From: an uncultured delta proteobacterium
GTDB lineage: Bacteria; Desulfobacterota; Binatia; JACPRU01
Direction of reading: 5' to 3'
Length of the DNA: 64,000 nucleotides
Assembly: GCA_963745025.1 (NCBI GenBank)
Contig: CAVUWD010000002.1
Coordinates: forward strand, 1 to 64,000
This document shows, piece by piece, positions 1 through 64,000 of the stretch; the first letter of the stretch is position 1, and every line of letters begins with the position of its first letter. Below the pieces are notes generated by a model, which did no database searches, was not told the DNA's origin, and worked only from the letters and a program-made list of their open reading frames with translations. Both the position numbers and the translations under genes were made by a program.

Positions 1-463
1 TTTATGCCCTGTTCTTCGACGACGTATTGCTGGTGGTGGAGCGGCTGGTGGCCCGCTACGGAACCGTGGCCATGGTGGGGGACGGCGTCAACGACGCCCC
101 GGCCTGGCCCGCTCCAGCCTGGGCATCGCCATGGGCGCCGCGGGCAGCGACGCCGCCATTGAAACCGCCGACGTGGCCCTGATGTCCAACGACCTCTCGA
201 AACTCCCCTGGCTGGTGGGCCACGCGCGCCGCACGCTGCGGGTCATCCGGCAGAACGTGACCTTCGCGCTGGCGGTCAAGGCGTGCTTCGCGCTCCTGGC
301 CCTGCTGGGCTGGGCCTCGCTCTGGGGAGCCATCGCCACCGACATGGGGGCCAGCCTGCTGGTGATCGGGAACGGCCTCCGGCTGCTCCACCCGCCGCCC
401 GGTCCCCTCGTCACGCTTCGGGCGCGTGATCTCGCCAGCCGCGAGGCACCCTCAAGCGCATGA
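1..463 (+). CDS. Heavy-metal translocating P1B-type ATPase, C-terminal part (runs off window start; apparent frameshift near 105-115)
   Basis: [10 protein letters not shown] hinge motif, then [21 protein letters not shown]...IRQNVTFAL...[22 protein letters not shown], typical of ZntA/CadA-type ATPases. Confidence 0.85.
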
Positions 464-469
464 AAGCCC

Positions 470-1476
470 TGGTGCGTCGTTTCTCACGCTCGGTCCCCTG
501 CTCGCGCGCGAGGGCCGCGCGCGGGTTTCCACGCCTGGCGGGTGCGCGATCGGCGCCCGCCGGTGAATCTCCATCTCGCCGGATTCGAGAAGATGGGTGC
601 GCGGCTCGAGATCGTCCACGGCTACGTCGAGGCCGAGGCGCCGCTCGGGCCGAGCGGCCGCCGGCTTCACGGAGCGCGGATCGCGCTCGACATCGCCTCG
701 GTTGGCGCCACCGAAAACTTGATGATGGCGGCGGCGCTCGCGAAGGGGCGCACCACGCTCGTCAACGCGGCCCGCGAGCCGGAGGTCGAAGAGCTTGGGC
801 GCGTCCTCAACAAGATGGGCGCCGCATCGACGGCGCCGGCTCGTCGATCATCCGCATCGAGGGTGTGGCCGAGCTTCATGGCGTCGAGCACGAGGTGATC
901 GGTGACCGGATCGAGGCGGGGACGTTCCTCGTCGCCGGCGCGATTACCGGCGGGGATTGCTTCGTGCGGGGAGCACGGGCCGAGCATCTCGACGCCTTCC
1001 TGCTGAAGCTCGAGGAGGCGGGAGCGACGCTTGAGCGCGGGCGCGACGGCGTGCGGGTGCTGGGGGGGGGGCGGCCGCGCAGCATCCGCTTGAAGACGGC
1101 TCCGTTTCCTGGCTTCGCCACCGACCTGCAGGCGCAAATGATGGCGCTGATGACGATCGCGGAGGGGACGGCCGTAGTCACCGAGACGATCTTCGAGAAC
1201 CGCTTCATGCACGCCCTCGAGCTCATGCGGCTCGGTGCCGACATCACGATCGAGGGAAACAACGCCGTCGTGCGCGGCGTCGAGCGGCTCTCGGGCGCTC
1301 CGGTCATGGCGACCGACCTCCGCGCGAGCGTGTCGCTCATCTTGGCCGGACTGGCGGCGGAGAACACGACCGAGATTCGTCGCGTCTATCACCTCGACCG
1401 CGGCTACGAGCGGATCGAGTCGAAGCTCTCGGCGCTTGGCGCCGAGATCCGGCGCGAGAAGGCGGCTCCCGCGTGA
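470..1476 (+). CDS. murA: UDP-N-acetylglucosamine 1-carboxyvinyltransferase, 5'-truncated (about 90 aa missing) with frameshifts near 555 and 820
   Basis: Across frames: [88 protein letters not shown]. Confidence 0.9.
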
Positions 1477-2792
1477 GGCGCGCCATCGAAATCTACCGCG
1501 TCGGAGAGGATGCCTTCGAGGAGCGCCTGCGAGCGATCGCGGAGCGAGCGACCGCAGGCGACACCGGCGTCGAGTCGGCGGTGCGCGAGATCATCGCGGA
1601 GGTCCGCACGGGTGGAGACCGCGCGCTCGTCGACGCCACGCGGCGGTTCGATCGCGTGGACGTGAGCGGCCGCCTCGAGATCTCGCGTCAGGAGCTCGCC
1701 GCCGCGGAGGCGGCGCTAGAGCCCGGCGCCCGGCGCGCGCTGCGGCTTGCCGCGCGGCGGATCCGGGATTTTCATCGGCGCCAGATCCAGAAGAGCTGGC
1801 GGTATCGAGACCCGACGGGGTTGGTGCTCGGGCAGAAGATCGAGCCGCTCGACCGCGTCGGCGTGTACGTTCCGGGTGGAAGGGCCTCGTACCCCTCGTC
1901 GGTGTTGATGAACGTGATCCCCGCCACGGTCGCGGGCGTCGGCGAAGTCATCGCGGTGTCGCCTCCGTCGCCGATGGAAGGTAACTATCCCGCGGTGCTG
2001 GCGGCAGCGTCGATCGCGGGCGTCGATCGCTTCTTCCGCGTCGGCGGTGCGCAAGCGGTCGCCGCGCTCGCGTACGGGACCGAGACGGTGCCGCCGGTCG
2101 ACAAGATCGTCGGGCCGGGCAACGTCTACGTGCAGACCGCCAAGCGACTGGTCTTCGGTCGCGTCGGCATCGACAACTTCGCCGCGGCAAGCGAGGTGCT
2201 GGTCGTCGCGGACCGCTCGGCGACGCCGGAGTGGGTGGCGGCCGACCTGCTCGCGCAAGCCGAGCACGACGAGCTTGCTTCGGCGGTCTGCGTGACGACC
2301 ACCGCGAAGCTCGCCGAGGCCGTCGCCCGCGAGGTCGAACGGCAGCTCGCCGCGCTGCCCCGCAGGGAGACGGCCGCGAAGGCGCTCGAGCGCTTCGGAG
2401 GAATCTTCGTCGTCGACGGCTTGCGACAGGCGATCGAGATCGCCAACCGGATCGCCCCCGAGCATCTCGAGCTGGTGATCGAGCGCCCCGAGAAGTGGCT
2501 CCCGAGCGTGCGGCATGCGGGGGCGGTGTTCCTCGGCGCCCACGTCCCGGAGTCGCTCGGCGATTACGTGGCGGGACCAAACCACGTGCTGCCGACGGGC
2601 GCGACCGCGCGCTTCGGCTCGCCTCTCGGGGTCTATGATTTCATCAAGCGGATGAGCATCATCGGCGGCACGGAGCGAGCGCTGCGCCGCCTCGGCCCGG
2701 CCGTCGTTCGACTCGCAGAGCTCGAGGGGCTCGAGGCGCATGCTCGATCGGTCAAGGTGCGACTGCGCAGCGGAAGTCGGAGGAGGTCATAG
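1473..2792 (+). CDS. hisD: Histidinol dehydrogenase
   Basis: [63 protein letters not shown]; GTGA overlap with murA. Confidence 0.97.
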
Positions 2793-3437
2793 ATGCCGCA
2801 ACCAGGGAAGCCAAGAACGGCGAGGCGCGACGATGCCGGAGCCCGACGACGTTCGCGAGCAGCCGAGGTGCACCGCAAGACCAAGGAGACCGACATTTCC
2901 GTGAAGATCGGCCTCGATGGCGCCGGATCCTACGACGTCGAAACCGGCATTCCGTTTCTGAATCACATGCTCGAGCTCTTCGCCCGGCACGGCTTTTTCG
3001 ATCTCTCGGTGAGAGGGCGCGGCGATCTCGAAGTCGATGCCCATCATACGGTCGAAGACGTCGGGCTGACGCTCGGGGAGGCATTGCGCAACGCGCTCGG
3101 TGACAAGCACGGGATCCGCCGCTTCGGAGAGGCCACGGTGCCGCTCGACGAGGCGCTGGTCTCGGTCGTCATCGATCTCAGCGGCCGGCCGTTTCTCGCC
3201 TACAACGTCAAGCTCGAGCAGGAGCGGGTCGGCACTTTCGACGTCGAACTGATCCACGACTTCTTGTTGGCGCTGACCCACCAGGTCGGCATGAATCTCC
3301 ACATCAACATGCTCTCAGGACGAAACCCGCACCACATCGTCGAGGCGTCGTTCAAGGGCCTGGCCCGCGCGCTTTCGCAGGCAGCGTCGTACGACCCGCG
3401 TGTGAAAGGGGTGCTGTCCACGAAAGGGATCTTGTGA
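2793..3437 (+). CDS. hisB: Imidazoleglycerol-phosphate dehydratase
   Basis: RKTKETDI, TGIPFLNHML, GDLEVDAHHTVED, NPHHIVEASFK, STKG. Confidence 0.97.
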   Translation: MPQPGKPRTARRDDAGARRRSRAAEVHRKTKETDISVKIGLDGAGSYDVETGIPFLNHMLELFARHGFFDLSVRGRGDLEVDAHHTVEDVGLTLGEALRNALGDKHGIRRFGEATVPLDEALVSVVIDLSGRPFLAYNVKLEQERVGTFDVELIHDFLLALTHQVGMNLHINMLSGRNPHHIVEASFKGLARALSQAASYDPRVKGVLSTKGIL

Positions 3438-3486
3438 GGACTGGGCTACGGGCGACGACTTCGCAGGAACGTCGCGAAATCCGAGG

Positions 3487-3720
3487 AGCGCTGGAGATTC
3501 CGATCGGGACGTACTCGGCCCGATCGGAATCTCCGAGCGTCGTGCTCGTCGCTCCCGTTTGTCGCGACCCGGCTCCGGCTGCTCCATCCTGCCATGCAGC
3601 ACCGCGCGTAGCGCGGAACGCAACAACCCGCGGCGCTGGTCTATTGCGTTCCGCGCTCCGCGCGGTTGCGGTCGGTTGTGATCGACCCGGGCACGGGCCG
3701 ATCATAGCCGACCGCGCTCT
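3487..3720. repeat. Composite inverted repeat element 1: GAGTAC-loop hairpin (minus strand), motif C, inverted leader pair, hairpin (plus strand)
   Basis: Stem 3493-3508/3519-3534 perfect 16 bp with loop GTACTC; 23-bp inverted repeat 3601-3623/3644-3666 (1 mismatch); stem 3668-3715 closely matches 32427-32474. Confidence 0.9.
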
Positions 3721-3755
3721 CCGTCTCCCCGAAGCATTCGTGGCCTGAGCTTCTT

Positions 3756-4388
3756 ATGATCGCGATCGTCGACTACGGCATGGGGAATCTCCGCAGCGTC
3801 GAGAAGGGTGTCGCTCGCGCGGGTTACCCGACGATCGTCACCAGCGAACCGGCGAAGATCCTGTCCGCAGACGGCGTCGTGCTGCCCGGGGTCGGCGCCT
3901 TCGGGGCTTGCATGGCGAACCTAGCGACCCGAGGTCTCGTGCAGACGATCCGCACGGCAGTCGAGTCCGGAAGGCCATTTCTCGGCATCTGCCTCGGCCT
4001 CCAACTGCTCTTCGAGGAGAGCGAGGAGTTCGGGCCGATCCCTGGTCTCGGCATCCTGCCCGGCCGAGTCGTCCGCTTCGGCGGGCGCGAGCTCGAGGGG
4101 CTCAAGATTCCGCAGATGGGCTGGAACCGGTTGCGCATCCGGCGGCCGGTTGCCGAGCTCGCGGGTATCGACGAGGGTGCCTACGTGTATTTCGTGCACT
4201 CTTACTACGTCGTGCCGGCCGATCCCGTTCTAACCGCCGCCTCGACCGACTACGGAATCGAATTCGCGGCGGCCGTGGCGTGGAAGAACGTCTTCGCCTG
4301 CCAATTCCACCCGGAGAAGAGCCAGGCAGTGGGTTTGCACATCCTGGAAAACTTCGTCGCCAGGGTGCGTGCGAGTGCGACATCGTGA
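3756..4388 (+). CDS. hisH: Imidazole glycerol phosphate synthase, glutaminase subunit
   Basis: IVDYGMGNLRSV, LPGVGAF, GICLGLQ, YFVHSY, QFHPEKS. Confidence 0.97.
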   Translation: MIAIVDYGMGNLRSVEKGVARAGYPTIVTSEPAKILSADGVVLPGVGAFGACMANLATRGLVQTIRTAVESGRPFLGICLGLQLLFEESEEFGPIPGLGILPGRVVRFGGRELEGLKIPQMGWNRLRIRRPVAELAGIDEGAYVYFVHSYYVVPADPVLTAASTDYGIEFAAAVAWKNVFACQFHPEKSQAVGLHILENFVARVRASATS

Positions 4389-5107
4389 TCGTGATCCCTG
4401 CGATCGACCTGAAGGACGGTAAGTGCGTGCGGCTCTTCCAGGGCGACCCCGCGCAAGCGACCGTCTACGGGGACGACCCCGTTGCGATGGCCGAGCGCTG
4501 GCAGCGCGAAGGAGCCGAGTGGCTGCACGTCGTGGACCTCGACGGCGCGGTCTCGGGAAGCCCGACGCATCTCGGATCGCTTCGTGCGATCGCCGCGAAG
4601 CTTTCGATCCCGGTCGAGTTCGGCGGGGGTGTCCGGACGCTCGCAGCGGCGCGGGCGGCGTTCTCGGCGGGAGCGTCGCGTCTGATCCTCGGAACCGTCG
4701 CCCTCGAGGCACCGGATCTCCTCGAGGAGATCGCTCGGGAGTTTCCCGGACGAGTCTACGTCGCGCTGGACGCGCGCGATGGGAGAGTCGCGACGCGAGG
4801 ATGGAGGGAGACGAGCAGCATCGCCGTCGCCGACGCGGCTCGCGCCTGTGAGCCCCGAGGCGCCGCCGGCTTTCTCTTCACGGACGTGTCGCGCGACGGC
4901 ACGCAGCGGGGCGTCAACGTGAAGGCGACCGTCGCGCTCGCCGAGGTGGGTCGCCTGCCCGTGATCGCCTCGGGTGGAGTCGCTTCGCTCGATGACGTGC
5001 GCGCGCTCCGCGCCGTGGAGGATACGGGGATCGCCGCCGTGATCGTCGGCAAAGCGCTCTACACGGGTGCCGTGCGCCTGGCCGATGCCATCGCCGCGGC
5101 GAGGTGA
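4385..5107 (+). CDS. hisA: ProFAR isomerase
   Basis: [56 protein letters not shown]. Confidence 0.96.
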
Positions 5108-5109
5108 CC

Positions 5110-5865
5110 ATGCTCGCCAAGCGCATCATTCCCTGCCTCGACGTCAAAGACGGACGCGTCGTCAAGGGCGTGAACTTCGTCGGCCTGCGTGACGCCGGTG
5201 ATCCGGTCGAGGTGGCGGCGCGCTACGACGAAGAGGGCGCCGACGAGCTGGCGTTCCTGGACATTACGGCTTCGCACGAGAAGCGACCGATCCTTCTCGA
5301 CGTGGTCCGCCGTACCGCCGAGACGGTGTTCATGCCGCTCACCGTCGGCGGCGGCATCCGCGAGCTCGCCGACATCCGGGCGCTGCTGAATGCCGGGGCC
5401 GACAAGGTCTCCATCAACACCGCCGCCGTGGCGAGGCCCGAGTTCGTGCGCGAAGCGGCCGAGCGCTTTGGCACGCAATGCATCGTCGTGGCCATCGACG
5501 CCAAGCGCTCTGGGGATCACTGGGAGGTCTTCACCCACGGCGGGCGGAACCCGACGGGGCTCGCAGCAGTCGAGTGGGCGCGGCGGATGGAAGGCTACGG
5601 AGCGGGAGAGATTCTCCTCACCAGCATGGATCGCGACGGCACGAAGCTCGGCTACGATCTCGCGCTCACGAGCGCGATCGCTCGATCGGTGCGTGTGCCG
5701 GTGATCGCCTCCGGCGGAGTCGGCAGCCTCTCCCACCTCTACGAGGGGCTCGCCGCAGGCGCCGACGCCGCGCTAGCGGCGTCGATCTTCCACTATCGGG
5801 AATTCACGATCCGCGAGGCGAAGCAGTATCTTGCCGCCCGTGGCGTGGCGATACGGCCGAGCTAG
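5110..5865 (+). CDS. hisF: Imidazole glycerol phosphate synthase, cyclase subunit
   Basis: [62 protein letters not shown]. Confidence 0.98.
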
Positions 5866-5876
5866 CGTAGTGCGGC

Positions 5877-6143
5877 TCAGCGGAGGTCGTCTTCGTGAAG
5901 CCCGTAGCGAAAGAGGATGAACTTCTTCTCGTCGGGATCCCTACGAATCTCCTCCCGCGCCCGCCGTATGGCCTCCTGGCGCTGTGAATCGTCGTCGTGC
6001 CAATGCGTCGCGGGCGGTGCGCCGGTCGACTCTTTCGGATGTGGCGGGGGAGGCGTTTCGGCAAGCGCCGGGCCCGCCGCGACTCGCACCAGCGACGCGG
6101 CGCCGATTGCCCAGCGAACCCATCGCGGCTTTCCGGCAATCAT
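5877..6143 (-). CDS. Small hypothetical secreted protein (88 aa)
   Basis: Basic then hydrophobic N-terminus ending in A-L-A, Pro-rich linker, charged helix; fills the gap downstream of the hydrolase gene. Confidence 0.5.
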   Translation of the reverse strand: MIAGKPRWVRWAIGAASLVRVAAGPALAETPPPPHPKESTGAPPATHWHDDDSQRQEAIRRAREEIRRDPDEKKFILFRYGLHEDDLR

Positions 6144-6186
6144 CCAATCATCCGATCATCCGATCATCCGATCATCCGATCATCCG
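6139..6186. repeat. Tandem octamer (ATCATCCG) x6
   Basis: ATCATCCA followed by five exact ATCATCCG units, overlapping the start codon of the 88-aa ORF. Confidence 0.95.
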
Positions 6187-6214
6187 CTCTCGCTCCGCTT
6201 ACAGCGTAACACCG

Positions 6215-7045
6215 TCAGGAGGATCGGGCACGCGCGGCGACCTCTCGTAAGAACGTGCCGATCTCCTGCCCGAGGAGATCGGGACGATCGATCAGCACAT
6301 GGTGGTGGCACCCCGGGATCTCGACGAATCGTCCATCACGACACGCGGCCGAAAGCCTGATGATCGCCGCCGAGCTGATCACCGGGCTCCGCTCGCCGCG
6401 CACGAACAGCACGGGGCACTCCAGATCGTGGAGACGGTCCTCGAGGTCGAACGACTCGTGGCCCGCGAACGACGCGCGGTCGAACTTCGTCTTCCAGAGG
6501 CCGCCCTCGTTGCGGAAGCCGTGGCGCGCGACGTGGGCGAGAGTCTCGGCAGGCGCGATCGTCTCCTTCGGTAGCGGACGAAACTTGTCGATCGCGTCTT
6601 CGATCCGATCGTATTGCGCGGGCACCAGCATGCCGAGCAGCTTCATGTAACGCGATCCCGAGGCTCCGAAGGACGCTCGCCCATCGACCATGACGAGCGC
6701 CGAGAGGCCGAAGGGATTGTCGACCGCATAGCGCAGAGCGATGAACGAGCCGAGGGAGTGCCCGACCAGCGCCGGCCTCTCGAGCCCGAAGGCCGCGATC
6801 AATTGCGCGACATCGCTCGCGTAATCGGCGACCTGGTACGCGCCGTCCGCGGCCCAGTCGCTGTCGCCGTGACCGCGTAGATCGAGCGCGTAGGCGTGGA
6901 GCCCGCCGCCGAAGTGTGGCACGACGAAGTCCCACCAGCGGGCGTGCGCCGACCCGCCATGCAGCAACACGACCGGCAGCCCGTCTCCCCCGTGATCGAC
7001 GACGTGGAGCCGAAGTCCGCGGTTCGTGAAATGACGGTCGACCAA
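6215..7045 (-). CDS. Alpha/beta hydrolase
   Basis: VVLLHGG, DLRGHGDS, GHSLG nucleophile elbow, C-terminal catalytic His region. Confidence 0.9.
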   Translation of the reverse strand: MVDRHFTNRGLRLHVVDHGGDGLPVVLLHGGSAHARWWDFVVPHFGGGLHAYALDLRGHGDSDWAADGAYQVADYASDVAQLIAAFGLERPALVGHSLGSFIALRYAVDNPFGLSALVMVDGRASFGASGSRYMKLLGMLVPAQYDRIEDAIDKFRPLPKETIAPAETLAHVARHGFRNEGGLWKTKFDRASFAGHESFDLEDRLHDLECPVLFVRGERSPVISSAAIIRLSAACRDGRFVEIPGCHHHVLIDRPDLLGQEIGTFLREVAARARSS

Positions 7046-7051
7046 TCGCGG

Positions 7052-7705
7052 TTACCGCGGGCCCCGCGAGCTGGAGCGCAGCGGAACGTAGTGCTGCACG
7101 CCTTTCCTCACGGTCTGGATCTCCTTCAGCAAGGCATCGAAGTCGGCGGGACGCGCGACGAAGTCGATTTCCGAGCTCTGCACGACGAGCAGGGGACTGT
7201 CGGAGTAGTGGTAGAAGAACTGTCGATACGCCTCGGCGACGCGCTCCAGGTAGGCGGGGGCGATCCGCCGCTCGTAGTCGCGGTCGCGCCGCCGCATGCG
7301 CCGGGCCAGCACCTCGCCCCGCGCTTCCAGATAGACGACGAGATCGGGCCGGAGCGTGCGGGCGCCGAGCATGCGATAGATCTGCTCGTAGAGCGCGTAT
7401 TCATCGCTGTCGAGATTCAGCCGCGCGAAGATCTGGTCTTTAGCGAAGAAGTAATCGGCGACCATCGCCTGCTCGAAGAGGTCGCGCTGCGCGAGGTCGA
7501 ATTGCTGGCGGTAGCGGGAGAGCAGGAAGAAGATTTGCGTGGCGAACGCGTACTTCTCGGGGCTCTCGTAGAACTTCCGCAGAAACGGGTTCTCTTCCCC
7601 TTCCTCGCGGACGAGGCGCGCGCCGAGGGCCTCGGCCAGCCGCTCGGCGAGACTCGTCTTGCCGACCGCAATCGGCCCCTCCACGACGATGTACCGTCCC
7701 GCCAT
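7052..7705 (-). CDS. Deoxynucleoside kinase
   Basis: IVVEGPIAVGKTS P-loop, ENPFLRKFY, FATQIFFLLSRY, PDLVVYL. Confidence 0.93.
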   Translation of the reverse strand: MAGRYIVVEGPIAVGKTSLAERLAEALGARLVREEGEENPFLRKFYESPEKYAFATQIFFLLSRYRQQFDLAQRDLFEQAMVADYFFAKDQIFARLNLDSDEYALYEQIYRMLGARTLRPDLVVYLEARGEVLARRMRRRDRDYERRIAPAYLERVAEAYRQFFYHYSDSPLLVVQSSEIDFVARPADFDALLKEIQTVRKGVQHYVPLRSSSRGPR

Positions 7706-7939
7706 CCCGTTCCTCGACCGTCGTCCGCTATCACAGGAGCGACGTCGACCGCGAGAGTGTCGCGCCGTGTCCTCCCCGATCCCCCGATCTTCGCGCTTCC
7801 TGCGCTCCGCGCCGTGCCGATCCGATCGAGCGGCGAGACAGGCGAAGGTAGCGCGAAACGTCCCCGTCTTGCTTTTCCCGGGGCCTTTGTCCTTGATGGG
7901 TGCTTGGGGCGCGTGTGGGCCGGGCCCCCCGAGGAGACC

Positions 7940-9037
7940 GTGGCCGATACGACGCGGGTGCGAGCGGGACAGCTCTTGATGGTGGGGCTGCCCGAGCCGA
8001 CGCTCGACCGTGCCACGCGCTCGTTTTTGAAGAGCCGCGCGGTCGCCGGAGTGATCCTGTTCCGCCGCAACATCGTCGACGTGCGCACGCTGGTCGCGCT
8101 GACGTCCGAGCTCCATGGGATCGCCACGGATCGACCGATCCTCGTCGGCATCGATCACGAAGGCGGACGCGTCGCGCGGCTCGGTGAACCGTTCACGCAA
8201 TTTCCTTCGGCGGCCATCGTGGGGAGGGCGGGTTCGCCGCACCTCGCGTATCGGCAGGGGATCGCGATGGGCGAAGAGCTGCGCAGCGTCGGCATCGACA
8301 TCGATTTCGCGCCGGTGCTCGACGTGGCGTCGAATCCGAAGAACCCGGTGATCGGGGATCGATCGTTCGGATCGCATCCGCGCACCGTCTCGCGGCTCGG
8401 TATTTCCCTCGCGCACGGGTTGCAGCGGACGGGTGTCGTTCCTTGCGGCAAGCATTTCCCCGGTCACGGAGACACGGCGGTCGATTCGCACCTCGATTTG
8501 CCGGTGGTCCGCCGCAGCCTGGCGGAGATCGAGCGCACGGAGCTCTTTCCGTTCCGGCGAGCGATCCAAAGCGGCATCGACGCGCTGATGACCGCTCACG
8601 TGGTGTTCACCGCTCTCGATGCCGAACGACCCGCGACGCTGTCGCGACGCGTCTTGAGCGAGCTCTTGCGCGAGCGCCTGCGGTTTCGCGGCGTCATCTT
8701 TTCCGACGATCTCGAAATGAAGGCGATCTCGGACCGTTTCGGTCCCGCGGACGCGGCGATCCTGGCGCTCGAGGCGGGCGTCGACTGGCTCCTCGTCTGC
8801 GAAAAGCTCGACTACGCGGAGCAGATCATCACGACGATCGAGCGCGTGGCCCCGAAGCGCCAGCGCCTCTCCGCGCGCATGGAGGAATCCACGGCGCGGA
8901 TCGACACCTTGCGGCGGAATCATCTGCGCCGGCTGCGCCGCCCGTGCGCCTATCCGCCGATCCCGCCCGAGGGGTTCGCCAGCCACCGCAATCTGGCGCG
9001 CTGGATCGAGGAGCGGGCGACCCAGGCGCGCGCCTAG
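7940..9037 (+). CDS. nagZ: Beta-N-acetylhexosaminidase (GH3)
   Basis: GVILFRRN, IDHEGGRVAR, FAPVLDV, DRSFG, KHFPGHGDTAVDSH, FSDDLEM; GAGGAG RBS. Confidence 0.93.
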   Translation: MADTTRVRAGQLLMVGLPEPTLDRATRSFLKSRAVAGVILFRRNIVDVRTLVALTSELHGIATDRPILVGIDHEGGRVARLGEPFTQFPSAAIVGRAGSPHLAYRQGIAMGEELRSVGIDIDFAPVLDVASNPKNPVIGDRSFGSHPRTVSRLGISLAHGLQRTGVVPCGKHFPGHGDTAVDSHLDLPVVRRSLAEIERTELFPFRRAIQSGIDALMTAHVVFTALDAERPATLSRRVLSELLRERLRFRGVIFSDDLEMKAISDRFGPADAAILALEAGVDWLLVCEKLDYAEQIITTIERVAPKRQRLSARMEESTARIDTLRRNHLRRLRRPCAYPPIPPEGFASHRNLARWIEERATQARA

Positions 9038-9060
9038 GGTCGGTAGGAGAGTCCGCGCCA

Positions 9061-9179
9061 CGGGTCGCTTCCGTTGCCCGCGATCCGTCTTCGGCCGAAA
9101 CGCCCACCGAGCCAGGAGGTTGGGTCACAGATCGCACCCGTGGGTCGCGATCCCGGCTCCGGCCAGGCAGCCTACCGAG
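9061..9179 (-). repeat. Two tandem REP-like motif C copies between convergent nagZ and mtnA
   Basis: Minus strand CTCGGTAGG..CCGGAGCCGGGATCGCGACCCACGGGTGCGATC and CTCGGTGGG..CCGAAGACGGATCGCGGGCAACGGAAGCGAC; homologous to 32123-32172 and about 3549-3580. Confidence 0.75.
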
Positions 9180-10256
9180 CTAGCCTCCGCCGCGCTGGCG
9201 CCGCCGACGCTTCACGGGGAGCGGACGGACGAGCCGGCTCAGCGACTTCCGGTAGGGCGGCCGCGCGACTCCGCGCTCGGTGATGATCGCGGTGACCAGA
9301 CGCGCGGGGGTCACGTCGAACGCGGGGTTGTAGACCGGAATGCCGTTCGGTGCGATTCGCCGGCCGGCGAAGTGCGTCACCTCCTCGGCGCTTCGCTCCT
9401 CGATCGGAATGTCCGCTCCGCGCGCCGTGTCGAGGTCGATCGAGGACGTCGGCGCGGCGACGTAGAAAGGAACCCGGTGCCGGGCAGCGAGCGCCGCCAG
9501 CGTATAGGTTCCGATCTTGTTGGCGACGTCGCCGTTGGCGGCGGTGCGATCGGTGCCGACGATGACGGCGTCGACGGCACCCCGCTGCATGAGGTGCCCG
9601 ACCATGTTGTCGGTCACGAGCGTGCAGGGAATCCGGTCTCGATTGAGCTCCCAGGCGGTGAGTCGCGAGCCCTGCAGGAACGGACGAGTCTCGCAGGCGA
9701 TCACGGAGATGCGTTTGCCGACCTCCCGCGCACGGCGGATCACCCCGAGCGCGGTGCCGTAGCCCGCGGTGGCGAGCGCCCCCGCGTTGCAGTACGTGAG
9801 CACGGTTCCCTCGTCGGGGAGCAGTGGAGCGCCGTGACGGCCGAGCGCGCGATTCACCGCGACGTCCTCGTCGTGGATCGCCAGAGCCTCGCGCTCGAGC
9901 CGGCCGCGCAGCCGTCCGAGCGGTTCGCCCCAGTGCTCGCGGCAGACGCGACGCATGCGCTCCACGGCCCAGGCCAGATTCACGGCGGTGGGACGTGCCG
10001 CGACGAGCGTCCGGCAGATGCGCTCGAAGCCCGCCGCGAAGCGGCGGTCCGGGAGGCGACGGGCGCCGAGCGCCGCTCCCATCGCCGCCGCCACGCCGAT
10101 CGCGGGCGCTCCGCGGATCACCATGTCGCGGATCGCCTGCGCGACGCCCCGGAAATCGTCGTACACGCGGTAGACTTCGCGCTCGGGCAGCAGGCGCTGA
10201 TCGAGCATCACCACGCGCCCGCGGCGCCACTCGATGGTGCGAATCATCGACGTCAT
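9180..10256 (-). CDS. mtnA: S-methyl-5-thioribose-1-phosphate isomerase
   Basis: [67 protein letters not shown]. Confidence 0.96.
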
Positions 10257-11248
10257 GCGGCGTCGCGAAGGCGCGTGCGTGCGAAGCCCGTCATGCAATC
10301 TCGCGTCGACTGCTGCGGGATGAAGCCGAGCTCGGATCGCGCGCGCTCGCCGTCCGCCACACATGGGTATTGCAGGTAGTCGAGGTGAGCGCTCGGCGCG
10401 ATGGCGAGGCCGGTTTGAAAGAGGGCATCGATCATCGTGTTGGCGGCGAACCGTAGCAGAGGCACGGTCCGCCGACCGCAGAGTCGCGTGGCGGTGTGCA
10501 GGGGCAAGACTCCGTCACTGCAGACGTTGTAGACCCGAAGCGATCCTCTCGGACCGACCGCGTCGGCGCGCAGGATCGCCCGCGCGAAGGCGTCGGTCGC
10601 GTCGGCGATCGAGAGGGTCTGGATCATGGGATTGAAGCCGAGAATGGTCGGGGCGGCCGGCAGCGAAAGATAGCGGCTCGCCAGCGTCCGCACCTGCGGA
10701 GAGAGAATCGGGGCCGTGCGCAGTATGGTGACCGCCACGCCCTCCCGTTCCTGGAAGCGCTTCACTTGGCGCTCGGCGTCGATCTTCTCGGCAACCAGAG
10801 GATAGTCGCGACGGCCCGCGAGCGGGGCGTCCTCGGAGAGAAAGCTCGGATTCTCTGGGCGGGCTCCATAGACCAGAGTCGAGCTGGCCAGGATCAGGTG
10901 CGGCGCCGACCCGCGTCGGCCGAGCTGCGTGAGCGCGTGGAGGAGATGCATCGTGCCGAGCGACTCGAGCTCGTGCTCGTAGCTCGCGTTGCGGATCGGA
11001 TGCTGGAGAAAGGCCGAGTGCACGAGCACGTCGACGGGCTCGCGATCGAGCGCCTCGGCGATCTTCGCCGAAGCGGCCGCTTCGGTGAGATCGACCCGGT
11101 GGTAGAGTGCCTTCTTGAGTGCGCGCGCAGGGGGAACCAGATCGAGCAACACGAGACGGCCGCAACCTTCATCGAGCTCGAGGCGCCTCGCGAGGTGATC
11201 GCCGAGGACTCCAAGCGTGCCGGTGAGAGCAACCTCGAGTCGACGCAT
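10253..11248 (-). CDS. NAD-dependent epimerase/dehydratase family protein
   Basis: [10 protein letters not shown] Rossmann motif, [13 protein letters not shown], extended-SDR layout. Confidence 0.8.
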
Positions 11249-11340
11249 CGCTCTCGAGCTACGCCTGGTGGAAGCGTTTGACAACCCTCGTGCGAAGCGT
11301 TGCCGGACACGGAGTGACTGTCGGTGCGAATCGAGCTCGC

Positions 11341-12315
11341 CTACACCCGATCGCGCAGCCACGCGAGGGTGCGCTCGAGCCCTTCCACGAGCGAGACGCT
11401 CACCGTGTAGCCGAGTAGACGCTTCGCCTTGGAGATGTCTGCTTTGGAGTGGCGAACGTCACCCCGGCGCGCCGGCGCGAACTTCGGCGCGATCGTCTTG
11501 CCGAGCAGCCGGTTCACGAGCTCGATGACGTCGAGCAGCGTCGCGCTTCGGCCGCACGCGACGTTGAAGACCTCGCCCGAGACCCGCTTCTTCGGCGCCG
11601 CGGCGGCGAGCAGGTTCGCCCGCACGGCGTTGTCGACGTAGGTGAAATCGCGCGATTGCCGGCCGTCCCCGAAGACGACGGGCCGCTCGCCGCGGAGCAC
11701 GGCGGTGATGAATTTGGGAATCGCCGCGCCGTAGGGCGAGAAGGGATTCTGCCGGGGTCCGAAGATGTTGAAGTAGCGCAAGCACACGGTCTCGACGCCA
11801 TAGACGTCGTGGAAGACCCGCGTGTAGTACTCGCCGGCGAGCTTCGAGACCGCGTACGGGGAAAGCGGATGGGGCGGCATCGTTTCGCGCTTGACGAGCG
11901 CGCGCTCGCGCGACGATCGTCCGGTGGAGAACCGATCGCCGTAGGCGCTCGACGAGGCCGCGTAGACGATCCGTCGCACCCCGGCGGCGCGCGCCGCGCA
12001 GAGCAACTCGATCGTCGCGGTGACGTTGGCGGTGTTCGAGGTGATCGGGAACTCGACGGAGCGCGCCACCGAGGGCAGGGCGGCGAGGTGGAACGCGATC
12101 TCGACGCCGGCGCATGCTCGCCGCGCGGCATCGGCGTCGTTCAAGTCCGCTTCGATGAGATCGAGGTCGCCGTCGAGCCCCTTGAGATGCTCGAGGTTTT
12201 GCCGTGTGCCGGTCGAGAGATTGTCGACCACGCGCACCTTTCGGCCGCGCTTGAGCAGCGCCTCCGCGAGATGGCTGCCGATGAATCCCGCTCCGCCCGT
12301 GACGAGGTAGGTCAT
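11341..12315 (-). CDS. UDP-sugar 4-epimerase (WbpP/GalE-like extended SDR)
   Basis: LVTGGAGFIGSH, FHLAALPSVARS, YAASSSAYG, SPYAVSK, LRYFNIFGPRQ, GDGRQSRDF. Confidence 0.93.
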   Translation of the reverse strand: MTYLVTGGAGFIGSHLAEALLKRGRKVRVVDNLSTGTRQNLEHLKGLDGDLDLIEADLNDADAARRACAGVEIAFHLAALPSVARSVEFPITSNTANVTATIELLCAARAAGVRRIVYAASSSAYGDRFSTGRSSRERALVKRETMPPHPLSPYAVSKLAGEYYTRVFHDVYGVETVCLRYFNIFGPRQNPFSPYGAAIPKFITAVLRGERPVVFGDGRQSRDFTYVDNAVRANLLAAAAPKKRVSGEVFNVACGRSATLLDVIELVNRLLGKTIAPKFAPARRGDVRHSKADISKAKRLLGYTVSVSLVEGLERTLAWLRDRV

Positions 12316-12436
12316 CTGGATCTCTGTTGCGGACGTGCTCTGATATCGCGCGTGCCGTGTCAACCGCAACGCTGGAGAGGGCTCGGGCTTCGTGGAAGAG
12401 TGGGCGCGCCGGAGAACCGGAGGAGAGGAGGAAACC

Positions 12437-12919
12437 GTGATGCAACTTCAGGGCTCATGCCAGTGCGGCAAGGTCCGCTTCCGCGTCGAGTCGGAGACTC
12501 CGTATCCGTTCATGTACTGCTACTGCTCGATCTGTCGGAAGACGACCGGAGGTGCGTTCGGCTGCAACATCATGGGTCGGCGCGACACGCTGCGTGTCAG
12601 CGGCAAGAAGCACCTGCGCCGCTATCACGCGGTGATCCGCAATCCCGGGAAGCGGCCGGTGCGCAGCGAGGGGGAGCGCTGGTTTTGCAAGGAGTGCGGC
12701 ACGCACCTCTACGTTCTCGACGATCGCTGGCCCGATGGCGTCTGGCCGAACGCCGGAGTGATCGACACGCCGCTGCCGGTTCCGCCCGAGTACGTGCATC
12801 TGCTGCTGCGCTACAAGCCGAAGTGGGTGCAGGTTTCGGGACGCGGTCCCCGCTACCGGGAATTTCCCAAGGAGTCGATCGCCGGTTGGCACGAGAAGCG
12901 CGGGTTGCTCCGGCGGTGA
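12437..12919 (+). CDS. GFA/CENP-V family zinc protein
   Basis: GSCQCGKVRF, CYCSICRK, RWFCKECGT; GAGGAGG RBS. Confidence 0.88.
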   Translation: MMQLQGSCQCGKVRFRVESETPYPFMYCYCSICRKTTGGAFGCNIMGRRDTLRVSGKKHLRRYHAVIRNPGKRPVRSEGERWFCKECGTHLYVLDDRWPDGVWPNAGVIDTPLPVPPEYVHLLLRYKPKWVQVSGRGPRYREFPKESIAGWHEKRGLLRR

Positions 12920-13004
12920 CCGGCAGGCGAACCGCGGCCGTCAAAGAAGCCCGCGCTTGATCGACCGCGGCGGAAGTGGCAACTGGCGCGACGAGGAATC
13001 GACG

Positions 13005-13853
13005 ATGGACATCCGGACGATCGGCATCATCGGCGCGGGCCAGATGGGTGGAGGCATCGCTCAGGTCGGAGCGCAGGCGGGTTTCGCCGTGATCCTCTAC
13101 GACGTCGCGCCGAAGATGTTCGACCGCGCGCTCGGCGCCATGGAGAAGAGCCTGATCCGCTTGAAAGAGAGGGGCAAGCTCGGTGCCGAGCCTTCCGAAC
13201 TGATCGGCCGCATCCGCACGACGAGCCGCCTCGAAGACCTCGCCGGCGCGGACTTGGTGATCGAAGCAGCCCCCGAGGACTTCGCGATCAAGAAGGACAT
13301 CTTCCAGCGGCTCGATCGCATCTGCCGACCGGAGGCGATTCTCGCCAGCAACACGTCGTCGATCTCACTGACCGAGCTCGGTGCCACTACCGAGCGGCCG
13401 GCGCAGGTCATCGGCATGCATTTCATGAATCCGCCGGCGGTGCTCCAGCTCGTCGAGATCGTGCGCGGTCTCGTCACCTCGGACAAGACCTGCGAGACCG
13501 TGCGGGCGCTCGCCGAGCGGATGGGAAAGGTGACGATCCTCGCCAAGGACTACGCGGGCTTCATCGTCAACCGGATCCTCCTACCGATGATCAACGAGGC
13601 GATCTATGCCGTGTATGAAGGTGTCGGGTCCGTCGAGGACATCGACAGCGGCATGAAGCTCGGCACAAACCAACCGATGGGTCCGCTGGCGCTCGCGGAC
13701 CTGATCGGCCTCGATACCTGCCTCGCGATTCTCGAGCGGCTGCACACGAGCCTCGGCGAGGACAAGTACCGGCCGTGCCCGTTGCTGCGGAACTACGTGG
13801 CCGCGGGCTACCTCGGCCGCAAGGCGGGTAAAGGCTTTTACGCTTACGGGTGA
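13005..13853 (+). CDS. hbd: 3-hydroxybutyryl-CoA dehydrogenase
   Basis: IGAGQMGGGIAQ, LASNTSSIS, GMHFMNP, GFIVNRIL, PMGPLALADLIGLD, GYLGRKAGKGFY. Confidence 0.92.
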   Translation: MDIRTIGIIGAGQMGGGIAQVGAQAGFAVILYDVAPKMFDRALGAMEKSLIRLKERGKLGAEPSELIGRIRTTSRLEDLAGADLVIEAAPEDFAIKKDIFQRLDRICRPEAILASNTSSISLTELGATTERPAQVIGMHFMNPPAVLQLVEIVRGLVTSDKTCETVRALAERMGKVTILAKDYAGFIVNRILLPMINEAIYAVYEGVGSVEDIDSGMKLGTNQPMGPLALADLIGLDTCLAILERLHTSLGEDKYRPCPLLRNYVAAGYLGRKAGKGFYAYG

Positions 13854-13858
13854 CACGT

Positions 13859-14488
13859 TTAGTGGTGGTGAGAGCGCTCCTGTGAGTGCGAATCCGGCGA
13901 AGCCTTGCCGCCCTCGAGAAACTCCCGCTCGCCACGCTCCTCCTCCGCTTCCTGCGGGCTCTTGGGATTCAAGCGCTCCATCTCGTCGAGCTCCGCGCGG
14001 TCGATCTTCGGTAGATGGCGAATGAAGTGCACGAGCTCCCAGTTGTCGTCTTCGTCGAGCGACTCTCCGTCTGATTTCTCGGGGTCGCTTCCCCATGCCG
14101 GCATTCCGGTGAAGCGCACGCCATTCTGGATGATGTAGAAGAGCTCGCCGTCGGAGAGCGACTGCGTTGCTTCCTTCCGCATGTCGGGCGGCTTCGGGTA
14201 GAGGCCGTGGCCGATCTCGCAATCGCCGCTTCCGTCGTTGGCGTGGCAGATCGCACAGTGGTCGGCGAAGTGGTCGCGGCCTTCGTTGACGACGTCGGGA
14301 GAAGACGGCAGCGGATTGCGTCGGTCGCGCGCCGAGGCGGGAATCGCCAGGCGGCGAAGACGCGGAGCGACGTAGCGTTCGATGACGTTCGGCTCGCGCC
14401 GGGCGCTCAACCCGGCCCGGAGCGTCCAGACGACCGTTCCTGCCGCAGCGATCAGCAACAAGAGGAGCGCAATCACGAGATTTTTCAC
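13859..14488 (-). CDS. Membrane-anchored monoheme cytochrome c with His-rich tail
   Basis: N-terminal hydrophobic segment, CAICH, LYPKPPDM, IIQNGVRFTGMPAW axial Met, ends HSQERSHHH; AAGGAGGA RBS. Confidence 0.9.
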   Translation of the reverse strand: MKNLVIALLLLLIAAAGTVVWTLRAGLSARREPNVIERYVAPRLRRLAIPASARDRRNPLPSSPDVVNEGRDHFADHCAICHANDGSGDCEIGHGLYPKPPDMRKEATQSLSDGELFYIIQNGVRFTGMPAWGSDPEKSDGESLDEDDNWELVHFIRHLPKIDRAELDEMERLNPKSPQEAEEERGEREFLEGGKASPDSHSQERSHHH

Positions 14489-14680
14489 GGTTTCCTCCTT
14501 TGCCGGCGATCGCAGGCCCGCCCTTCGCAAACCCCCTGGCCAGGCAAAGTGTTCGGCGCACGGGCAGCAGATGGCTTTTCCCACACGAATCGGTCGGGTA
14601 GAAGCGATCGGCCCGATCGGGCGATTCGCTTGGACGAGACCGTGAATCACGGATTCGCAGCAAGCTAGGACGACGAACGG

Positions 14681-16361
<1,681 letters not shown>

Positions 16362-16437
16362 TCCAGCTCAACGAAGCGGAGCTCACCACTCTCCGCCGCT
16401 TGCTTCTCAAGACTGGCGCGGCGATGTAGTCGGACCT

Positions 16438-17277
16438 GTGAACGAGTTCCCGGCGTTCTTCGTTTCCCACGGCGCGCCGACGATGGCGATCGAGGCGAGC
16501 GCGGCGAGAGACTTTCTTGCAGCCCTCGGGCGCAAGGTCGAGTCGAGGATCGGGCGTCCAACGGCGGTCCTCGTCTTTTCGGCGCATTGGGAGACCGCGA
16601 TTCCGACGGTCGGGATGGCTCCCGAGCCGCCGACGATTCACGACTTCAGCGGGTTTCCGGACGAGCTCTATCGACTCCGCTATCCGGCGCGGGGGGCGAT
16701 CGAGGCGGCGCGCGAGGCGATGAAGCTCCTGGCCGATGCCGGAATTCCTGTCCTGAGCGATGCGAGCCGCGGGCTCGACCACGGGGCGTGGGTGCCGCTT
16801 CGCCTGATGATTCCGGACGCCGGCGTGCCGGTCTCGCAGGTCTCGCTGCAGCGCGAGCTCGGGCCCCGGCATGCGTACCGCGTTGGGGAAGCGGTTCGGC
16901 CGCTCCGCGAGCGCGGCGTGCTGATCGTCGGCTCGGGCTCGATCACGCACAATTTGCGCGAGCTCTCGGCACGGCCGGTCCACGAGGCCCCGCACGTGAC
17001 CAAGTTCGTGGAATGGATCAACGAGCAGGCCGAGAGCGGAGATACCGAAGCACTGCTCGACTACCGCCGACGCGCTCCCCATGCGGTGCGAAACCATCCC
17101 ACGGAGGAGCATCTTCTCCCGTTCTTCACGATGTTGGGCGCCGCCGCACCGGGCGGGCGCGTGCGCCGCATCCATCGCAGCACGACGTTCGGCTCGCTTC
17201 GAATGGACGCCTACGAAGCGACCGGAGCCACGGCGCCTAGGCGCCGCCGGATCAGCCGAAGCGCAACACGTTCTTGA
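16438..17277 (+). CDS. LigB/DODA-type extradiol ring-cleavage dioxygenase (YgiD-like)
   Basis: FVSHGAP, SAHW, TIHDFSGFP, RGLDHGAWVPL, GSGSITHNL, HPTEEHLLP. Confidence 0.92.
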   Translation: MNEFPAFFVSHGAPTMAIEASAARDFLAALGRKVESRIGRPTAVLVFSAHWETAIPTVGMAPEPPTIHDFSGFPDELYRLRYPARGAIEAAREAMKLLADAGIPVLSDASRGLDHGAWVPLRLMIPDAGVPVSQVSLQRELGPRHAYRVGEAVRPLRERGVLIVGSGSITHNLRELSARPVHEAPHVTKFVEWINEQAESGDTEALLDYRRRAPHAVRNHPTEEHLLPFFTMLGAAAPGGRVRRIHRSTTFGSLRMDAYEATGATAPRRRRISRSATRS

Positions 17278-17470
17278 TCCCGGTCGCGGCGCCGAGCAGC
17301 AGATCGCGGTGCGTCGAGGCGGGGAACTGTCCGGTGATGAGCGAGCGAACCGCGCCGGGCCGGCGCTGCATGAAGCGGCCGAGGTCACGGATGGCCGCCT
17401 CGCAGGTCTCTCGGCCGGCGTTGACGGTACCGAACACGACCTGAATCTCGAGCACGAGACTTCGCAGGAT
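17252..17470 (-). pseudogene. C-terminal remnant of a Zn-dependent glucose 1-dehydrogenase-like MDR protein
   Basis: ILRSLVLEIQVVFGTVNAGRETCEAAIRDLG...IKNVLRFG resembles the C-terminus of that family; no N-terminal part upstream. Confidence 0.55.
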
Positions 17471-17599
17471 GAGATGGATGAAATCGGGTATCGACCTCGC
17501 GGAGTTTCGCCGGCCGCATTGACGCTCGTTCGCCGCCCTCCATACTATGCCGCGTCAGCTCGGCGCGTCTTCGCCCTTCATCGATCTCCGGGAGGAGCC

Positions 17600-17986
17600 A
17601 TGGACAAGAAATTGCGCGACAAAGGTCTCAACGTACGGAAGGACGTGCTCGGCGCGGAGCACGTCGAGCGCTCGTTCAAGACCGCCGACGAGTTCAGCCT
17701 CCCGTTCCAAGAGCTCGTCACCGAGTACTGCTGGGGCGCAGTCTGGACGCGGGAGGGTCTGTCGCGGAAGTCGCGCAGCATCCTGAACCTCGGCATGCTT
17801 TCGGCCCTCAACCGCAGCCACGAGCTGAAGCTGCACATCCGCGGCGCGCTCAACAACGGTCTCACGCGCGAGGAGATCCGCGAGGTGTTCATGCAAGTGG
17901 CGATCTACTGCGGCGTGCCGGCGGCGGTCGAATCGTTCCGCTGCGCGCGCGAGGTCTTCGCCGAGATCGACGGCAACAATCCGTAA
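17600..17986 (+). CDS. Carboxymuconolactone decarboxylase family protein
   Basis: GLNVRKDVLG, EYCWGAVWTREGL, ELKLHIRGALNNG, QVAIYCGVPA; GGAGGAG RBS. Confidence 0.92.
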   Translation: MDKKLRDKGLNVRKDVLGAEHVERSFKTADEFSLPFQELVTEYCWGAVWTREGLSRKSRSILNLGMLSALNRSHELKLHIRGALNNGLTREEIREVFMQVAIYCGVPAAVESFRCAREVFAEIDGNNP

Positions 17987-18004
17987 CCGCGCGGAGGAGC
18001 GTTC

Positions 18005-18901
18005 ATGGCCAAGCACGTCGGTTTCATCGGCCTCGGCAACATGGGCCGGCCGATGGCGTCGCGCCTCGCCGACGCCGGGTACTCGCTCACCGTGTGCGAC
18101 CTCCGCCCGGAATCCGTCGCGGCTCTCACGGCGAGGGGCGCGCGTGCGGCAGCGTCGCCCGCCGCGGTCGCGTCCGCGGTCGACACGGTTCTGCTCAGCC
18201 TGCCCGACCCTGCCACCGTCCGCGAGGTGGCGCTGGATGCGAACGGCATCATCGCGGGTTCGAAGGTCAAGACGGTGGTCGACCTGTCGACGACCGGCGC
18301 GAGGGTGGCGCAGGAGATCGCCGTCGCGCTCGCGGCCAAGGGCATCGCCGCCGTCGATTCTCCGGTGAGCGGTGGCGTTGCGGGCGCGATCCAGGGGACG
18401 CTCGCCGTCATGGTCGCGTGCCCGCGGGCGATGTTCGGCGGCCTCGAGCCGATGCTGAAGACGATCGGCAGGGTCTTCTTCGTCGGCGAGCGGCCCGGCA
18501 TGGGTCAGACCATGAAGCTCGCGAACAACCTGCTCTCGGCGACCGCGCTGGCGGCGACCTCGGAGGCGATCGTGCTCGGCGTCAAGTCTGGGCTCGACGC
18601 CGCGACCATGATCGACGTGATCAACGCCGGCAGCGGCCGCAACAGCGCGTCGCAGGACAAATTTCCGAAGGCGATCCTGCCGCGGACGTTCGACTTCGGC
18701 TTCACCACCGGCCTGATGTACAAGGACCTCAAGCTCTGCCTCGAGGAGGCGGACGCCGCGGGCGTGCCGATGTCGGTGGCGAAGGCGGTCGCCGAGCTCT
18801 GGCACCGGACACTCGTGGAGATCGGGGCGGGCCAGGACTTCACGACGATCGTGCAGCTCGTCGAGCGGTCGGCGGGCGTCGAGGTCAAGGGCGGGCGCTG
18901 A
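18005..18901 (+). CDS. NAD(P)-dependent beta-hydroxyacid dehydrogenase (3-hydroxyisobutyrate DH family)
   Basis: GFIGLGNMG, DSPVSGG, GTLAVM, MKLANN, KDLKL. Confidence 0.92.
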   Translation: MAKHVGFIGLGNMGRPMASRLADAGYSLTVCDLRPESVAALTARGARAAASPAAVASAVDTVLLSLPDPATVREVALDANGIIAGSKVKTVVDLSTTGARVAQEIAVALAAKGIAAVDSPVSGGVAGAIQGTLAVMVACPRAMFGGLEPMLKTIGRVFFVGERPGMGQTMKLANNLLSATALAATSEAIVLGVKSGLDAATMIDVINAGSGRNSASQDKFPKAILPRTFDFGFTTGLMYKDLKLCLEEADAAGVPMSVAKAVAELWHRTLVEIGAGQDFTTIVQLVERSAGVEVKGGR

Positions 18902-18918
18902 CACAGCGGAGACGAGCG

Positions 18919-19722
18919 ATGGCGGAGCTCGAGCCTTACGAGATTTACGCGATCAAGTACGCCGACCACCAGCGGCTCGCAAGCGAGAACTTCATCGGCG
19001 GCGACCCGCACGACGGCCCGATGCCGCTCGACTACTTCGTGTGGGCGATCAAGGGCGCGGCGCGGACGTGGATCGTCGACACCGGCTTCGATGCCGCGAT
19101 CGGGCAGCAGCGCCAGCGCAACGTGGTCCGCTCGCCGGCGGAGGGACTGAAGGCGCTCGACATCGAGCCCGACGAGATCGAGGACGTCATCATCACCCAC
19201 ATGCACTATGACCACTGCGGCAACCACGACCTGTTCGCGCGCGCGCGCTTTCACGTGCAGGACAAGGAGATGCGTTACGCGACCGGACGCTCGATGTGCC
19301 ATCCGGCGCTGCGCCACGCGTTCGACGTGGACGACGTCGTGACGATGGTCCGCCGGGCCTACGGCGGCAGAGTCGCCTTTCACGACGGCGACGAGGGTCT
19401 CGCCCCCGGAATCAGCGTGCACTTCGTCGGCGGCCACACGATGGGCCTGCAGATGGTCCGGGTTTGGACGAAGCGCGGCTGGGTCGTCCTCGCCTCCGAT
19501 GCGAGCCACCTCTACGCCAACATGGAGCAGGAACGGCCGTTCCCGATCGTCTACAACGTCGCCGACATGCTGGCCGGCCACAAGCGAGCGTACGCGCTGG
19601 CCGCTTCGCGGCGCCACGTGATCCCCGGCCATGATCCGCTCGTGCTGAAGCGCTATCCCGCGCCGAGCCGCGCGCTCGAGGGAATCGTCGCGCGGCTCGA
19701 CGTCGATCCGGTCCGGGACTAA
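18919..19722 (+). CDS. Metallo-beta-lactamase-fold protein, N-acyl homoserine lactonase family
   Basis: VDTGF, THMHYDHCGN, GGHTMGLQ, LASDASH, IPGHDP. Confidence 0.88.
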   Translation: MAELEPYEIYAIKYADHQRLASENFIGGDPHDGPMPLDYFVWAIKGAARTWIVDTGFDAAIGQQRQRNVVRSPAEGLKALDIEPDEIEDVIITHMHYDHCGNHDLFARARFHVQDKEMRYATGRSMCHPALRHAFDVDDVVTMVRRAYGGRVAFHDGDEGLAPGISVHFVGGHTMGLQMVRVWTKRGWVVLASDASHLYANMEQERPFPIVYNVADMLAGHKRAYALAASRRHVIPGHDPLVLKRYPAPSRALEGIVARLDVDPVRD

Positions 19723-19746
19723 GGGATTCGCAGCCGCGCGTGCCGG

Positions 19747-20841
19747 TCACGCGGAGAGTGGAATTCCCGTCCTGCGGCTGATGTCGAGCAGCTCTTCTAC
19801 GACCGGGCGCAGGACCGGAATTCCACTCGTCGCGCGCTCTCGCTCGGCTTGACGCTCCGGATCGCCGGGGATGAGGACGCCCGGCGTGCCGGGGATCGGC
19901 TTCGTCTTGCGAAAGGTGCGAATCCAGTCGTCGATCTGGCGCTTGAATTCCCGGGGATCGAGGAACGCGTCGATCCGGAGCGCGCCGAAGAAGTGGCCGA
20001 TTCCCTTTCCCACGCTTCGCGCCGGAATCTCTTGGCGAAGCGCGAAGGGAGGCGCGAAGGGCCCCCAGTTCGCGCCCGAGAGAACGCAACACAAGACATC
20101 GACCATGGCGGCGAGGCAGTAGCCTTTGTGCCCGCCCGTGTCACGGAAGCCTCCCAGGGGGAGCATCGCGCCCCCGTCCATCATCACGCTCGGATCTTCC
20201 GTGTCGCGCCCGTCGCGGTCGATCGCCCAGCCGCGCGGGATCGTCTCGCCGCGGCGCTTTCCGATCTCGATCTTTCCATACGCGCAGGCGCTGGTGGCGA
20301 GATCGATCACGATCGGCGGCTCCTCGAGGCCGGGGAACGCGATGGCGATCGGATTGGTTCCCAACATTCGCTCGGCTCCCCAGAGTGGCGCCACGAGCTT
20401 CGTGGAATTGGTCATCGCCCAGCCGATGAGATCGCGCTCGAGCGCCTTCAAGACGTAGTACCCCGCGATCCCGTAGTGGTTGCTGTTGGAAACGCTGACC
20501 CAGCCCGATCCCGCCTCGGCCGCCTTGGCCATCGCGATCTCGTTGGCCTTGGGTCCGACGACGAGCCCGAGGCCGTTGTCGCCGTCGACCGTCGCCGTGC
20601 TCGGCGATTCTCTGACGATGCGGATCGTCGGCTTGGGATTGATGCGGCCGAGCGTGAGCATGTCGAAATAGGTATGCAGCCGCGCGACCCCATGGGAATC
20701 GATCCCACGCAAGTCGGCCGTCGCCAGAACCTCGGACGCGAGCGTCGCATCCGCTTGGGGGACTCCGAAATGGAGGAACACCTGCGCGCAGAAATCGCGC
20801 AGCGCCTCGACCGGGAACCGCTGGCTCTCGCTGCCGCTCAT
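19747..20841 (-). CDS. Ldh_2 family (type 2 malate/L-lactate/sulfolactate dehydrogenase) oxidoreductase
   Basis: [47 protein letters not shown]. Confidence 0.92.
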
Positions 20842-22040
20842 CGCAGCCTCGCCATCACTTTTTCGGCCACCAGCCTGCCGATCTCGAGGGACGCCGTGGC
20901 CGCCGGTGACGGCGCATTGTTGACGTGCACCGCCCGATCATCCTCGACGATGAGGAAATCGTCCACCATCGACCCGTCCGGCGCCACCGCCTGCGCGCGC
21001 ACCCCGGCGGGGGCCGGCAGCAGATCCCGCTCCTCGACCTCGGGCAGCAGCCGCCGGAGCGCGCGCGTGAACGCTCGCTTGCTGAGCGATCGCCACATTT
21101 CGCCGGCGCCCGTCCGCCAGTGCTTTCGCGCGAGCCGCAGGAACCCGCCGTAGGTGAGTGTTTCCCACAGATCGCGGAGGTTCACCGATCCCTTGGTATA
21201 GCCCTCGCGGGCGAACGCGAGAACAGCGTTCGGCCCGCACTCGACCCCGCCGCCGATGCGCCGTGTGAAGTGCACGCCAAGAAACGGGAACGCGGGATCG
21301 GGGACGGGATAGATGAGATTGCGGCAAAGGTGGCGCTTCTCCGGCACGAGCTCGAAGTACTCGCCGCGAAAGGGGACGATCCGCGCCGCAGGCCGTCTGC
21401 CGGCGAGCCGCGTCACCCGGTCGCTCTGAAGCCCCGCGCAGTTCACCACGATTCGCGCGTCGTACTCCGCTGCGGGCGTCGATACCATCGTTCGGTTCCC
21501 GACCATGGAGAACGCGGCGGCGCGCGCGCCGGTCACCACGTTCCCGCCGCCCTCGGCGATCCGCTCGGCGAGCCGTTCGCACACCCGCCGGTAGTCCACG
21601 ATACCCGTCTCGGGGACGTGGAGCGCTTCGATCCCCGCCGCGTGGGGCTCGAGCTCTCGAAGGCGTTCCCGCGAGATCCGCTCGCACCGCACCCCGTTCG
21701 CCATGCCGCGCGCGAGCAACGCATCGAGCCGCGGCTGCTCCGCCTCGTCCAATGCCACGATCACTTTGCCACAGATCTCGTAGGGGATTCCCTCCTCGGC
21801 GCAAAAGCGCTCCATCGCCGACTTTCCCACCCGGCAGTTCGCGGCCTTCAGCGATCCCGGCTTGTAGTAGATTCCGGAGTGGAGAACGCCGGAGTTGCGC
21901 CCCGTCTGGTGGCGCGCGATCGCCGGTTCTTTCTCGAGGACCACGATCGAGGTGCCCGGCCGGCGCGACAAGAGGCAGTGAGACGTCGCCAGGCCGAGGA
22001 TTCCGCCACCGACGACGAGCACGTCGATTTGCGCCGCCAC
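20838..22040 (-). CDS. lhgO: L-2-hydroxyglutarate oxidase
   Basis: [66 protein letters not shown]. Confidence 0.93.
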
Positions 22041-22204
22041 CCCGTCAGTGTAGCAATCCCGCGCCACCGCCTTCCAGGTTGCCAGCGGAGTGCCATGGTT
22101 GCGCGGACGCGCCGTGTAGGCCAGAATTCAGCACGTCATTCAGCCCTGCTACCCGCGAGGTGATCCATGAACCAGCGAGCGAACGTCAAGCCGATCACGT
22201 ACCT

Positions 22205-22385
22205 AAAGAATCGCACTTGGGAGACGGTTCGGCCGGCGTCGACGTCCGCCTCGGCGTGGGCCAGCATCTTGAGCAGCGCCGTCGTCCTTTGCCACTGGTC
22301 GTAGATCTCGACGTCCATGACCACGACCTTGGCCTCGCCATTCTGCGTAATGGTCAGGGTCTGGCCTTCCTCGGCCGTATCGGCT
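22205..22385 (-). pseudogene. N-terminally truncated Phd/YefM-type antitoxin
   Basis: AEEGQTLTITQNGEAKVVVMDVEIYDQWQRTTALLKMLAHAEADVDAGRT; in-frame TGA immediately upstream; no toxin gene downstream. Confidence 0.7.
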
Positions 22386-22677
22386 CATATATCGAGTCTC
22401 GGGGCACGCGGTCGTGGTGCCGGCGGTCTTCGATAGGCGCCGAGATCTCCAGGAAGTCCTGCTGGAGCGACTGGTGCGGCAGGGATGACCAGAACGGCCG
22501 CGGGTGAGCCGTACTGTCGCTGCAATTCTACAGAAGGCTTTTGCCTCCTTCAAATCTGCCGTGTCGAATCCCAACAGGGACGCCGGGCCTCAGGTCGACA
22601 GGGTCACTTTTCCAACCCCGCCTTCTTCAGCAGCGCGCTCCCTCGTTTTCCGCGCTCTGCGCGGTTCGGGATACGCT

Positions 22678-24900
22678 TCACTTCTCCTTGGCGACGTAGA
22701 TCCCGTCCCAGGTCGCGGGCGGACGTTCGACGAGGAACTGCCGGCAGCGCTCGGCGAGCACCTGGCTTGGAGCGTCGTCGGGGCAACCGTCGAGGATCGC
22801 GAGCGCGCCGTCGAAACGGCGCGCGAAGTACGCCTCGAGGGCTTGCTCGTAGCGAGCGACGAACGCAGGCCGGGGAGCGGCGTCGTCTCGGCGGCCGAGG
22901 AGCTCGAAGACCTCGACGCCCTCTCGCTTCCCCTTTACGGCCACGCGATCCACGCGACGGAAGTGGAAGTGATCGCGCGCGTCCCGCTCCACCGCAGCGC
23001 TCACCAGGATGAACGTCCCGTACTGCTTGTTGAGGCCCTCGAGGCGGGACGCGAGATTCACGCCGTCGCCCATCGCCGTGAAGCTCATGCGATCCGGAGC
23101 GCCGAAGTGGCCGACGTTCACCTCGGCTCGGTGAATGCCGAAGCGCGTCCGCCAGGGAGCAAGGGCGGCCCACGCGGGGCTCGCGAACAGTGCCCCGGTC
23201 GCTTCGCCGCAGACGAGCGCGGCCTCGCAGGCACGTTCGGCGTGGCGCTCGCAAGGGTTGGGAGTGTTCCACAGCGCCATCACCCCGTCGCCCGTGTACT
23301 TGTCGATGATGCCGCCGGTCGAGTGGATCGCGCGCGTCATGGCGTCGAGATATGCGCCGAGCGCCACGGCGAGGGCATTCGGCGTCAGCTGTTCCGAGAC
23401 CGTGGTGAAGCCCGCGATGTCGGAGAAGAGCAACGTCACGTCCTGGATCTGAGCGCCGAGCATGGGCTCGACCCGCGCTTCGTAGAGCTGCCGCACGAGA
23501 TCGAGCGGCACGTACTTGCCAAGCGCGCGCAGAGCCGTCTTCGCTTGCTCGAGGCTGTCGGCGGCGGCCTGGACGTCGCGAAACGTGTCCGCCGCGGTCC
23601 GCGCGGGCGCGAAGTCGAAGCCGCTGAGGCGCGTCGTCTCGGTGATCAGGCGCCCGAGGTCTCGGCGCATCGCCCGCAGCATCAGCGCGCCACCCGCGAC
23701 GGCGACGAGCATCAGGACCGCCGCGACCCCGAGAGCGCGCCGTCGCGACGCCTCGAGGTCGCTGAGGTAGTACGCTTCGGGAACGACGATGCCGACGAGC
23801 CATCCCTGGGTGCGGTCTTCGAGCAAGCTCGCGACGCTCACCAGGTACGGCGTGCCGCCGACGCTCAAGCGGACGAGCGCGGAGCCTCCCGAGGCCACGT
23901 CATTCAGCACCGGGGCGCGAAGCGCCGCTGCGACCTGCGGCGGCGGCGAGGCGGGTACCACGCGGACGTCTCCGTCGGGATCGGGCTTGCCGTCGGCGTC
24001 GAGGAGCGCGAAGCGATCGGCGGAGCCGAGGCGCGAGATCAATCGCCCGCGCCGATCGCAGAGGAATACCACGTGCGGGTCCGCCGAAGCCGAGCGCTCG
24101 TCGACGCGGAGCCGGGTGAACTCGTCGATCCGATTGTTGAGCAGCGAGACGCGCAAGACGCCGAGAAACGTCTCGTCGTTCGACCAGAGCGCCTTCTGCA
24201 CGCTAACGACGCGTCGGCGCGTCTCCTCCGGCAGACCCGCGTCGGCCTCGCTGTAGGAGAGGTCGCTCCACAGCGCCCGGCCTCGGTGCTCCTCCCGAGA
24301 GGGCACGGTGAAGGTGGCATGGATCGTCGGATCGACCGCGGGCGGCGCCGCGGCGTGGGGCGACGTTTCGTACGGCAGCCGACGTTCCTCGGCTTGCCAA
24401 CGGCTCCCCACCTGCCAGAGGCGGCGAACCACCACCCCGGCGTCGCTCCCGGCACCGACTCGAGCGACCGAGACCTGCCCCGACTGGTCGGGCGAGAGCT
24501 TCAGGTCACCGGCGTCGTGAGGTCCGTCGTCGTGCTCGTAGCGCCCGACCGCTCGCCCGTAGGTCAGCGTGACCTCGGTCACTTGCGGGTGGCTGGTCAG
24601 CTCGCCGATCAACGACGACTCGACGGTGTCGAGCCGAGCCGGGTCGACGAGCCCGAGGTCCGTTTGCCACGCGAACGACTCGAGCAAGCGCTCCGCCTCT
24701 CCGAGATGCCCTTCGACGCGCTCGGTCACCCGGCGACTCGCCTGGCGCATGAGCTCCTCGGAGGCGAGCAAGATCGTGTGCCGCGAGCCCGCGTAGAAGA
24801 TCGACAGCAGCGCGACCAGCAAGGCCGCGAGGCCGAGGAAGCAAAGCCCGATGAACTGCCCGAGCGTCAGTCGAGGCCGGTACAGGGAACGTCGCTGCAT
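22678..24900 (-). CDS. Membrane-bound class III adenylate/guanylate cyclase with extracytoplasmic sensor and C-terminal TPR-like tail
   Basis: Two TM segments flanking a large sensor region; VTLLFSDIAGFTTVSE, IDKYTGDGVMALW, RFGIH, MGDGVNLASRLEGLNK, VAVKGK, WDGIY. Confidence 0.93.
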   Translation of the reverse strand: MQRRSLYRPRLTLGQFIGLCFLGLAALLVALLSIFYAGSRHTILLASEELMRQASRRVTERVEGHLGEAERLLESFAWQTDLGLVDPARLDTVESSLIGELTSHPQVTEVTLTYGRAVGRYEHDDGPHDAGDLKLSPDQSGQVSVARVGAGSDAGVVVRRLWQVGSRWQAEERRLPYETSPHAAAPPAVDPTIHATFTVPSREEHRGRALWSDLSYSEADAGLPEETRRRVVSVQKALWSNDETFLGVLRVSLLNNRIDEFTRLRVDERSASADPHVVFLCDRRGRLISRLGSADRFALLDADGKPDPDGDVRVVPASPPPQVAAALRAPVLNDVASGGSALVRLSVGGTPYLVSVASLLEDRTQGWLVGIVVPEAYYLSDLEASRRRALGVAAVLMLVAVAGGALMLRAMRRDLGRLITETTRLSGFDFAPARTAADTFRDVQAAADSLEQAKTALRALGKYVPLDLVRQLYEARVEPMLGAQIQDVTLLFSDIAGFTTVSEQLTPNALAVALGAYLDAMTRAIHSTGGIIDKYTGDGVMALWNTPNPCERHAERACEAALVCGEATGALFASPAWAALAPWRTRFGIHRAEVNVGHFGAPDRMSFTAMGDGVNLASRLEGLNKQYGTFILVSAAVERDARDHFHFRRVDRVAVKGKREGVEVFELLGRRDDAAPRPAFVARYEQALEAYFARRFDGALAILDGCPDDAPSQVLAERCRQFLVERPPATWDGIYVAKEK

Positions 24901-25021
24901 GATCGGAATTGTCGGGATCTTCGAGCTGATTTGGAAGCTTCGCGCCCGACAATTCCGATCAGGCGGCGCAATTCCGTCGAGCCCCGAGACGAGCGTGCGC
25001 GCAGGATTCCGGGGAAAAAAA

Positions 25022-25077
25022 CGGCTACCGGCTACCGGCAAAGACTCCAGGTGTCTCTTGCGGTAGCCGGAAGCCGG
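25022..25077. repeat. Heptamer (GGCTACC) tandem arms forming an inverted repeat, possible terminator or spacer hairpin
   Basis: CGGCTACCGGCTACCGGC...GCGGTAGCCGGAAGCCG directly downstream of the doxX stop. Confidence 0.5.
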
Positions 25078-25091
25078 TCGCCATTTTCTCC

Positions 25092-25550
25092 TCAGATCTC
25101 ATGCCGGTTCATCGCGTTCGCGATCAGCCGATCGAGCGAGATCGGACCGGGGCCGGCGAGCGCCAGCCAAGCGAAGATCACCACGTACGCCCATTCCGTG
25201 AGCCCGAAAAAGCCCGCGAGCGAGTCGACGTTTCCCCACTGCGCGGTCTTGATCGCGACGAACATGACGACGATCAGCGGAACCGACGCGATGCGCGTGG
25301 CGAGCCCAACGAGCACGAGCAGGCCGCAGACGAACTCGTTGGCCGAGGCGAACGGCGCCTGGTACTGCGGGTAGGGGATGCCGAGCTCGGTGAAATAGTC
25401 GATGATCTTCTGCAGATTGTGGAGCTTCCCCCAGCCGGTCGAGACGAAGATCCAGCCGATCGTGAGGCGCGCGATGAGCGGCGCGAGCCAGGCGAGCCGT
25501 CGAGCGACGGCGCTCGGAAGATCGTAAATCAGTGTGGCAATCAGATTCAT
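25092..25550 (-). CDS. DoxX family membrane protein
   Basis: RLTIGWIFVSTGWGK, EFVCGLLVLVGLATR, GPGPISLD. Confidence 0.92.
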   Translation of the reverse strand: MNLIATLIYDLPSAVARRLAWLAPLIARLTIGWIFVSTGWGKLHNLQKIIDYFTELGIPYPQYQAPFASANEFVCGLLVLVGLATRIASVPLIVVMFVAIKTAQWGNVDSLAGFFGLTEWAYVVIFAWLALAGPGPISLDRLIANAMNRHEI

Positions 25551-25945
25551 GCTTCTTCTCCTCGGCCCTTGGCCCTTCTTCTGAACCTCGCCACGGCCCT
25601 TCGAGTTCCCGCCGCGACGACTGCGGCGAGCTCGAAGGTCTCGCGAAGTCTACCTCTTGGATGAAGGCGCGCGGGGTGAGGTTTCGCGTTAGGGCGAGCC
25701 GAAGCTACGTAGGCGTTTTTCCACAAGAGGCTTGGTTGCGATCGCAGCCTCCCTCCACCCGGTGAGCGCTGGTGGCAGAGCCCCAGAGGAATCCTTCGGG
25801 GAATTGCCACCGATTCACTCATTCCCTTCGAAGGATCGTAGCGCCCGCCCCGTTCCAGAGCTTGCCAACCGCCACGAGGAGTGCATTGATATGAAGTAAT
25901 ATCGGTCTTTGCGGGCGTGAGTACGGGAGAGAGAGCCCGGAAGCC

Positions 25946-25959
25946 GAGGAGGTAGAACG
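25946..25959 (+). promoter_or_regulatory. Strong Shine-Dalgarno site for xmoC
   Basis: GAGGAGGT followed by AGAACG and then ATG at 25960. Confidence 0.8.
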
Positions 25960-26742
25960 ATGGCCATGGCCGCAAAAGTCCTGACGATCGACGGTCGACG
26001 TGCCCCGAGCGCAGGAGGGATCAATTACCGGCTCCTGGCCGGCGGGATGCTGACGCTCAGCGCGATCTTCGTGAGCGTTCGACTCTACCAGCAGTTCTTC
26101 GCCTGGACGACCGGACTGGATTCGAGCACGCCGGAATTCCAGACGCACTGGATGCGGCTTCTCTACGGCGAGTTCTTCGTCGAAGGTGTGGCCGCGGCCG
26201 CGATCTGGGGCTGGCTCTGGAAGACGCGGGATCGCAATCTCGCGGCGCTCGAACCCTCGGAAGAGATCAAGCGCTATCTGCGTCTGATCGGTTGGCTGCT
26301 GATGTACGTCTTCGCGGTCTACTGGGCCGAGTTCTTCGCCGAGCAAGACGCGACCTGGCACCAAACGGTGGTCCGCGACACCGAGTTCACGCCGAGCCAC
26401 ATTGCGCTCTTCTTCGGCGCCATGCCGGTGTTCATCATCATGGGTGTGAGCTCGTATCTCTACGCGCGGACGCGCATTCCACAGTTCGCGCGCGGGCATT
26501 CGGTCCCCTTCGTGATCGCCGTCGCCGGCCCCTTCATGATGCTGCCCAACGTCGGCTTCAACGAGTGGGGTCACACGTTCTGGATCATGGAGGAGATCTT
26601 CTCGGCGCCGCTGCATGCGGGATTCGTCGTGTTCGCCTGGGCCGCGCTCTGTCTCGGAGGCATCCTGATGCAGGGCATCCCCCGCATCATCGAGCTGGCG
26701 CAGGGAGAGGCGCAGCGGGCGGTACGCCCCGCGACCGGCTGA
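25960..26742 (+). CDS. pmoC: Copper membrane monooxygenase subunit C (PmoC/AmoC family)
   Basis: WGWLWKTRDRNL, EQDATWHQTVVRDTEFTPSH (CuC Asp/His/His), GPFMMLPNVGFNEWGHTFWIMEEIFSAPLH (CuD Asn/His/His). Confidence 0.97.
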   Translation: MAMAAKVLTIDGRRAPSAGGINYRLLAGGMLTLSAIFVSVRLYQQFFAWTTGLDSSTPEFQTHWMRLLYGEFFVEGVAAAAIWGWLWKTRDRNLAALEPSEEIKRYLRLIGWLLMYVFAVYWAEFFAEQDATWHQTVVRDTEFTPSHIALFFGAMPVFIIMGVSSYLYARTRIPQFARGHSVPFVIAVAGPFMMLPNVGFNEWGHTFWIMEEIFSAPLHAGFVVFAWAALCLGGILMQGIPRIIELAQGEAQRAVRPATG

Positions 26743-26766
26743 CCGTCGGCGGCGGCGAGGCGCGGA

Positions 26767-27537
26767 ATGGTGCAGCGGAAGGCAGCGTCGGCCGAACCGG
26801 CGTACGACGACGTATCTCCGGCATCGAGCGATCCGCAGCAGCTCTATCGGACGATCGATTGGCTGCTGATCCCGCTGCTCTTCATGGTGGTGCAGGCGGC
26901 CTTCCACATCCACGCGATGCTCACGGTGGGTGACTGGGACTTCTGGACCGACTGGAAGGATCGGCGCTGGTGGCTCGTGGTGACGCCGATCTCGCTCATC
27001 ACCTTTCCCGCGGCGATCCAGTACGTTCTCTGGGAAAAGTTCCGGCTGCCGATCGGCGCCACGGTCTGCGTGACGGCGCTGCTGCTCGGACAGTGGATGA
27101 GCCGAACGATCAACTTCTACGGCTGGGCCTACTTCCCGCTGAACTTCACCTGGCCGGCGACGCTCATCCCGGGGGCGATTCTGCTCGACTGCGTGTTGAT
27201 CCTCACGCGGAGCTATCTGTTGACCGGCATCTTCGGCGGCATGCTCTGGGGGGTGATCTTCTACTTCGGCAACTGGCCGATGCTCGCGCCCTTCCATCTG
27301 CCGATGAACCACAACGGCGTGCTGTTGTCGCTCGCCGACCTCCAGGGTTTCGAGTACATCCGGACGGGAACGCCCGAATACATCCGCATCATCGAGCGGG
27401 GTACGCTGCGCACGTTCGGCAAGGACGTTACCCCGGTCTCGGCGTTCTTCTCGGGGTTCGTGTGCGTGCTCATGTACTTCGTGTGGAATCTCATGGGTCG
27501 ACTGCTGTCGACCGTGCGCTTCATCCAGAAGATCTGA
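26767..27537 (+). CDS. pmoA: Copper membrane monooxygenase subunit A (PmoA/AmoA family)
   Basis: HIHAMLTVGDWDFWTDWKDR, FRLPIGAT, FYFGNWP, YIRTGTPEYIRIIERGTLRTFGKDV. Confidence 0.98.
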   Translation: MVQRKAASAEPAYDDVSPASSDPQQLYRTIDWLLIPLLFMVVQAAFHIHAMLTVGDWDFWTDWKDRRWWLVVTPISLITFPAAIQYVLWEKFRLPIGATVCVTALLLGQWMSRTINFYGWAYFPLNFTWPATLIPGAILLDCVLILTRSYLLTGIFGGMLWGVIFYFGNWPMLAPFHLPMNHNGVLLSLADLQGFEYIRTGTPEYIRIIERGTLRTFGKDVTPVSAFFSGFVCVLMYFVWNLMGRLLSTVRFIQKI

Positions 27538-27548
27538 GCACCGCGCGC

Positions 27549-28793
27549 ATGGCTTCACGCTCACGCTCACGCGGGCGGCTCGTAGCTCTGATCGCGCTCG
27601 GCTGGAGTGCGGTGGCGTCCCTCGCGTGGGCGCATGGGGAGCGCACCCAGGAGCCGTTCCTGCGCATGCGCAGCATCCTCTTCTACGACTGCCAGTGGTC
27701 GACGGATCGCCTGAAGGTGAACGACGAGCTCGTCCTGTCGGGCCGATTTCGGGTGTTCGACGACTGGCCGATCGAAGTGATGGGCCGGCCGGAGACCGTG
27801 TACATCAACACGGGAGTGCCGGGCCCGGTCTTCGTGCGTAAAGAGTCGTTCCTGAACGGCGTGAACATGGCGAACTCCACGTCGCTGACGATCGGCGGCG
27901 ACTACGAGTTCCAGGTGAAGCTTCGCGCCCGTGCTCCCGGCACCTACCACGTTCATCCGCTGATCAACGTCTACAACGCCGGCCCGATCCAGGGACCGGG
28001 AAAATGGGTGACCATCGAGCCGGGCGGCGGGCCCTTCACGAACCCGGAGAAGACGCTGATGGGCCAAGAGGTCGATCTCGAGCGATTCGGGTTCTCCACC
28101 GTGGTCGGGTGGCATCTCGTATGGGTCGCGGTCGCTCTGGTCTGGCTCGCCTGGTGGGTCCGGCGGCCGCTGTTCATTCCGCGATACATCCTCGTCACGC
28201 GCGGCGCCGAGGACGAGCTCGTGTCCGCCACCGATCGCAAGCTCGCAGCAGGGCTCTTCGTCGCCACGCTGGCGATCGTGGTGATCGGCAACTACTGGGC
28301 GACCACGAAGTACCCGATCACCGTTCCACTGCAGTCGAGCCGCATTCGCGTCAAGCCGCTGCCGCGGCCCGCGCAGGGGGTGGAGGTGGACCTCGTCAAG
28401 GCGACCTACGAGGTGCCCGGGCGCACGGTCTATCTCGACCTGAAGGTCACGAATCAGTTGGCGAAGCCGGTGCGCCTCTCCGAGCTCACCACGGCGAACG
28501 TGCGCTTTCTGAACGCCGCCGTCGCCAAGGACGAGCCGGGCTATCCGCGCGATCTGATCGCGCCGAGCGGGCTCGCGGTCGAGCCCGAAGCCGCGATTGG
28601 CCCGGGCGAGACGAAGCTCGTTCACGTCTCCGCGACGGACCCCATCTGGGAGACGGAGCGCTTGGCGCTCCTCCTCTACGATCCCGACAGCCGCTTCGGC
28701 GGGCTGCTCATGTTCCAGGACTCCGAGGGCACGCGCTATCTATCGACGGTCGGTGGGCCGATCCTTCCGACCTTCAATCTGAAGGCGCTGTAG
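27549..28793 (+). CDS. pmoB: Copper membrane monooxygenase subunit B (PmoB/AmoB family)
   Basis: Signal peptide then HGERTQEPFLRMR, PGTYHVHP (CuB His brace), GPGKWV, two TM helices, YEVPGR, WETERL, YDPDSRFGGLL. Confidence 0.97.
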   Translation: MASRSRSRGRLVALIALGWSAVASLAWAHGERTQEPFLRMRSILFYDCQWSTDRLKVNDELVLSGRFRVFDDWPIEVMGRPETVYINTGVPGPVFVRKESFLNGVNMANSTSLTIGGDYEFQVKLRARAPGTYHVHPLINVYNAGPIQGPGKWVTIEPGGGPFTNPEKTLMGQEVDLERFGFSTVVGWHLVWVAVALVWLAWWVRRPLFIPRYILVTRGAEDELVSATDRKLAAGLFVATLAIVVIGNYWATTKYPITVPLQSSRIRVKPLPRPAQGVEVDLVKATYEVPGRTVYLDLKVTNQLAKPVRLSELTTANVRFLNAAVAKDEPGYPRDLIAPSGLAVEPEAAIGPGETKLVHVSATDPIWETERLALLLYDPDSRFGGLLMFQDSEGTRYLSTVGGPILPTFNLKAL

Positions 28794-28843
28794 TGCGTAG
28801 GCCTTTCTTTGCAAGAAGCCAGCAAAGACGTCGCAGAATGATG

Positions 28844-29013
28844 AGCGCGCGTGTCCTATTCGATCCGTATTCGGATCGAATAGGACACGCGCAACCGCGA
28901 CTATGAAGCGCGGGACGGTTCGAGCCGCTCCTTGGGTATTGCCTTCCGCGCTCCGCGCGGTGGGTGCCGTTTCCGGTCGAGCCGAGTACGGCTCGACCGG
29001 AAACGGCACCGCT
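28844..29013. repeat. Composite inverted repeat element 2 in the xmoB-xmoD spacer
   Basis: Perfect 20-bp stem 28847-28866/28873-28892 (loop GTATTC); leader TATTGCCTTCCGCGCTCCGCGCGGT; perfect 21-bp stem 28963-28983/28990-29010 (loop GAGTAC). Confidence 0.95.
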
Positions 29014-29032
29014 GTCATAACGACGTACGTTC

Positions 29033-29644
29033 GTGGCAGAGACTGAAGGCATTACGCTAGTGCGCACGATCATCCACCGTCCACGCGCGAGGGCCGTGAT
29101 TGCGCTCGTCGCGCTTCTCACCGGAGCGGCGTCGACCGCCGCGCGCGCGCACGGCGGCGCGACGATCGACAAGGATCCGTGCGTACAAAAGACCGGCAAC
29201 TGGTCCGTGCACTTCACCGTCTACGAGCCCGAGTTCGATCCCTCCGGCGAATACTGTGCCGACGTTCCGAAGGCCGGACCGATGATCGTCGTCTTCGACT
29301 TGGTCGATCAGGAATTGCGGAAGGTCCCCTTCGACCTCGAGATCGTCAAGGTGAACGGATCGTCCCGGGAGACCCTCCACCACGTCCCCGCCAAACCTTA
29401 CCCGACCGGCGTGATCAACGCCCAGCTGACGATCGCCTCGCCCGGCCGCTACGCGGCGATCGTCACCCCCGAAGGTAAGGATCCGATCCTCTTCCCCATG
29501 CGGGTCGAGATTGCGATGCCGCTCTGGGTGTGGGTCATCCCGCTGCTGCTCGTCGCGCCTCTCCTCTACTACTGGAGCCAGCGCCGCACGCCCCCGCCCG
29601 CCGCGGCTTCCGAAGCGCGGCGAAACCTCGCGCTGGTCAAGTGA
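29033..29644 (+). CDS. pmoD: PmoD/AmoD-family periplasmic copper protein with C-terminal TM anchor (start may be GTG at 29060)
   Basis: Signal peptide then HGG..DPC..VHFTVYEP, EYCADVPKAGPMIVVFDLVDQELR, YPTGVI, C-terminal TM; position directly after xmoB. Confidence 0.85.
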   Translation: MAETEGITLVRTIIHRPRARAVIALVALLTGAASTAARAHGGATIDKDPCVQKTGNWSVHFTVYEPEFDPSGEYCADVPKAGPMIVVFDLVDQELRKVPFDLEIVKVNGSSRETLHHVPAKPYPTGVINAQLTIASPGRYAAIVTPEGKDPILFPMRVEIAMPLWVWVIPLLLVAPLLYYWSQRRTPPPAAASEARRNLALVK

Positions 29645-31356
29645 CGAAGAGGATCATCCTGTTCGTCGCCCTCGTTCTCGTCGCCGCGCTCGCGGCCGCG
29701 CCTCGCCGCTGGGTTCCTCGCCTGCTCGAGCCCGCGCGCGCCGTGCTCGTCGGCGACGCCGCGTACCGGAGCCCGCCCGCGACCCTGCCGATCGACCTCG
29801 GAACGAGCGAGCCTCCCTGCGCGAACGAGCACCCGGAGTGGCGCGACGCGCAGGTGATCGAGGGTGTGGCGATCGAGCGCTCGACGGTATGCGAGCCCGA
29901 CAATCCGTACCTCGTCGCGGCCGTCGTCAAAGGCACCAACAACGTCTCGATGGAGACGTTGATGAAATCCGGTCTCGCTCCCGACGCGGTGGTCAAGACG
30001 AACGATCGCGACGGCGACGGCGACCCCGACGACGTCCACATCAAGCTCGAGGTGGTGGAGCTGAACGGCCACTCGCCCGACACCCCGGAGCTCATTCCGC
30101 GCTTTCCGATCGCGCCTGGCATCGAGCCCGGATTCTGGGTCTTTGCGCCGAAGAGCTTCGGAATGGCGACGAGGAGCCTCGAGGACCTGCGCGCGAATCC
30201 ACTCTTTCGCGTTCCGTCCCCCTCGATCCGCGTCGAGCAGGGAGACCACGTCTCCGTCACGCTCGAGAACACGCATTACCTGCCGCACACGATCCATTTT
30301 CACGGCGTCGATCATCCCTATCATTTCTTCCTCGACACCCCCGACGTGAAGGACGCGCGGGTCGGCAACGACGGCGTACCGGAGACCGACGAGCACACGG
30401 TCATGCCCGGCGACAGCCACACCTACGAGTTCACGCCGCGCCATGCGGGCACGAAATTCTACCACTGCCACGTCCAGCCGCAGGCGCACCTGTTGATGGG
30501 GCTCCAGGGGATGTTCGTGGTCGAGGAGAACCGGCCCGACAACTGGCTCGAGACGCTGAACGTCGGCGCCGGCCAGGTCCGCCATCCCTCGGTCGCGGTC
30601 CGCGAGCAGTACGCGAGCGAATACGACCTCCACTACATGGATCTGGACAAGAGCTTGCACGAGCTCGTGCAGAAGGTGAACGACCCGCGCCTGATCGCCC
30701 GGGCGATCAACCGCACCTACAACATCACGAAGCGGGTGGCGACGTACTTCCTGCTGAACGGGCGGTCGTTCCCGTACACGTTCCGCGAGTCGCTGGTGGT
30801 GGTGAAGCCGGACGAGAAGGTGAAGCTTCGGGTGCTGAACGGCGGGATGTCGTTGATCTCGCTTCATCCGCACGGCCAGGCGGTGACGGAGACCGACCTC
30901 GACGGGATCGAGGTTCCCCCCGCGGCGCGGGTCACACGCGACGTCGTGGCGATCGCCGCCGCGCAGCGCGTCGATCTTCTCCTCGACACCACGAACGACG
31001 GCCTCCACAGCTACGGCGACGGCGTGTGGCTGCTCCACGATCACAACGAGCACGCGTTCACGACCGACGGCGTGAGTCCCGGAGGAAGCATCAGCGCGAT
31101 CGCCTACGAGTCGTATCTCGACGCGACCGGCTGGCCGATCACGCACGGCATCGACTGGAAGCCCTTCTTCTCGCCCGACTACTATCGCCGAAAGATTCCG
31201 GTGTGGGTCACCTACGACGACCTGGGGATGCTCGGCGAGGCCGGACCCACGTCGCCGGCACCGAGGCAAGTGGCCGCGCGTGCGCTGCTCGCGGGTCTCG
31301 TAGCCGGCGCGCTCGGATCGGGGTTCGGCCGGCGGCGTCCGAGGCGGCTGCTTTGA
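29641..31356 (+). CDS. Membrane-anchored two-domain multicopper oxidase
   Basis: HTIHFHG, YHCHVQPQAHLLMG (type-1 Cu in domain 1), LHPHG, WLLHDH in domain 2; DRDGDGDPDD loop; hydrophobic segments at both termini; GTGA overlap with pmoD. Confidence 0.9.
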   Translation: MTKRIILFVALVLVAALAAAPRRWVPRLLEPARAVLVGDAAYRSPPATLPIDLGTSEPPCANEHPEWRDAQVIEGVAIERSTVCEPDNPYLVAAVVKGTNNVSMETLMKSGLAPDAVVKTNDRDGDGDPDDVHIKLEVVELNGHSPDTPELIPRFPIAPGIEPGFWVFAPKSFGMATRSLEDLRANPLFRVPSPSIRVEQGDHVSVTLENTHYLPHTIHFHGVDHPYHFFLDTPDVKDARVGNDGVPETDEHTVMPGDSHTYEFTPRHAGTKFYHCHVQPQAHLLMGLQGMFVVEENRPDNWLETLNVGAGQVRHPSVAVREQYASEYDLHYMDLDKSLHELVQKVNDPRLIARAINRTYNITKRVATYFLLNGRSFPYTFRESLVVVKPDEKVKLRVLNGGMSLISLHPHGQAVTETDLDGIEVPPAARVTRDVVAIAAAQRVDLLLDTTNDGLHSYGDGVWLLHDHNEHAFTTDGVSPGGSISAIAYESYLDATGWPITHGIDWKPFFSPDYYRRKIPVWVTYDDLGMLGEAGPTSPAPRQVAARALLAGLVAGALGSGFGRRRPRRLL

Positions 31357-32016
31357 CCGCCGCGGTCGTCGCGGCGCTCGCGGCCGTGCTCGCCGTCGGT
31401 GCGGGCTGCCGCCGAGCCCGCCGCGGATCGCTCGCACGAGGGCCATGCGATGGGCGGCATGCAGATGTCGGCGCAGGGCATGGTGATGAACCAGAACACC
31501 GACCGCCTGCCGCAAGACTGCGCGAGCATCTCGCAGGACGTCGCGATCACGGTTCATGCGGGAAGGAAGTACGCCGCGAAGTATCCGGGAACGATGTACG
31601 CCTACGATCGGGGTGCGTGGGACGTGCCGCCGTGCTCGCGGGTCACCGTCACCTTGGTGAACGAAGACCGCGTGCGCCATCAGTGGATGCTTCACGGCCT
31701 GCCGCGCTACCTCTACCCCGAAGGGATGTTCCATCTCGAGGTGAGCGGCCCCGGGGAGGGAAGCGGCACCTTCATCGTGCCGAGCGCGAAGAAGACCTAC
31801 CTCGTCCATTGCGACGTGCCGCAGCACGCCGAGAAGGGCATGAAGGCCGAGCTCACGGTGGACGGCGGCGACGGCGACCTGCCGAGCATTCCGGGCGTGT
31901 CGGCTGCGATCGAGCCCGACGCCTATCGCGTTCGCTGGGACGCGGCCACGCTGATCGTGGCGGGGGCGATGGGGTTTCTCGGCGCGGTATTCGGGTTCCG
32001 CGCGCTGCGACGGTAG
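31353..32016 (+). CDS. Membrane-anchored cupredoxin (type-1 copper protein); probable +1 indel near 31403 splits off the signal peptide
   Basis: TTG at 31353 overlapping the MCO stop gives MTAAVVAALAAVLAVGA; next frame gives His/Met-rich SHEGHAMGGMQM, RHQWMLH, HCDVPQHAEKGM, C-terminal TM. Confidence 0.85.
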
Positions 32017-32052
32017 GGCGTCAGTCTCGATAGAATGCTCGGCGATACGAAA

Positions 32053-32477
32053 AGCGCGCTTGGTGTTCGTCGATCCGTACTCGGATCGACGAAGAACCAA
32101 GCGCAACAGCGCTAAACGCAATCTCGGTAGCTCAATCGATCGGAGACGGGATCGCGACCAGCGGGAGCGATCCGACACGGACGCTGATCTCGGTAGCTCA
32201 GCCCAAAAACCTCAATTACCTACCCCGGTCTGCATGAAATCCAACTGTGGCGCAGTTCGATTCTTCAGCGATAACTCTTTGAACCTGCGGGGGTTTCCCG
32301 CACCATTTTCTATGGAATTGAGGGTTTTGGGCTCAGTCGATCGGAGATGAGTCGCGACCGGCAGGAGCGACTGTGAAAGACGTAGACCGATTCGGTGGGT
32401 TATCGTTTTCCGCGCTGCGCGCGGTTGCGGTCGGTTGTGACCGACTCGAGTACGGGCCGATCACAACCGACCGCGCT
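32053..32477. repeat. Composite inverted repeat element 3 containing two motif C copies and a nested MITE
   Basis: Hairpin 32056-32104 (loop GTACTC), motif C at 32123-32172 and a split copy at 32189-32370, leader plus hairpin 32408-32474 (loop GAGTAC). Confidence 0.9.
32201..32332. mobile_element. MITE (about 130 bp, non-autonomous)
   Basis: Terminal IRs GCCCAAAAACCTCAATT / AATTGAGGGTTTTGGGC (1 mismatch), flanked by TCA direct repeats (CTCAG if ends are placed one base inward); AT-richer interior; removal restores an intact motif C copy. Confidence 0.85.
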
Positions 32478-32514
32478 CTCGATCTTCCCGAAGGATTCGG
32501 AGGTGAGGTGATCG

Positions 32515-33423
32515 GTGACGCACGCTCCTGACGTCGTGCCGTCCCGGTCGCAGCGCGCACGGAAGGTCCTCGCGACCGCTGCCGTACTGGCGGCCGTCGG
32601 CGCCGCCCTCGTCGTGCCGCTCTGGCGGGCGAGCCCGCGGCTCCACGGCGCGGCGGAGGCCGAGATCGCGCCCCACGCCTACGCGGCGAGCGAGCCGATC
32701 GCCTGCGCGGGCGCTTCTCGAGCCGGGCCCGCGGGCGCCTCCCGACACGAGGCGACTCCCCGCGGGCTTCGCTACATGGTGAAGACTCCCGCCAACTATG
32801 ACCCGACGCGGGCGCATCCGCTGCTCGTCGTTTACGCGTCCCACGGAGCGAATCGGTTTCTATCCGAGCGTTACGTGGGTCTCACGCGCGCGGCCACGGC
32901 CGAGGGATTCATCGTCGTTTACGCGGACAGCCGTACGCTCGATCGGGCGACGATCGAAGATCTCGGCGGCATTCCCGAGAGCGTGGCGGCGCGGTGGTGC
33001 GTCGATCGCGGCCGAATCTATTTCACCGGGCACTCCGACGGCGGTACGGCGGCGACCGCGATCACGGTCCTCGGCACGTCGCCGGCCGCTCCGGCAGCGA
33101 TCGCGCCGAGCGCCGCCGGATTCCGCCGCGAGGACCTGACGGCGCTCGCCTGCCCACCGCCGGTCTCCGTCATGGTGCTGCACAGCCGTGACGACGAGCT
33201 CTTTCCCTCGTTCGGCCGCGCGGCGGCCGAATGGTGGGCCGCCTGCAACGGTTGCGGGGCGAAGCCGGTGCCGCGCGCCGACGGCTGCCTCGTCTTCCCG
33301 GACTGTCAGCCACAGGGCGCAACGCTCTACTGCGAGGGCGAGGGTAGACACGTGGATTGGCCGGACCGCAACCGGGCGCTGCTCGAGTTCTTTGGGTCGG
33401 CGAGAATCGTCGGTCGGCAATGA
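32515..33423 (+). CDS. Periplasmic alpha/beta esterase (PHB depolymerase/LpqC-like)
   Basis: N-terminal TM, PANYDPTRAHPLLVVY, RIYFTGHSDGG, VLHSRDD, WAACNGC, GRHVDWP. Confidence 0.82.
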   Translation: MTHAPDVVPSRSQRARKVLATAAVLAAVGAALVVPLWRASPRLHGAAEAEIAPHAYAASEPIACAGASRAGPAGASRHEATPRGLRYMVKTPANYDPTRAHPLLVVYASHGANRFLSERYVGLTRAATAEGFIVVYADSRTLDRATIEDLGGIPESVAARWCVDRGRIYFTGHSDGGTAATAITVLGTSPAAPAAIAPSAAGFRREDLTALACPPPVSVMVLHSRDDELFPSFGRAAAEWWAACNGCGAKPVPRADGCLVFPDCQPQGATLYCEGEGRHVDWPDRNRALLEFFGSARIVGRQ

Positions 33424-33693
33424 GCTGACGCATCTGCGGAGCAAACTTGCAGACGGGGGTGTCTTCGAGTAGTTGCGTCATGAAGAGGAGTTGCGCGGCG
33501 GGGTGGATGGCGCTCCCGCCGCATATCGCCGATAGTCACCGTGCGATGGAGTGAAACTTGCTTGAGTTCTGGCTCGAGCGCTGACTGAATTCAAGCGTCC
33601 GGCGCTGCGGCCCGATTTTTCCGACGTCTTCTCCGGGAGAGCTAGTTAGTAGCGGCCTTCGAGCGGTGGCTGGTCGGGCAGGGGAGGAGGCAA

Positions 33694-34278
33694 ATGTACA
33701 ATTCTTGGGCAACCGGCAGGATAACCTCCCCGACGGATGGGCGGACGCTCATCCGTTCTTCGAATGAGATCAGTGAAAGCGCGGTCGCCTGGTATATCGT
33801 GCAGACCAAGCCGCACAAGGAGGGATCGGTCGAGAGCTTTCTCAGGGGCAAGGCGCGAGATGTATTTCTGCCGCGGATCGTCGAGCGAGTGAGAGCGGGT
33901 CGGACGATGCAACGTCGCGTCTCGCCGATGTTCCCGTCTTATCTATTCGCGCGTCTATCGCTCGATTCTCTCGGCAAGACCGTACGTTACACGCAAGGTG
34001 TGCGGGATTTCGTGCGCTTCGGCGGTCGTGCCCAGCCGGTCGCACCCGAAATCATCGACGCTCTCCGCATGCGAACTGAACCGCTAGGGTTCTACGAGCC
34101 TCCGCCGATCCGCTTCCGGGCGGGGGAGCGGCTCGAGATCAACGAGGGGCCGCTCCGCGGTCTAGCGGTGGTCTTCGAGCGCGAGATGAAAGGGCCCGAG
34201 CGGGTCGCCGTGCTGCTGGCCGAAATGTGTCTCGCCGCACGCGTGATTCTGGGATCCGAAGCTCTCTCGAGGGCGTAA
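33694..34278 (+). CDS. NusG paralog transcription antiterminator (RfaH/UpxY-like)
   Basis: WYIVQTKPHKE, PMFPSYLF, VRYTQGVRDFVRFG, KOW motif GERLEINEGPLRG; GGAGGAGG RBS; first gene of polysaccharide cluster. Confidence 0.9.
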   Translation: MYNSWATGRITSPTDGRTLIRSSNEISESAVAWYIVQTKPHKEGSVESFLRGKARDVFLPRIVERVRAGRTMQRRVSPMFPSYLFARLSLDSLGKTVRYTQGVRDFVRFGGRAQPVAPEIIDALRMRTEPLGFYEPPPIRFRAGERLEINEGPLRGLAVVFEREMKGPERVAVLLAEMCLAARVILGSEALSRA

Positions 34279-34334
34279 CGATTCGATCGGCAGTCGTTCG
34301 ACGTGCCGACCTGGCTCTCTCGTAGCGATCGACG

Positions 34335-35319
34335 GTGCACTATCTGATCACAGGCGGGGCGGGGTTCATCGGCTCGCACCTCGCCGAGCGTCTGATCTCG
34401 CTCGGTGACAGTGTCACCATCATCGACGACCTCTCGACCGGGTCGATCGATAACATCACGCATCTTCGAGCCTCACCCGAAATTTCACTACGTGATCGAC
34501 GTCGATCGAGGAAAAGAGCCTACTCGGCCGAGCTCGTGGACGAGGCGGACGTCGTCTACCACCTCGCCGCCGCGGTCGGCGTTCGGCTGATCGTCGAGAG
34601 CCCGGTCGCGCACCATCGAGACGAACGTCCACGGCACGGAGGTCGTGCTCGAGCTGCGCCGACGAAGAAGAAGAAGCGCGTGCTGATCGCCTCGCACGTC
34701 CGAGGTGTACGGCAAGCGCGAAGCGAGTGCCCTTCCGCGAGGACGACGACCTCGTCCTCGGCCGCACCGACGAAGGGCCGCTGGAGCTACGCGTGCTCGA
34801 AGGCGATCGACGAGTTCCTCGCGCTCGCGTACTGGCACGAGAAGAAGCTGCCGATCGGTGGTCGTGCGCCTCTTCAACACCGTCGGCCCGCGCCAGACCG
34901 GCCGCTACGGCATGGTGATCCCGAACTTCGTCCCGCAGGCGCTCGCCGGCCGCGACCGATCACCGTCTACGGCGACGGCACGCAGATCGCGCTGCTTCAC
35001 GCCACGTCCCCGACGTGGTCGGCGCGTCATCGTCGCTCGTCATCGCCGCCGGAGCGCCCGTCGGCGAGGTCTTCAACGTCGGCAGCGACCACGAGATCAC
35101 GATCAATGCGCTCGCTGCGATGGTGCGGGAAATGACGGAGAGCACGTCCGAGATCGTCCACATTCCCTACGATCAGGCGTACGCCGACGGTTTCGAGGAC
35201 ATGCGCCGGCGGATCCCGACCTGACGAAGCTCCGGCGCTTCACCGGGCACGCGCCGAGCAACGGCATCCGCGAAATCCTCCGGGACGTGATCGAATCCAT
35301 GCGCGCGAGCGTGCCATGA
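34335..35319 (+). CDS. NDP-sugar epimerase/dehydratase (heavily frameshifted)
   Basis: LITGGAGFIGSH, YHLAAAVGVRLIVESP, RWSYACSKAIDEFLALAY, RLFNTVGPRQTGRYGMVIP, GFEDMRRR across frames. Confidence 0.88.
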
Positions 35320-37175
35320 GCCCCTGGCTTCCTTGGTTGGCGTCCTTCGCCGCCGGAGTGATTCTGGTACCGGCGGTTCGCGGGATCGCGCGCAAGCGAG
35401 ACTGGATCGCGCCGCCCAAGCCGGACCGCTGGCACCGTGCGCCGACGGCGTTGATGGGCGGCGTCGCGATCTGGATGGCCGTGCTCGCCGGCGTCGCGCC
35501 GGCGGCGATCCATGACATGGGCCGCTGGGAAGCCTGGATCGCGCTCCTCGCGGGAGGATCGTTCCTCTGCGCGATCGGCGCCATCGACGATCGGCTGAAC
35601 CTGAAGCCCGCGAGCAAGGTTGTCGCGCAGCTCGTCGCGGCCGCCGTCGCAGTCGGAGCGGGATACCAGATCCGCTTCTTCCATAGCCAGCTCCTGAACC
35701 TCGCCGTCTCGTTCTTCTGGATCGTGGCCATCACCAATGCCGTGAACCTGCTCGACAACATGGACGGTCTCGCGGCGGGCATCGTGATGATCGCCGGCCG
35801 GGTACATCGGCTGGATGCGCGCCGGGAGCAGCGATTCGGTGCTCGCCATGGCGCTCGCCGGCAGCCTCGGCGCGTTCCTGATCTTCAACTTCAACCCGGC
35901 GTCGATCTTCATGGGCGACTCGGGAGCATGTTCATCGGCTACACGCTGGCCGGCCTCTCGCTCGCTCGCGACGATGCCTCCAACATCGTCTCCTTCGTCG
36001 CCGTGCCGGCGGCGACGCTTCTCGTGCCGATCCTCGACACCAGCCTCGTCACCGTCACGCGCCTCGTGCGCGGCCGCTCGATCGCCGAGGGCGGGCGGGA
36101 CCATGCCTCGCACCGTCTCGTCATGCTGGGCCTCAGCGAGCGCGAGGCCGTCGGCGTACTCTGGTTCCTGGCGCTCGTCGCCGGCGCCGCCGCGAATTTC
36201 ACCAAGGCCTACTCGTACCAGCTCGGCCTCGGCCTCCTGCCGGTGATCATCATCGGCTTCGGCCTCCTCGGCATCTATCTCTCCCGGCTGAGCTTCGTCG
36301 AGGAAGGAAATGCCGGGCTCGACAAGCAGGGATACGTCCGCCTGGCGCTCGACATCTCGTACAAGCGCCGCGTGCTCGAAGTGCTGCTCGACTTCGTGCT
36401 GATCGTCGTTTGCTACTATCTCGCCTACGGCCTGCGGTTCGAGTTCCAGATGCCTCGCGGGATGTTCGCGCTCTTCGAGAAATCGCTGCCCATAGTGGTG
36501 GCGATGACGATGCTCGCGTTCTTCTACCAGGGCGTGTACCGGGGTTCTGGACGTACGTGAGCACGGAGGATCTGACCAAGTACGTCAAAGCCTGCGCTCT
36601 CGCGGTCTTGCTCACAGTGCTCTCGATCGTGCTGATCCACCGATTCGACGGGTATCCGCGGTCGGTTTTCGCCATCTACGGGCTTCCTGATGTTCGTCGG
36701 CGTGGGCGGCACGCGCGTTTCGTTCCGCTTGATGGACGAGGCGCTGCAGCGCCGGCGTCCCGGCCATCCGGTGCTGATCGTCGGCGCGGGCAGCGGCGGC
36801 GAGATGGCGGCTCGCGAGCTGCTGCGCAACCCCGAGCTCGGACGCAAGGTCGCGGGCTTCGTCGACGACGACCGGCTGAAGCAGGGGCGGAGGATTCACG
36901 GGTACGCGGTGCTCGGGGGCACAGCCGATCTCGAGCGGGTGCGCGAGCTCGTGCCGTTCGAGGAGGTGGTGCTGACGACTCACAAGCTCTCGCCGGCCGC
37001 GCTCGAGCGGCTCAAGGAGTTCAGCCAGCGACGCCGGGTTCCGCTTCGCCGCTTCCGCGTCGAGCTCCTCCACGATTTCGCGCCGCTTGCTCCGCGAGTC
37101 GAGCCCGAGCGTGCGGCCGAGCGGCCGGTTGAGCCGCTCGGGGTGGCGCTCGCCCGTTTGCCGAGGGCGCGATAA
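35316..37175 (+). CDS. WecA/MraY-family polyprenyl-phosphate sugar-1-phosphate transferase fused to a CapD-like TM + Rossmann domain (frameshifted)
   Basis: ITNAVNLLDNMDGLA, FNFNPASIFMGDSGS, GGRDHASHRL, then YGLRFEF, GVYRG, VLIVGAGSGG, GFVDDD. Confidence 0.85.
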
Positions 37176-37176
37176 C

Positions 37177-38256
37177 TTGCGGAACGGCACGGGCGTGGTC
37201 GTGGCTTCTCTCCTCCTATCGGGGATCGTTCCCGAGCTCGGATGCGGGACGGCCGTGTCGCGACCGCCCGCCGCGGACGATGCGGCACACCAAGCAGAGC
37301 TGGCGCGTTTGGTAGAGGAGCGCTCTCGACCGACCGACCGCGTGAACTACGTGATCGGCCCGGGCGACAAGATCGACGTGCGCGTGCAGAACCTCCAAGA
37401 GCTCACGGGAACGTGGGAGGTCTCCGAAGAGGGCACGGTGGTCTTTCCGCTGCTGGGATCGGTGAAGCTCGCGGGATCGACCGAGCGAGAAGCCGCCGAA
37501 CGCATACGCGGCCAGCTCGTCGACTTCATGGTGGCGCCCGAGATCGCGCTGTCGGTCAAGGAGTTCCACGGCCAGCAGGTCTCGGTCATCGGCGCGGTCG
37601 GGAAGCCCGGCGTCTATGCGCTTCATGGCTTCGACGAGACGATCGCCGACGTCATCACCGAGGCCGGCGGCGTCAGCCAGAACGCCGAAACGCGCATCTA
37701 CTTCACGCCCGCAACCGGGGCTCCCGAAGCCTTGGGTAGCGAGGCGGCGGCACGCCTGGCGATCAGCGGTCCGCCCGGGAGCTTCGGGCCGAAGACCAAG
37801 GCGGTGTCGATCGACTTCGCGCCGGTCTACCGTGGGCACGAGGTGCCGGAGCTCCGCATCCCGGTTCGCGGCGGAGACGTCATCCTCGTTCCGCAGAGCG
37901 GAGAAGTCTACGTCGACGGCTGGGTGAACGCGCCCGGGGCCTTTCCCGTCACACGCGCGCACACGCTCAGCGAGGCGATCGTCAACGCGGGCGATCTTCA
38001 CTTCGCGGCCTCGACCGGGCCGCTCACGCTCCAGCGCGCGGGCGCCGACGGCGAAGTGAAAACGTACCAGGTCGACTATGAGCGCATCTTGAGCGGGCAA
38101 GATCCGGACTTGCCGCTGGACACCGGCGACAAGATCAAGGTGGCGTCGAACCCGGTGAAGGTCGTTCCGTGGTCGGTGTTCGCCTTGATCAAGGGGCTCG
38201 TGACTTTCTCAGTCGGCGGATCTCAGACCAAGACGGTCGGGCCCGGGGCCGAGTGA
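37177..38256 (+). CDS. wza: Polysaccharide export protein (Wza/OPX family, SLBB domains), copy 1
   Basis: YVIGPGDKIDV, GTVVFPLLGSVKLAG, VSVIGAVGKPG, VYVDGWVNAPG; start uncertain. Confidence 0.85.
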   Translation: MRNGTGVVVASLLLSGIVPELGCGTAVSRPPAADDAAHQAELARLVEERSRPTDRVNYVIGPGDKIDVRVQNLQELTGTWEVSEEGTVVFPLLGSVKLAGSTEREAAERIRGQLVDFMVAPEIALSVKEFHGQQVSVIGAVGKPGVYALHGFDETIADVITEAGGVSQNAETRIYFTPATGAPEALGSEAAARLAISGPPGSFGPKTKAVSIDFAPVYRGHEVPELRIPVRGGDVILVPQSGEVYVDGWVNAPGAFPVTRAHTLSEAIVNAGDLHFAASTGPLTLQRAGADGEVKTYQVDYERILSGQDPDLPLDTGDKIKVASNPVKVVPWSVFALIKGLVTFSVGGSQTKTVGPGAE

Positions 38257-39293
38257 GGATCCACGAATATCTGGTGGCACTAGTCGGCCTCGTCTTGGCT
38301 GGCTGTGCCGCAGCGCAGCGGCCTCCGGTGGTGCGCGCCACGCCAGCCGAAACCGCGCGCGTCCAGCAGCTTCTCGCCGAGCGCACGACGAGCGCGCCCT
38401 CGAGCCGGACCATCGCCCCCGGCGACCGGCTCAACGTCAAGGTCGCGAACCTCGACGAGCTGAGCGGGGAGTTCTTGGTCGCCAAGGATGGGACGATATC
38501 GCTGCCGCTCGTCGGCGACCTCGCGGTCTCGGGGAAGCGCGACGTGGACGTCGCCGAGATGCTGCGCGACCGGCTCGCTGCGCAGTACCTGCAAGCACCG
38601 CAAGTTCTCGTGTCGCTCGTTGGCTATCAAGGCCAGCGAGTGGCGGTGATCGGGGCGGTGCGCACCCCCGGATTCTACGAGATCGATAAGCAGGGCGAGA
38701 CGATTCTCGATCTCATCACCAAGGCGGGAGGAATCGCCGGAGCTGCCGGTCCGAAGGTATATTTCTCCCCCGCGGAAGGAGCAAATTCCGCTTTCGAGCC
38801 CGCCGTGCTTTCGTCGGGGGACTCGGATCTAGGCACGGCTCTCAAGGGAAGAAACCCCCTCGAGATCGATCTCACCGACCTCTACCAGGGACGCGCGGTC
38901 GCCGCGCTCGGCATCCCGGTGCGCGACGGCGACCTCATCGCCGTGCAGCAGGGCGGCGAGATCTTCGTAGGGGGGTGGGTCGAGAAGCCGAATCTGTATT
39001 CGCTGCAACCGGCAATGACCGTGACGCAGGTGATCACCAAGGCCGGTGGCCTTCACGTGGCGGCTTCGTCTGACTCCGTGACGATCAGCCGCGGGGATGC
39101 CGACGGCCATCTGCGCGACTACCGCGTCGACTACCCGGCGATGGTTGCCGGTAGCGAGCAGGATGTCTTGCTCGAGCCGGGCGACAAGGTCTACGTCGGA
39201 GTGAGCCCGGTGAAGGTCGTGCCGTGGAGCGTTTACGCAGTCCTGGCCACCGTCATTCGCGTGGGCGTCGGGGCTAGTGTAGCGTTGTTCTGA
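38253..39293 (+). CDS. wza: Polysaccharide export lipoprotein (Wza/OPX family), copy 2
   Basis: Lipobox LAGC, IAPGDRLNV, DGTISLPLVG, YLQAPQV, VAVIGAVRTPG. Confidence 0.88.
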   Translation: MRIHEYLVALVGLVLAGCAAAQRPPVVRATPAETARVQQLLAERTTSAPSSRTIAPGDRLNVKVANLDELSGEFLVAKDGTISLPLVGDLAVSGKRDVDVAEMLRDRLAAQYLQAPQVLVSLVGYQGQRVAVIGAVRTPGFYEIDKQGETILDLITKAGGIAGAAGPKVYFSPAEGANSAFEPAVLSSGDSDLGTALKGRNPLEIDLTDLYQGRAVAALGIPVRDGDLIAVQQGGEIFVGGWVEKPNLYSLQPAMTVTQVITKAGGLHVAASSDSVTISRGDADGHLRDYRVDYPAMVAGSEQDVLLEPGDKVYVGVSPVKVVPWSVYAVLATVIRVGVGASVALF

Positions 39294-39298
39294 GGGGG

Positions 39299-41839
39299 AT
39301 GATGACCGACGAGCGTCAAGTGAGCGTGCAGCGCGTCGAGCCGGGGCTGCCGAGCCCGTGGCTGGTCGACCACGGTGGACCGGCACGGATCGCCAACCTC
39401 GACCTCCGACGCTTCTGGGTCACGCTGTACAAGCGGCGCTGGTTGATCGCCGCCGCGACGCTGGCCGTGGTGCTCGTCACCGGCTTGGTCGAGCGCTCCG
39501 CTCCCCTGATGTATTCGGCATCGGCGAAGATCCGCATCGACCCCGTGACGCCGACCCTCAGCAGCTTGAGCGACATCGCGTCGCTGATGGTCGACAGCTC
39601 CTACTATCAGACCGAATACGTGATCCTGCAGGGCGCCGCGCTCGCCGAGCGCGTCATCGACTCGCTCAGGCTGTATGACGACCCACGGTTCACGAATCCT
39701 CCGGCGGAAGTCGGTGTCGTGGCCGACGCGCACGACTCCGCCGTGCGCGCTTGGCGGGCATTGAAGAGGCGCTTGTCGTCGTTGGGCTTGCCGGTCGCTG
39801 CTCAACCGGCCCCTCAACGGCCGGCGACGATCGCCTCCGGCAACCGTGCCGAAACATGGGTCGGGACCTACCTCTCCGGCCTGACGATCAGCCCGATCGA
39901 GAACTCGCGGCTCGTGACCATCACGTATTCGAGCACGTCGCCGGAGCTCTCCGCGGCGATCGCCGACGAGCATGCCAAGCAGTTCATCCGCACCAGCCTC
40001 GAGGCGCGCGACGACCTGAACTCCGAGGCGCAAAAGATCCTCGAGAAGCGGCTCGAAGAGATACGCAAGCACTCCGAAGAGTCGGAAGCAAAACTGAACG
40101 AATTCCGGCGTCAGCATCGCGTGCTCGCCGTCGGTGGAAGCGAGAAGGAGAACGTCGCGCTCGAGCAGCTGTCGGCGCTGAGCGCCGACTACGCGAAGGC
40201 GCAATCGGAACGCATCGCGGCGGAATCGGACTACACGCTGGTCAAGAAGCGCCGCTACGACCAGCTCGCCAGCGTGCAGCGCGACCCGACCTACAACGCT
40301 CTGAAGGATCAGCTCGAGCAGCTTCGAGGCGACTACGATCGGCAGCTGCAGATCTACAAGCCGACCTATCCGAAGATGGTCGAGCTCTCGGGACAGATCT
40401 CGCGCCTCGAGGCGCGCGTCGGCGAGCAGATCCATAAGAGCGTGGCCGGAGTCGAATCCCAGTATCTCGCAGCCAAGGAGAGGGAGAACGCTCTCGCCGC
40501 GGAAATCGAGAAGCAGCGCAAGGCGGTTCTCGACGTCAACGATCTCGGCGTCGAGTACCAGGTCTTGTACCGCGAGGCCGAGGCCAACCGCGAGCTCTAC
40601 AAGAATATAGTGACGCGGGCGAGCGAGGCGGCGATCGCCGGCACGATCGAAACCAGCAACATCCGCGTCGTCGAGCACGCCGCGCTGCCGCGCTCGCCGT
40701 CGCTTCTCGGCGTCCGGCGGAACCTGTCGCGCGCATTGTTTCTTGGGCTGCTCTTCGGCATCGCGCTCGCTTTCGGCCTCGAGTACCTCGACAGCACGGT
40801 CAAGAATCCGGACGACGCCGAGGCGCTGCTCCGGCTGCCGACACTGGCCGTCGTGCCGAACTTCTCCTATCGCGATTCCTCGATGAACGCGGAAAACGGT
40901 TCCGCCTGGCGGCGTTGGCTCGCTCCGCCCAAGATGGCTCGTCGTCGCCGCAAGCACGTGATCGTCCTACGCCGCGACGAGCAATTGGACGCGCTGGCGC
41001 AGGACGTCGTCCGAGGCGAAGTGGAGCCCGGAGCGACGCCTCACGACATCATCGTAGTCGAGCGTCCCCACTCGGTCATGGCCGAGGCGTACCGCACGCT
41101 GCGCACCGCGGTGCTGCTGAGCAGCGCGGACAATCCGCCGCGCCTCATCCAGCTCACCTCGTCGAGCAGCCGCGAGGGCAAGACGGTGACGAGCATCAAC
41201 ACCGCCTTCACGCTCGCTCAGTCCGGCGCGCGCGTGCTGCTCCTCGACGCGGACCTTCGCCGGCCTCGCTGCCACCGCGCGGTCGGCGCGGTGCGCGCCC
41301 CCGGCCTGGTCGACTATCTCGTCGGGCATTCGCCGCTCGAGCAGTGCGTGCGCCAGCTGGCGCTCGACGGCAGCGGTTGGCATGCCGTGCCGGCCGTCGG
41401 TCTCGACAACGGCAACGGTCGCGCCAATGGCGACGGCAAGGTCAACCGGTTTCTCGTCGGCCGCGTCGATCTGCTTCCATCGGGAACGCCGGCGCCCAAT
41501 CCCGCCGAGCTTCTCGGGAGCGAGCGGATGAAGGAAACCCTCCAGCAGCTCCGGGAAGCCTACGACTACGTGGTCGTCGACTCGCCGCCGGTGCTGCCGG
41601 TCGCCGACAGCGTCATCCTCGGCACCATGGTCGACGCGCTCGTTCTCGTCATCAAGGGGCAGGCGACCTCCAAGGAGATGGTGCGGCAGGCGTATTCCAA
41701 GCTCGCGCGCTTGAACGTCCACGTCATCGGCAGCGTGCTGAACGACGTCGACGTGACGAGCGGCGATTACTACTACTACCGCGGGTACTACGCCTCGTAC
41801 GGGGGCTACCTCGAGGACCACCTGCAGCAGCGACCCTGA
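39299..41839 (+). CDS. wzc: Polysaccharide copolymerase tyrosine autokinase
   Basis: Two TMs with coiled-coil periplasmic region, AEAYRTLRT, SSSREGKT, DADLRRP, PNPAELL, VVVDSPP, Tyr cluster DYYYYRGYYASYGGY. Confidence 0.95.
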   Translation: MMTDERQVSVQRVEPGLPSPWLVDHGGPARIANLDLRRFWVTLYKRRWLIAAATLAVVLVTGLVERSAPLMYSASAKIRIDPVTPTLSSLSDIASLMVDSSYYQTEYVILQGAALAERVIDSLRLYDDPRFTNPPAEVGVVADAHDSAVRAWRALKRRLSSLGLPVAAQPAPQRPATIASGNRAETWVGTYLSGLTISPIENSRLVTITYSSTSPELSAAIADEHAKQFIRTSLEARDDLNSEAQKILEKRLEEIRKHSEESEAKLNEFRRQHRVLAVGGSEKENVALEQLSALSADYAKAQSERIAAESDYTLVKKRRYDQLASVQRDPTYNALKDQLEQLRGDYDRQLQIYKPTYPKMVELSGQISRLEARVGEQIHKSVAGVESQYLAAKERENALAAEIEKQRKAVLDVNDLGVEYQVLYREAEANRELYKNIVTRASEAAIAGTIETSNIRVVEHAALPRSPSLLGVRRNLSRALFLGLLFGIALAFGLEYLDSTVKNPDDAEALLRLPTLAVVPNFSYRDSSMNAENGSAWRRWLAPPKMARRRRKHVIVLRRDEQLDALAQDVVRGEVEPGATPHDIIVVERPHSVMAEAYRTLRTAVLLSSADNPPRLIQLTSSSSREGKTVTSINTAFTLAQSGARVLLLDADLRRPRCHRAVGAVRAPGLVDYLVGHSPLEQCVRQLALDGSGWHAVPAVGLDNGNGRANGDGKVNRFLVGRVDLLPSGTPAPNPAELLGSERMKETLQQLREAYDYVVVDSPPVLPVADSVILGTMVDALVLVIKGQATSKEMVRQAYSKLARLNVHVIGSVLNDVDVTSGDYYYYRGYYASYGGYLEDHLQQRP

Positions 41840-41879
41840 GCCGGATCCGGAAGCCGACGCGGAGCGGATCGCGCTCTCC

Positions 41880-42830
41880 GTGATCGTGGTGAGCTGGAAC
41901 ACCAAGGCACTGCTGCGCAGGTGCCTGGTCTCGGTCGGCCGATTCCTCTCGAGCGTGCCGCATGAGGTGCTGGTCGTCGACAACGCCTCGCGCGACGGCT
42001 CGGCCGACATGGTCGCGGAGGAGTTTCCAGAGGCGCGACTCTTCCGCAACCCCGAGAACCTCGGCTTCGGCCGCGCCAACAATCAGGCGATGGCGGTGGC
42101 GCGGGGAGAGTTCTTCCTGCTGCTCAACAGCGATGCCGAGTTGCTCGACGACGGCGCCGCACGATTGCTCGAACGGGTGCGGGCACGCCCCGAGGTCGGC
42201 GTCGCCGGGCTCCGCATCCTGCGGCCGGACGGCCGGGTGCAGGCGAGCGCGCGCCGCTTTCCCACCTTGCGCCGCCTCTGCGTCGCCGGATTCTGGCTGA
42301 ACCGCGTTCTACCCCGTCCCGTCACCGAGGATCTCCTGCTCGGCCACTACTGGGACCACTGCGGGGAGCGCGAGGCGGACTGGGTGATCGGCGCTTGCAT
42401 GCTCGTGCGCGGCGAAGTCTTTCGCGAGACCGGCGGCTTCGATCCTTCGATATTCCTCTATGGCGAGGAGGTCGAATGGTGCTACCGCATCCGCGAGCGC
42501 GGCTGGAAAGTGCTGTTCTCCCCGGTCGGCAGCATCCTTCATCTCGACCACCAGAGCGCGAACCAGCTGCTCCAGGAAGCCGGCCGCGTCGACCTCTGCC
42601 TGATCGCGGAGGACGCGCTCATCGCGCGCTGGGAGGGTCCGTTGGCCGCCGCACTGGTGCCGCCGGCGCGCATCGGCGCGGCGCTGCTGCGCATCGGCGT
42701 CTTCGGGCTACGCGGCTTGCTCGGCCGTGACGATGCGTATGGGCGCGACGTGCGGAGCGAGGCGCGGGGGGTGCTGGGACACTACCGGCGCCGCTGGCTC
42801 GGTGGGGCCGGGGGAGCCGAGGCCTTGTGA
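41880..42830 (+). CDS. Glycosyltransferase family 2 (WbbL-like); true start probably slightly upstream
   Basis: VIVVSWN, VVDNASRDGS, NLGFGRANN, LLLNSD, FLYGEE. Confidence 0.92.
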   Translation: MIVVSWNTKALLRRCLVSVGRFLSSVPHEVLVVDNASRDGSADMVAEEFPEARLFRNPENLGFGRANNQAMAVARGEFFLLLNSDAELLDDGAARLLERVRARPEVGVAGLRILRPDGRVQASARRFPTLRRLCVAGFWLNRVLPRPVTEDLLLGHYWDHCGEREADWVIGACMLVRGEVFRETGGFDPSIFLYGEEVEWCYRIRERGWKVLFSPVGSILHLDHQSANQLLQEAGRVDLCLIAEDALIARWEGPLAAALVPPARIGAALLRIGVFGLRGLLGRDDAYGRDVRSEARGVLGHYRRRWLGGAGGAEAL

Positions 42831-42988
42831 GAACCTCCCCGGAGACAGCGCACGCTTCCATCTGTAGGTCGCTGCGGCGACCCGTGACCGCATCTACGGT
42901 CTCGCGTTCTCTCTCCGCGGCGAAGACGCGTTCAACGTCCTCCCGCGCGTGACACCGCGCGGCGACACTGTGCTCAGCTCGGGCTGCG

Positions 42989-43996
42989 ATGAGGGAAGGA
43001 GCACTCAAGACGTGGCTTTTCCGTGCCGCGACTGAGCTTCGTTTGCCGGCAATCGCTGGGGCGTGGATCCGTGGGGTGCCCATTCTCGCCTACCACGGAG
43101 TTACGGCCAGCCCCTCATTACCGCTCGCCAATCTTCGCCGCTTGCACGTTCCGGCTCCGCGCTTCGAGGAGCATTTGCGAGTGCTCAGCTCGGAGTGGCA
43201 CCCAGTCGCGCTGCGTGATCTCGTCGAGGCGATCGAGGCTCGCCGGCAACTTCCGGCTCAGAGCGTTGTGGTCACGTTCGACGATGGCTACCGGAACGTC
43301 CTCACGACTGCTCTACCATTGCTGCGCCAGTACTCCGTCCCCGCGACTGTGTTCGTCGTGACTCACAACGCGCGCCGCATGTGGGAGGACGAGGTCGAGG
43401 TGGCGGTGGAACTCGCCGAGGTCGAGGCGCTTCGCTGGAACGGGGCCGTATACGGGCTGCACTCGCTTGAAGAGAAGCGCCGTACGCTGGCAGCCGTCAT
43501 GACGGCGTTGCAGCATCTCGGTCCGGCGCGCGAGCGCGCGATAGAAGAGCTGGTGAAGGCGCTCGGGGCGCAGTGCTTTCCGAAGGATGACGATCGCGAC
43601 CTTCTCGATTGGGAAGAGGTCACCACGCTGCAACACGAGGGCGTGGAGATCGGCTCGCACGCCGACAGGCACGATCCCCTGACGGAGCGGGCGATCCCCG
43701 ACGTGCGAGCGGGGCTCTGCAAGAGCCACGAGGCGCTCGCGAGCCACCTCGGCCCGCGACGCTACCCGCTTGCGTATCCGTACGGCGCCAGTGGCGACGC
43801 AATCTCCGCGGCGGCCCGCGACGCGGGCTTCTCCTGCGCCGTGATCAGTCGGCCGGGATTCAACGACTCGAAGGCGGACCTCTTCGCCCTCAAGCGGTTC
43901 CTGATCGGCGCCGACGACGACGAGCTCCGGCTGCGCGCTTCGCTGTCGGGACTGCGGGCCCTTGGTCAGTCGGGCCGCGCCTGGGGCCTCGCATGA
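42989..43996 (+). CDS. Polysaccharide deacetylase (CE4)
   Basis: ILAYHGV, VTFDDGY, EIGSH, LAYPYG. Confidence 0.9.
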   Translation: MREGALKTWLFRAATELRLPAIAGAWIRGVPILAYHGVTASPSLPLANLRRLHVPAPRFEEHLRVLSSEWHPVALRDLVEAIEARRQLPAQSVVVTFDDGYRNVLTTALPLLRQYSVPATVFVVTHNARRMWEDEVEVAVELAEVEALRWNGAVYGLHSLEEKRRTLAAVMTALQHLGPARERAIEELVKALGAQCFPKDDDRDLLDWEEVTTLQHEGVEIGSHADRHDPLTERAIPDVRAGLCKSHEALASHLGPRRYPLAYPYGASGDAISAAARDAGFSCAVISRPGFNDSKADLFALKRFLIGADDDELRLRASLSGLRALGQSGRAWGLA

Positions 43997-44751
43997 GTGT
44001 GGCGAGCGGTGCCGGGATGTATCGACGACCGGAGATCGTTGCCTACTACGATCGCCACCAGGATTTGCAGGGCGCAGAGCGCCTGCTCTTTGATCGCTAC
44101 GTCAAACCGGGCGCCGAGATCCTCGACCTCGGCGTCGGCGCCGGACGGACGACCCCTCACCTCGCTCGGATAGCTTCACGCTACGTCGGCGTCGATTGCT
44201 CCGACGCGATGGTCGCGCGCTGCCGCGAGAGGTTCCCCGACCTCGAGGTTCTTCAGCTCGACGCGACAGACCTTTCGGCCATCGAAGCCGGCTCCTTCGA
44301 CACGGTTGTTTTCTCTTTCAACGGCATCGACGACATTCCCACCCGCGAAGGCCGTCGGTGCTGCCTCGCGGAGTGCGCGCGCGTGCTGCGGTCGAACGGC
44401 TGCTTTCTCTTCTCCGTGCACAATCCGCGCTACCTCGTCTTCGCCCCGCAGCTCGACGGCGTTGGGCCGATGCGGGCGGCGTGGCGGCTCAGCTACGCGG
44501 CGCTGCATACCGCCGCGTGTGTCGCGACTCGACTGCCTTCAACGGCGTTCTGGCGGGGATCGGGGTACGTTTTCGATCCGATGGGCCCAGCGATCGCCAA
44601 GATTTACGTCGCCGCCCCTGACGAAGTGAGCCGCGAGCTAGCCGAGGCGGGCCTCGAGGTTGATCAGCGAGTCCCTGGGCAGTTCCCTCGCGGCGGCGGC
44701 CGCTTCCGCACCCCCTGGTACTACTATGCGTGCGTCAAGCGCGGCGATTGA
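43993..44751 (+). CDS. Class I SAM-dependent methyltransferase
   Basis: ILDLGVGAGRTT, FSFNGID, RVLRSNG, FSVHNP. Confidence 0.9.
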   Translation: MSVASGAGMYRRPEIVAYYDRHQDLQGAERLLFDRYVKPGAEILDLGVGAGRTTPHLARIASRYVGVDCSDAMVARCRERFPDLEVLQLDATDLSAIEAGSFDTVVFSFNGIDDIPTREGRRCCLAECARVLRSNGCFLFSVHNPRYLVFAPQLDGVGPMRAAWRLSYAALHTAACVATRLPSTAFWRGSGYVFDPMGPAIAKIYVAAPDEVSRELAEAGLEVDQRVPGQFPRGGGRFRTPWYYYACVKRGD

Positions 44752-45670
44752 GGGCGGCAGAGCGGCGGCGCCGGGCGGCTACGTTCCGCTCGCGCTCCAG
44801 CCCGACTGGGTTCTCGAGCGCTACTACGGCTGGTCGGTCCTACACCACGACTCCTGCCTGAAACTCCTCGCGCGTCGCTCGTCTCCGGTAGCTCGGTATC
44901 TGTTGCTCGCCAAAGGCGTGTCTCGCGAGCGAGTCGATGAGGTTATCGCATCTCATCACATCTTTCGGGCGGCGAGCATCGTGTCGTTCAACGACTTCTC
45001 GGGGACCGACAGTGAGCGGACCCGCGCCGTCGCTGGACGAACGATGCGTCGAGTGAGCGGCTCTCGATGGTTCGGCATCGGGACATTCGTGCTCGATCTG
45101 GACGAGGAGGAACCCGCTCTCTGGCGCAGGATCACCGCTCGCGAGCGCGGCAACTGCGAGAGCGCGGGCCGGCGGGGAGTGCGGATCGAGCTAACCAAGC
45201 GTCCGTCGCGGCACGAGCTCAACCACTTTCTGAAGCTCTACGAGCCAATGGCCCGTGAGCGCGGGCTCGAGCGTATCGGTGAGGAATTTGTCAACGCAAT
45301 CTCGGGCTCGGAATCCTTCACGCTTGCACGCTGCCTCGATACCGCTGGTCGAACGGCCATTGCGAACCTAGTCTACCGCGCCCACGATCAGGGCTATTTC
45401 TTGGCAAGCGCGCGAGCGGCTGAGACGCCGGCCGGTGGTGGGCGCCTAGTCCATTGGGAGGTCGCAAGACAGCTCAAACGTGAGCGGTACCGCTTCTATG
45501 ATCTCGGCCTGGTCGCGAGCCTCGACCGCGCAGATGGAATCTCCAGTTTCAAGCGCTCTCTCGGCGGCGCGTTCGTCTCTTCGGGGGCCGAATTCGAATG
45601 GGTCTCGCCGCTACTCGCGCCCTTGGTGAAGCTCTTCGAGCTGCGGAGGATGGCGTATGCGTCTCGCTAG
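44726..45670 (+). CDS. FemAB-like/GNAT-fold protein
   Basis: FVLDLDEEEPALW, LVHWEVARQLK, FYDLG, GISSFKRSLGG. Confidence 0.7.
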   Translation: MRASSAAIEGGRAAAPGGYVPLALQPDWVLERYYGWSVLHHDSCLKLLARRSSPVARYLLLAKGVSRERVDEVIASHHIFRAASIVSFNDFSGTDSERTRAVAGRTMRRVSGSRWFGIGTFVLDLDEEEPALWRRITARERGNCESAGRRGVRIELTKRPSRHELNHFLKLYEPMARERGLERIGEEFVNAISGSESFTLARCLDTAGRTAIANLVYRAHDQGYFLASARAAETPAGGGRLVHWEVARQLKRERYRFYDLGLVASLDRADGISSFKRSLGGAFVSSGAEFEWVSPLLAPLVKLFELRRMAYASR

Positions 45671-46838
45671 CTCTGCGGTCGGCGCGGGTGTGGCGCAGCA
45701 TCAGCGCCTAGGCGCCGCTCGCTCGCGAGACTGGCGCTGCTTGCTCGTTGGCGTATCGGGGCACGGTGGCGAGGAGGTCTATTCCACCCTGCTGCGCGAT
45801 CACGTGCCCGAGGGATTCCGCTCGGTCGCGACGTTCGACTTCCACTCCTCCTGCGGGCTCGGCCGCTGCCGCGTCCTTCAGGAGATCGCGCTCAATCGCC
45901 TCGCGCATCCGCTGGTGCCCTTTGACATGGGGTTCCGTGTCCTCGACGTGGCTCGCGAGGCCGACCTCGTGCACGTGCACACCCACCCGACCGTCTTGCG
46001 TGGCCTCGGCGCGCGGCCCGTCGTGTACAGCGCGGGCTCGAGCCACTACCACTACGTTCGCTACTACGAGGGCTGGAGCGAAGAGCGGATCGATGCAGCC
46101 TACGCGCGAGCGCGCCGGCTTTACCGTAGGCTCGGCGTGCTCGATGCGCTGCTCAACCACGAGCGCATCACGCTTGCTTACACGTTTTCGAGCTGGGCGC
46201 GCGAAAGGTATCTGCAGGAGGGCGTGCCCGAGTGGAAGATCCGCGTCCTTCCTCCGGGCTTCGACATCTCCGAGCCGCCCGTTCGAGCCGCGAGGTCGAC
46301 GGTCACGTTTCTGTTTCTCGGGCGCCAGCCGAGGCGGAAGGGTGGAGACGCCGTCCTCGAAGCGTTTGCGCGGCTGCGCGCTTCGCGTCCGGAAGCGCGG
46401 CTTCTCTACGTGAGCGATGAATTGCCCGCGCCGCCCACGAAAGGTGTGGAGCCGAGGCCGCTGGTGCCCGCGGCGGAGGTCGGCGCGCTCTACCGCGCGG
46501 CCGACGTGTTCGTAAATCCAACCCGCGCCGAGGGATTCGGGTTCACCAACGTCGAAGCGCAGGGACACGGCCTGCCGGTCATCAGCAGCCGGCTCGGGGC
46601 GATCCCGGAGGTGGTCGAAGACGGGCGAACGGGCATCCTGCTCGACCCGCAGAGGCCGGACGAGCTCCTCTCGGCCATGGAGCGATTCGCGGCGGACGGC
46701 ACGATGCGCCGCGCGATGGCTGCGGCGGCCCGCCGCCGGTTCGACGAGCGCTTCTCCCTCTCCGTCTTCCGCTCGGCGCTGCGAGATCTGTACCAAGAAG
46801 CCACGGAACGGGCCCAAGCAGGCGCGCGCCATGACTGA
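45657..46838 (+). CDS. Glycosyltransferase family 4
   Basis: FLGRQPRRKG, ADVFVNPTRAEGFGFTNVEA, GAIPEVV. Confidence 0.92.
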   Translation: MRLASSAVGAGVAQHQRLGAARSRDWRCLLVGVSGHGGEEVYSTLLRDHVPEGFRSVATFDFHSSCGLGRCRVLQEIALNRLAHPLVPFDMGFRVLDVAREADLVHVHTHPTVLRGLGARPVVYSAGSSHYHYVRYYEGWSEERIDAAYARARRLYRRLGVLDALLNHERITLAYTFSSWARERYLQEGVPEWKIRVLPPGFDISEPPVRAARSTVTFLFLGRQPRRKGGDAVLEAFARLRASRPEARLLYVSDELPAPPTKGVEPRPLVPAAEVGALYRAADVFVNPTRAEGFGFTNVEAQGHGLPVISSRLGAIPEVVEDGRTGILLDPQRPDELLSAMERFAADGTMRRAMAAAARRRFDERFSLSVFRSALRDLYQEATERAQAGARHD

Positions 46839-47841
46839 AGCGAATCATCCAGCGAGCGCAGAGCGCACCCTCGTGTCCGTGGTCATCGTCAACTGGAATA
46901 CGAGGGACCTCCTCGAGGATTGCATCGCTTCCGTGGAGAGACATCTCGTGGGAACGCCGCACGAGGTGATCGTCGTCGACAACGGCTCCACCGACGGATC
47001 GGCGGAGTTCGTTGCCAGGCGTTTTCCCGAGACTCGGCTCCTGACGAACTCCGAGAACCTCGGATTCGGCCGGGCCAATAATCAAGGAATGGCGGTCGCC
47101 TGCGGCGACTTCCTGCTGCTCCTGAACAGCGACGCGCGTCTGCCGGACGGGTCGGTTCGCGCGCTGCTCGAGTTGCTGCGCGACAGGCCCGACGTGGGCG
47201 TGGTCGGTCCGCGCCTCGAAGACGCGACCGGCAATCTCCAGCCGAGTGCCTATCGCTTCGGCTCCATCCCTCTGATGCTCGTCGAGGAGCTCGGCCTCTA
47301 CAAGCTACTGCCCCGCGAGCGCGCGGCAAGCCTACTGCTCGGCGGCTACTGGAGCCACGACGCGGAGCGGCCCGTCGACTGGATCGTCGGTGCCTGCATG
47401 CTGGTTCGCGCCGAGGTGTTCCGCGCGACCGGCGGTTTCGATCCGAGCATCTTCCTGTACGGCGAGGAGGAAGAGTGGTGCGCCAGGATCGCCGCCGCCG
47501 GATGGCGCATCGTCTACTCGCCGCGCGCGCGGGTCACGCACCTCGGCCACCAGACCACGCGGAGGTTCTTCGGGGAGACCTCGCGGGTCGAGCGCTGTCT
47601 GGAAGCGTCCGACAGGTTGCTTGCGCGCCGCAGCGGATTGGCGGGCTCGGTCGCCGGCCCGGCCGTACGCGTCGCGGGGGCGCTCCTCAAATTAGCGAAA
47701 ATCTCCGTCGCGCGCTCGATCGGCCGCGCGCGTGCGAGCGACGCTGAAGTGCGTGCGCTCGCCACCACTGTGCTGCGTTACTACGGGCGGCAACTTCGCT
47801 GGCAGAGATCGGCGATCGGAGCCGATCCCGGGACACGATAG
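46831..47841 (+). CDS. Glycosyltransferase family 2 (paralog of 41880-42830)
   Basis: VSVVIVNWN, VVDNGSTDGS, NLGFGRANN, LLLNSD, GGFDPSIFLYGEE. Confidence 0.92.
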   Translation: MTEANHPASAERTLVSVVIVNWNTRDLLEDCIASVERHLVGTPHEVIVVDNGSTDGSAEFVARRFPETRLLTNSENLGFGRANNQGMAVACGDFLLLLNSDARLPDGSVRALLELLRDRPDVGVVGPRLEDATGNLQPSAYRFGSIPLMLVEELGLYKLLPRERAASLLLGGYWSHDAERPVDWIVGACMLVRAEVFRATGGFDPSIFLYGEEEEWCARIAAAGWRIVYSPRARVTHLGHQTTRRFFGETSRVERCLEASDRLLARRSGLAGSVAGPAVRVAGALLKLAKISVARSIGRARASDAEVRALATTVLRYYGRQLRWQRSAIGADPGTR

Positions 47842-47850
47842 GCATTCGTC

Positions 47851-49100
47851 GTGCACCGCGTCCTTATGATCCACTACAACTTCCCGCCGCTCGGCGGAGT
47901 CGCCAGCCTGCGGGCGGCGAAGATGGCGCGTTACCTCGAAGAGTTCGGCTGGGCGCCGATCATCGTTGCGCCGCAGGCGGCGGCGTATCACGAGGACTGG
48001 AGCCTCGCCGTTCGCGACGCCCAGGTGATTCGCACGGCGAGCCTCGAGTGGGCGAAGACCGGCAAGCGCACGGCGCCGATGGCCGGAGTGAACGGGGCGG
48101 CGAAGTCGCCCGCCCGAATTTCCGACGCCCTGAGGACCTGGTGCACCGCGCGCTCTACGTTCCGGATGCGCAGATCGGCTGGTATCCCTTCGCGCTGCGC
48201 TCCGCGCGGCGGGCGATGCGTGAAGAGCGCGTCGACGCCCTTTTCTCCTCGTCGCCTCCGGTGAGCGCTCACCTGATCGCGCGACGCCTCCACCGCGAGT
48301 CGGGCGTCCCGTGGATCGCCGAGTTCCGCGATCTGTGGACGGACTGGCGGTGGAACGGGGCCTGGCGGCAGAGGATCGACGATCGATTCGAAAGGACGAT
48401 CGTCGAAACGGCGACCGGCGTGGTGACCGTCTCGCCGACCTACGCGTCGGTTCTCCAGAGTCGTGGAGCGCGGGCCGTCTGCACGATCACGAACGGGTTC
48501 GATCCGGAAGATTTTTCCGCCACCAACGGTACTCGAGCACGACGTGCTGACGTACGTGGGCGACGTACTACCCGCACAGTCAGGACCTCGGCACGATCCT
48601 GACCGCGTTCGGAAGCCTGAAGCAGGAAGGCCAGCTCCCGCGCTGTCGATTGCAGATCGTCGGCGACTTCCCGTACGAGCTCGCCCACCTGATCGACGAG
48701 ACGCGGCTCGGCGCATCGGTGGAGTGGACCGGGATTCGTTTCACACGAGGAATCGATCCGCCGAATCCTCGCGTCGCGCGCGCTGCTCCTGGCCGGGTCG
48801 GTCGTGTCGGACGAACCGGCGCTGCGTGGTCACATTCCCGGCAAGACCTTCGAGTACCTCGGGTCCGGCAAGCCGATCGTGTTCGCCGGGGATCTGGCGA
48901 GCGACGTCGCACAACTGCTGCGCCCGTTCCCTCAGGCGCGCATGGTCGGTCTCGGCGATGTCTGACGCCGCTCGGGCCGCGCTGCGGTCGCTCGAAGAGG
49001 ATTCCGCCTGCGCACGGCGCCGGTACATTGGAGCGCGTTCACGCACCGCTGTCTCAGCGAGTCGCTCGCGCGATATCTGACCGAGGTCTGCGACCGATGA
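47851..49100 (+). CDS. Glycosyltransferase family 4 (frameshifted)
   Basis: YNFPPLGG..R..K, PDAQIGW, SSPPVSAH, EFRDLW, ITNGFD, IPGKTFEYLG across frames. Confidence 0.82.
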
Positions 49101-49954
49101 CCGAGATCGCCACGACTCCGGCGTCGGCCGACGATCTGCCTCTGCTGCGCATCCGTCCCTCTTCGGCCAGTCTCCCGACGGCACTCGGCGAGCTCTGGGC
49201 GCACCGCGAGCTGCTCGTCTTCTTCGCCTGGCGCGACCTCAAGGTGCGCTACAAGCAGACGGCGCTCGGCGTGGCGTGGGCGGTGCTGCAGCCGCTTTTC
49301 ATGATGGTCGTCTTCAGCGTGTTCTTCGGGAACCTCGCGAAGGTCTCGTCGGATGGGTTGCCCTATCCGATCTTCGCTTACTGCGGGCTGTTGCCGTGGC
49401 AGCTCTTCGCCTACGCGCTCATCAATGCGGCGAACAGTTTGGTGGTGAACGAGCGGCTGGTGACGAAGGTGTACTTCTCGCGGGTGACGCTCCCCGTCTC
49501 TTCCGTGCTCGCCGGGCTCGTCGACTTCGCGATTGCCTTCGTCCTGCTTCTCGCCCTGATGGCGTACTACGGCTGCGCTCCATCTCCGGCCATTCTCGCG
49601 CTGCCGTTCTTCCTGCTTCTGGCAATCGGTGCCGCCATCGCTGTCGGCCTCGGCCTCTCGGCGCTGAACGTTCGCTACCGCGACGTCCGCTACACGCTGC
49701 CGTTTCTGACGCAGGTCTGGCTGTTCGCCACGCCGATCGCTTACCCGAGCAGTCTCGTGCCTGATCGATGGCGGCCTCTGTATGCTCTCAATCCGATGGT
49801 GAGCGTCGTGGACGGCTTCCGCTGGGCGCTGCTCGGTGCCCCGCGGCCGCTCGCGACGACGGTCGCCGTGTCGTCCCTGGTGGTCGTCGCCGGGCTCTTC
49901 GCGAGCCTGCGATATTTCGTGCGCGTCGAGCGCAGCTTCGCCGACGTGGTGTGA
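49097..49954 (+). CDS. wzm: Polysaccharide ABC transporter permease
   Basis: [44 protein letters not shown]. Confidence 0.95.
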
Positions 49955-51267
49955 TGGGCTCCCTGGCGATCCGAGCGCGCGGCATCGGCAAGCAGTACCG
50001 CATCGGGGCGGCCGAGCCCTACCGGACGTTCCGCGAGGCTCTCGTCCTCGCCGCCCGCGCGTCGCTGCGCGCGCTACGCGGGGAGCGCGAGGAGCCGCCG
50101 ACCGTCTGGGCGCTGCGCGACGTCTCCTTCGACGTTCGCCCGGGGAGATCGTCGGCATCATCGGCCGCAACGGCGCGGGCAAGAGCACGCTGCTCAAGAT
50201 TCTGTCGCGCATCACCGCGCCGACCACCGGACGAGATCGAGCTCCGCGGCCGCGTCGGCGCTCTGCTCGAGGTCGGCACCGGTTTCCATCCCGAGCTGAC
50301 CGGACGCGAGAACATCTACCTGAACGGCGCGATCCTCGGCATGAAGCGCGCCGAGATCCGGCGCAAGTTCGACGACATCGTCGCGTTCTCGGAGATCGAG
50401 AAGTTCCTCGACACCCCGGTCAAGCACTACTCGAGCGGCATGTACATGCGGCTGGCGTTCGCGGTGGCGGCGCACCTCGAACCGGAGATCCTGATCGTCG
50501 ACGAGGTGCTGGCGGTGGGCGACGCGAGCTTCCAGAAGAAGTGCTTGAACAAGATGGAGGACGTCAGTCGCGAAGGGCGGACGGTGCTGTTCGTCTCCCA
50601 CAATATGCCCGCCGTGACTCGTCTTTGTCCGCGGACCATTCTTTTGGACAATGGCCGAGTGAAGAAGGACGGTCCTTCGCACGAGATCGTGAGCGCCTAC
50701 CTCACTTCGGGCTTGGGCACGACGGCTTGCCGTGAGTGGCGAGACGCATCCGGAGCCCCCGGAGACGAGTTCGTGCGAATGCTGGCGGTGTCCGTTCGGG
50801 ACGAGCAGGGCGCCGTAGTCGATTCCGTATCGATAACGACCCCGGTGGCGCTCGAGATCGAATATCAAGTGCTCGAAGGCGGACGGCGGTTGGTGCCGAA
50901 CTTTCACGTTCTGAATCAGGAAGGCGCCTACGTCTTCGTCACGAGCGAGGTCGACTCGCCGTGGTATCGACGCGAGCGTCCCCCCGGGCGATACGTGAGC
51001 CGAGCGTGGATTCCCGGCAACTTTCTCGCCGAGGGAACCTTCGTCGTAGGCGCAGCCATCAGCACCATGGATCCCGTTCGTGTCCACGCCTGGGAGCGCG
51101 ACGCGGTGGCGTTTCAGGTGGTCGACGACTTCGGCGGAAACACCGCACGCGGGGAATACGGCGGCCCGATACCCGGCCCGGTTCGTCCACTTCTCAAATG
51201 GGAAACGATCTTCGAGCCGGCGGCGTCTTCCCTCCGTAACGCAGCCGGTGTCCGGGGCACCCGATGA
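49954..51267 (+). CDS. wzt: Polysaccharide ABC transporter ATPase with C-terminal carbohydrate-binding domain (compensating frameshifts 50140-50230)
   Basis: [49 protein letters not shown], Wzt_C-like tail. Confidence 0.93.
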
Positions 51268-52033
51268 AGGTCGTGATTCTCGCCGGCGGACTCGGCACGC
51301 GGCTCTCCGAGGAGACCGAGGTCAAGCCGAAGCCGATGGTCGAGATCGGCGGCCGGCCGATTCTCTGGCACATCATGAAGCACTACGCCCACCACGGCTT
51401 CAAGGAGTTCGTCATCGCCCTTGGCTACAAGGGCGAGGTCATCAAGCGCTACTTCCTCGACTATGCGGCGATCTCCGGCAGCATGACCGTCCATCTCGCG
51501 ACCGGGCGCGTCGAGCAACACGAATCACCGCCGGAGGATTGGACGGTCCAGCTCTTCGACACGGGACTGCACACCCTCACCGGCGGTCGGGTGAAGCGGC
51601 TGCAGCACGCGCTCGGCCGCGAGACGTTCATGGTCACCTACGGCGACGGCGTCTGCAACGTCGATCTCGGCGCCTTGCTGCGCTTCCACCAGTCGCACGG
51701 CAAGCTCGCGACGGTCACCGCGGTGCGGCCGCCGGCGCGCTTCGGCGGCCTCGTGTTCGATGGCGACAGCGTGGCGAGTTCACGGAGAAGCCGCAGATCG
51801 GCGAAGGCTGGATCAACGGGGGCTTCCTCGTCTTCGAGCCGGGGATTCTCGACCACCTGGCGGAGGACGGCTCGAGCCTGGAGGGGGATCTCCTGGAGCG
51901 GCTCGCGAGCGACGGGCAGCTCGCGGCGTATCGCCACGACGGCTTCTGGCAGTGCATGGACACGCTGCGCGACGTGAGGCTCCTCGAGTCGCTGTGGCAG
52001 GGGGGCTCTCCACCCTGGAAGGTCTGGCGGTGA
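51264..52033 (+). CDS. rfbF: Glucose-1-phosphate cytidylyltransferase (frameshift near 51770)
   Basis: [51 protein letters not shown]. Confidence 0.95.
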
Positions 52034-53013
52034 CGGCGAGCGGATTCTGGCGCGACCGGCCGACGCTGGTCACCGGCGCCACCGGGCTCGTCGGCGGCGC
52101 TCTCGTTCCGCGGCTGGTGGACTCCGGCGCCGACGTGACTTGCCTGGTACGCGATTGGGTGCCGCAATCCGAGCTCGTCCGCTCGGCCATGATCGACCGC
52201 GTCAAGACCGCTCGCGGCGACGTGTGCGACCAGGCGCTGCTCGAGCGCGTGCTCGGCGAGTACGAGATCGACACGGTCATCCATCTCGCCGCGCAGACCA
52301 TCGTCGGCATCGCCAACCGCAATCCCGTCTCGACCTTCGAGACCAACATCGCCGGCACCTGGGCGCTGCTCGAGGCCTGCCGCCGGAGCCCCAGCGTCAA
52401 GCAGATCGTGCTCGCCTCGTCCGACAAGGCCTACGGCGAGCAGGAGGAGCTTCCCTACACGGAGGAGACGCCGCTGCTCGCGCGTCATCCCTACGACGTG
52501 AGCAAGTCGTGCGCCGACCTGATCGCGCGAGCCTACGCCGACACCTTCGGTCTGCCGGTCGTCATCACCCGCTGCGGCAACTTCTACGGCGGCGGCGATC
52601 TCAACTGGAATCGCATCGTGCCCGGCACGATCCGCTCCGTGCTGCGCGGCGAACGGCCGGTGATCCGCTCCGACGGAACCTTCGTCCGCGACTACTTCTA
52701 CGTCGAGGACGGCGCCGCCGCCTACATGCTTCTCGCCGAACGCCTGGCGGAGAATCCCGAGCTGCGCGGCCAGGCGTTCAACTTCTCCAACGAGACCCAG
52801 GTCACTGCCGCGGACCTGGTCAAACGGATCCTCGAGCTGATGGGAAGTCGGCTCGAGCCGGAGATCCGCAACGAAGCGACCCACGAGATCCGCCAGCAGT
52901 ACCTGAGCGCCGCGCAGGCTCGGAACGAGCTCGGCTGGAAGCCGCTCTTCACCCTCGACGAAGGTCTCGGGCGAACCATCGCATGGTACCGGAAGCTGCT
53001 GGCGACCCCGTGA
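52030..53013 (+). CDS. rfbG: CDP-glucose 4,6-dehydratase-like SDR
   Basis: [42 protein letters not shown]; follows rfbF. Confidence 0.82.
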
Positions 53014-54248
53014 CGGGCAGCGCATTCCGCTGTCGCTCCTGCGGCTCGGCCGACATCGTGCCCGTGCTCTCGCTCGGGCGGACGCCCCTCGCCAACGCGC
53101 TCCTGACGGAGGGCCAACTCGAAGGGGAAGAGGATACTTATCCGCTCGACCTCGTGTTCTGCCGAAGCTGCACGCTCGTGCAGATCACCGAGACGGTGCC
53201 GCCGGAGCGGCTGTTTCGCGAGTACCTCTATTTCTCGTCGTTCTCGGACACCATGCTCGGCCACGCGCAAGCTCTCGTCGGGCGGATCGTGGGGGAGCGC
53301 CGCTTGGGTCGCGATCACCTGGTCATCGAGGTCGCAAGCAACGACGGCTATCTCCTGCAGTACTACAGGGATCGAGGAGTGCCGGTCCTCGGCATCGAGC
53401 CCGCGACCAACGTCGCGCAGGTTGCGCGGGAAGAGCGTGGCATCCCGACTCTGTGCGAGTTCTTCGGGGAGGAACTCGCTCGGCAGCTCCACGGGGAGGG
53501 CCGGGGCGCCGACGTCATCCACGCCAACAACGTGCTCGCCCACGTGGCCGACCTCAACGGTTTCGTCGCCGGCCTGCGCCTCCTCCTGAAGCCCGACGGC
53601 GTGGCGGTCATCGAGGTCCCGTACGTCAAGGACATGATCGACCGCTGCGAGTTCGACACGATCTACCACGAGCACCTCTGCTACTTCTCGCTGACCGCGC
53701 TCGAGCACCTGCTGCGCCGGCACGGCCTCGCGCTCCGGGCCGTCGAGCGTCTTCCGATCCACGGCGGTTCGCTGCGGCTCTTCGTCGTCCACGCCGACGA
53801 CGCTCAGCCCGATGACTCGGTGAGCGCGTTGCGACGAGAAGAGGAGGCCTGGGGTGTGGACCGGCCCGACTTCTACGAAGGCTTCGCTGCTCATGTGCGA
53901 GCCCTCGGGGCCTCGCTGCGAGCGCTCCTCGAGCAGCTCGCCGGCAACGGCTCGCGGATCGCCGGCTACGGTGCGGCCGCGAAGGCCACCGTGCTTCTGA
54001 ACTTCGCAGGCTTGAGCCGAGACCTGGTGAGCTTCGTCGTCGATCGAAGTCCCCACAAACAGGGACGCTTCATTCCCGGGCCTCGCGTACCAGTTTGTCC
54101 TCCGGAGCGGCTGCTCGAGACTCAGCCCGACTACGTCCTTCTCTTGGCGTGGAACCTCGCCGAGGAAGTTCTCGCGCAGCAGCTGGAGTACCGGCGGCGA
54201 GGCGGGCGGTTCATCATCCCCGTCCCCGAGGTCCGAATCGTTTCGTGA
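53010..54248 (+). CDS. NDP-hexose C-methyltransferase (TylCIII/NovU/TcaB9-like), copy 1
   Basis: CRSC..CRSC zinc site, [42 protein letters not shown]. Confidence 0.92.
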
Positions 54249-54790
54249 TCTTCACGGAGACCGAGCTCCCCGGAGCGTACGTCGTCGAGGCCGACCGCTT
54301 CGAAGACGAGCGAGGCTACTTCGAGCGGACCTTCGTCCGCGAGGAGTTCGAGGCCCGCGGGCTGGACACCCGCATCGTGCAGACGGCGGTTTCCTACAAT
54401 CGTCATAAGGGGACGATTCGAGGCATGCACTACCAGGCCGATCCTCACGGGCAGGCGAAGCTCGTCCGCTGCCTGCGCGGCGCGGTCTACGACGTCATCA
54501 TCGACTTGCGGGCGGACTCGGCCACGCACCGCTCTTGGTGCGCCGTGGAGCTGGCCGCAGGGAGTCGCCGGGCGCTCTATGTCCCAAACGGGTTCGCCCA
54601 CGGCTTTCAAACTCTCGAAGACGATACGGAGGTCACGTACCAGATCTCCACCGTGTACAACCCAGCGTCGGAACGCGGCTTCACTTGGAACGACCCAGCG
54701 TTCGGCATCGAATGGCCGTTGCCCGCCACACATCTCTCGGATCGAGACCGCTCGTTTCCCCCTGCGCCGACAAGTAAGGCCGGCCGGTGA
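54245..54790 (+). CDS. rfbC: NDP-4-keto-6-deoxyhexose 3,5-epimerase
   Basis: DERGYF, GTIRGMHYQ, KLVRC..GAVYDV, VPNGFAHGFQTL, WNDP..GIEWP. Confidence 0.93.
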   Translation: MIFTETELPGAYVVEADRFEDERGYFERTFVREEFEARGLDTRIVQTAVSYNRHKGTIRGMHYQADPHGQAKLVRCLRGAVYDVIIDLRADSATHRSWCAVELAAGSRRALYVPNGFAHGFQTLEDDTEVTYQISTVYNPASERGFTWNDPAFGIEWPLPATHLSDRDRSFPPAPTSKAGR

Positions 54791-54820
54791 GGGTTCTCCT
54801 CGTCACGGCGGCTCGCTCGC

Positions 54821-55753
54821 ATGACGGCAGCCGCTGAGCGCGTCCTGGTCACGGGAGCTTCCGGCTTTGTCGGCCGGCAGGCCGTAGCTGCATTGCGTTC
54901 GTCCGGATTCGAGGTCGTTGCCGTCTCCTCGCACGAACGAGTCGGCGCGCCCGATGTCGTCTGGAGGCAATGCGACTTGCTCGACGCCGTGCAAACCGAG
55001 CGCCTCCTCGCCGAGGTTCACCCGACTCGTCTTCTGCATCTCGCCTGGTACACGGAGGCCGGCAAGTATTGGGAATCACCCGAGAACCCACGGTGGCTCG
55101 ACGCCACCCGCACGATCGCGCGTGCCTTCGGCTCGATCGGCGGTCAGCGCTTCGTCGGCGCCGGTTCCTGTGCCGAGTACGACTGGACCGTTGGCGACGG
55201 CATCTGCCGCGAGACATCGACGCCACTGCGGCCCTGTTCATTGTACGGGCGCTCCAAGGATGCGGCTCGCGCTGCCGTCGAGTCGGAGGCGCGCGAGTTC
55301 GGGTTCTCTGCGGTGTGGGGACGAATTTTCCATCTCTACGGGCCATTCGAGCATCCGTCGCGGCTCATCTCCTCGATGATCGTTGCACTGCTCAGCGGCG
55401 GTGATGCGCGCACGTCGCACGGCGAGCAGGTGCGTGACTTCATGCACGTCGCGGACGTGGGTGCGGCCTTCGCGTCCCTCCTCGACAGCTCTGTCGAGGG
55501 GGCCGTCAACCTCGGCACAGGCCGCTCCCTGCCGATCAGGGAGGTCGCGCTCGCTATCGCTGACCGTCTCGGCGCGCGAGATCGTCTGCGGCCCGGCGCG
55601 ATCCCGGCAAGAGCCGACGACCCGCCGCGGCTGGTGCCCGACGTTCGACGCCTCCAGGACGAGGTGGGGTTCTCGCCGCGCTACGTGCTCGAGGATGGGC
55701 TCGAGCAGACCATCGCCTGGTGGCGCGAGGCGGTATCCGTGCGCGCTCGATGA
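54821..55753 (+). CDS. NAD-dependent NDP-sugar 4-ketoreductase/epimerase
   Basis: VLVTGASGFVG, LHLAW, GAGSCAEY, LYGRSK, RDFMHVAD. Confidence 0.88.
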   Translation: MTAAAERVLVTGASGFVGRQAVAALRSSGFEVVAVSSHERVGAPDVVWRQCDLLDAVQTERLLAEVHPTRLLHLAWYTEAGKYWESPENPRWLDATRTIARAFGSIGGQRFVGAGSCAEYDWTVGDGICRETSTPLRPCSLYGRSKDAARAAVESEAREFGFSAVWGRIFHLYGPFEHPSRLISSMIVALLSGGDARTSHGEQVRDFMHVADVGAAFASLLDSSVEGAVNLGTGRSLPIREVALAIADRLGARDRLRPGAIPARADDPPRLVPDVRRLQDEVGFSPRYVLEDGLEQTIAWWREAVSVRAR

Positions 55754-56919
55754 CGATGAAAGTCTCCTGCCCTGTCTGCGGCTCGGGCCGTCTCGAAGTA
55801 TTCCTCGAGAGGCGCGGCGTGCCCGTGCACCAGAACCTGCTGGTCTCCACGCAGGCCGAGGCCGTCGCCGTCGCGCGCGGAGATCTTGCCATGACCGTCT
55901 GTGCGGAGTGCGAATTCGTCTTCAACGCCGCATTCGACTCCTCGCTGCTGACCTACGGGCACAACTACGACAACACACAGACGCACTCCCCGCACTTTGC
56001 GACCTATGTCGACGAGCTCGCAATACTCGTCAACGGAAATGACCTACGAGACCGCCGTCTAGTCGAGGTGGGGTGCGGCAAAGGTTATTTTCTCAGGAAG
56101 CTGGTTTCGCTCGACGCTGCCAACACAGGTGTCGGTTTCGATCCGAGTTACAGCGGTCTTGAATCCGATCTCGACGACCGCATCCGATTCGAACGGCGAT
56201 TCTATGGCCCTGACTGTGCGGTGCCCGCCGATGCGGTGGTCTGCCGCCACGTCATCGAACACGTCGAGGATCCCGTCGCGCTGCTGCAATCGGTGCGTGG
56301 CGCGCTCGACCAATCACCCGCCGCCCTCGTCTTCTTTGAAACCCCCTGCGTCGAATGGATCCTCCAAGGCGGTGTCGTCTGGGATTTCTTCTACGAACAT
56401 TGTTCGCTCTTTTCAGAGCACTCCCTTGCGTCGGCATTCGCGGCAGCGGGCTTTTCGGTACGCCGGACACGGCGGTTGTTCGGCGACCAGTACCTCTGGC
56501 TCGAGGCCGAGCCTGTCGCAGATTGGAGGATGCGTCGCTGTCGTGGGGGTGTTCTCGAACTCGCCCGGCGTTTCGCATCGACTGAGGCCTCGATCAAGCA
56601 CGCCATCGTGGCGAAGCTCTCTGATCTGGGGCGGAACAGCGGCGGCATTGCGCTTTGGGGCGCGGGCGCAAAGGGTTCCACGCTCGCCAACCTCGCCGAT
56701 CCCGAACGCCACATCTTCGATTGCGTCGTCGACATCAACCCGAGCAAGCACGGGTGCTTCGTCCCGGGCACGGGCCATCCGATCGTCGATTTTCGAGAGC
56801 TGCCGCGGCGCGGCGTCCGCCACGCCGTCCTCACCAACCCTAACTACCGCAGCGAGATCAATGAGCTGTTGGCGCAAGCCGAGGTCAATGTCACGCTTCT
56901 CGAGCTGGAGACGAGATGA
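55750..56919 (+). CDS. NDP-hexose C-methyltransferase-like SAM enzyme, copy 2
   Basis: CPVC..CAEC, VEVGCGKG, RHVIEHV, WDFFYEH, LWGAGAKG, VVDINP. Confidence 0.85.
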   Translation: MTMKVSCPVCGSGRLEVFLERRGVPVHQNLLVSTQAEAVAVARGDLAMTVCAECEFVFNAAFDSSLLTYGHNYDNTQTHSPHFATYVDELAILVNGNDLRDRRLVEVGCGKGYFLRKLVSLDAANTGVGFDPSYSGLESDLDDRIRFERRFYGPDCAVPADAVVCRHVIEHVEDPVALLQSVRGALDQSPAALVFFETPCVEWILQGGVVWDFFYEHCSLFSEHSLASAFAAAGFSVRRTRRLFGDQYLWLEAEPVADWRMRRCRGGVLELARRFASTEASIKHAIVAKLSDLGRNSGGIALWGAGAKGSTLANLADPERHIFDCVVDINPSKHGCFVPGTGHPIVDFRELPRRGVRHAVLTNPNYRSEINELLAQAEVNVTLLELETR

Positions 56920-57689
56920 AGCTCAGCGTAGACACCGATGCTCGGACCCTTGTCGAAGAGCGCGACGGCCGCACGCGAACCCTCGACCTTTATACGCCCG
57001 AGGCGTTCGAATTGCTGTCCTTACAGTGGCTCCGTGTGGGCTGGGCGGAGAAGTATTCGCACACCTTCACCTGGCTCGGCCGGCCCATAATCCAACTGCC
57101 AGAGGACATAGTCCGGACGCAGGAGGTGATCTATAGGGTCAAGCCGGACGTCATCATCGAGACAGGTGTGGCGCACGGAGGCTCACTGGTGTTCTATGCA
57201 AGCCTCTGCAAGATCCTTGGCAAGGGGCGTGTCATCGGAGTCGACATCGATATTCGTTTCCACAACCGCGAGGCGATCGAGGCCCATGAACTAGCGCCGT
57301 ATATCACGCTCGTCCGAGGCAGCTCGACGGCACCGGATATCGTGAAACGTGTTCACGACCTCGTCACGCCCGGCGAGAGAGCGTTCGTGGTCCTTGATTC
57401 CAACCACGCGAAAAACCATGTCCAAGACGAACTCGCGGCCTACCACGATCTCGTTGCCCCGGGGTCTTACATCGTGGCGGCGGATGGCATCATGAAGGAC
57501 CTTCACGACGTGCGGCGCGGCAAGCCAGAGTGGACGTGGAATCACCCTATGGCGGCCGCTGCCGATTTTGCCGCCGCCCACCCCGAATTCGTCCTCGAGC
57601 AGCCGCCGTGGTTGTTCTCGGAAAGCGGGCTAAAGATGAACGTCACGCACTGGCCTGGAGCCTGGTTGCGTCGCACGGAGAAGCGATGA
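56916..57689 (+). CDS. CmcI/cephalosporin hydroxylase family (sugar O-methyltransferase-like)
   Basis: FTWLGRPIIQLPED, KPDVIIETGVAHGGSL, LDSNH. Confidence 0.9.
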   Translation: MKLSVDTDARTLVEERDGRTRTLDLYTPEAFELLSLQWLRVGWAEKYSHTFTWLGRPIIQLPEDIVRTQEVIYRVKPDVIIETGVAHGGSLVFYASLCKILGKGRVIGVDIDIRFHNREAIEAHELAPYITLVRGSSTAPDIVKRVHDLVTPGERAFVVLDSNHAKNHVQDELAAYHDLVAPGSYIVAADGIMKDLHDVRRGKPEWTWNHPMAAAADFAAAHPEFVLEQPPWLFSESGLKMNVTHWPGAWLRRTEKR

Positions 57690-57846
57690 TGACTGCAAGC
57701 CATTAGATGTCGTTTTCGAAGCTCCTATTAATATGAACGGCGATTCTGATTTTTTCGTATCCGGCGATCTCCATTTCGCCACGCACAGTCATGAAGTCTT
57801 GGCCGACACGATCGCGACCTGGGTCGAGAAGCATCGCGTGTTGTAG
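57690..57846 (+). pseudogene. Probable C-terminal remnant of an SGNH hydrolase/AlgJ-like acetyltransferase
   Basis: FFVSGDLHFATHSHEVLADTIATW resembles SGNH block V; no plausible full gene; AT-rich. Confidence 0.4.
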
Positions 57847-57874
57847 GAGCGCGCCCCGATACCAGCTGGAAGAC

Positions 57875-58840
57875 ATGATCGAAAACCCTGACCGCCTTAA
57901 CTCCCCTCGGCCCCTCGTCAGCGTGGGGATGCCGGTTCGAAACGGCGCTCGCACGCTCGAGCGCGCCGTTCGCTCGATCACCGGACAATCGTACGGGAAC
58001 CTCGAAATCGTGGTCTCTGACAACGCCTCGAGCGACGAGACGCCCGAAATTTTGCGCCGGCTCGCCGTAGAGGATCATCGGATCCGCGTCGTTCGGCATG
58101 AGACGGCGACGACGGCGCTGGAGAACTTCCGTGCAGCCTTCGAGGCAACTACCGGGGAGTTCTTTCTATGGGCTGCACATGACGATCTGCGCTCGACGAA
58201 CTACGTGGAGGTTCTGCTTAACGGGCTTCTGGATTCGCAGAGCGCCTCCATCGCGTTCTCCGATGTGATTGTCTTTGACGAATTGGAAAGCGATCCCCGA
58301 ATGTCGGGCGGACAGTGCGCGTTGGCCCACGATTTCGCGTTTCGAGACCTTCCGCTTGCGGAGCGCCTAAAGAAACAGGCGTGCTGCGCCCCGTATCACA
58401 TCTACGGACTCATTCGAGCTCGGTATCTACGGCAGTATCGCTGGTACGATTGCGATCATGCCGCAGACTGGGCGCTGATAGCGTATCTGGCGTGCCGCGG
58501 CGATTTCATCGTCGTTCCGGGTGCGACGTTCTACTACCACTACGTCGGCCGGAAGACGGTTCGGGCGATGGCGCTGGCGAACATGCTTCGCAAAGAGCGA
58601 CCGTTCCGGAGCGAGAGGATCGCATGGATCTGCGCGAGCGCCGTCCGCGATGCGGAGCGAGTGTCCGGTCGTTCGATCAACCGCTTTTCAATGTTCGCTC
58701 GCATCTACGTGTGGCAACATCGCGGCTGGAAGAACCTGCTGTATACTCGTGCCCCTCCATTGCTGCGAAGGGGATGGGACCGGTGGAGGGTGATCCGGTC
58801 AAGTTTCTCCGCGCCGGACGACGAGCTTCGAGCCGACTGA
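57875..58840 (+). CDS. Glycosyltransferase family 2
   Basis: LVSVGMPVRNG, SDNASSDET, FLWAAHDD, IYGLIR. Confidence 0.9.
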   Translation: MIENPDRLNSPRPLVSVGMPVRNGARTLERAVRSITGQSYGNLEIVVSDNASSDETPEILRRLAVEDHRIRVVRHETATTALENFRAAFEATTGEFFLWAAHDDLRSTNYVEVLLNGLLDSQSASIAFSDVIVFDELESDPRMSGGQCALAHDFAFRDLPLAERLKKQACCAPYHIYGLIRARYLRQYRWYDCDHAADWALIAYLACRGDFIVVPGATFYYHYVGRKTVRAMALANMLRKERPFRSERIAWICASAVRDAERVSGRSINRFSMFARIYVWQHRGWKNLLYTRAPPLLRRGWDRWRVIRSSFSAPDDELRAD

Positions 58841-58846
58841 AGCACT

Positions 58847-59212
58847 TTGGAGCAAGCGGTGAACGTAAATGGCTTCGGGGTCGAGTATTTGCGCTTTACG
58901 GCCCCCGAGGGCGAGCCAGTGGTAACACCCGGTTCAGCTCGAGATACGCTAGCTTGGATCCTTGCCCGGAAGGAACGCGAGCTTGTGGACTTTCGTTGCC
59001 CCGAACAACGCGGGTGGGATGAGCTCTATCGGGAGCGCGAACCGTCGCGCCCAACAACGAGTCAAGAGCGTCTCGAACGCGTCAAGGGCTGGGTCGTCTG
59101 GATGCTGCCTCCGGCCGTACTGGATGCCTACCGCTTGTTGGGCGGCCATCGCCGGAGCTCGGTCGTCGCTCGGGACATCGGGGGAGATCGACGCGGGGCT
59201 GAACGCGTGTGA
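58847..59212 (+). CDS. Hypothetical protein, possibly a methyltransferase C-terminal remnant
   Basis: Co-oriented ORF filling the gap, GTGA overlap with next gene; no clear motif. Confidence 0.35.
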   Translation: MEQAVNVNGFGVEYLRFTAPEGEPVVTPGSARDTLAWILARKERELVDFRCPEQRGWDELYREREPSRPTTSQERLERVKGWVVWMLPPAVLDAYRLLGGHRRSSVVARDIGGDRRGAERV

Positions 59213-59974
59213 CCCACGAAGCGAGTAAGACCCGCCGGATTTGGGACGAACGGGTGCTAGGTCTCCTGGCGGGTGAGGGGATCGACATCGGCTGCGGAGA
59301 TGATCCGAGTCCTTCCGGGCGTGGATCGATTCGACCGGTCGGACGGCGACGCGAACAACATCTCCGCTGTCGTGAGCAAGCGTTACGACTTCGTCTTCGC
59401 GGCGCACTGTCTCGAGCATATGGTCGACGCCCGCGCAGCGTTGGCCGAGTGGTTTTCGCTGGTGAGGCCGGGGGGACACTTGATCGTCCTCGTGCCCGAC
59501 GAGGATCTTTACGAGCAGGGGATCTTTCCGAGCCTTTTCAACGACGACCACAAGTGGACCTTCACGATCCACAAGAATTGCTCTTGGTCCCCTGTTTCCC
59601 AGAACCTGCTGGACCTCGCGCGCTCGCTGCCAGGAGAGATCGTCAATCTCGAGCTGCAAGACCGCGGCTACGATCGTCGTCTCGTCCGGCACACGCCCGG
59701 CCGCTGGGCGCTGCGTCTGTTCACGCTCTATCGGTGGCTGTCGAGGCGGATCGAATCTGCCACGGCCAGGCGGAGGCTCGGTATTCTCTTCAATGCCTTG
59801 GGCATGCCGATCGACCAGACGACGTTTCCCGACGATCGGATGGCACAGATCCAGTTGATCGTGCGGAAGCCCGAGCGAGCGAACGGCGTGGATCAGCCCG
59901 CAGACCCGCAACGCGGATGGTCGAGCAGCGCGAGCGCGCCGGCCGCGGCCGCAGCCGGAGGGTCCTCGAAGTGA
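59209..59974 (+). CDS. SAM-dependent methyltransferase (frameshift near 59300)
   Basis: GIDIGCGDDP, then DGDAN, YDFVFAAHCLEH, VPDEDLYEQG..PS.FN.DHK. Confidence 0.85.
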
Positions 59975-60883
59975 GCGACGCGGTGGCGCTCGCCACGTGG
60001 TCCGGCGAAGCCCGGCGCGCTGGGCCCCCAGAACGAGAGCGTGGGCGTTCCCACGGCCTCGGCGAGCTTGAGCGGCCCAGAGTCGTTACCGACGAAGAGA
60101 TCCGCCCGAGCCAACAACGCCGCCGTCTCGACGAGCGAGAGTTCTCCCGCCCAAGAGCTGCCGTGGGGCGTGGAGGGAAGAGCTTCGAGCAGCGAGGCGG
60201 CGAGCAGCTTTTCCGCAGCGTTCCCGACGACTGCGATAGCGACGGGACGCTCCGCGGCGATCCGCGCCAGCGTCTCGGCGAAGAGCGGCAATGGCGCGCG
60301 TCGGGCATGGCTGGAAGACCCCGGATGAGCGACGACCAGCGGGCGCGAGGCGTCGACCGTAAGCGCATCGAGGCGTTCTGCGATGCGCGCGAGCGCCCCC
60401 GGCGGCAACTTCAACCGCGGCCGCGGAGGATCATCGGTCGGCAGTCCGACGGCTCCAGCATAGTAGGAGCTCCGATGAGGCAGAGCGACGGGTGCCTTGC
60501 GCAGCGCGTTCAGCTCGTCCGCTTGCAGGGACGGAAGATCGATTGCGCGCGCCTCGCAGGATCCCCATCGGCAGAGAGCACGCAGGAACCGCCAGCGGGG
60601 TGGGTACACTTCCAGGTTGATGATCCGTTCGCCGGCGCGCTTCGCCCGCGCGAATTCCCTCACCACCTCGGCGCACCAGATGAGCGCTCGCGACGAGCGC
60701 ACCAGACGCACCGCTCGCACGCGGGGATCGGCGGTGAGCAGCGGTGCCGGCGCGGGTGCGGTCACCACGGTCAATGGATGCCCCGATCGCTTTGCCAGTG
60801 CGTCGAACGTCAGGGTCGCGAGGACGAGATCCCCGATGTACGTGACGCTGAAAACTACGATCGGCCTGGCGATGCCCTTCTAT
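59893..60883 (-). CDS. Glycosyltransferase family 9 (heptosyltransferase-like); start codon apparently damaged
   Basis: YIGDLVLAT, VAHPGSS, LSLVETAALLARADLFVGNDSGP, SFWGPS; in-frame TAG just upstream where ATG is expected. Confidence 0.85.
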
Positions 60884-60945
60884 AGGTGGGAGCACAGATC
60901 GTTGTCCAGGTGGTTCGAAGGCGGGTAGAAGCCGCGCGGCGGAAC

Positions 60946-61659
60946 ATGAGCACGGAATCGATCGAACGCGAGAGGGAGCCGATATCCCTCGCCATCACCG
61001 GGTCGCGTCTCCATCAGTTGCTGCACGCCCTGCGCATGGTCTTGCGATCGGTGGTCAACAGCGCGACGAGCCGATCCCGGGTCCGGGGACGGCGGAACTC
61101 GGTCGTCACGTGGGGTGCGGTCCTCCGCGGCTGCGTGATCGAGATCCGAGGCGACGACAATTCGGTCGAGATCATGCCGAACGCTCGGCTGGTCGGAACG
61201 CGAATCCTAGTGCAGGGCTCTCGCCACCGTCTGTGGATCGGCAGGGACGCGTCCGCTCGAGGCGGCGAATTCGCCTTTCACAATGATGGGGGAACCGTGA
61301 GGGTGGGATCGCGGAGCAGCTTCTACGGTGTCGAAATCGGCGTGACCGAAGGTGGCCGGGTGGAAATCGGGGAAGACTGTTTGTTTTCGAATGGAGTCGA
61401 GATCCGAAACGGGGACTCCCATTCCATCATCGATCGTGCGACGAAGGAGCGCATCAACCCGGCCGCGGACGTGACGATCGGAGCCCACGTGTGGCTCGGA
61501 ACACGTGTGTTGGTGCTCAAGGGAAGCAGGATCGGCAACGGGTCCGTCGTCGGTGGAGCGTCGGTTGTGACCGGAGAGCTCCCCGAGAACTCGCTCGGGG
61601 TGGGGTCTCCGGCGAAGCTCCTGCGCGACGACATACACTGGGATCGAGAGATCCTTTGA
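60946..61659 (+). CDS. Left-handed beta-helix O-acyltransferase
   Basis: IGEDCLFS, DSHSI, VTIGAHVWLG, VLKGSRIGNGSVVG, GSPAK. Confidence 0.9.
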   Translation: MSTESIEREREPISLAITGSRLHQLLHALRMVLRSVVNSATSRSRVRGRRNSVVTWGAVLRGCVIEIRGDDNSVEIMPNARLVGTRILVQGSRHRLWIGRDASARGGEFAFHNDGGTVRVGSRSSFYGVEIGVTEGGRVEIGEDCLFSNGVEIRNGDSHSIIDRATKERINPAADVTIGAHVWLGTRVLVLKGSRIGNGSVVGGASVVTGELPENSLGVGSPAKLLRDDIHWDREIL

Positions 61660-62942
61660 CCTGTGGTGCGCTTGCGGGTTTGACCCGCGATGCTGGGCTG
61701 AAGGGATCGAGCGCGGGGCCCTCGCGGGTGCTCTACGTGTCCTACGACGGCCTGTTGGAGCCGCTCGGCGCCGCGCAGGTGCTGCCCTACGTCGAGGGCC
61801 TCGCGGCCCAGGGGTTTTCCATCGAAGTCCTCTCGTTCGAGAAGGCGAGGGACCTGAACGATGCTCCCCGCCGCGAGACGTTAAGGCGCCGATTCGCGAG
61901 CAGTGGCGTCACCTGGCGATGTCTCCGCTACCACCGCCGGCCCACGGTGCCGGCGACGTTGCTCGACGCGGCCCTCGGCGCTCGGGAAATCGTCCGATGG
62001 TCGCGACGGCACCGCGGAGCGAAGATCCTTCACCTTCGGGGGTACGTGCCGGGGCTCATGGGTCTTCTCTCGCAACGCTTACATGCCACGAGGTTGGTCT
62101 TCGACACTCGCAGCTTCATGGTGGATGAAAGGATCGAGTCGGGAATGTGGCGTGCCGGCTCTGCCGTGGTTCGACTGGCCCGCTTGGTTGAGCGTCGGCT
62201 TCTTGCCAGCGCCGATGCGGTCACCGTTGTCAGCCGAGCCGGGGCGCGCGCGTTGCCCGGAGCCCATCGAGACGCCGCACCGGCTCGGGTCCGGGTCATT
62301 CCCCCTTGCGTGGACCTCGATGCGTTCCGCCCCAGCAGCGATTCAGCGGCGGCTAAAGCCGAGCTCGGGCTGGCGGCGGGTCCCGCGATCGTGCATGCCG
62401 GTGCGCTCAGCACTTGGTACCTGGCGCCCTACACGTTCCAGGTCGGTGCAGAATTTGCGCGCCGGTCAGGAGGCAGCTTCGTCGTTCTCACCCGTGAGTT
62501 GGATCTCGCTCGTTCGCTCAACGAAACCTTTCGGGCAGGGGCTCTGGTGCGTCGCGTCGATCACTCCGACATGCCGCGCTGGCTCGGTGCGTGTGACGCC
62601 GGCCTGGCCGTCGTCCGGCCGGACCCGGCAAAGCGCGGCAGCATGCCGGTGAAGCTCGGGGAGTACCTCGCATGCGGGCTCGCCGCAGCGGCTACCGGCT
62701 GCGTGGGAGACGTTGCGGAGCACCTGTCTGGATCGCCCGTGGCGCTCCCCTTCGATCCCGGGTCGGAGTCTCCGTCGGAGATTGCCGCTCGCCTCTTGGC
62801 CGCTACCGCTCGCCCCGATCGCGCCGTAGCGGCACGCGCGCTCGCCCAGCGCTTGTACTCGCTCGCGCACGGTGTGGAAGCCTACGCCGCTCTCTACGAG
62901 GAGATTTGTTCAGTAAACCGTAGCGGTGTTGAGTTGGATTAG
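61656..62942 (+). CDS. Glycosyltransferase family 4
   Basis: LYVSYDGLLEPLG.AQVLPY, LSFEK, IPPCVD, PVKLGEYLACG, GDV. Confidence 0.9.
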   Translation: MTCGALAGLTRDAGLKGSSAGPSRVLYVSYDGLLEPLGAAQVLPYVEGLAAQGFSIEVLSFEKARDLNDAPRRETLRRRFASSGVTWRCLRYHRRPTVPATLLDAALGAREIVRWSRRHRGAKILHLRGYVPGLMGLLSQRLHATRLVFDTRSFMVDERIESGMWRAGSAVVRLARLVERRLLASADAVTVVSRAGARALPGAHRDAAPARVRVIPPCVDLDAFRPSSDSAAAKAELGLAAGPAIVHAGALSTWYLAPYTFQVGAEFARRSGGSFVVLTRELDLARSLNETFRAGALVRRVDHSDMPRWLGACDAGLAVVRPDPAKRGSMPVKLGEYLACGLAAAATGCVGDVAEHLSGSPVALPFDPGSESPSEIAARLLAATARPDRAVAARALAQRLYSLAHGVEAYAALYEEICSVNRSGVELD

Positions 62943-62954
62943 GGATCCGAAACG

Positions 62955-63782
62955 ATGAACACAGAGAAGAGTTGGGATTCGACGCCTTTGAAGCCGTGGA
63001 AGGATCTCGCTGACGATCCTGACTATTGGTTTCGCGGTTATTTTCACACCGCCCGAATCGCGTGGGACGGCACGTATAGGCGGGATTTCGACGAGTTGAG
63101 ACGAAGAGATCTCGCACTATTCGCACTCGGTGACGTGCGCGACAGAGCCATCCTGGACGTGGCGTGCGGTTCCGGCCTCTACATGGTCGTCCTAGCCAAG
63201 ATGGGCGCCCTCGTGTCGGGCCAAGACATCTCGGAGCAGGCAACGACAGAAGCTCAGGCCGCATTGGAGCGTCACGGCCTGCAGGGATCCTTGCGGGTAG
63301 GCACGGCAACTCGACTTCTGTTCGAAGACGCGTCCCTTGATGGCGTGATCAGCGGAGACTTCGTCGAGCACATCTCGCGGGACGAGAAGCGCACCTTTTT
63401 TTCAGAAGTCTACAGAGTCCTCAGACCCGGCGGCACCTTTGTCATCAAGACGCCAAATCTCATTTACCTCAGGCTAACGAACCTGCTGAAGAGAATGGCT
63501 GCGCTGGTTCGAGGGCGCTCGCCACTCGGGATTCACATCGAGCACACTCGAAACAATCCTGACAATCAACACCACGGCCTTACCACGTACAATGAGCTGA
63601 GCAGGATGCTTCGCGAGCAGCTCTTCCACTCCCCACAATTGACGTTTCAACCCTTGTCGAAGCGGCCCCTGCCGCAATACTGGCAGGAAACCCTTCCGAC
63701 CCTTCCAATTCTCTGGAGGCTGTTCAACCGCGATCTCATCGTCTCCAGTCGGAAGTCACTCTTATGCGGGCACTTCCCTTGA
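62955..63782 (+). CDS. Class I SAM-dependent methyltransferase
   Basis: ILDVACGSG, DFVEHI, YRVLRPGG, KTPN. Confidence 0.9.
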   Translation: MNTEKSWDSTPLKPWKDLADDPDYWFRGYFHTARIAWDGTYRRDFDELRRRDLALFALGDVRDRAILDVACGSGLYMVVLAKMGALVSGQDISEQATTEAQAALERHGLQGSLRVGTATRLLFEDASLDGVISGDFVEHISRDEKRTFFSEVYRVLRPGGTFVIKTPNLIYLRLTNLLKRMAALVRGRSPLGIHIEHTRNNPDNQHHGLTTYNELSRMLREQLFHSPQLTFQPLSKRPLPQYWQETLPTLPILWRLFNRDLIVSSRKSLLCGHFP

Positions 63783-64000
63783 CCGTTGCCAATGTAGGAG
63801 CGGGCTCGTGTGCGGCATAGCGGGCGAGGTCTCATGGTCCGGCGTCGATCGGGACGCTGCGATCCGCATGGCCGAGCGCCTCCACCACCGCGGCCCTGAC
63901 TGCCGCTCGACCTACGTCGCACCCAGTGGCCGCTGTGTTCTCGGCCACACGCGGTTGCGCATCATCGACCTCGAGACCGGCGAGCAGCCGATGTCGAACG

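Follow-up and report, generated by a model that had tools for sequence, protein, structure and literature searches.

A membrane-tethered multicopper oxidase and cupredoxin pair behind the copper membrane monooxygenase operon of a Binatia bacterium, and its possible role in periplasmic copper handling

The stretch of DNA analyzed here (the window, 64,000 nucleotides) comes from a Binatia bacterium, and its xmoCAB genes constitute the bacterium's single operon of a copper membrane monooxygenase (CuMMO), which is continued by genes for a PmoD-like protein, a multicopper oxidase, a cupredoxin, and an esterase. The preliminary description of the locus had listed seven co-oriented genes, and all seven, at 25960-33423, indeed lie on the plus strand. 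A DoxX-family gene diverges from xmoC, and this neighbor is conserved: tblastn places counterparts upstream of xmoC in L001 (91% identity) and L002 (74%), the two Binatia loci nearest to the window. The features are as follows:

25092..25550, minus strand: DoxX-family membrane protein (Pfam DoxX, E 4.5e-21), divergent from xmoC
25960..26742, plus strand: xmoC, CuMMO subunit C, 260 aa (PF04896, E 7.8e-99; NF041641, 350.6 bits)
26767..27537, plus strand: xmoA, CuMMO subunit A, 256 aa (PF02461, E 7.6e-111)
27549..28793, plus strand: xmoB, CuMMO subunit B, 414 aa, with signal peptide and CuB histidines (PF04744, E 6e-148)
28847..29010, no strand: two perfect hairpins, stems of 21 and 22 bp and loops of 4 nt, in the 239-bp xmoB-pmoD spacer
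29033..29644, plus strand: PmoD/AmoD-family protein, 203 aa from the first GTG (profile match to the solved PmoD 6cpd)
29641..31356, plus strand: membrane-tethered multicopper oxidase, 571 aa from GTG 29641 (PF07732/PF07731)
31353..32016, plus strand: membrane-tethered type-1 cupredoxin with a His/Met-rich N-terminal arm, split in the assembly by one extra base
32427..32474, no strand: REP-like palindromic repeat (inverted repeat I9) in the 498-bp cupredoxin-esterase spacer
32515..33423, plus strand: membrane-anchored periplasmic alpha/beta-hydrolase, 302 aa, with a GHSDG motif, of the feruloyl-esterase/PHB-depolymerase kind

The scores of XmoC, XmoA, and XmoB far exceed the Pfam and NCBIfam cut-offs, and their closest solved relatives are PmoC (E 2.1e-81) and PmoA (E 2.7e-107) of Methylococcus capsulatus Bath and 3rgb_A (E 4e-125), respectively. 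In alignments to the solved pMMO of that strain, XmoC keeps DxxxHx12H (CuC) and NxxxHx13H (CuD), while XmoB keeps the CuB ligands, i.e., the N-terminal His (HGE) that follows the signal peptide and HVH, and the initial reading of intact subunits with CuB, CuC, and CuD ligands is thereby borne out. XmoA falls in a well-supported clade of its own (8 rows, starred in the tree), distinct from canonical pMMO, together with L001 and L002, which lie on long contigs of Binatia MAGs and are the loci closest to the window (XmoA identity, 93% and 87%). Because of this placement, the idea that a canonical methanotroph pmo cluster had been joined to the contig as a chimera, which the preliminary description had named as a way to overturn its reading, can be rejected.

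The PmoD-like protein consists of a signal peptide, a periplasmic domain with Cx9Hx14C, and a C-terminal membrane helix, with hydrophobic segments at 21-37 and 158-182. It gave no match among Pfam or NCBIfam families, and a profile built from 37 PmoD-like proteins, in which C50, H60, and C75 are invariant, matches 6cpd with an E value of 4.3e-25. By its motif, the protein is a copper protein of the Cx9HxnC type and not of the CuA-forming type. In the spacer that precedes its gene, the inverted repeats I3 (28847-28892) and I1 (28963-29010) are each 100% complementary, and I1 has related copies at other sites of the genome; these hairpins belong to dispersed palindromic repeat families and might act as transcript-processing or attenuation sites. 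No T-tract terminator was called in this spacer. The second spacer, between the cupredoxin and esterase genes, is similarly repetitive, as a 61-nt query (32420-32480, blastn-short) gave 52 matches across the contigs of the genome, and L001 is devoid of it, the esterase start lying 5 nt past the cupredoxin stop.

The stop codon of the pmoD-like gene and the GTG start of the oxidase gene share bases in GTGA (29641-29644). The oxidase begins with an N-terminal anchor, followed by a conserved N-terminal domain of ~150 aa that has two invariant Cys residues and a DxDxDGDPD loop; behind these come a type-C-like core of two domains and a C-terminal helix. Its closest solved relatives are 2zwn (E 6.3e-28), which is the metagenome laccase mgLAC, and 3g5w (E 1.7e-27), a blue copper oxidase of Nitrosomonas europaea, and its AF2 model (pLDDT 85.7) gave Foldseek TM-target values of 0.79-0.80 to both. 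Like these type-C oxidases, it carries T1 in the first of its two cupredoxin domains and HxH pairs in each of them, with the common ligand order HxxHxH...HCH...HxH...HxH, although the identity is only about 23-24%, and the anchor, the N-terminal domain, an interdomain insert of ~65 aa, the C-terminal helix, and an obligate cupredoxin partner encoded by a separate gene distinguish it from them. Across 83 sequences, H216, H219, H221, H275, C276, H277, H283, H409, H411, H466, and H468 never vary and M286 is retained in 90% or more; the T1 site and the set of trinuclear ligands are both full.

The cupredoxin, in which C41, C79, H94, M97, H99, C138, and H143 are invariant in 49 sequences and M148 is retained by 90% or more of them, matches solved blue copper proteins weakly and ends with a hydrophobic C-terminal segment (182-201). 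Its gene is interrupted in the window. TTG 31353, which shares bases with the oxidase stop (TTGA), begins a frame that resembles a signal peptide, but the mature domain is in another frame, that of the oxidase, where the first start codon is GTG 31399. The overlapping stop and start codons claimed at the outset therefore hold for xmoD and the oxidase, whereas the overlap between the oxidase and the cupredoxin is present in a frame other than that of the cupredoxin domain. Compared with L001 and L002, in both of which the cupredoxin is in frame, the window has one additional base at about 31406-31407, and the two metagenome contigs that bridge 31406 among the matches listed (X2 record 18 and X12 record 14) are both without it. 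The extra base reflects an error of assembly or else a frameshift specific to the strain, and in the latter case, the cassette would be impaired in the genome of the window.

The esterase (NF050058, E 5.8e-10, under the family cut-off) has the feruloyl esterase 8jh8 as its closest solved relative (E 2.8e-8). In Binatia and some of the Proteobacteria it is part of the cassette, being present at 21 of 87 loci with the oxidase, and it occurs in 34 of 301 sampled Binatia genomes, all 34 of which are PmoB-positive. As had been proposed, all four accessory proteins carry export or membrane-anchor segments, in that each has a hydrophobic segment at the N and/or C terminus, and no copC/copD follows xmoD, the scan of the cluster and flanking ORFs having detected none of the CopC/CopD families.

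Complex prediction, one of the checks suggested beforehand, indicated binding of the oxidase to the cupredoxin, with an ipSAE of 0.91 in each of three runs against 0.00 for the best of three controls; the mark used is one that 116 of 157 solved complexes attain, as do 2 of 215 mismatched pairs, while ipSAE is the model's own confidence and the alignments used here are outside its calibration. At least 93% of the contacts are common to the runs, with a partner pLDDT of 89 or more. Among the residues in contact are 90-99 and 139-146 (the copper loop) and the Met-rich 23-30 of the cupredoxin, and 104-180 (the N-terminal domain) and 209-213 of the oxidase, the latter adjoining the T1 His216, so that the cupredoxin is predicted to sit on the T1 face. 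Part of this result could mirror likeness to 9cck, an archaeal oxidase of solved structure to which a cupredoxin is fused. A T1-to-T1 docking, as predicted, is one geometry for electron transfer, and the PmoD-like protein, the cupredoxin, and the oxidase, all membrane-tethered copper proteins of cupredoxin fold encoded directly behind xmoB, might constitute a periplasmic electron-transfer chain that feeds the copper sites of the CuMMO or serves as a safety valve to O2. We regard such a chain as very unlikely. A multicopper oxidase with a complete trinuclear site passes electrons to O2, not to a partner, and many CuMMO organisms are without the cassette, which therefore is not a general route for reductant. 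A partnership in electron transfer has been suggested for PmoD (PMC8262859, PMC13058606), but a representative of its Cx9HxnC type is reported to bind copper and to form no CuA site (PMC6189053).

The accessory trio is a set of conserved membrane-tethered copper proteins found almost only in CuMMO bacteria. The oxidase gene is followed by the cupredoxin gene in all 76 loci that extend 900 nt or more beyond it and preceded by a PmoD-like gene in 52 of 80, and a CuMMO subunit gene is found within the fetched flanks of 39 of 87 loci. Among 301 Binatia genomes, the oxidase occurs in 49 and PmoB in 68, and all 49 oxidase-positive genomes have PmoB, leaving 0 of 233 PmoB-negative genomes with the oxidase. 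Among 300 genomes of Gammaproteobacteria, the oxidase occurs in 12 and PmoB in 10, all 10 of which have the oxidase; the two PmoB-negative exceptions (2 of 290) have small genomes whose oxidase gene is truncated at the end of a contig. Kin genomes are included and are non-independent, and the counts therefore overstate the number of independent events. CAB-D precedes the cassette in Binatia and marine alphaproteobacterial MAGs, whereas in lake MAGs resembling Methylobacter the cassette precedes pmoCAB; four lineages or more have it joined to CuMMO operons, in two gene orders. The profiling of the accessory genes (49/49 Binatia and 10/12 gammaproteobacterial oxidase-positive genomes with PmoB), their adjacency to CuMMO genes in several lineages, and the predicted binding all agree with the earlier suggestion of a dedicated periplasmic module linked to CuMMO. 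The phrase "outside classical methanotrophs" is appropriate for the host but not for the trio, which is nearly universal in Methylococcales (oxidase in 142 of 151 genomes, including the MCA2130/MCA2129 locus of M. capsulatus).

The oxidase is dispensable for CuMMO in 19 of the 68 PmoB-positive Binatia genomes, 15 of which are of one family, in all five alpha-methanotroph genomes (0/5 with the oxidase), and in four of five beta-AOB genomes (1/5 with it). Behind the CuMMO operons of groups without, or mostly without, the oxidase, SCO1/SenC or copCD/PCuAC is found instead: a SCO1/SenC copper chaperone follows the operon in three of four loci examined from the Binatia family, and the reported arrangements are pmoCAB-pmoD-copC-copD-(PCuAC) in alpha-methanotrophs and amoCAB(E)D-copCD in beta-AOB (PMC6189053). 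The window shares with these extended pmo/amo operons the CAB order and a PmoD-family gene behind subunit B, followed by periplasmic or membrane copper proteins, but it has a two-domain multicopper oxidase and a T1 cupredoxin in place of CopC, CopD, and PCuAC, and a Cx9HxnC PmoD in place of the CuA-forming Cx7MxH type (PMC6189053).

The M. capsulatus locus is described in part. In the supplement of PMC6189053, MCA2130 is a Cx9HxnC PmoD, the motif class of the window protein, and the Texas orthologue of MCA2129, at the coordinates of our locus L140, is a putative multicopper oxidase. L140 has the PmoD-like protein, the oxidase (58% identity), and the cupredoxin (58% identity) in the same order as the window, but apart from pmoCAB, with an RND efflux pump gene just upstream and an asparagine synthase gene as neighbors, whereas in the window the trio is joined to xmoCAB and followed by the esterase. 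Our literature search on MCA2130/MCA2129 found no functional study. The expression of the orthologues is copper-responsive, given the fold changes of -2.35 for MCA2129 and -3.94 for MCA2130 in the supplement of PMC4831470 and the down-regulation of MCA2130 without copper stated in PMC6688271; copper-induced expression is equally compatible with plain copper detoxification. The cassette might then serve ordinary copper resistance, as a cuprous oxidase of the CueO/PcoA kind aided by a helper, and accompany CuMMO genes only because their hosts take up much copper, with no specific tie to the enzyme; the higher expression with copper, the adjoining efflux pump gene, and the many loci (about half) without a CuMMO gene in the flanks would fit. 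This seems slightly less probable still than the electron-transfer chain, because general resistance genes are less restricted than the oxidase, whose near absence from PmoB-negative genomes argues against plain resistance, as do its place in CuMMO operons of several lineages and its steady coupling to PmoD, a family reported to be specific to CuMMO organisms (PMC6189053).

The locus had been put forward as the best candidate for an undescribed system, which goes too far: CuMMO in Binatota has been published (PMC8262859; bioRxiv 10.64898/2026.02.02.703227), and a multicopper oxidase adjoining PmoD was noted by Fisher et al. in 2018 (PMC6189053) and in PMC6688271. The window resembles the published Binatota CuMMOs (TUSC-type; Actinobacteria/SAR324 bmoA-type) in its Binatia host and its CAB order with pmoD; the TUSC label for its XmoA clade is our inference from a comparison that covered sequences other than the TUSC references. 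By word counts, "multicopper" is absent from the main texts of both Binatota reports and "cupredoxin" from that of the bioRxiv report.

A functional precedent is Nmar_1354 (archaeal MCO4), a two-domain oxidase with a pendant T1 cupredoxin, the T1 sites being 13.5 Å apart, which turns NH2OH to HNO with O2 (PMC11761707). Its structure, 9cck, is at rank 17 (E 2.4e-19) in the Foldseek search with the oxidase model, and in both cases an extra T1 cupredoxin is near the oxidase T1 in hosts living by CuMMO; the cupredoxin of MCO4, described as unique to AOA, is fused and soluble, whereas that of the window is separate, membrane-anchored, and equipped with a His/Met arm. The pair might be a small-molecule oxidase, a two-gene bacterial counterpart of Nmar_1354, that clears a reactive by-product of CuMMO, e.g., hydroxylamine from co-oxidized ammonia, passing electrons via the extra cupredoxin and the oxidase to O2. 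The docking of the copper loop at the T1 region, the kinship with 3g5w from an ammonia oxidizer, and the symbiont locus L131, where the pair lies downstream of heme d1 (nir) biosynthesis genes, are consistent with this, yet we consider it unlikely. The oxidase resembles Nmar_1354 weakly in sequence (E 2.8e-9 across some 105 residues), the beta-AOB, with the largest hydroxylamine flux, mostly have no such oxidase, and the His/Met-rich arm and the PmoD partner suggest metal binding. Moreover, the cassette accompanies CuMMOs of very different clades, i.e., canonical pMMO, the clade of the window, a distant second Binatia type, and marine hydrocarbon-type clades, and therefore a role common to the enzyme is favored over one tied to a single substrate.

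Such a common role could be copper handling, and we give about even chances to the view that the cassette is a periplasmic copper-handling oxidase module serving CuMMO, a proposal that includes both the substrate of the oxidase and the transfer of copper to the monooxygenase. Two features speak against this view: the Met-rich element is on the cupredoxin partner, whereas CueO has it on the oxidase itself, and the oxidase sequence shows no clear twin-arginine signal. The cupredoxin would most likely be a second subunit of the oxidase, its copper loop held on the T1 face partly via the extra N-terminal domain, and the two subunits together would form an oxidase that reduces O2 on the periplasmic side of the membrane. 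The His/Met arm, together with PmoD, might capture Cu(I), and the oxidase might set the oxidation state of the copper or hand it on, which would keep copper available yet harmless for the assembly or repair of the monooxygenase. The cassette would then stand where CopCD/PCuAC or SCO1 stand behind other CuMMO operons.

The cluster consists of seven plus-strand genes within 25960-33423, the first three of which encode the subunits of the copper membrane monooxygenase (CuMMO) in the order C-A-B. Each of the seven is single-copy in the 5.65-Mb, 20-contig genome, in which tblastn found neither a second CuMMO nor a second cassette composed of the PmoD-like, multicopper oxidase, and cupredoxin genes. 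XmoC, XmoA, and XmoB match PF04896 (330 bits), PF02461 (370 bits), and PF04744 (493 bits), respectively, and all exceed the cut-offs of the NCBIfam equivalog models. Their best solved relatives are the chains of Methylococcus capsulatus Bath pMMO (E values of 2.1e-81 for XmoC, 2.7e-107 for XmoA, and 4e-125 for XmoB), below which the chains of bacterial AMO rank in the same structure lists. The HGE behind the signal peptide and the HVH of XmoB, as well as the DxxxHx12H and NxxxHx13H of XmoC, are aligned with the residues of the same pMMO that make up the CuB, CuC, and CuD sites, respectively. The flanks are unrelated to the cluster and are occupied by the following features.

25092-25550, minus strand: DoxX-family membrane protein, divergent and 5' of xmoC, also found in the two closest Binatia loci, L001 (91% identity) and L002 (74%)
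33694-53013, plus strand: NusG paralogue heading a long, co-oriented exopolysaccharide cluster that starts directly 3' of the esterase gene

The DoxX gene is accompanied by a cyclase gene, likewise on the minus strand, and beyond the two closest Binatia loci the protein gave no tblastn match in the rest of the 159 loci examined. The exopolysaccharide cluster encodes glycosyltransferases, Wza-like exporters, a Wzz/tyrosine-kinase-like protein, and an ABC-2 transporter.

The closest XmoA sequences come from L001 and L002, at 93 and 87% identity, and the next is at ~60%. Both loci reproduce the full gene order of the window, including the DoxX gene 5' of xmoC. In a tree of 47 rows, hand-picked from the 159 loci and 137 proteins and built without AMO and actinobacterial references, XmoA of the window falls in a starred clade of eight rows together with L001, L002, and environmental sequences, separate from Methylococcales, USC-gamma, Methylocapsa/Skermanella, Methylomirabilota, and the marine Cycloclasticus/alphaproteobacterial group. 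The CuMMO of a second Binatia type is very distant from this clade. The preliminary description had considered that the cluster might nest within canonical methanotroph pmo on a chimeric contig. This can be dismissed because XmoA is not nested inside canonical pmoA, the GC content is even over the window (0.61-0.70) on a contig of 278,735 bases, and the identical gene order recurs in the two Binatia records L001 and L002. CuMMOs of Binatota have already been published (PMC8262859; bioRxiv 10.64898/2026.02.02.703227), and the enzyme described here is another representative of that kind. When the XmoA proteins nearest to that of the window were looked up in protein clusters, "methane/ammonia monooxygenase subunit A" was the sole name returned, which gave no tie to published TUSC accessions.

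The product of the fourth gene has no Pfam match, while a profile of its 37 homologs matches the solved PmoD structure 6cpd with an E value of 4.3e-25. It shows the features of PmoD/AmoD, i.e., a signal peptide, a periplasmic cupredoxin-like domain with two invariant Cys residues, and a C-terminal membrane helix, the hydrophobic segments lying at 21-37 and 158-182. C50, H60, and C75 are invariant in the 37 sequences and form the pattern Cx9Hx14C. This differs from the CuA-forming motif, Cx7MxHxnC, as defined by Fisher et al. 2018 (PMC6189053); that motif is absent from the protein, whose spacer lacks Met. M. capsulatus MCA2130, its ortholog, is assigned to the same motif class, Cx9HxnC, in the supplement of PMC6189053.

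The start codon of the oxidase gene, GTG, overlaps the stop codon of the PmoD-like gene (GTGA). The core of the oxidase resembles the type-C two-domain multicopper oxidases, with 2zwn and 3g5w as the best solved relatives, and is extended by a conserved N-terminal domain, in which two Cys residues are invariant and a DxDxDGDPD loop is present, by an insert between the two domains, and by hydrophobic helices at the termini. In an alignment of 83 sequences, from which the oxidase of L004 (marine Alphaproteobacteria MAG, 3724-5346) was excluded for its one in-frame stop codon, the T1 ligands H216, C276, and H283 are invariant and M286 is kept in at least 90%, all sited in the first cupredoxin domain. 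The trinuclear-site residues H219, H221, H275, H277, H409, H411, H466, and H468 are also invariant and are split over both domains. Given the conservation of these twelve canonical ligands, the oxidase should be able to reduce O2, and the eight invariant His residues of the trinuclear site rule out a nitrite reductase. Type-C enzymes are homotrimers whose trinuclear sites lie at the interfaces between subunits; the present oxidase was modeled as a monomer. Cuprous oxidases of the CueO/PcoA type are exported by Tat and consist of three cupredoxin domains, with the T1 site covered by a Met-rich insert. The present enzyme does not belong to that type: its core is two-domain, no RR motif precedes its N-terminal anchor, its NCBIfam scores are far under the cut-offs for CueO (24 versus 525 bits) and CopA (47 versus 479 bits), and the Met/His-rich stretch is carried by the cupredoxin partner.

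Gene 6 encodes a divergent T1 cupredoxin with a C-terminal anchor. The pattern His...Cys-x4-His-x4-Met is present: across 49 sequences, H94 or H99, C138, and H143 are invariant, and M148 is conserved in at least 90%. Profile matches to blue copper proteins are weak (6kol, E value of 0.0022), and the N-terminal His/Met-rich stretch is found in distant members too (L088 and L149). The seven-gene cluster of the preliminary description proved real, with one correction in this gene. The TTG at 31353, which overlaps the oxidase stop codon, opens the signal peptide, but the cupredoxin domain lies instead in the frame of the oxidase. In L001 and L002 the signal peptide is in frame, and the DNA alignment gives the window one extra base; contigs bridging the site in two public metagenome runs (X2 record 18 and X12 record 14), which derive from related populations of a different strain, also have one base fewer at 31406. 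The frameshift is probably an assembly error, or otherwise a recent mutation.

Gene 7 encodes an anchored alpha/beta hydrolase with a GHSDG motif, whose score against NF050058 is 39 bits versus a cut-off of 150 and whose best solved relative is the feruloyl esterase 8jh8 (E value of 2.8e-8). Perfect or near-perfect palindromes without assigned strand occupy both long intergenic spacers, of which that between the cupredoxin and esterase genes is absent from L001:

28847-28892: palindrome
28963-29010: palindrome
32069-32090: palindrome
32427-32474: palindrome

The 61-nt query 32420-32480, spanning the last of these, gave 52 blastn-short matches over the contigs of the genome, and the query 28955-29015 gave 18; such numbers of matches indicate that the palindromes are dispersed REP-like repeats. 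Within 25400-33800, the numbers of promoter-like sites (one; 0.8 expected) and of terminator-like sites (four; 4.5 expected) were close to chance.

Searching in reverse with the oxidase returned at least 555 encoding stretches, and the best 80 loci were kept. Neighborhoods were compared over 87 loci in which the match to the oxidase is long. Within this set, the cupredoxin gene lies 3' of the oxidase gene in all 76 loci having at least 900 nt of room, always as a separate gene, whereas in archaeal MCO4 a T1 cupredoxin is fused C-terminally to a two-domain oxidase, at the place where the present oxidase has a hydrophobic helix. A PmoD-like gene lies 5' of the oxidase gene in 52 of 80 loci of the set. 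Of all 87, 39 contain a CuMMO subunit (28 of 48 where at least 6 kb is available on both sides) and 21 the esterase. The genes are arranged as follows.

Window's clade: CAB-D-oxidase-cupredoxin(-esterase)
Second Binatia type: esterase-D-C-A-x-B-D-oxidase-cupredoxin
Marine Alphaproteobacteria and several Gammaproteobacteria MAGs: CAB-D-oxidase-cupredoxin
Methylobacter-like lake MAGs: oxidase-cupredoxin-CAB

Distribution of the oxidase and PmoB among genomes
Binatia (class): 301 genomes; oxidase in 49; PmoB in 68; 49 of 49 oxidase genomes PmoB-positive
Methylococcales (order): 151 genomes; oxidase in 142; only the oxidase counted
Gammaproteobacteria (class): 300 genomes scored and one unscored; oxidase in 12; PmoB in 10; 10 of 10 PmoB genomes oxidase-positive

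The phylogenetic profiling suggested in the preliminary description thus bore out the association of the oxidase with CuMMO, with co-occurrence in 49 of 49 oxidase genomes of Binatia and 10 of 12 of Gammaproteobacteria. The two oxidase-only gammaproteobacterial genomes are 1.5 and 2.3 Mb in size and show partial model coverage, one match starting at the first base of a contig. These tallies include four genomes flagged as unpublished: G207 (Binatia, PmoB without oxidase), G347 (Methylococcales, with oxidase), and G493 and G595 (Gammaproteobacteria, with both). Without them, PmoB is found in 67 of 300 Binatia genomes, the oxidase in 141 of 150 Methylococcales and 10 of 298 Gammaproteobacteria genomes, and both in 8 of 8 PmoB genomes of the latter. 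PmoB was also found in all four further genomes with an oxidase locus, i.e., an Alphaproteobacteria MAG, a Methylomirabilota-labelled MAG, a Porticoccaceae MAG, whose locus L124 has no CuMMO gene inside its flanks, and M. capsulatus Texas. The esterase occurs in 34 of the 301 Binatia genomes, all PmoB-positive. Nineteen Binatia genomes have PmoB and lack the oxidase, 15 of them from one family. In three members of this oxidase-lacking family (G078, G062, and G172; loci L289, L291, and L292), a SCO1/SenC chaperone gene is located 3' of the CuMMO operon, alongside genes for a zinc alcohol dehydrogenase, a GMC oxidoreductase, a cytochrome c, and an aldehyde-oxidase-type molybdoenzyme. Five alpha-methanotroph genomes gave weak generic oxidase matches only (E values from 1e-6 to 1e-10). 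Among five genomes of beta-proteobacterial ammonia oxidizers, the oxidase-cupredoxin pair was found in Nitrosomonas eutropha Nm57, the other four giving no match at an E value of 1e-5. In the Nm57 pair (locus L208 in G756, ~5170-7650, minus strand), the oxidase is 55% identical and the cupredoxin up to 70%, and no PmoD-like gene was detected adjoining the pair. In the methane-oxidizing endosymbiont of Gigantopelta aegis (L131, 5130-12188), the pair is directly 3' of heme d1 biosynthesis genes, a run comprising a cytochrome d1 domain, four NirD/L-like genes, and a radical SAM gene, and a link to nitrite or NO metabolism is possible there. In five loci free of CuMMO genes whose surroundings were scanned, no cytochrome oxidase operon adjoined the trio.

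Structure prediction of the oxidase with the cupredoxin gave a score of 0.91 in each of three runs, while the best of three controls scored 0.00. In the calibration, 116 of 157 solved complexes attained this mark, as did 2 of 215 mismatched pairs. The runs shared at least 93% of contacts, with pLDDT of at least 89 for the partner and of 89-91 for the cupredoxin chain. In the model, the copper loop and Met-rich segment of the cupredoxin face the N-terminal domain of the oxidase and its ENTHY stretch, which adjoins the T1 residue His216; the copper loop is predicted to sit opposite oxidase residues 209-213 and 255-259. The prediction strongly favors a complex of the two proteins, and the modeled pair looks like a two-subunit oxidase, the plan of which is comparable with that of archaeal Nmar_1354 (PMC11761707). 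The interpretation in the preliminary description holds in part: the predicted complex, the constant pairing, and the restriction to CuMMO genomes agree with a dedicated module, but the neighborhood itself was already known. In Fisher et al. 2018 (PMC6189053), some PmoD classes are described as commonly near multicopper oxidase genes, and the supplement places the M. capsulatus Texas ortholog of MCA2129, the M. capsulatus oxidase, at the coordinates of L140. According to PMC6688271, MCA2130, which adjoins a multicopper oxidase gene, is down-regulated without copper, and Methylacidiphilum also has pmoD adjoining such a gene; the supplement of PMC4831470 lists fold changes of -2.35 for MCA2129 and -3.94 for MCA2130. 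On the function of the oxidase, its cupredoxin partner, and their distribution, the literature searched, which did not extend to subscription journals, held passing mentions and no functional work. The cassette is a known, uncharacterized neighborhood.

We favor a role of the cassette in copper handling for CuMMO cells, because it accompanies CuMMOs from very different clades, has a PmoD that binds copper as well as a His/Met arm, shows a response to copper in M. capsulatus, and occupies the position taken in other operons by CopCD/PCuAC or, in three of the four oxidase-free Binatia operons examined, by SCO1/SenC. That the pair instead serves as an oxidase of a by-product is unlikely, and an electron-transfer role, the other function put forward in the preliminary description, is quite improbable for the cassette.

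The following genes of the same genome (G000) give context on the substrate of the CuMMO.

Contig C2, 165573-167150, minus strand: quinohemoprotein PQQ alcohol dehydrogenase (L160/L161), PQQ propeller and C-terminal cytochrome c domain
Contig C14, 72802-74376, plus strand: quinohemoprotein PQQ alcohol dehydrogenase (L160/L161), PQQ propeller and C-terminal cytochrome c domain
Contig C14, 90656-91759, minus strand: glutathione-dependent formaldehyde dehydrogenase, over the NCBIfam cut-off, ~16 kb away from the PQQ dehydrogenase gene of this contig
Window, 12392-12919, plus strand: GFA-family gene (glutathione-dependent formaldehyde-activating enzyme)

The C-terminal cytochrome c domain in both PQQ dehydrogenases of the methanol/ethanol family, one of which is on the window's own contig, identifies them as the quinohemoprotein type. 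No enzyme of plain MxaF/XoxF length is among the PQQ dehydrogenases of the genome, the third match, on contig C4, being a fragment with two TAG stops, and Fae was not found in this 92.65% complete genome. Quinohemoprotein enzymes prefer ethanol and longer alcohols, and on this ground we lean, with low confidence, toward short alkanes rather than methane as the substrate of the CuMMO. The presence of quinohemoprotein alcohol dehydrogenases instead of a classical methanol dehydrogenase bears on whether such Binatia of soils and sediments consume methane at all.

How CuMMOs are supplied with copper and electrons is a long-standing question, and most of the activity of pMMO and AMO is lost on purification. 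The cassette offers a concrete, testable candidate for this supply, given its restriction to CuMMO genomes, its fusion into the operon in several uncultured lineages, and its presence in cultured M. capsulatus (MCA2130/MCA2129 and a downstream cupredoxin). With so tight a restriction, an obligate oxidase-cupredoxin pairing, and a predicted complex, it is well suited to experiments, and CRISPR/Cas9 gene-editing tools have been reported for M. capsulatus. It is conceivable, although rather doubtful, that PmoD, the anchored oxidase, and the docked cupredoxin compose one membrane-bound copper machine that CuMMO metabolism needs in vivo, one of the "missing components" that would explain why pMMO has low activity once isolated. 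The enzyme would then be two-gene in bacteria and fused, as MCO4, in ammonia-oxidizing archaea. If so, CuMMO organisms would share a still-hidden requirement for a cupredoxin-fed oxidase, either to set the redox state of the copper that the enzyme receives or to clear a shared reactive by-product.
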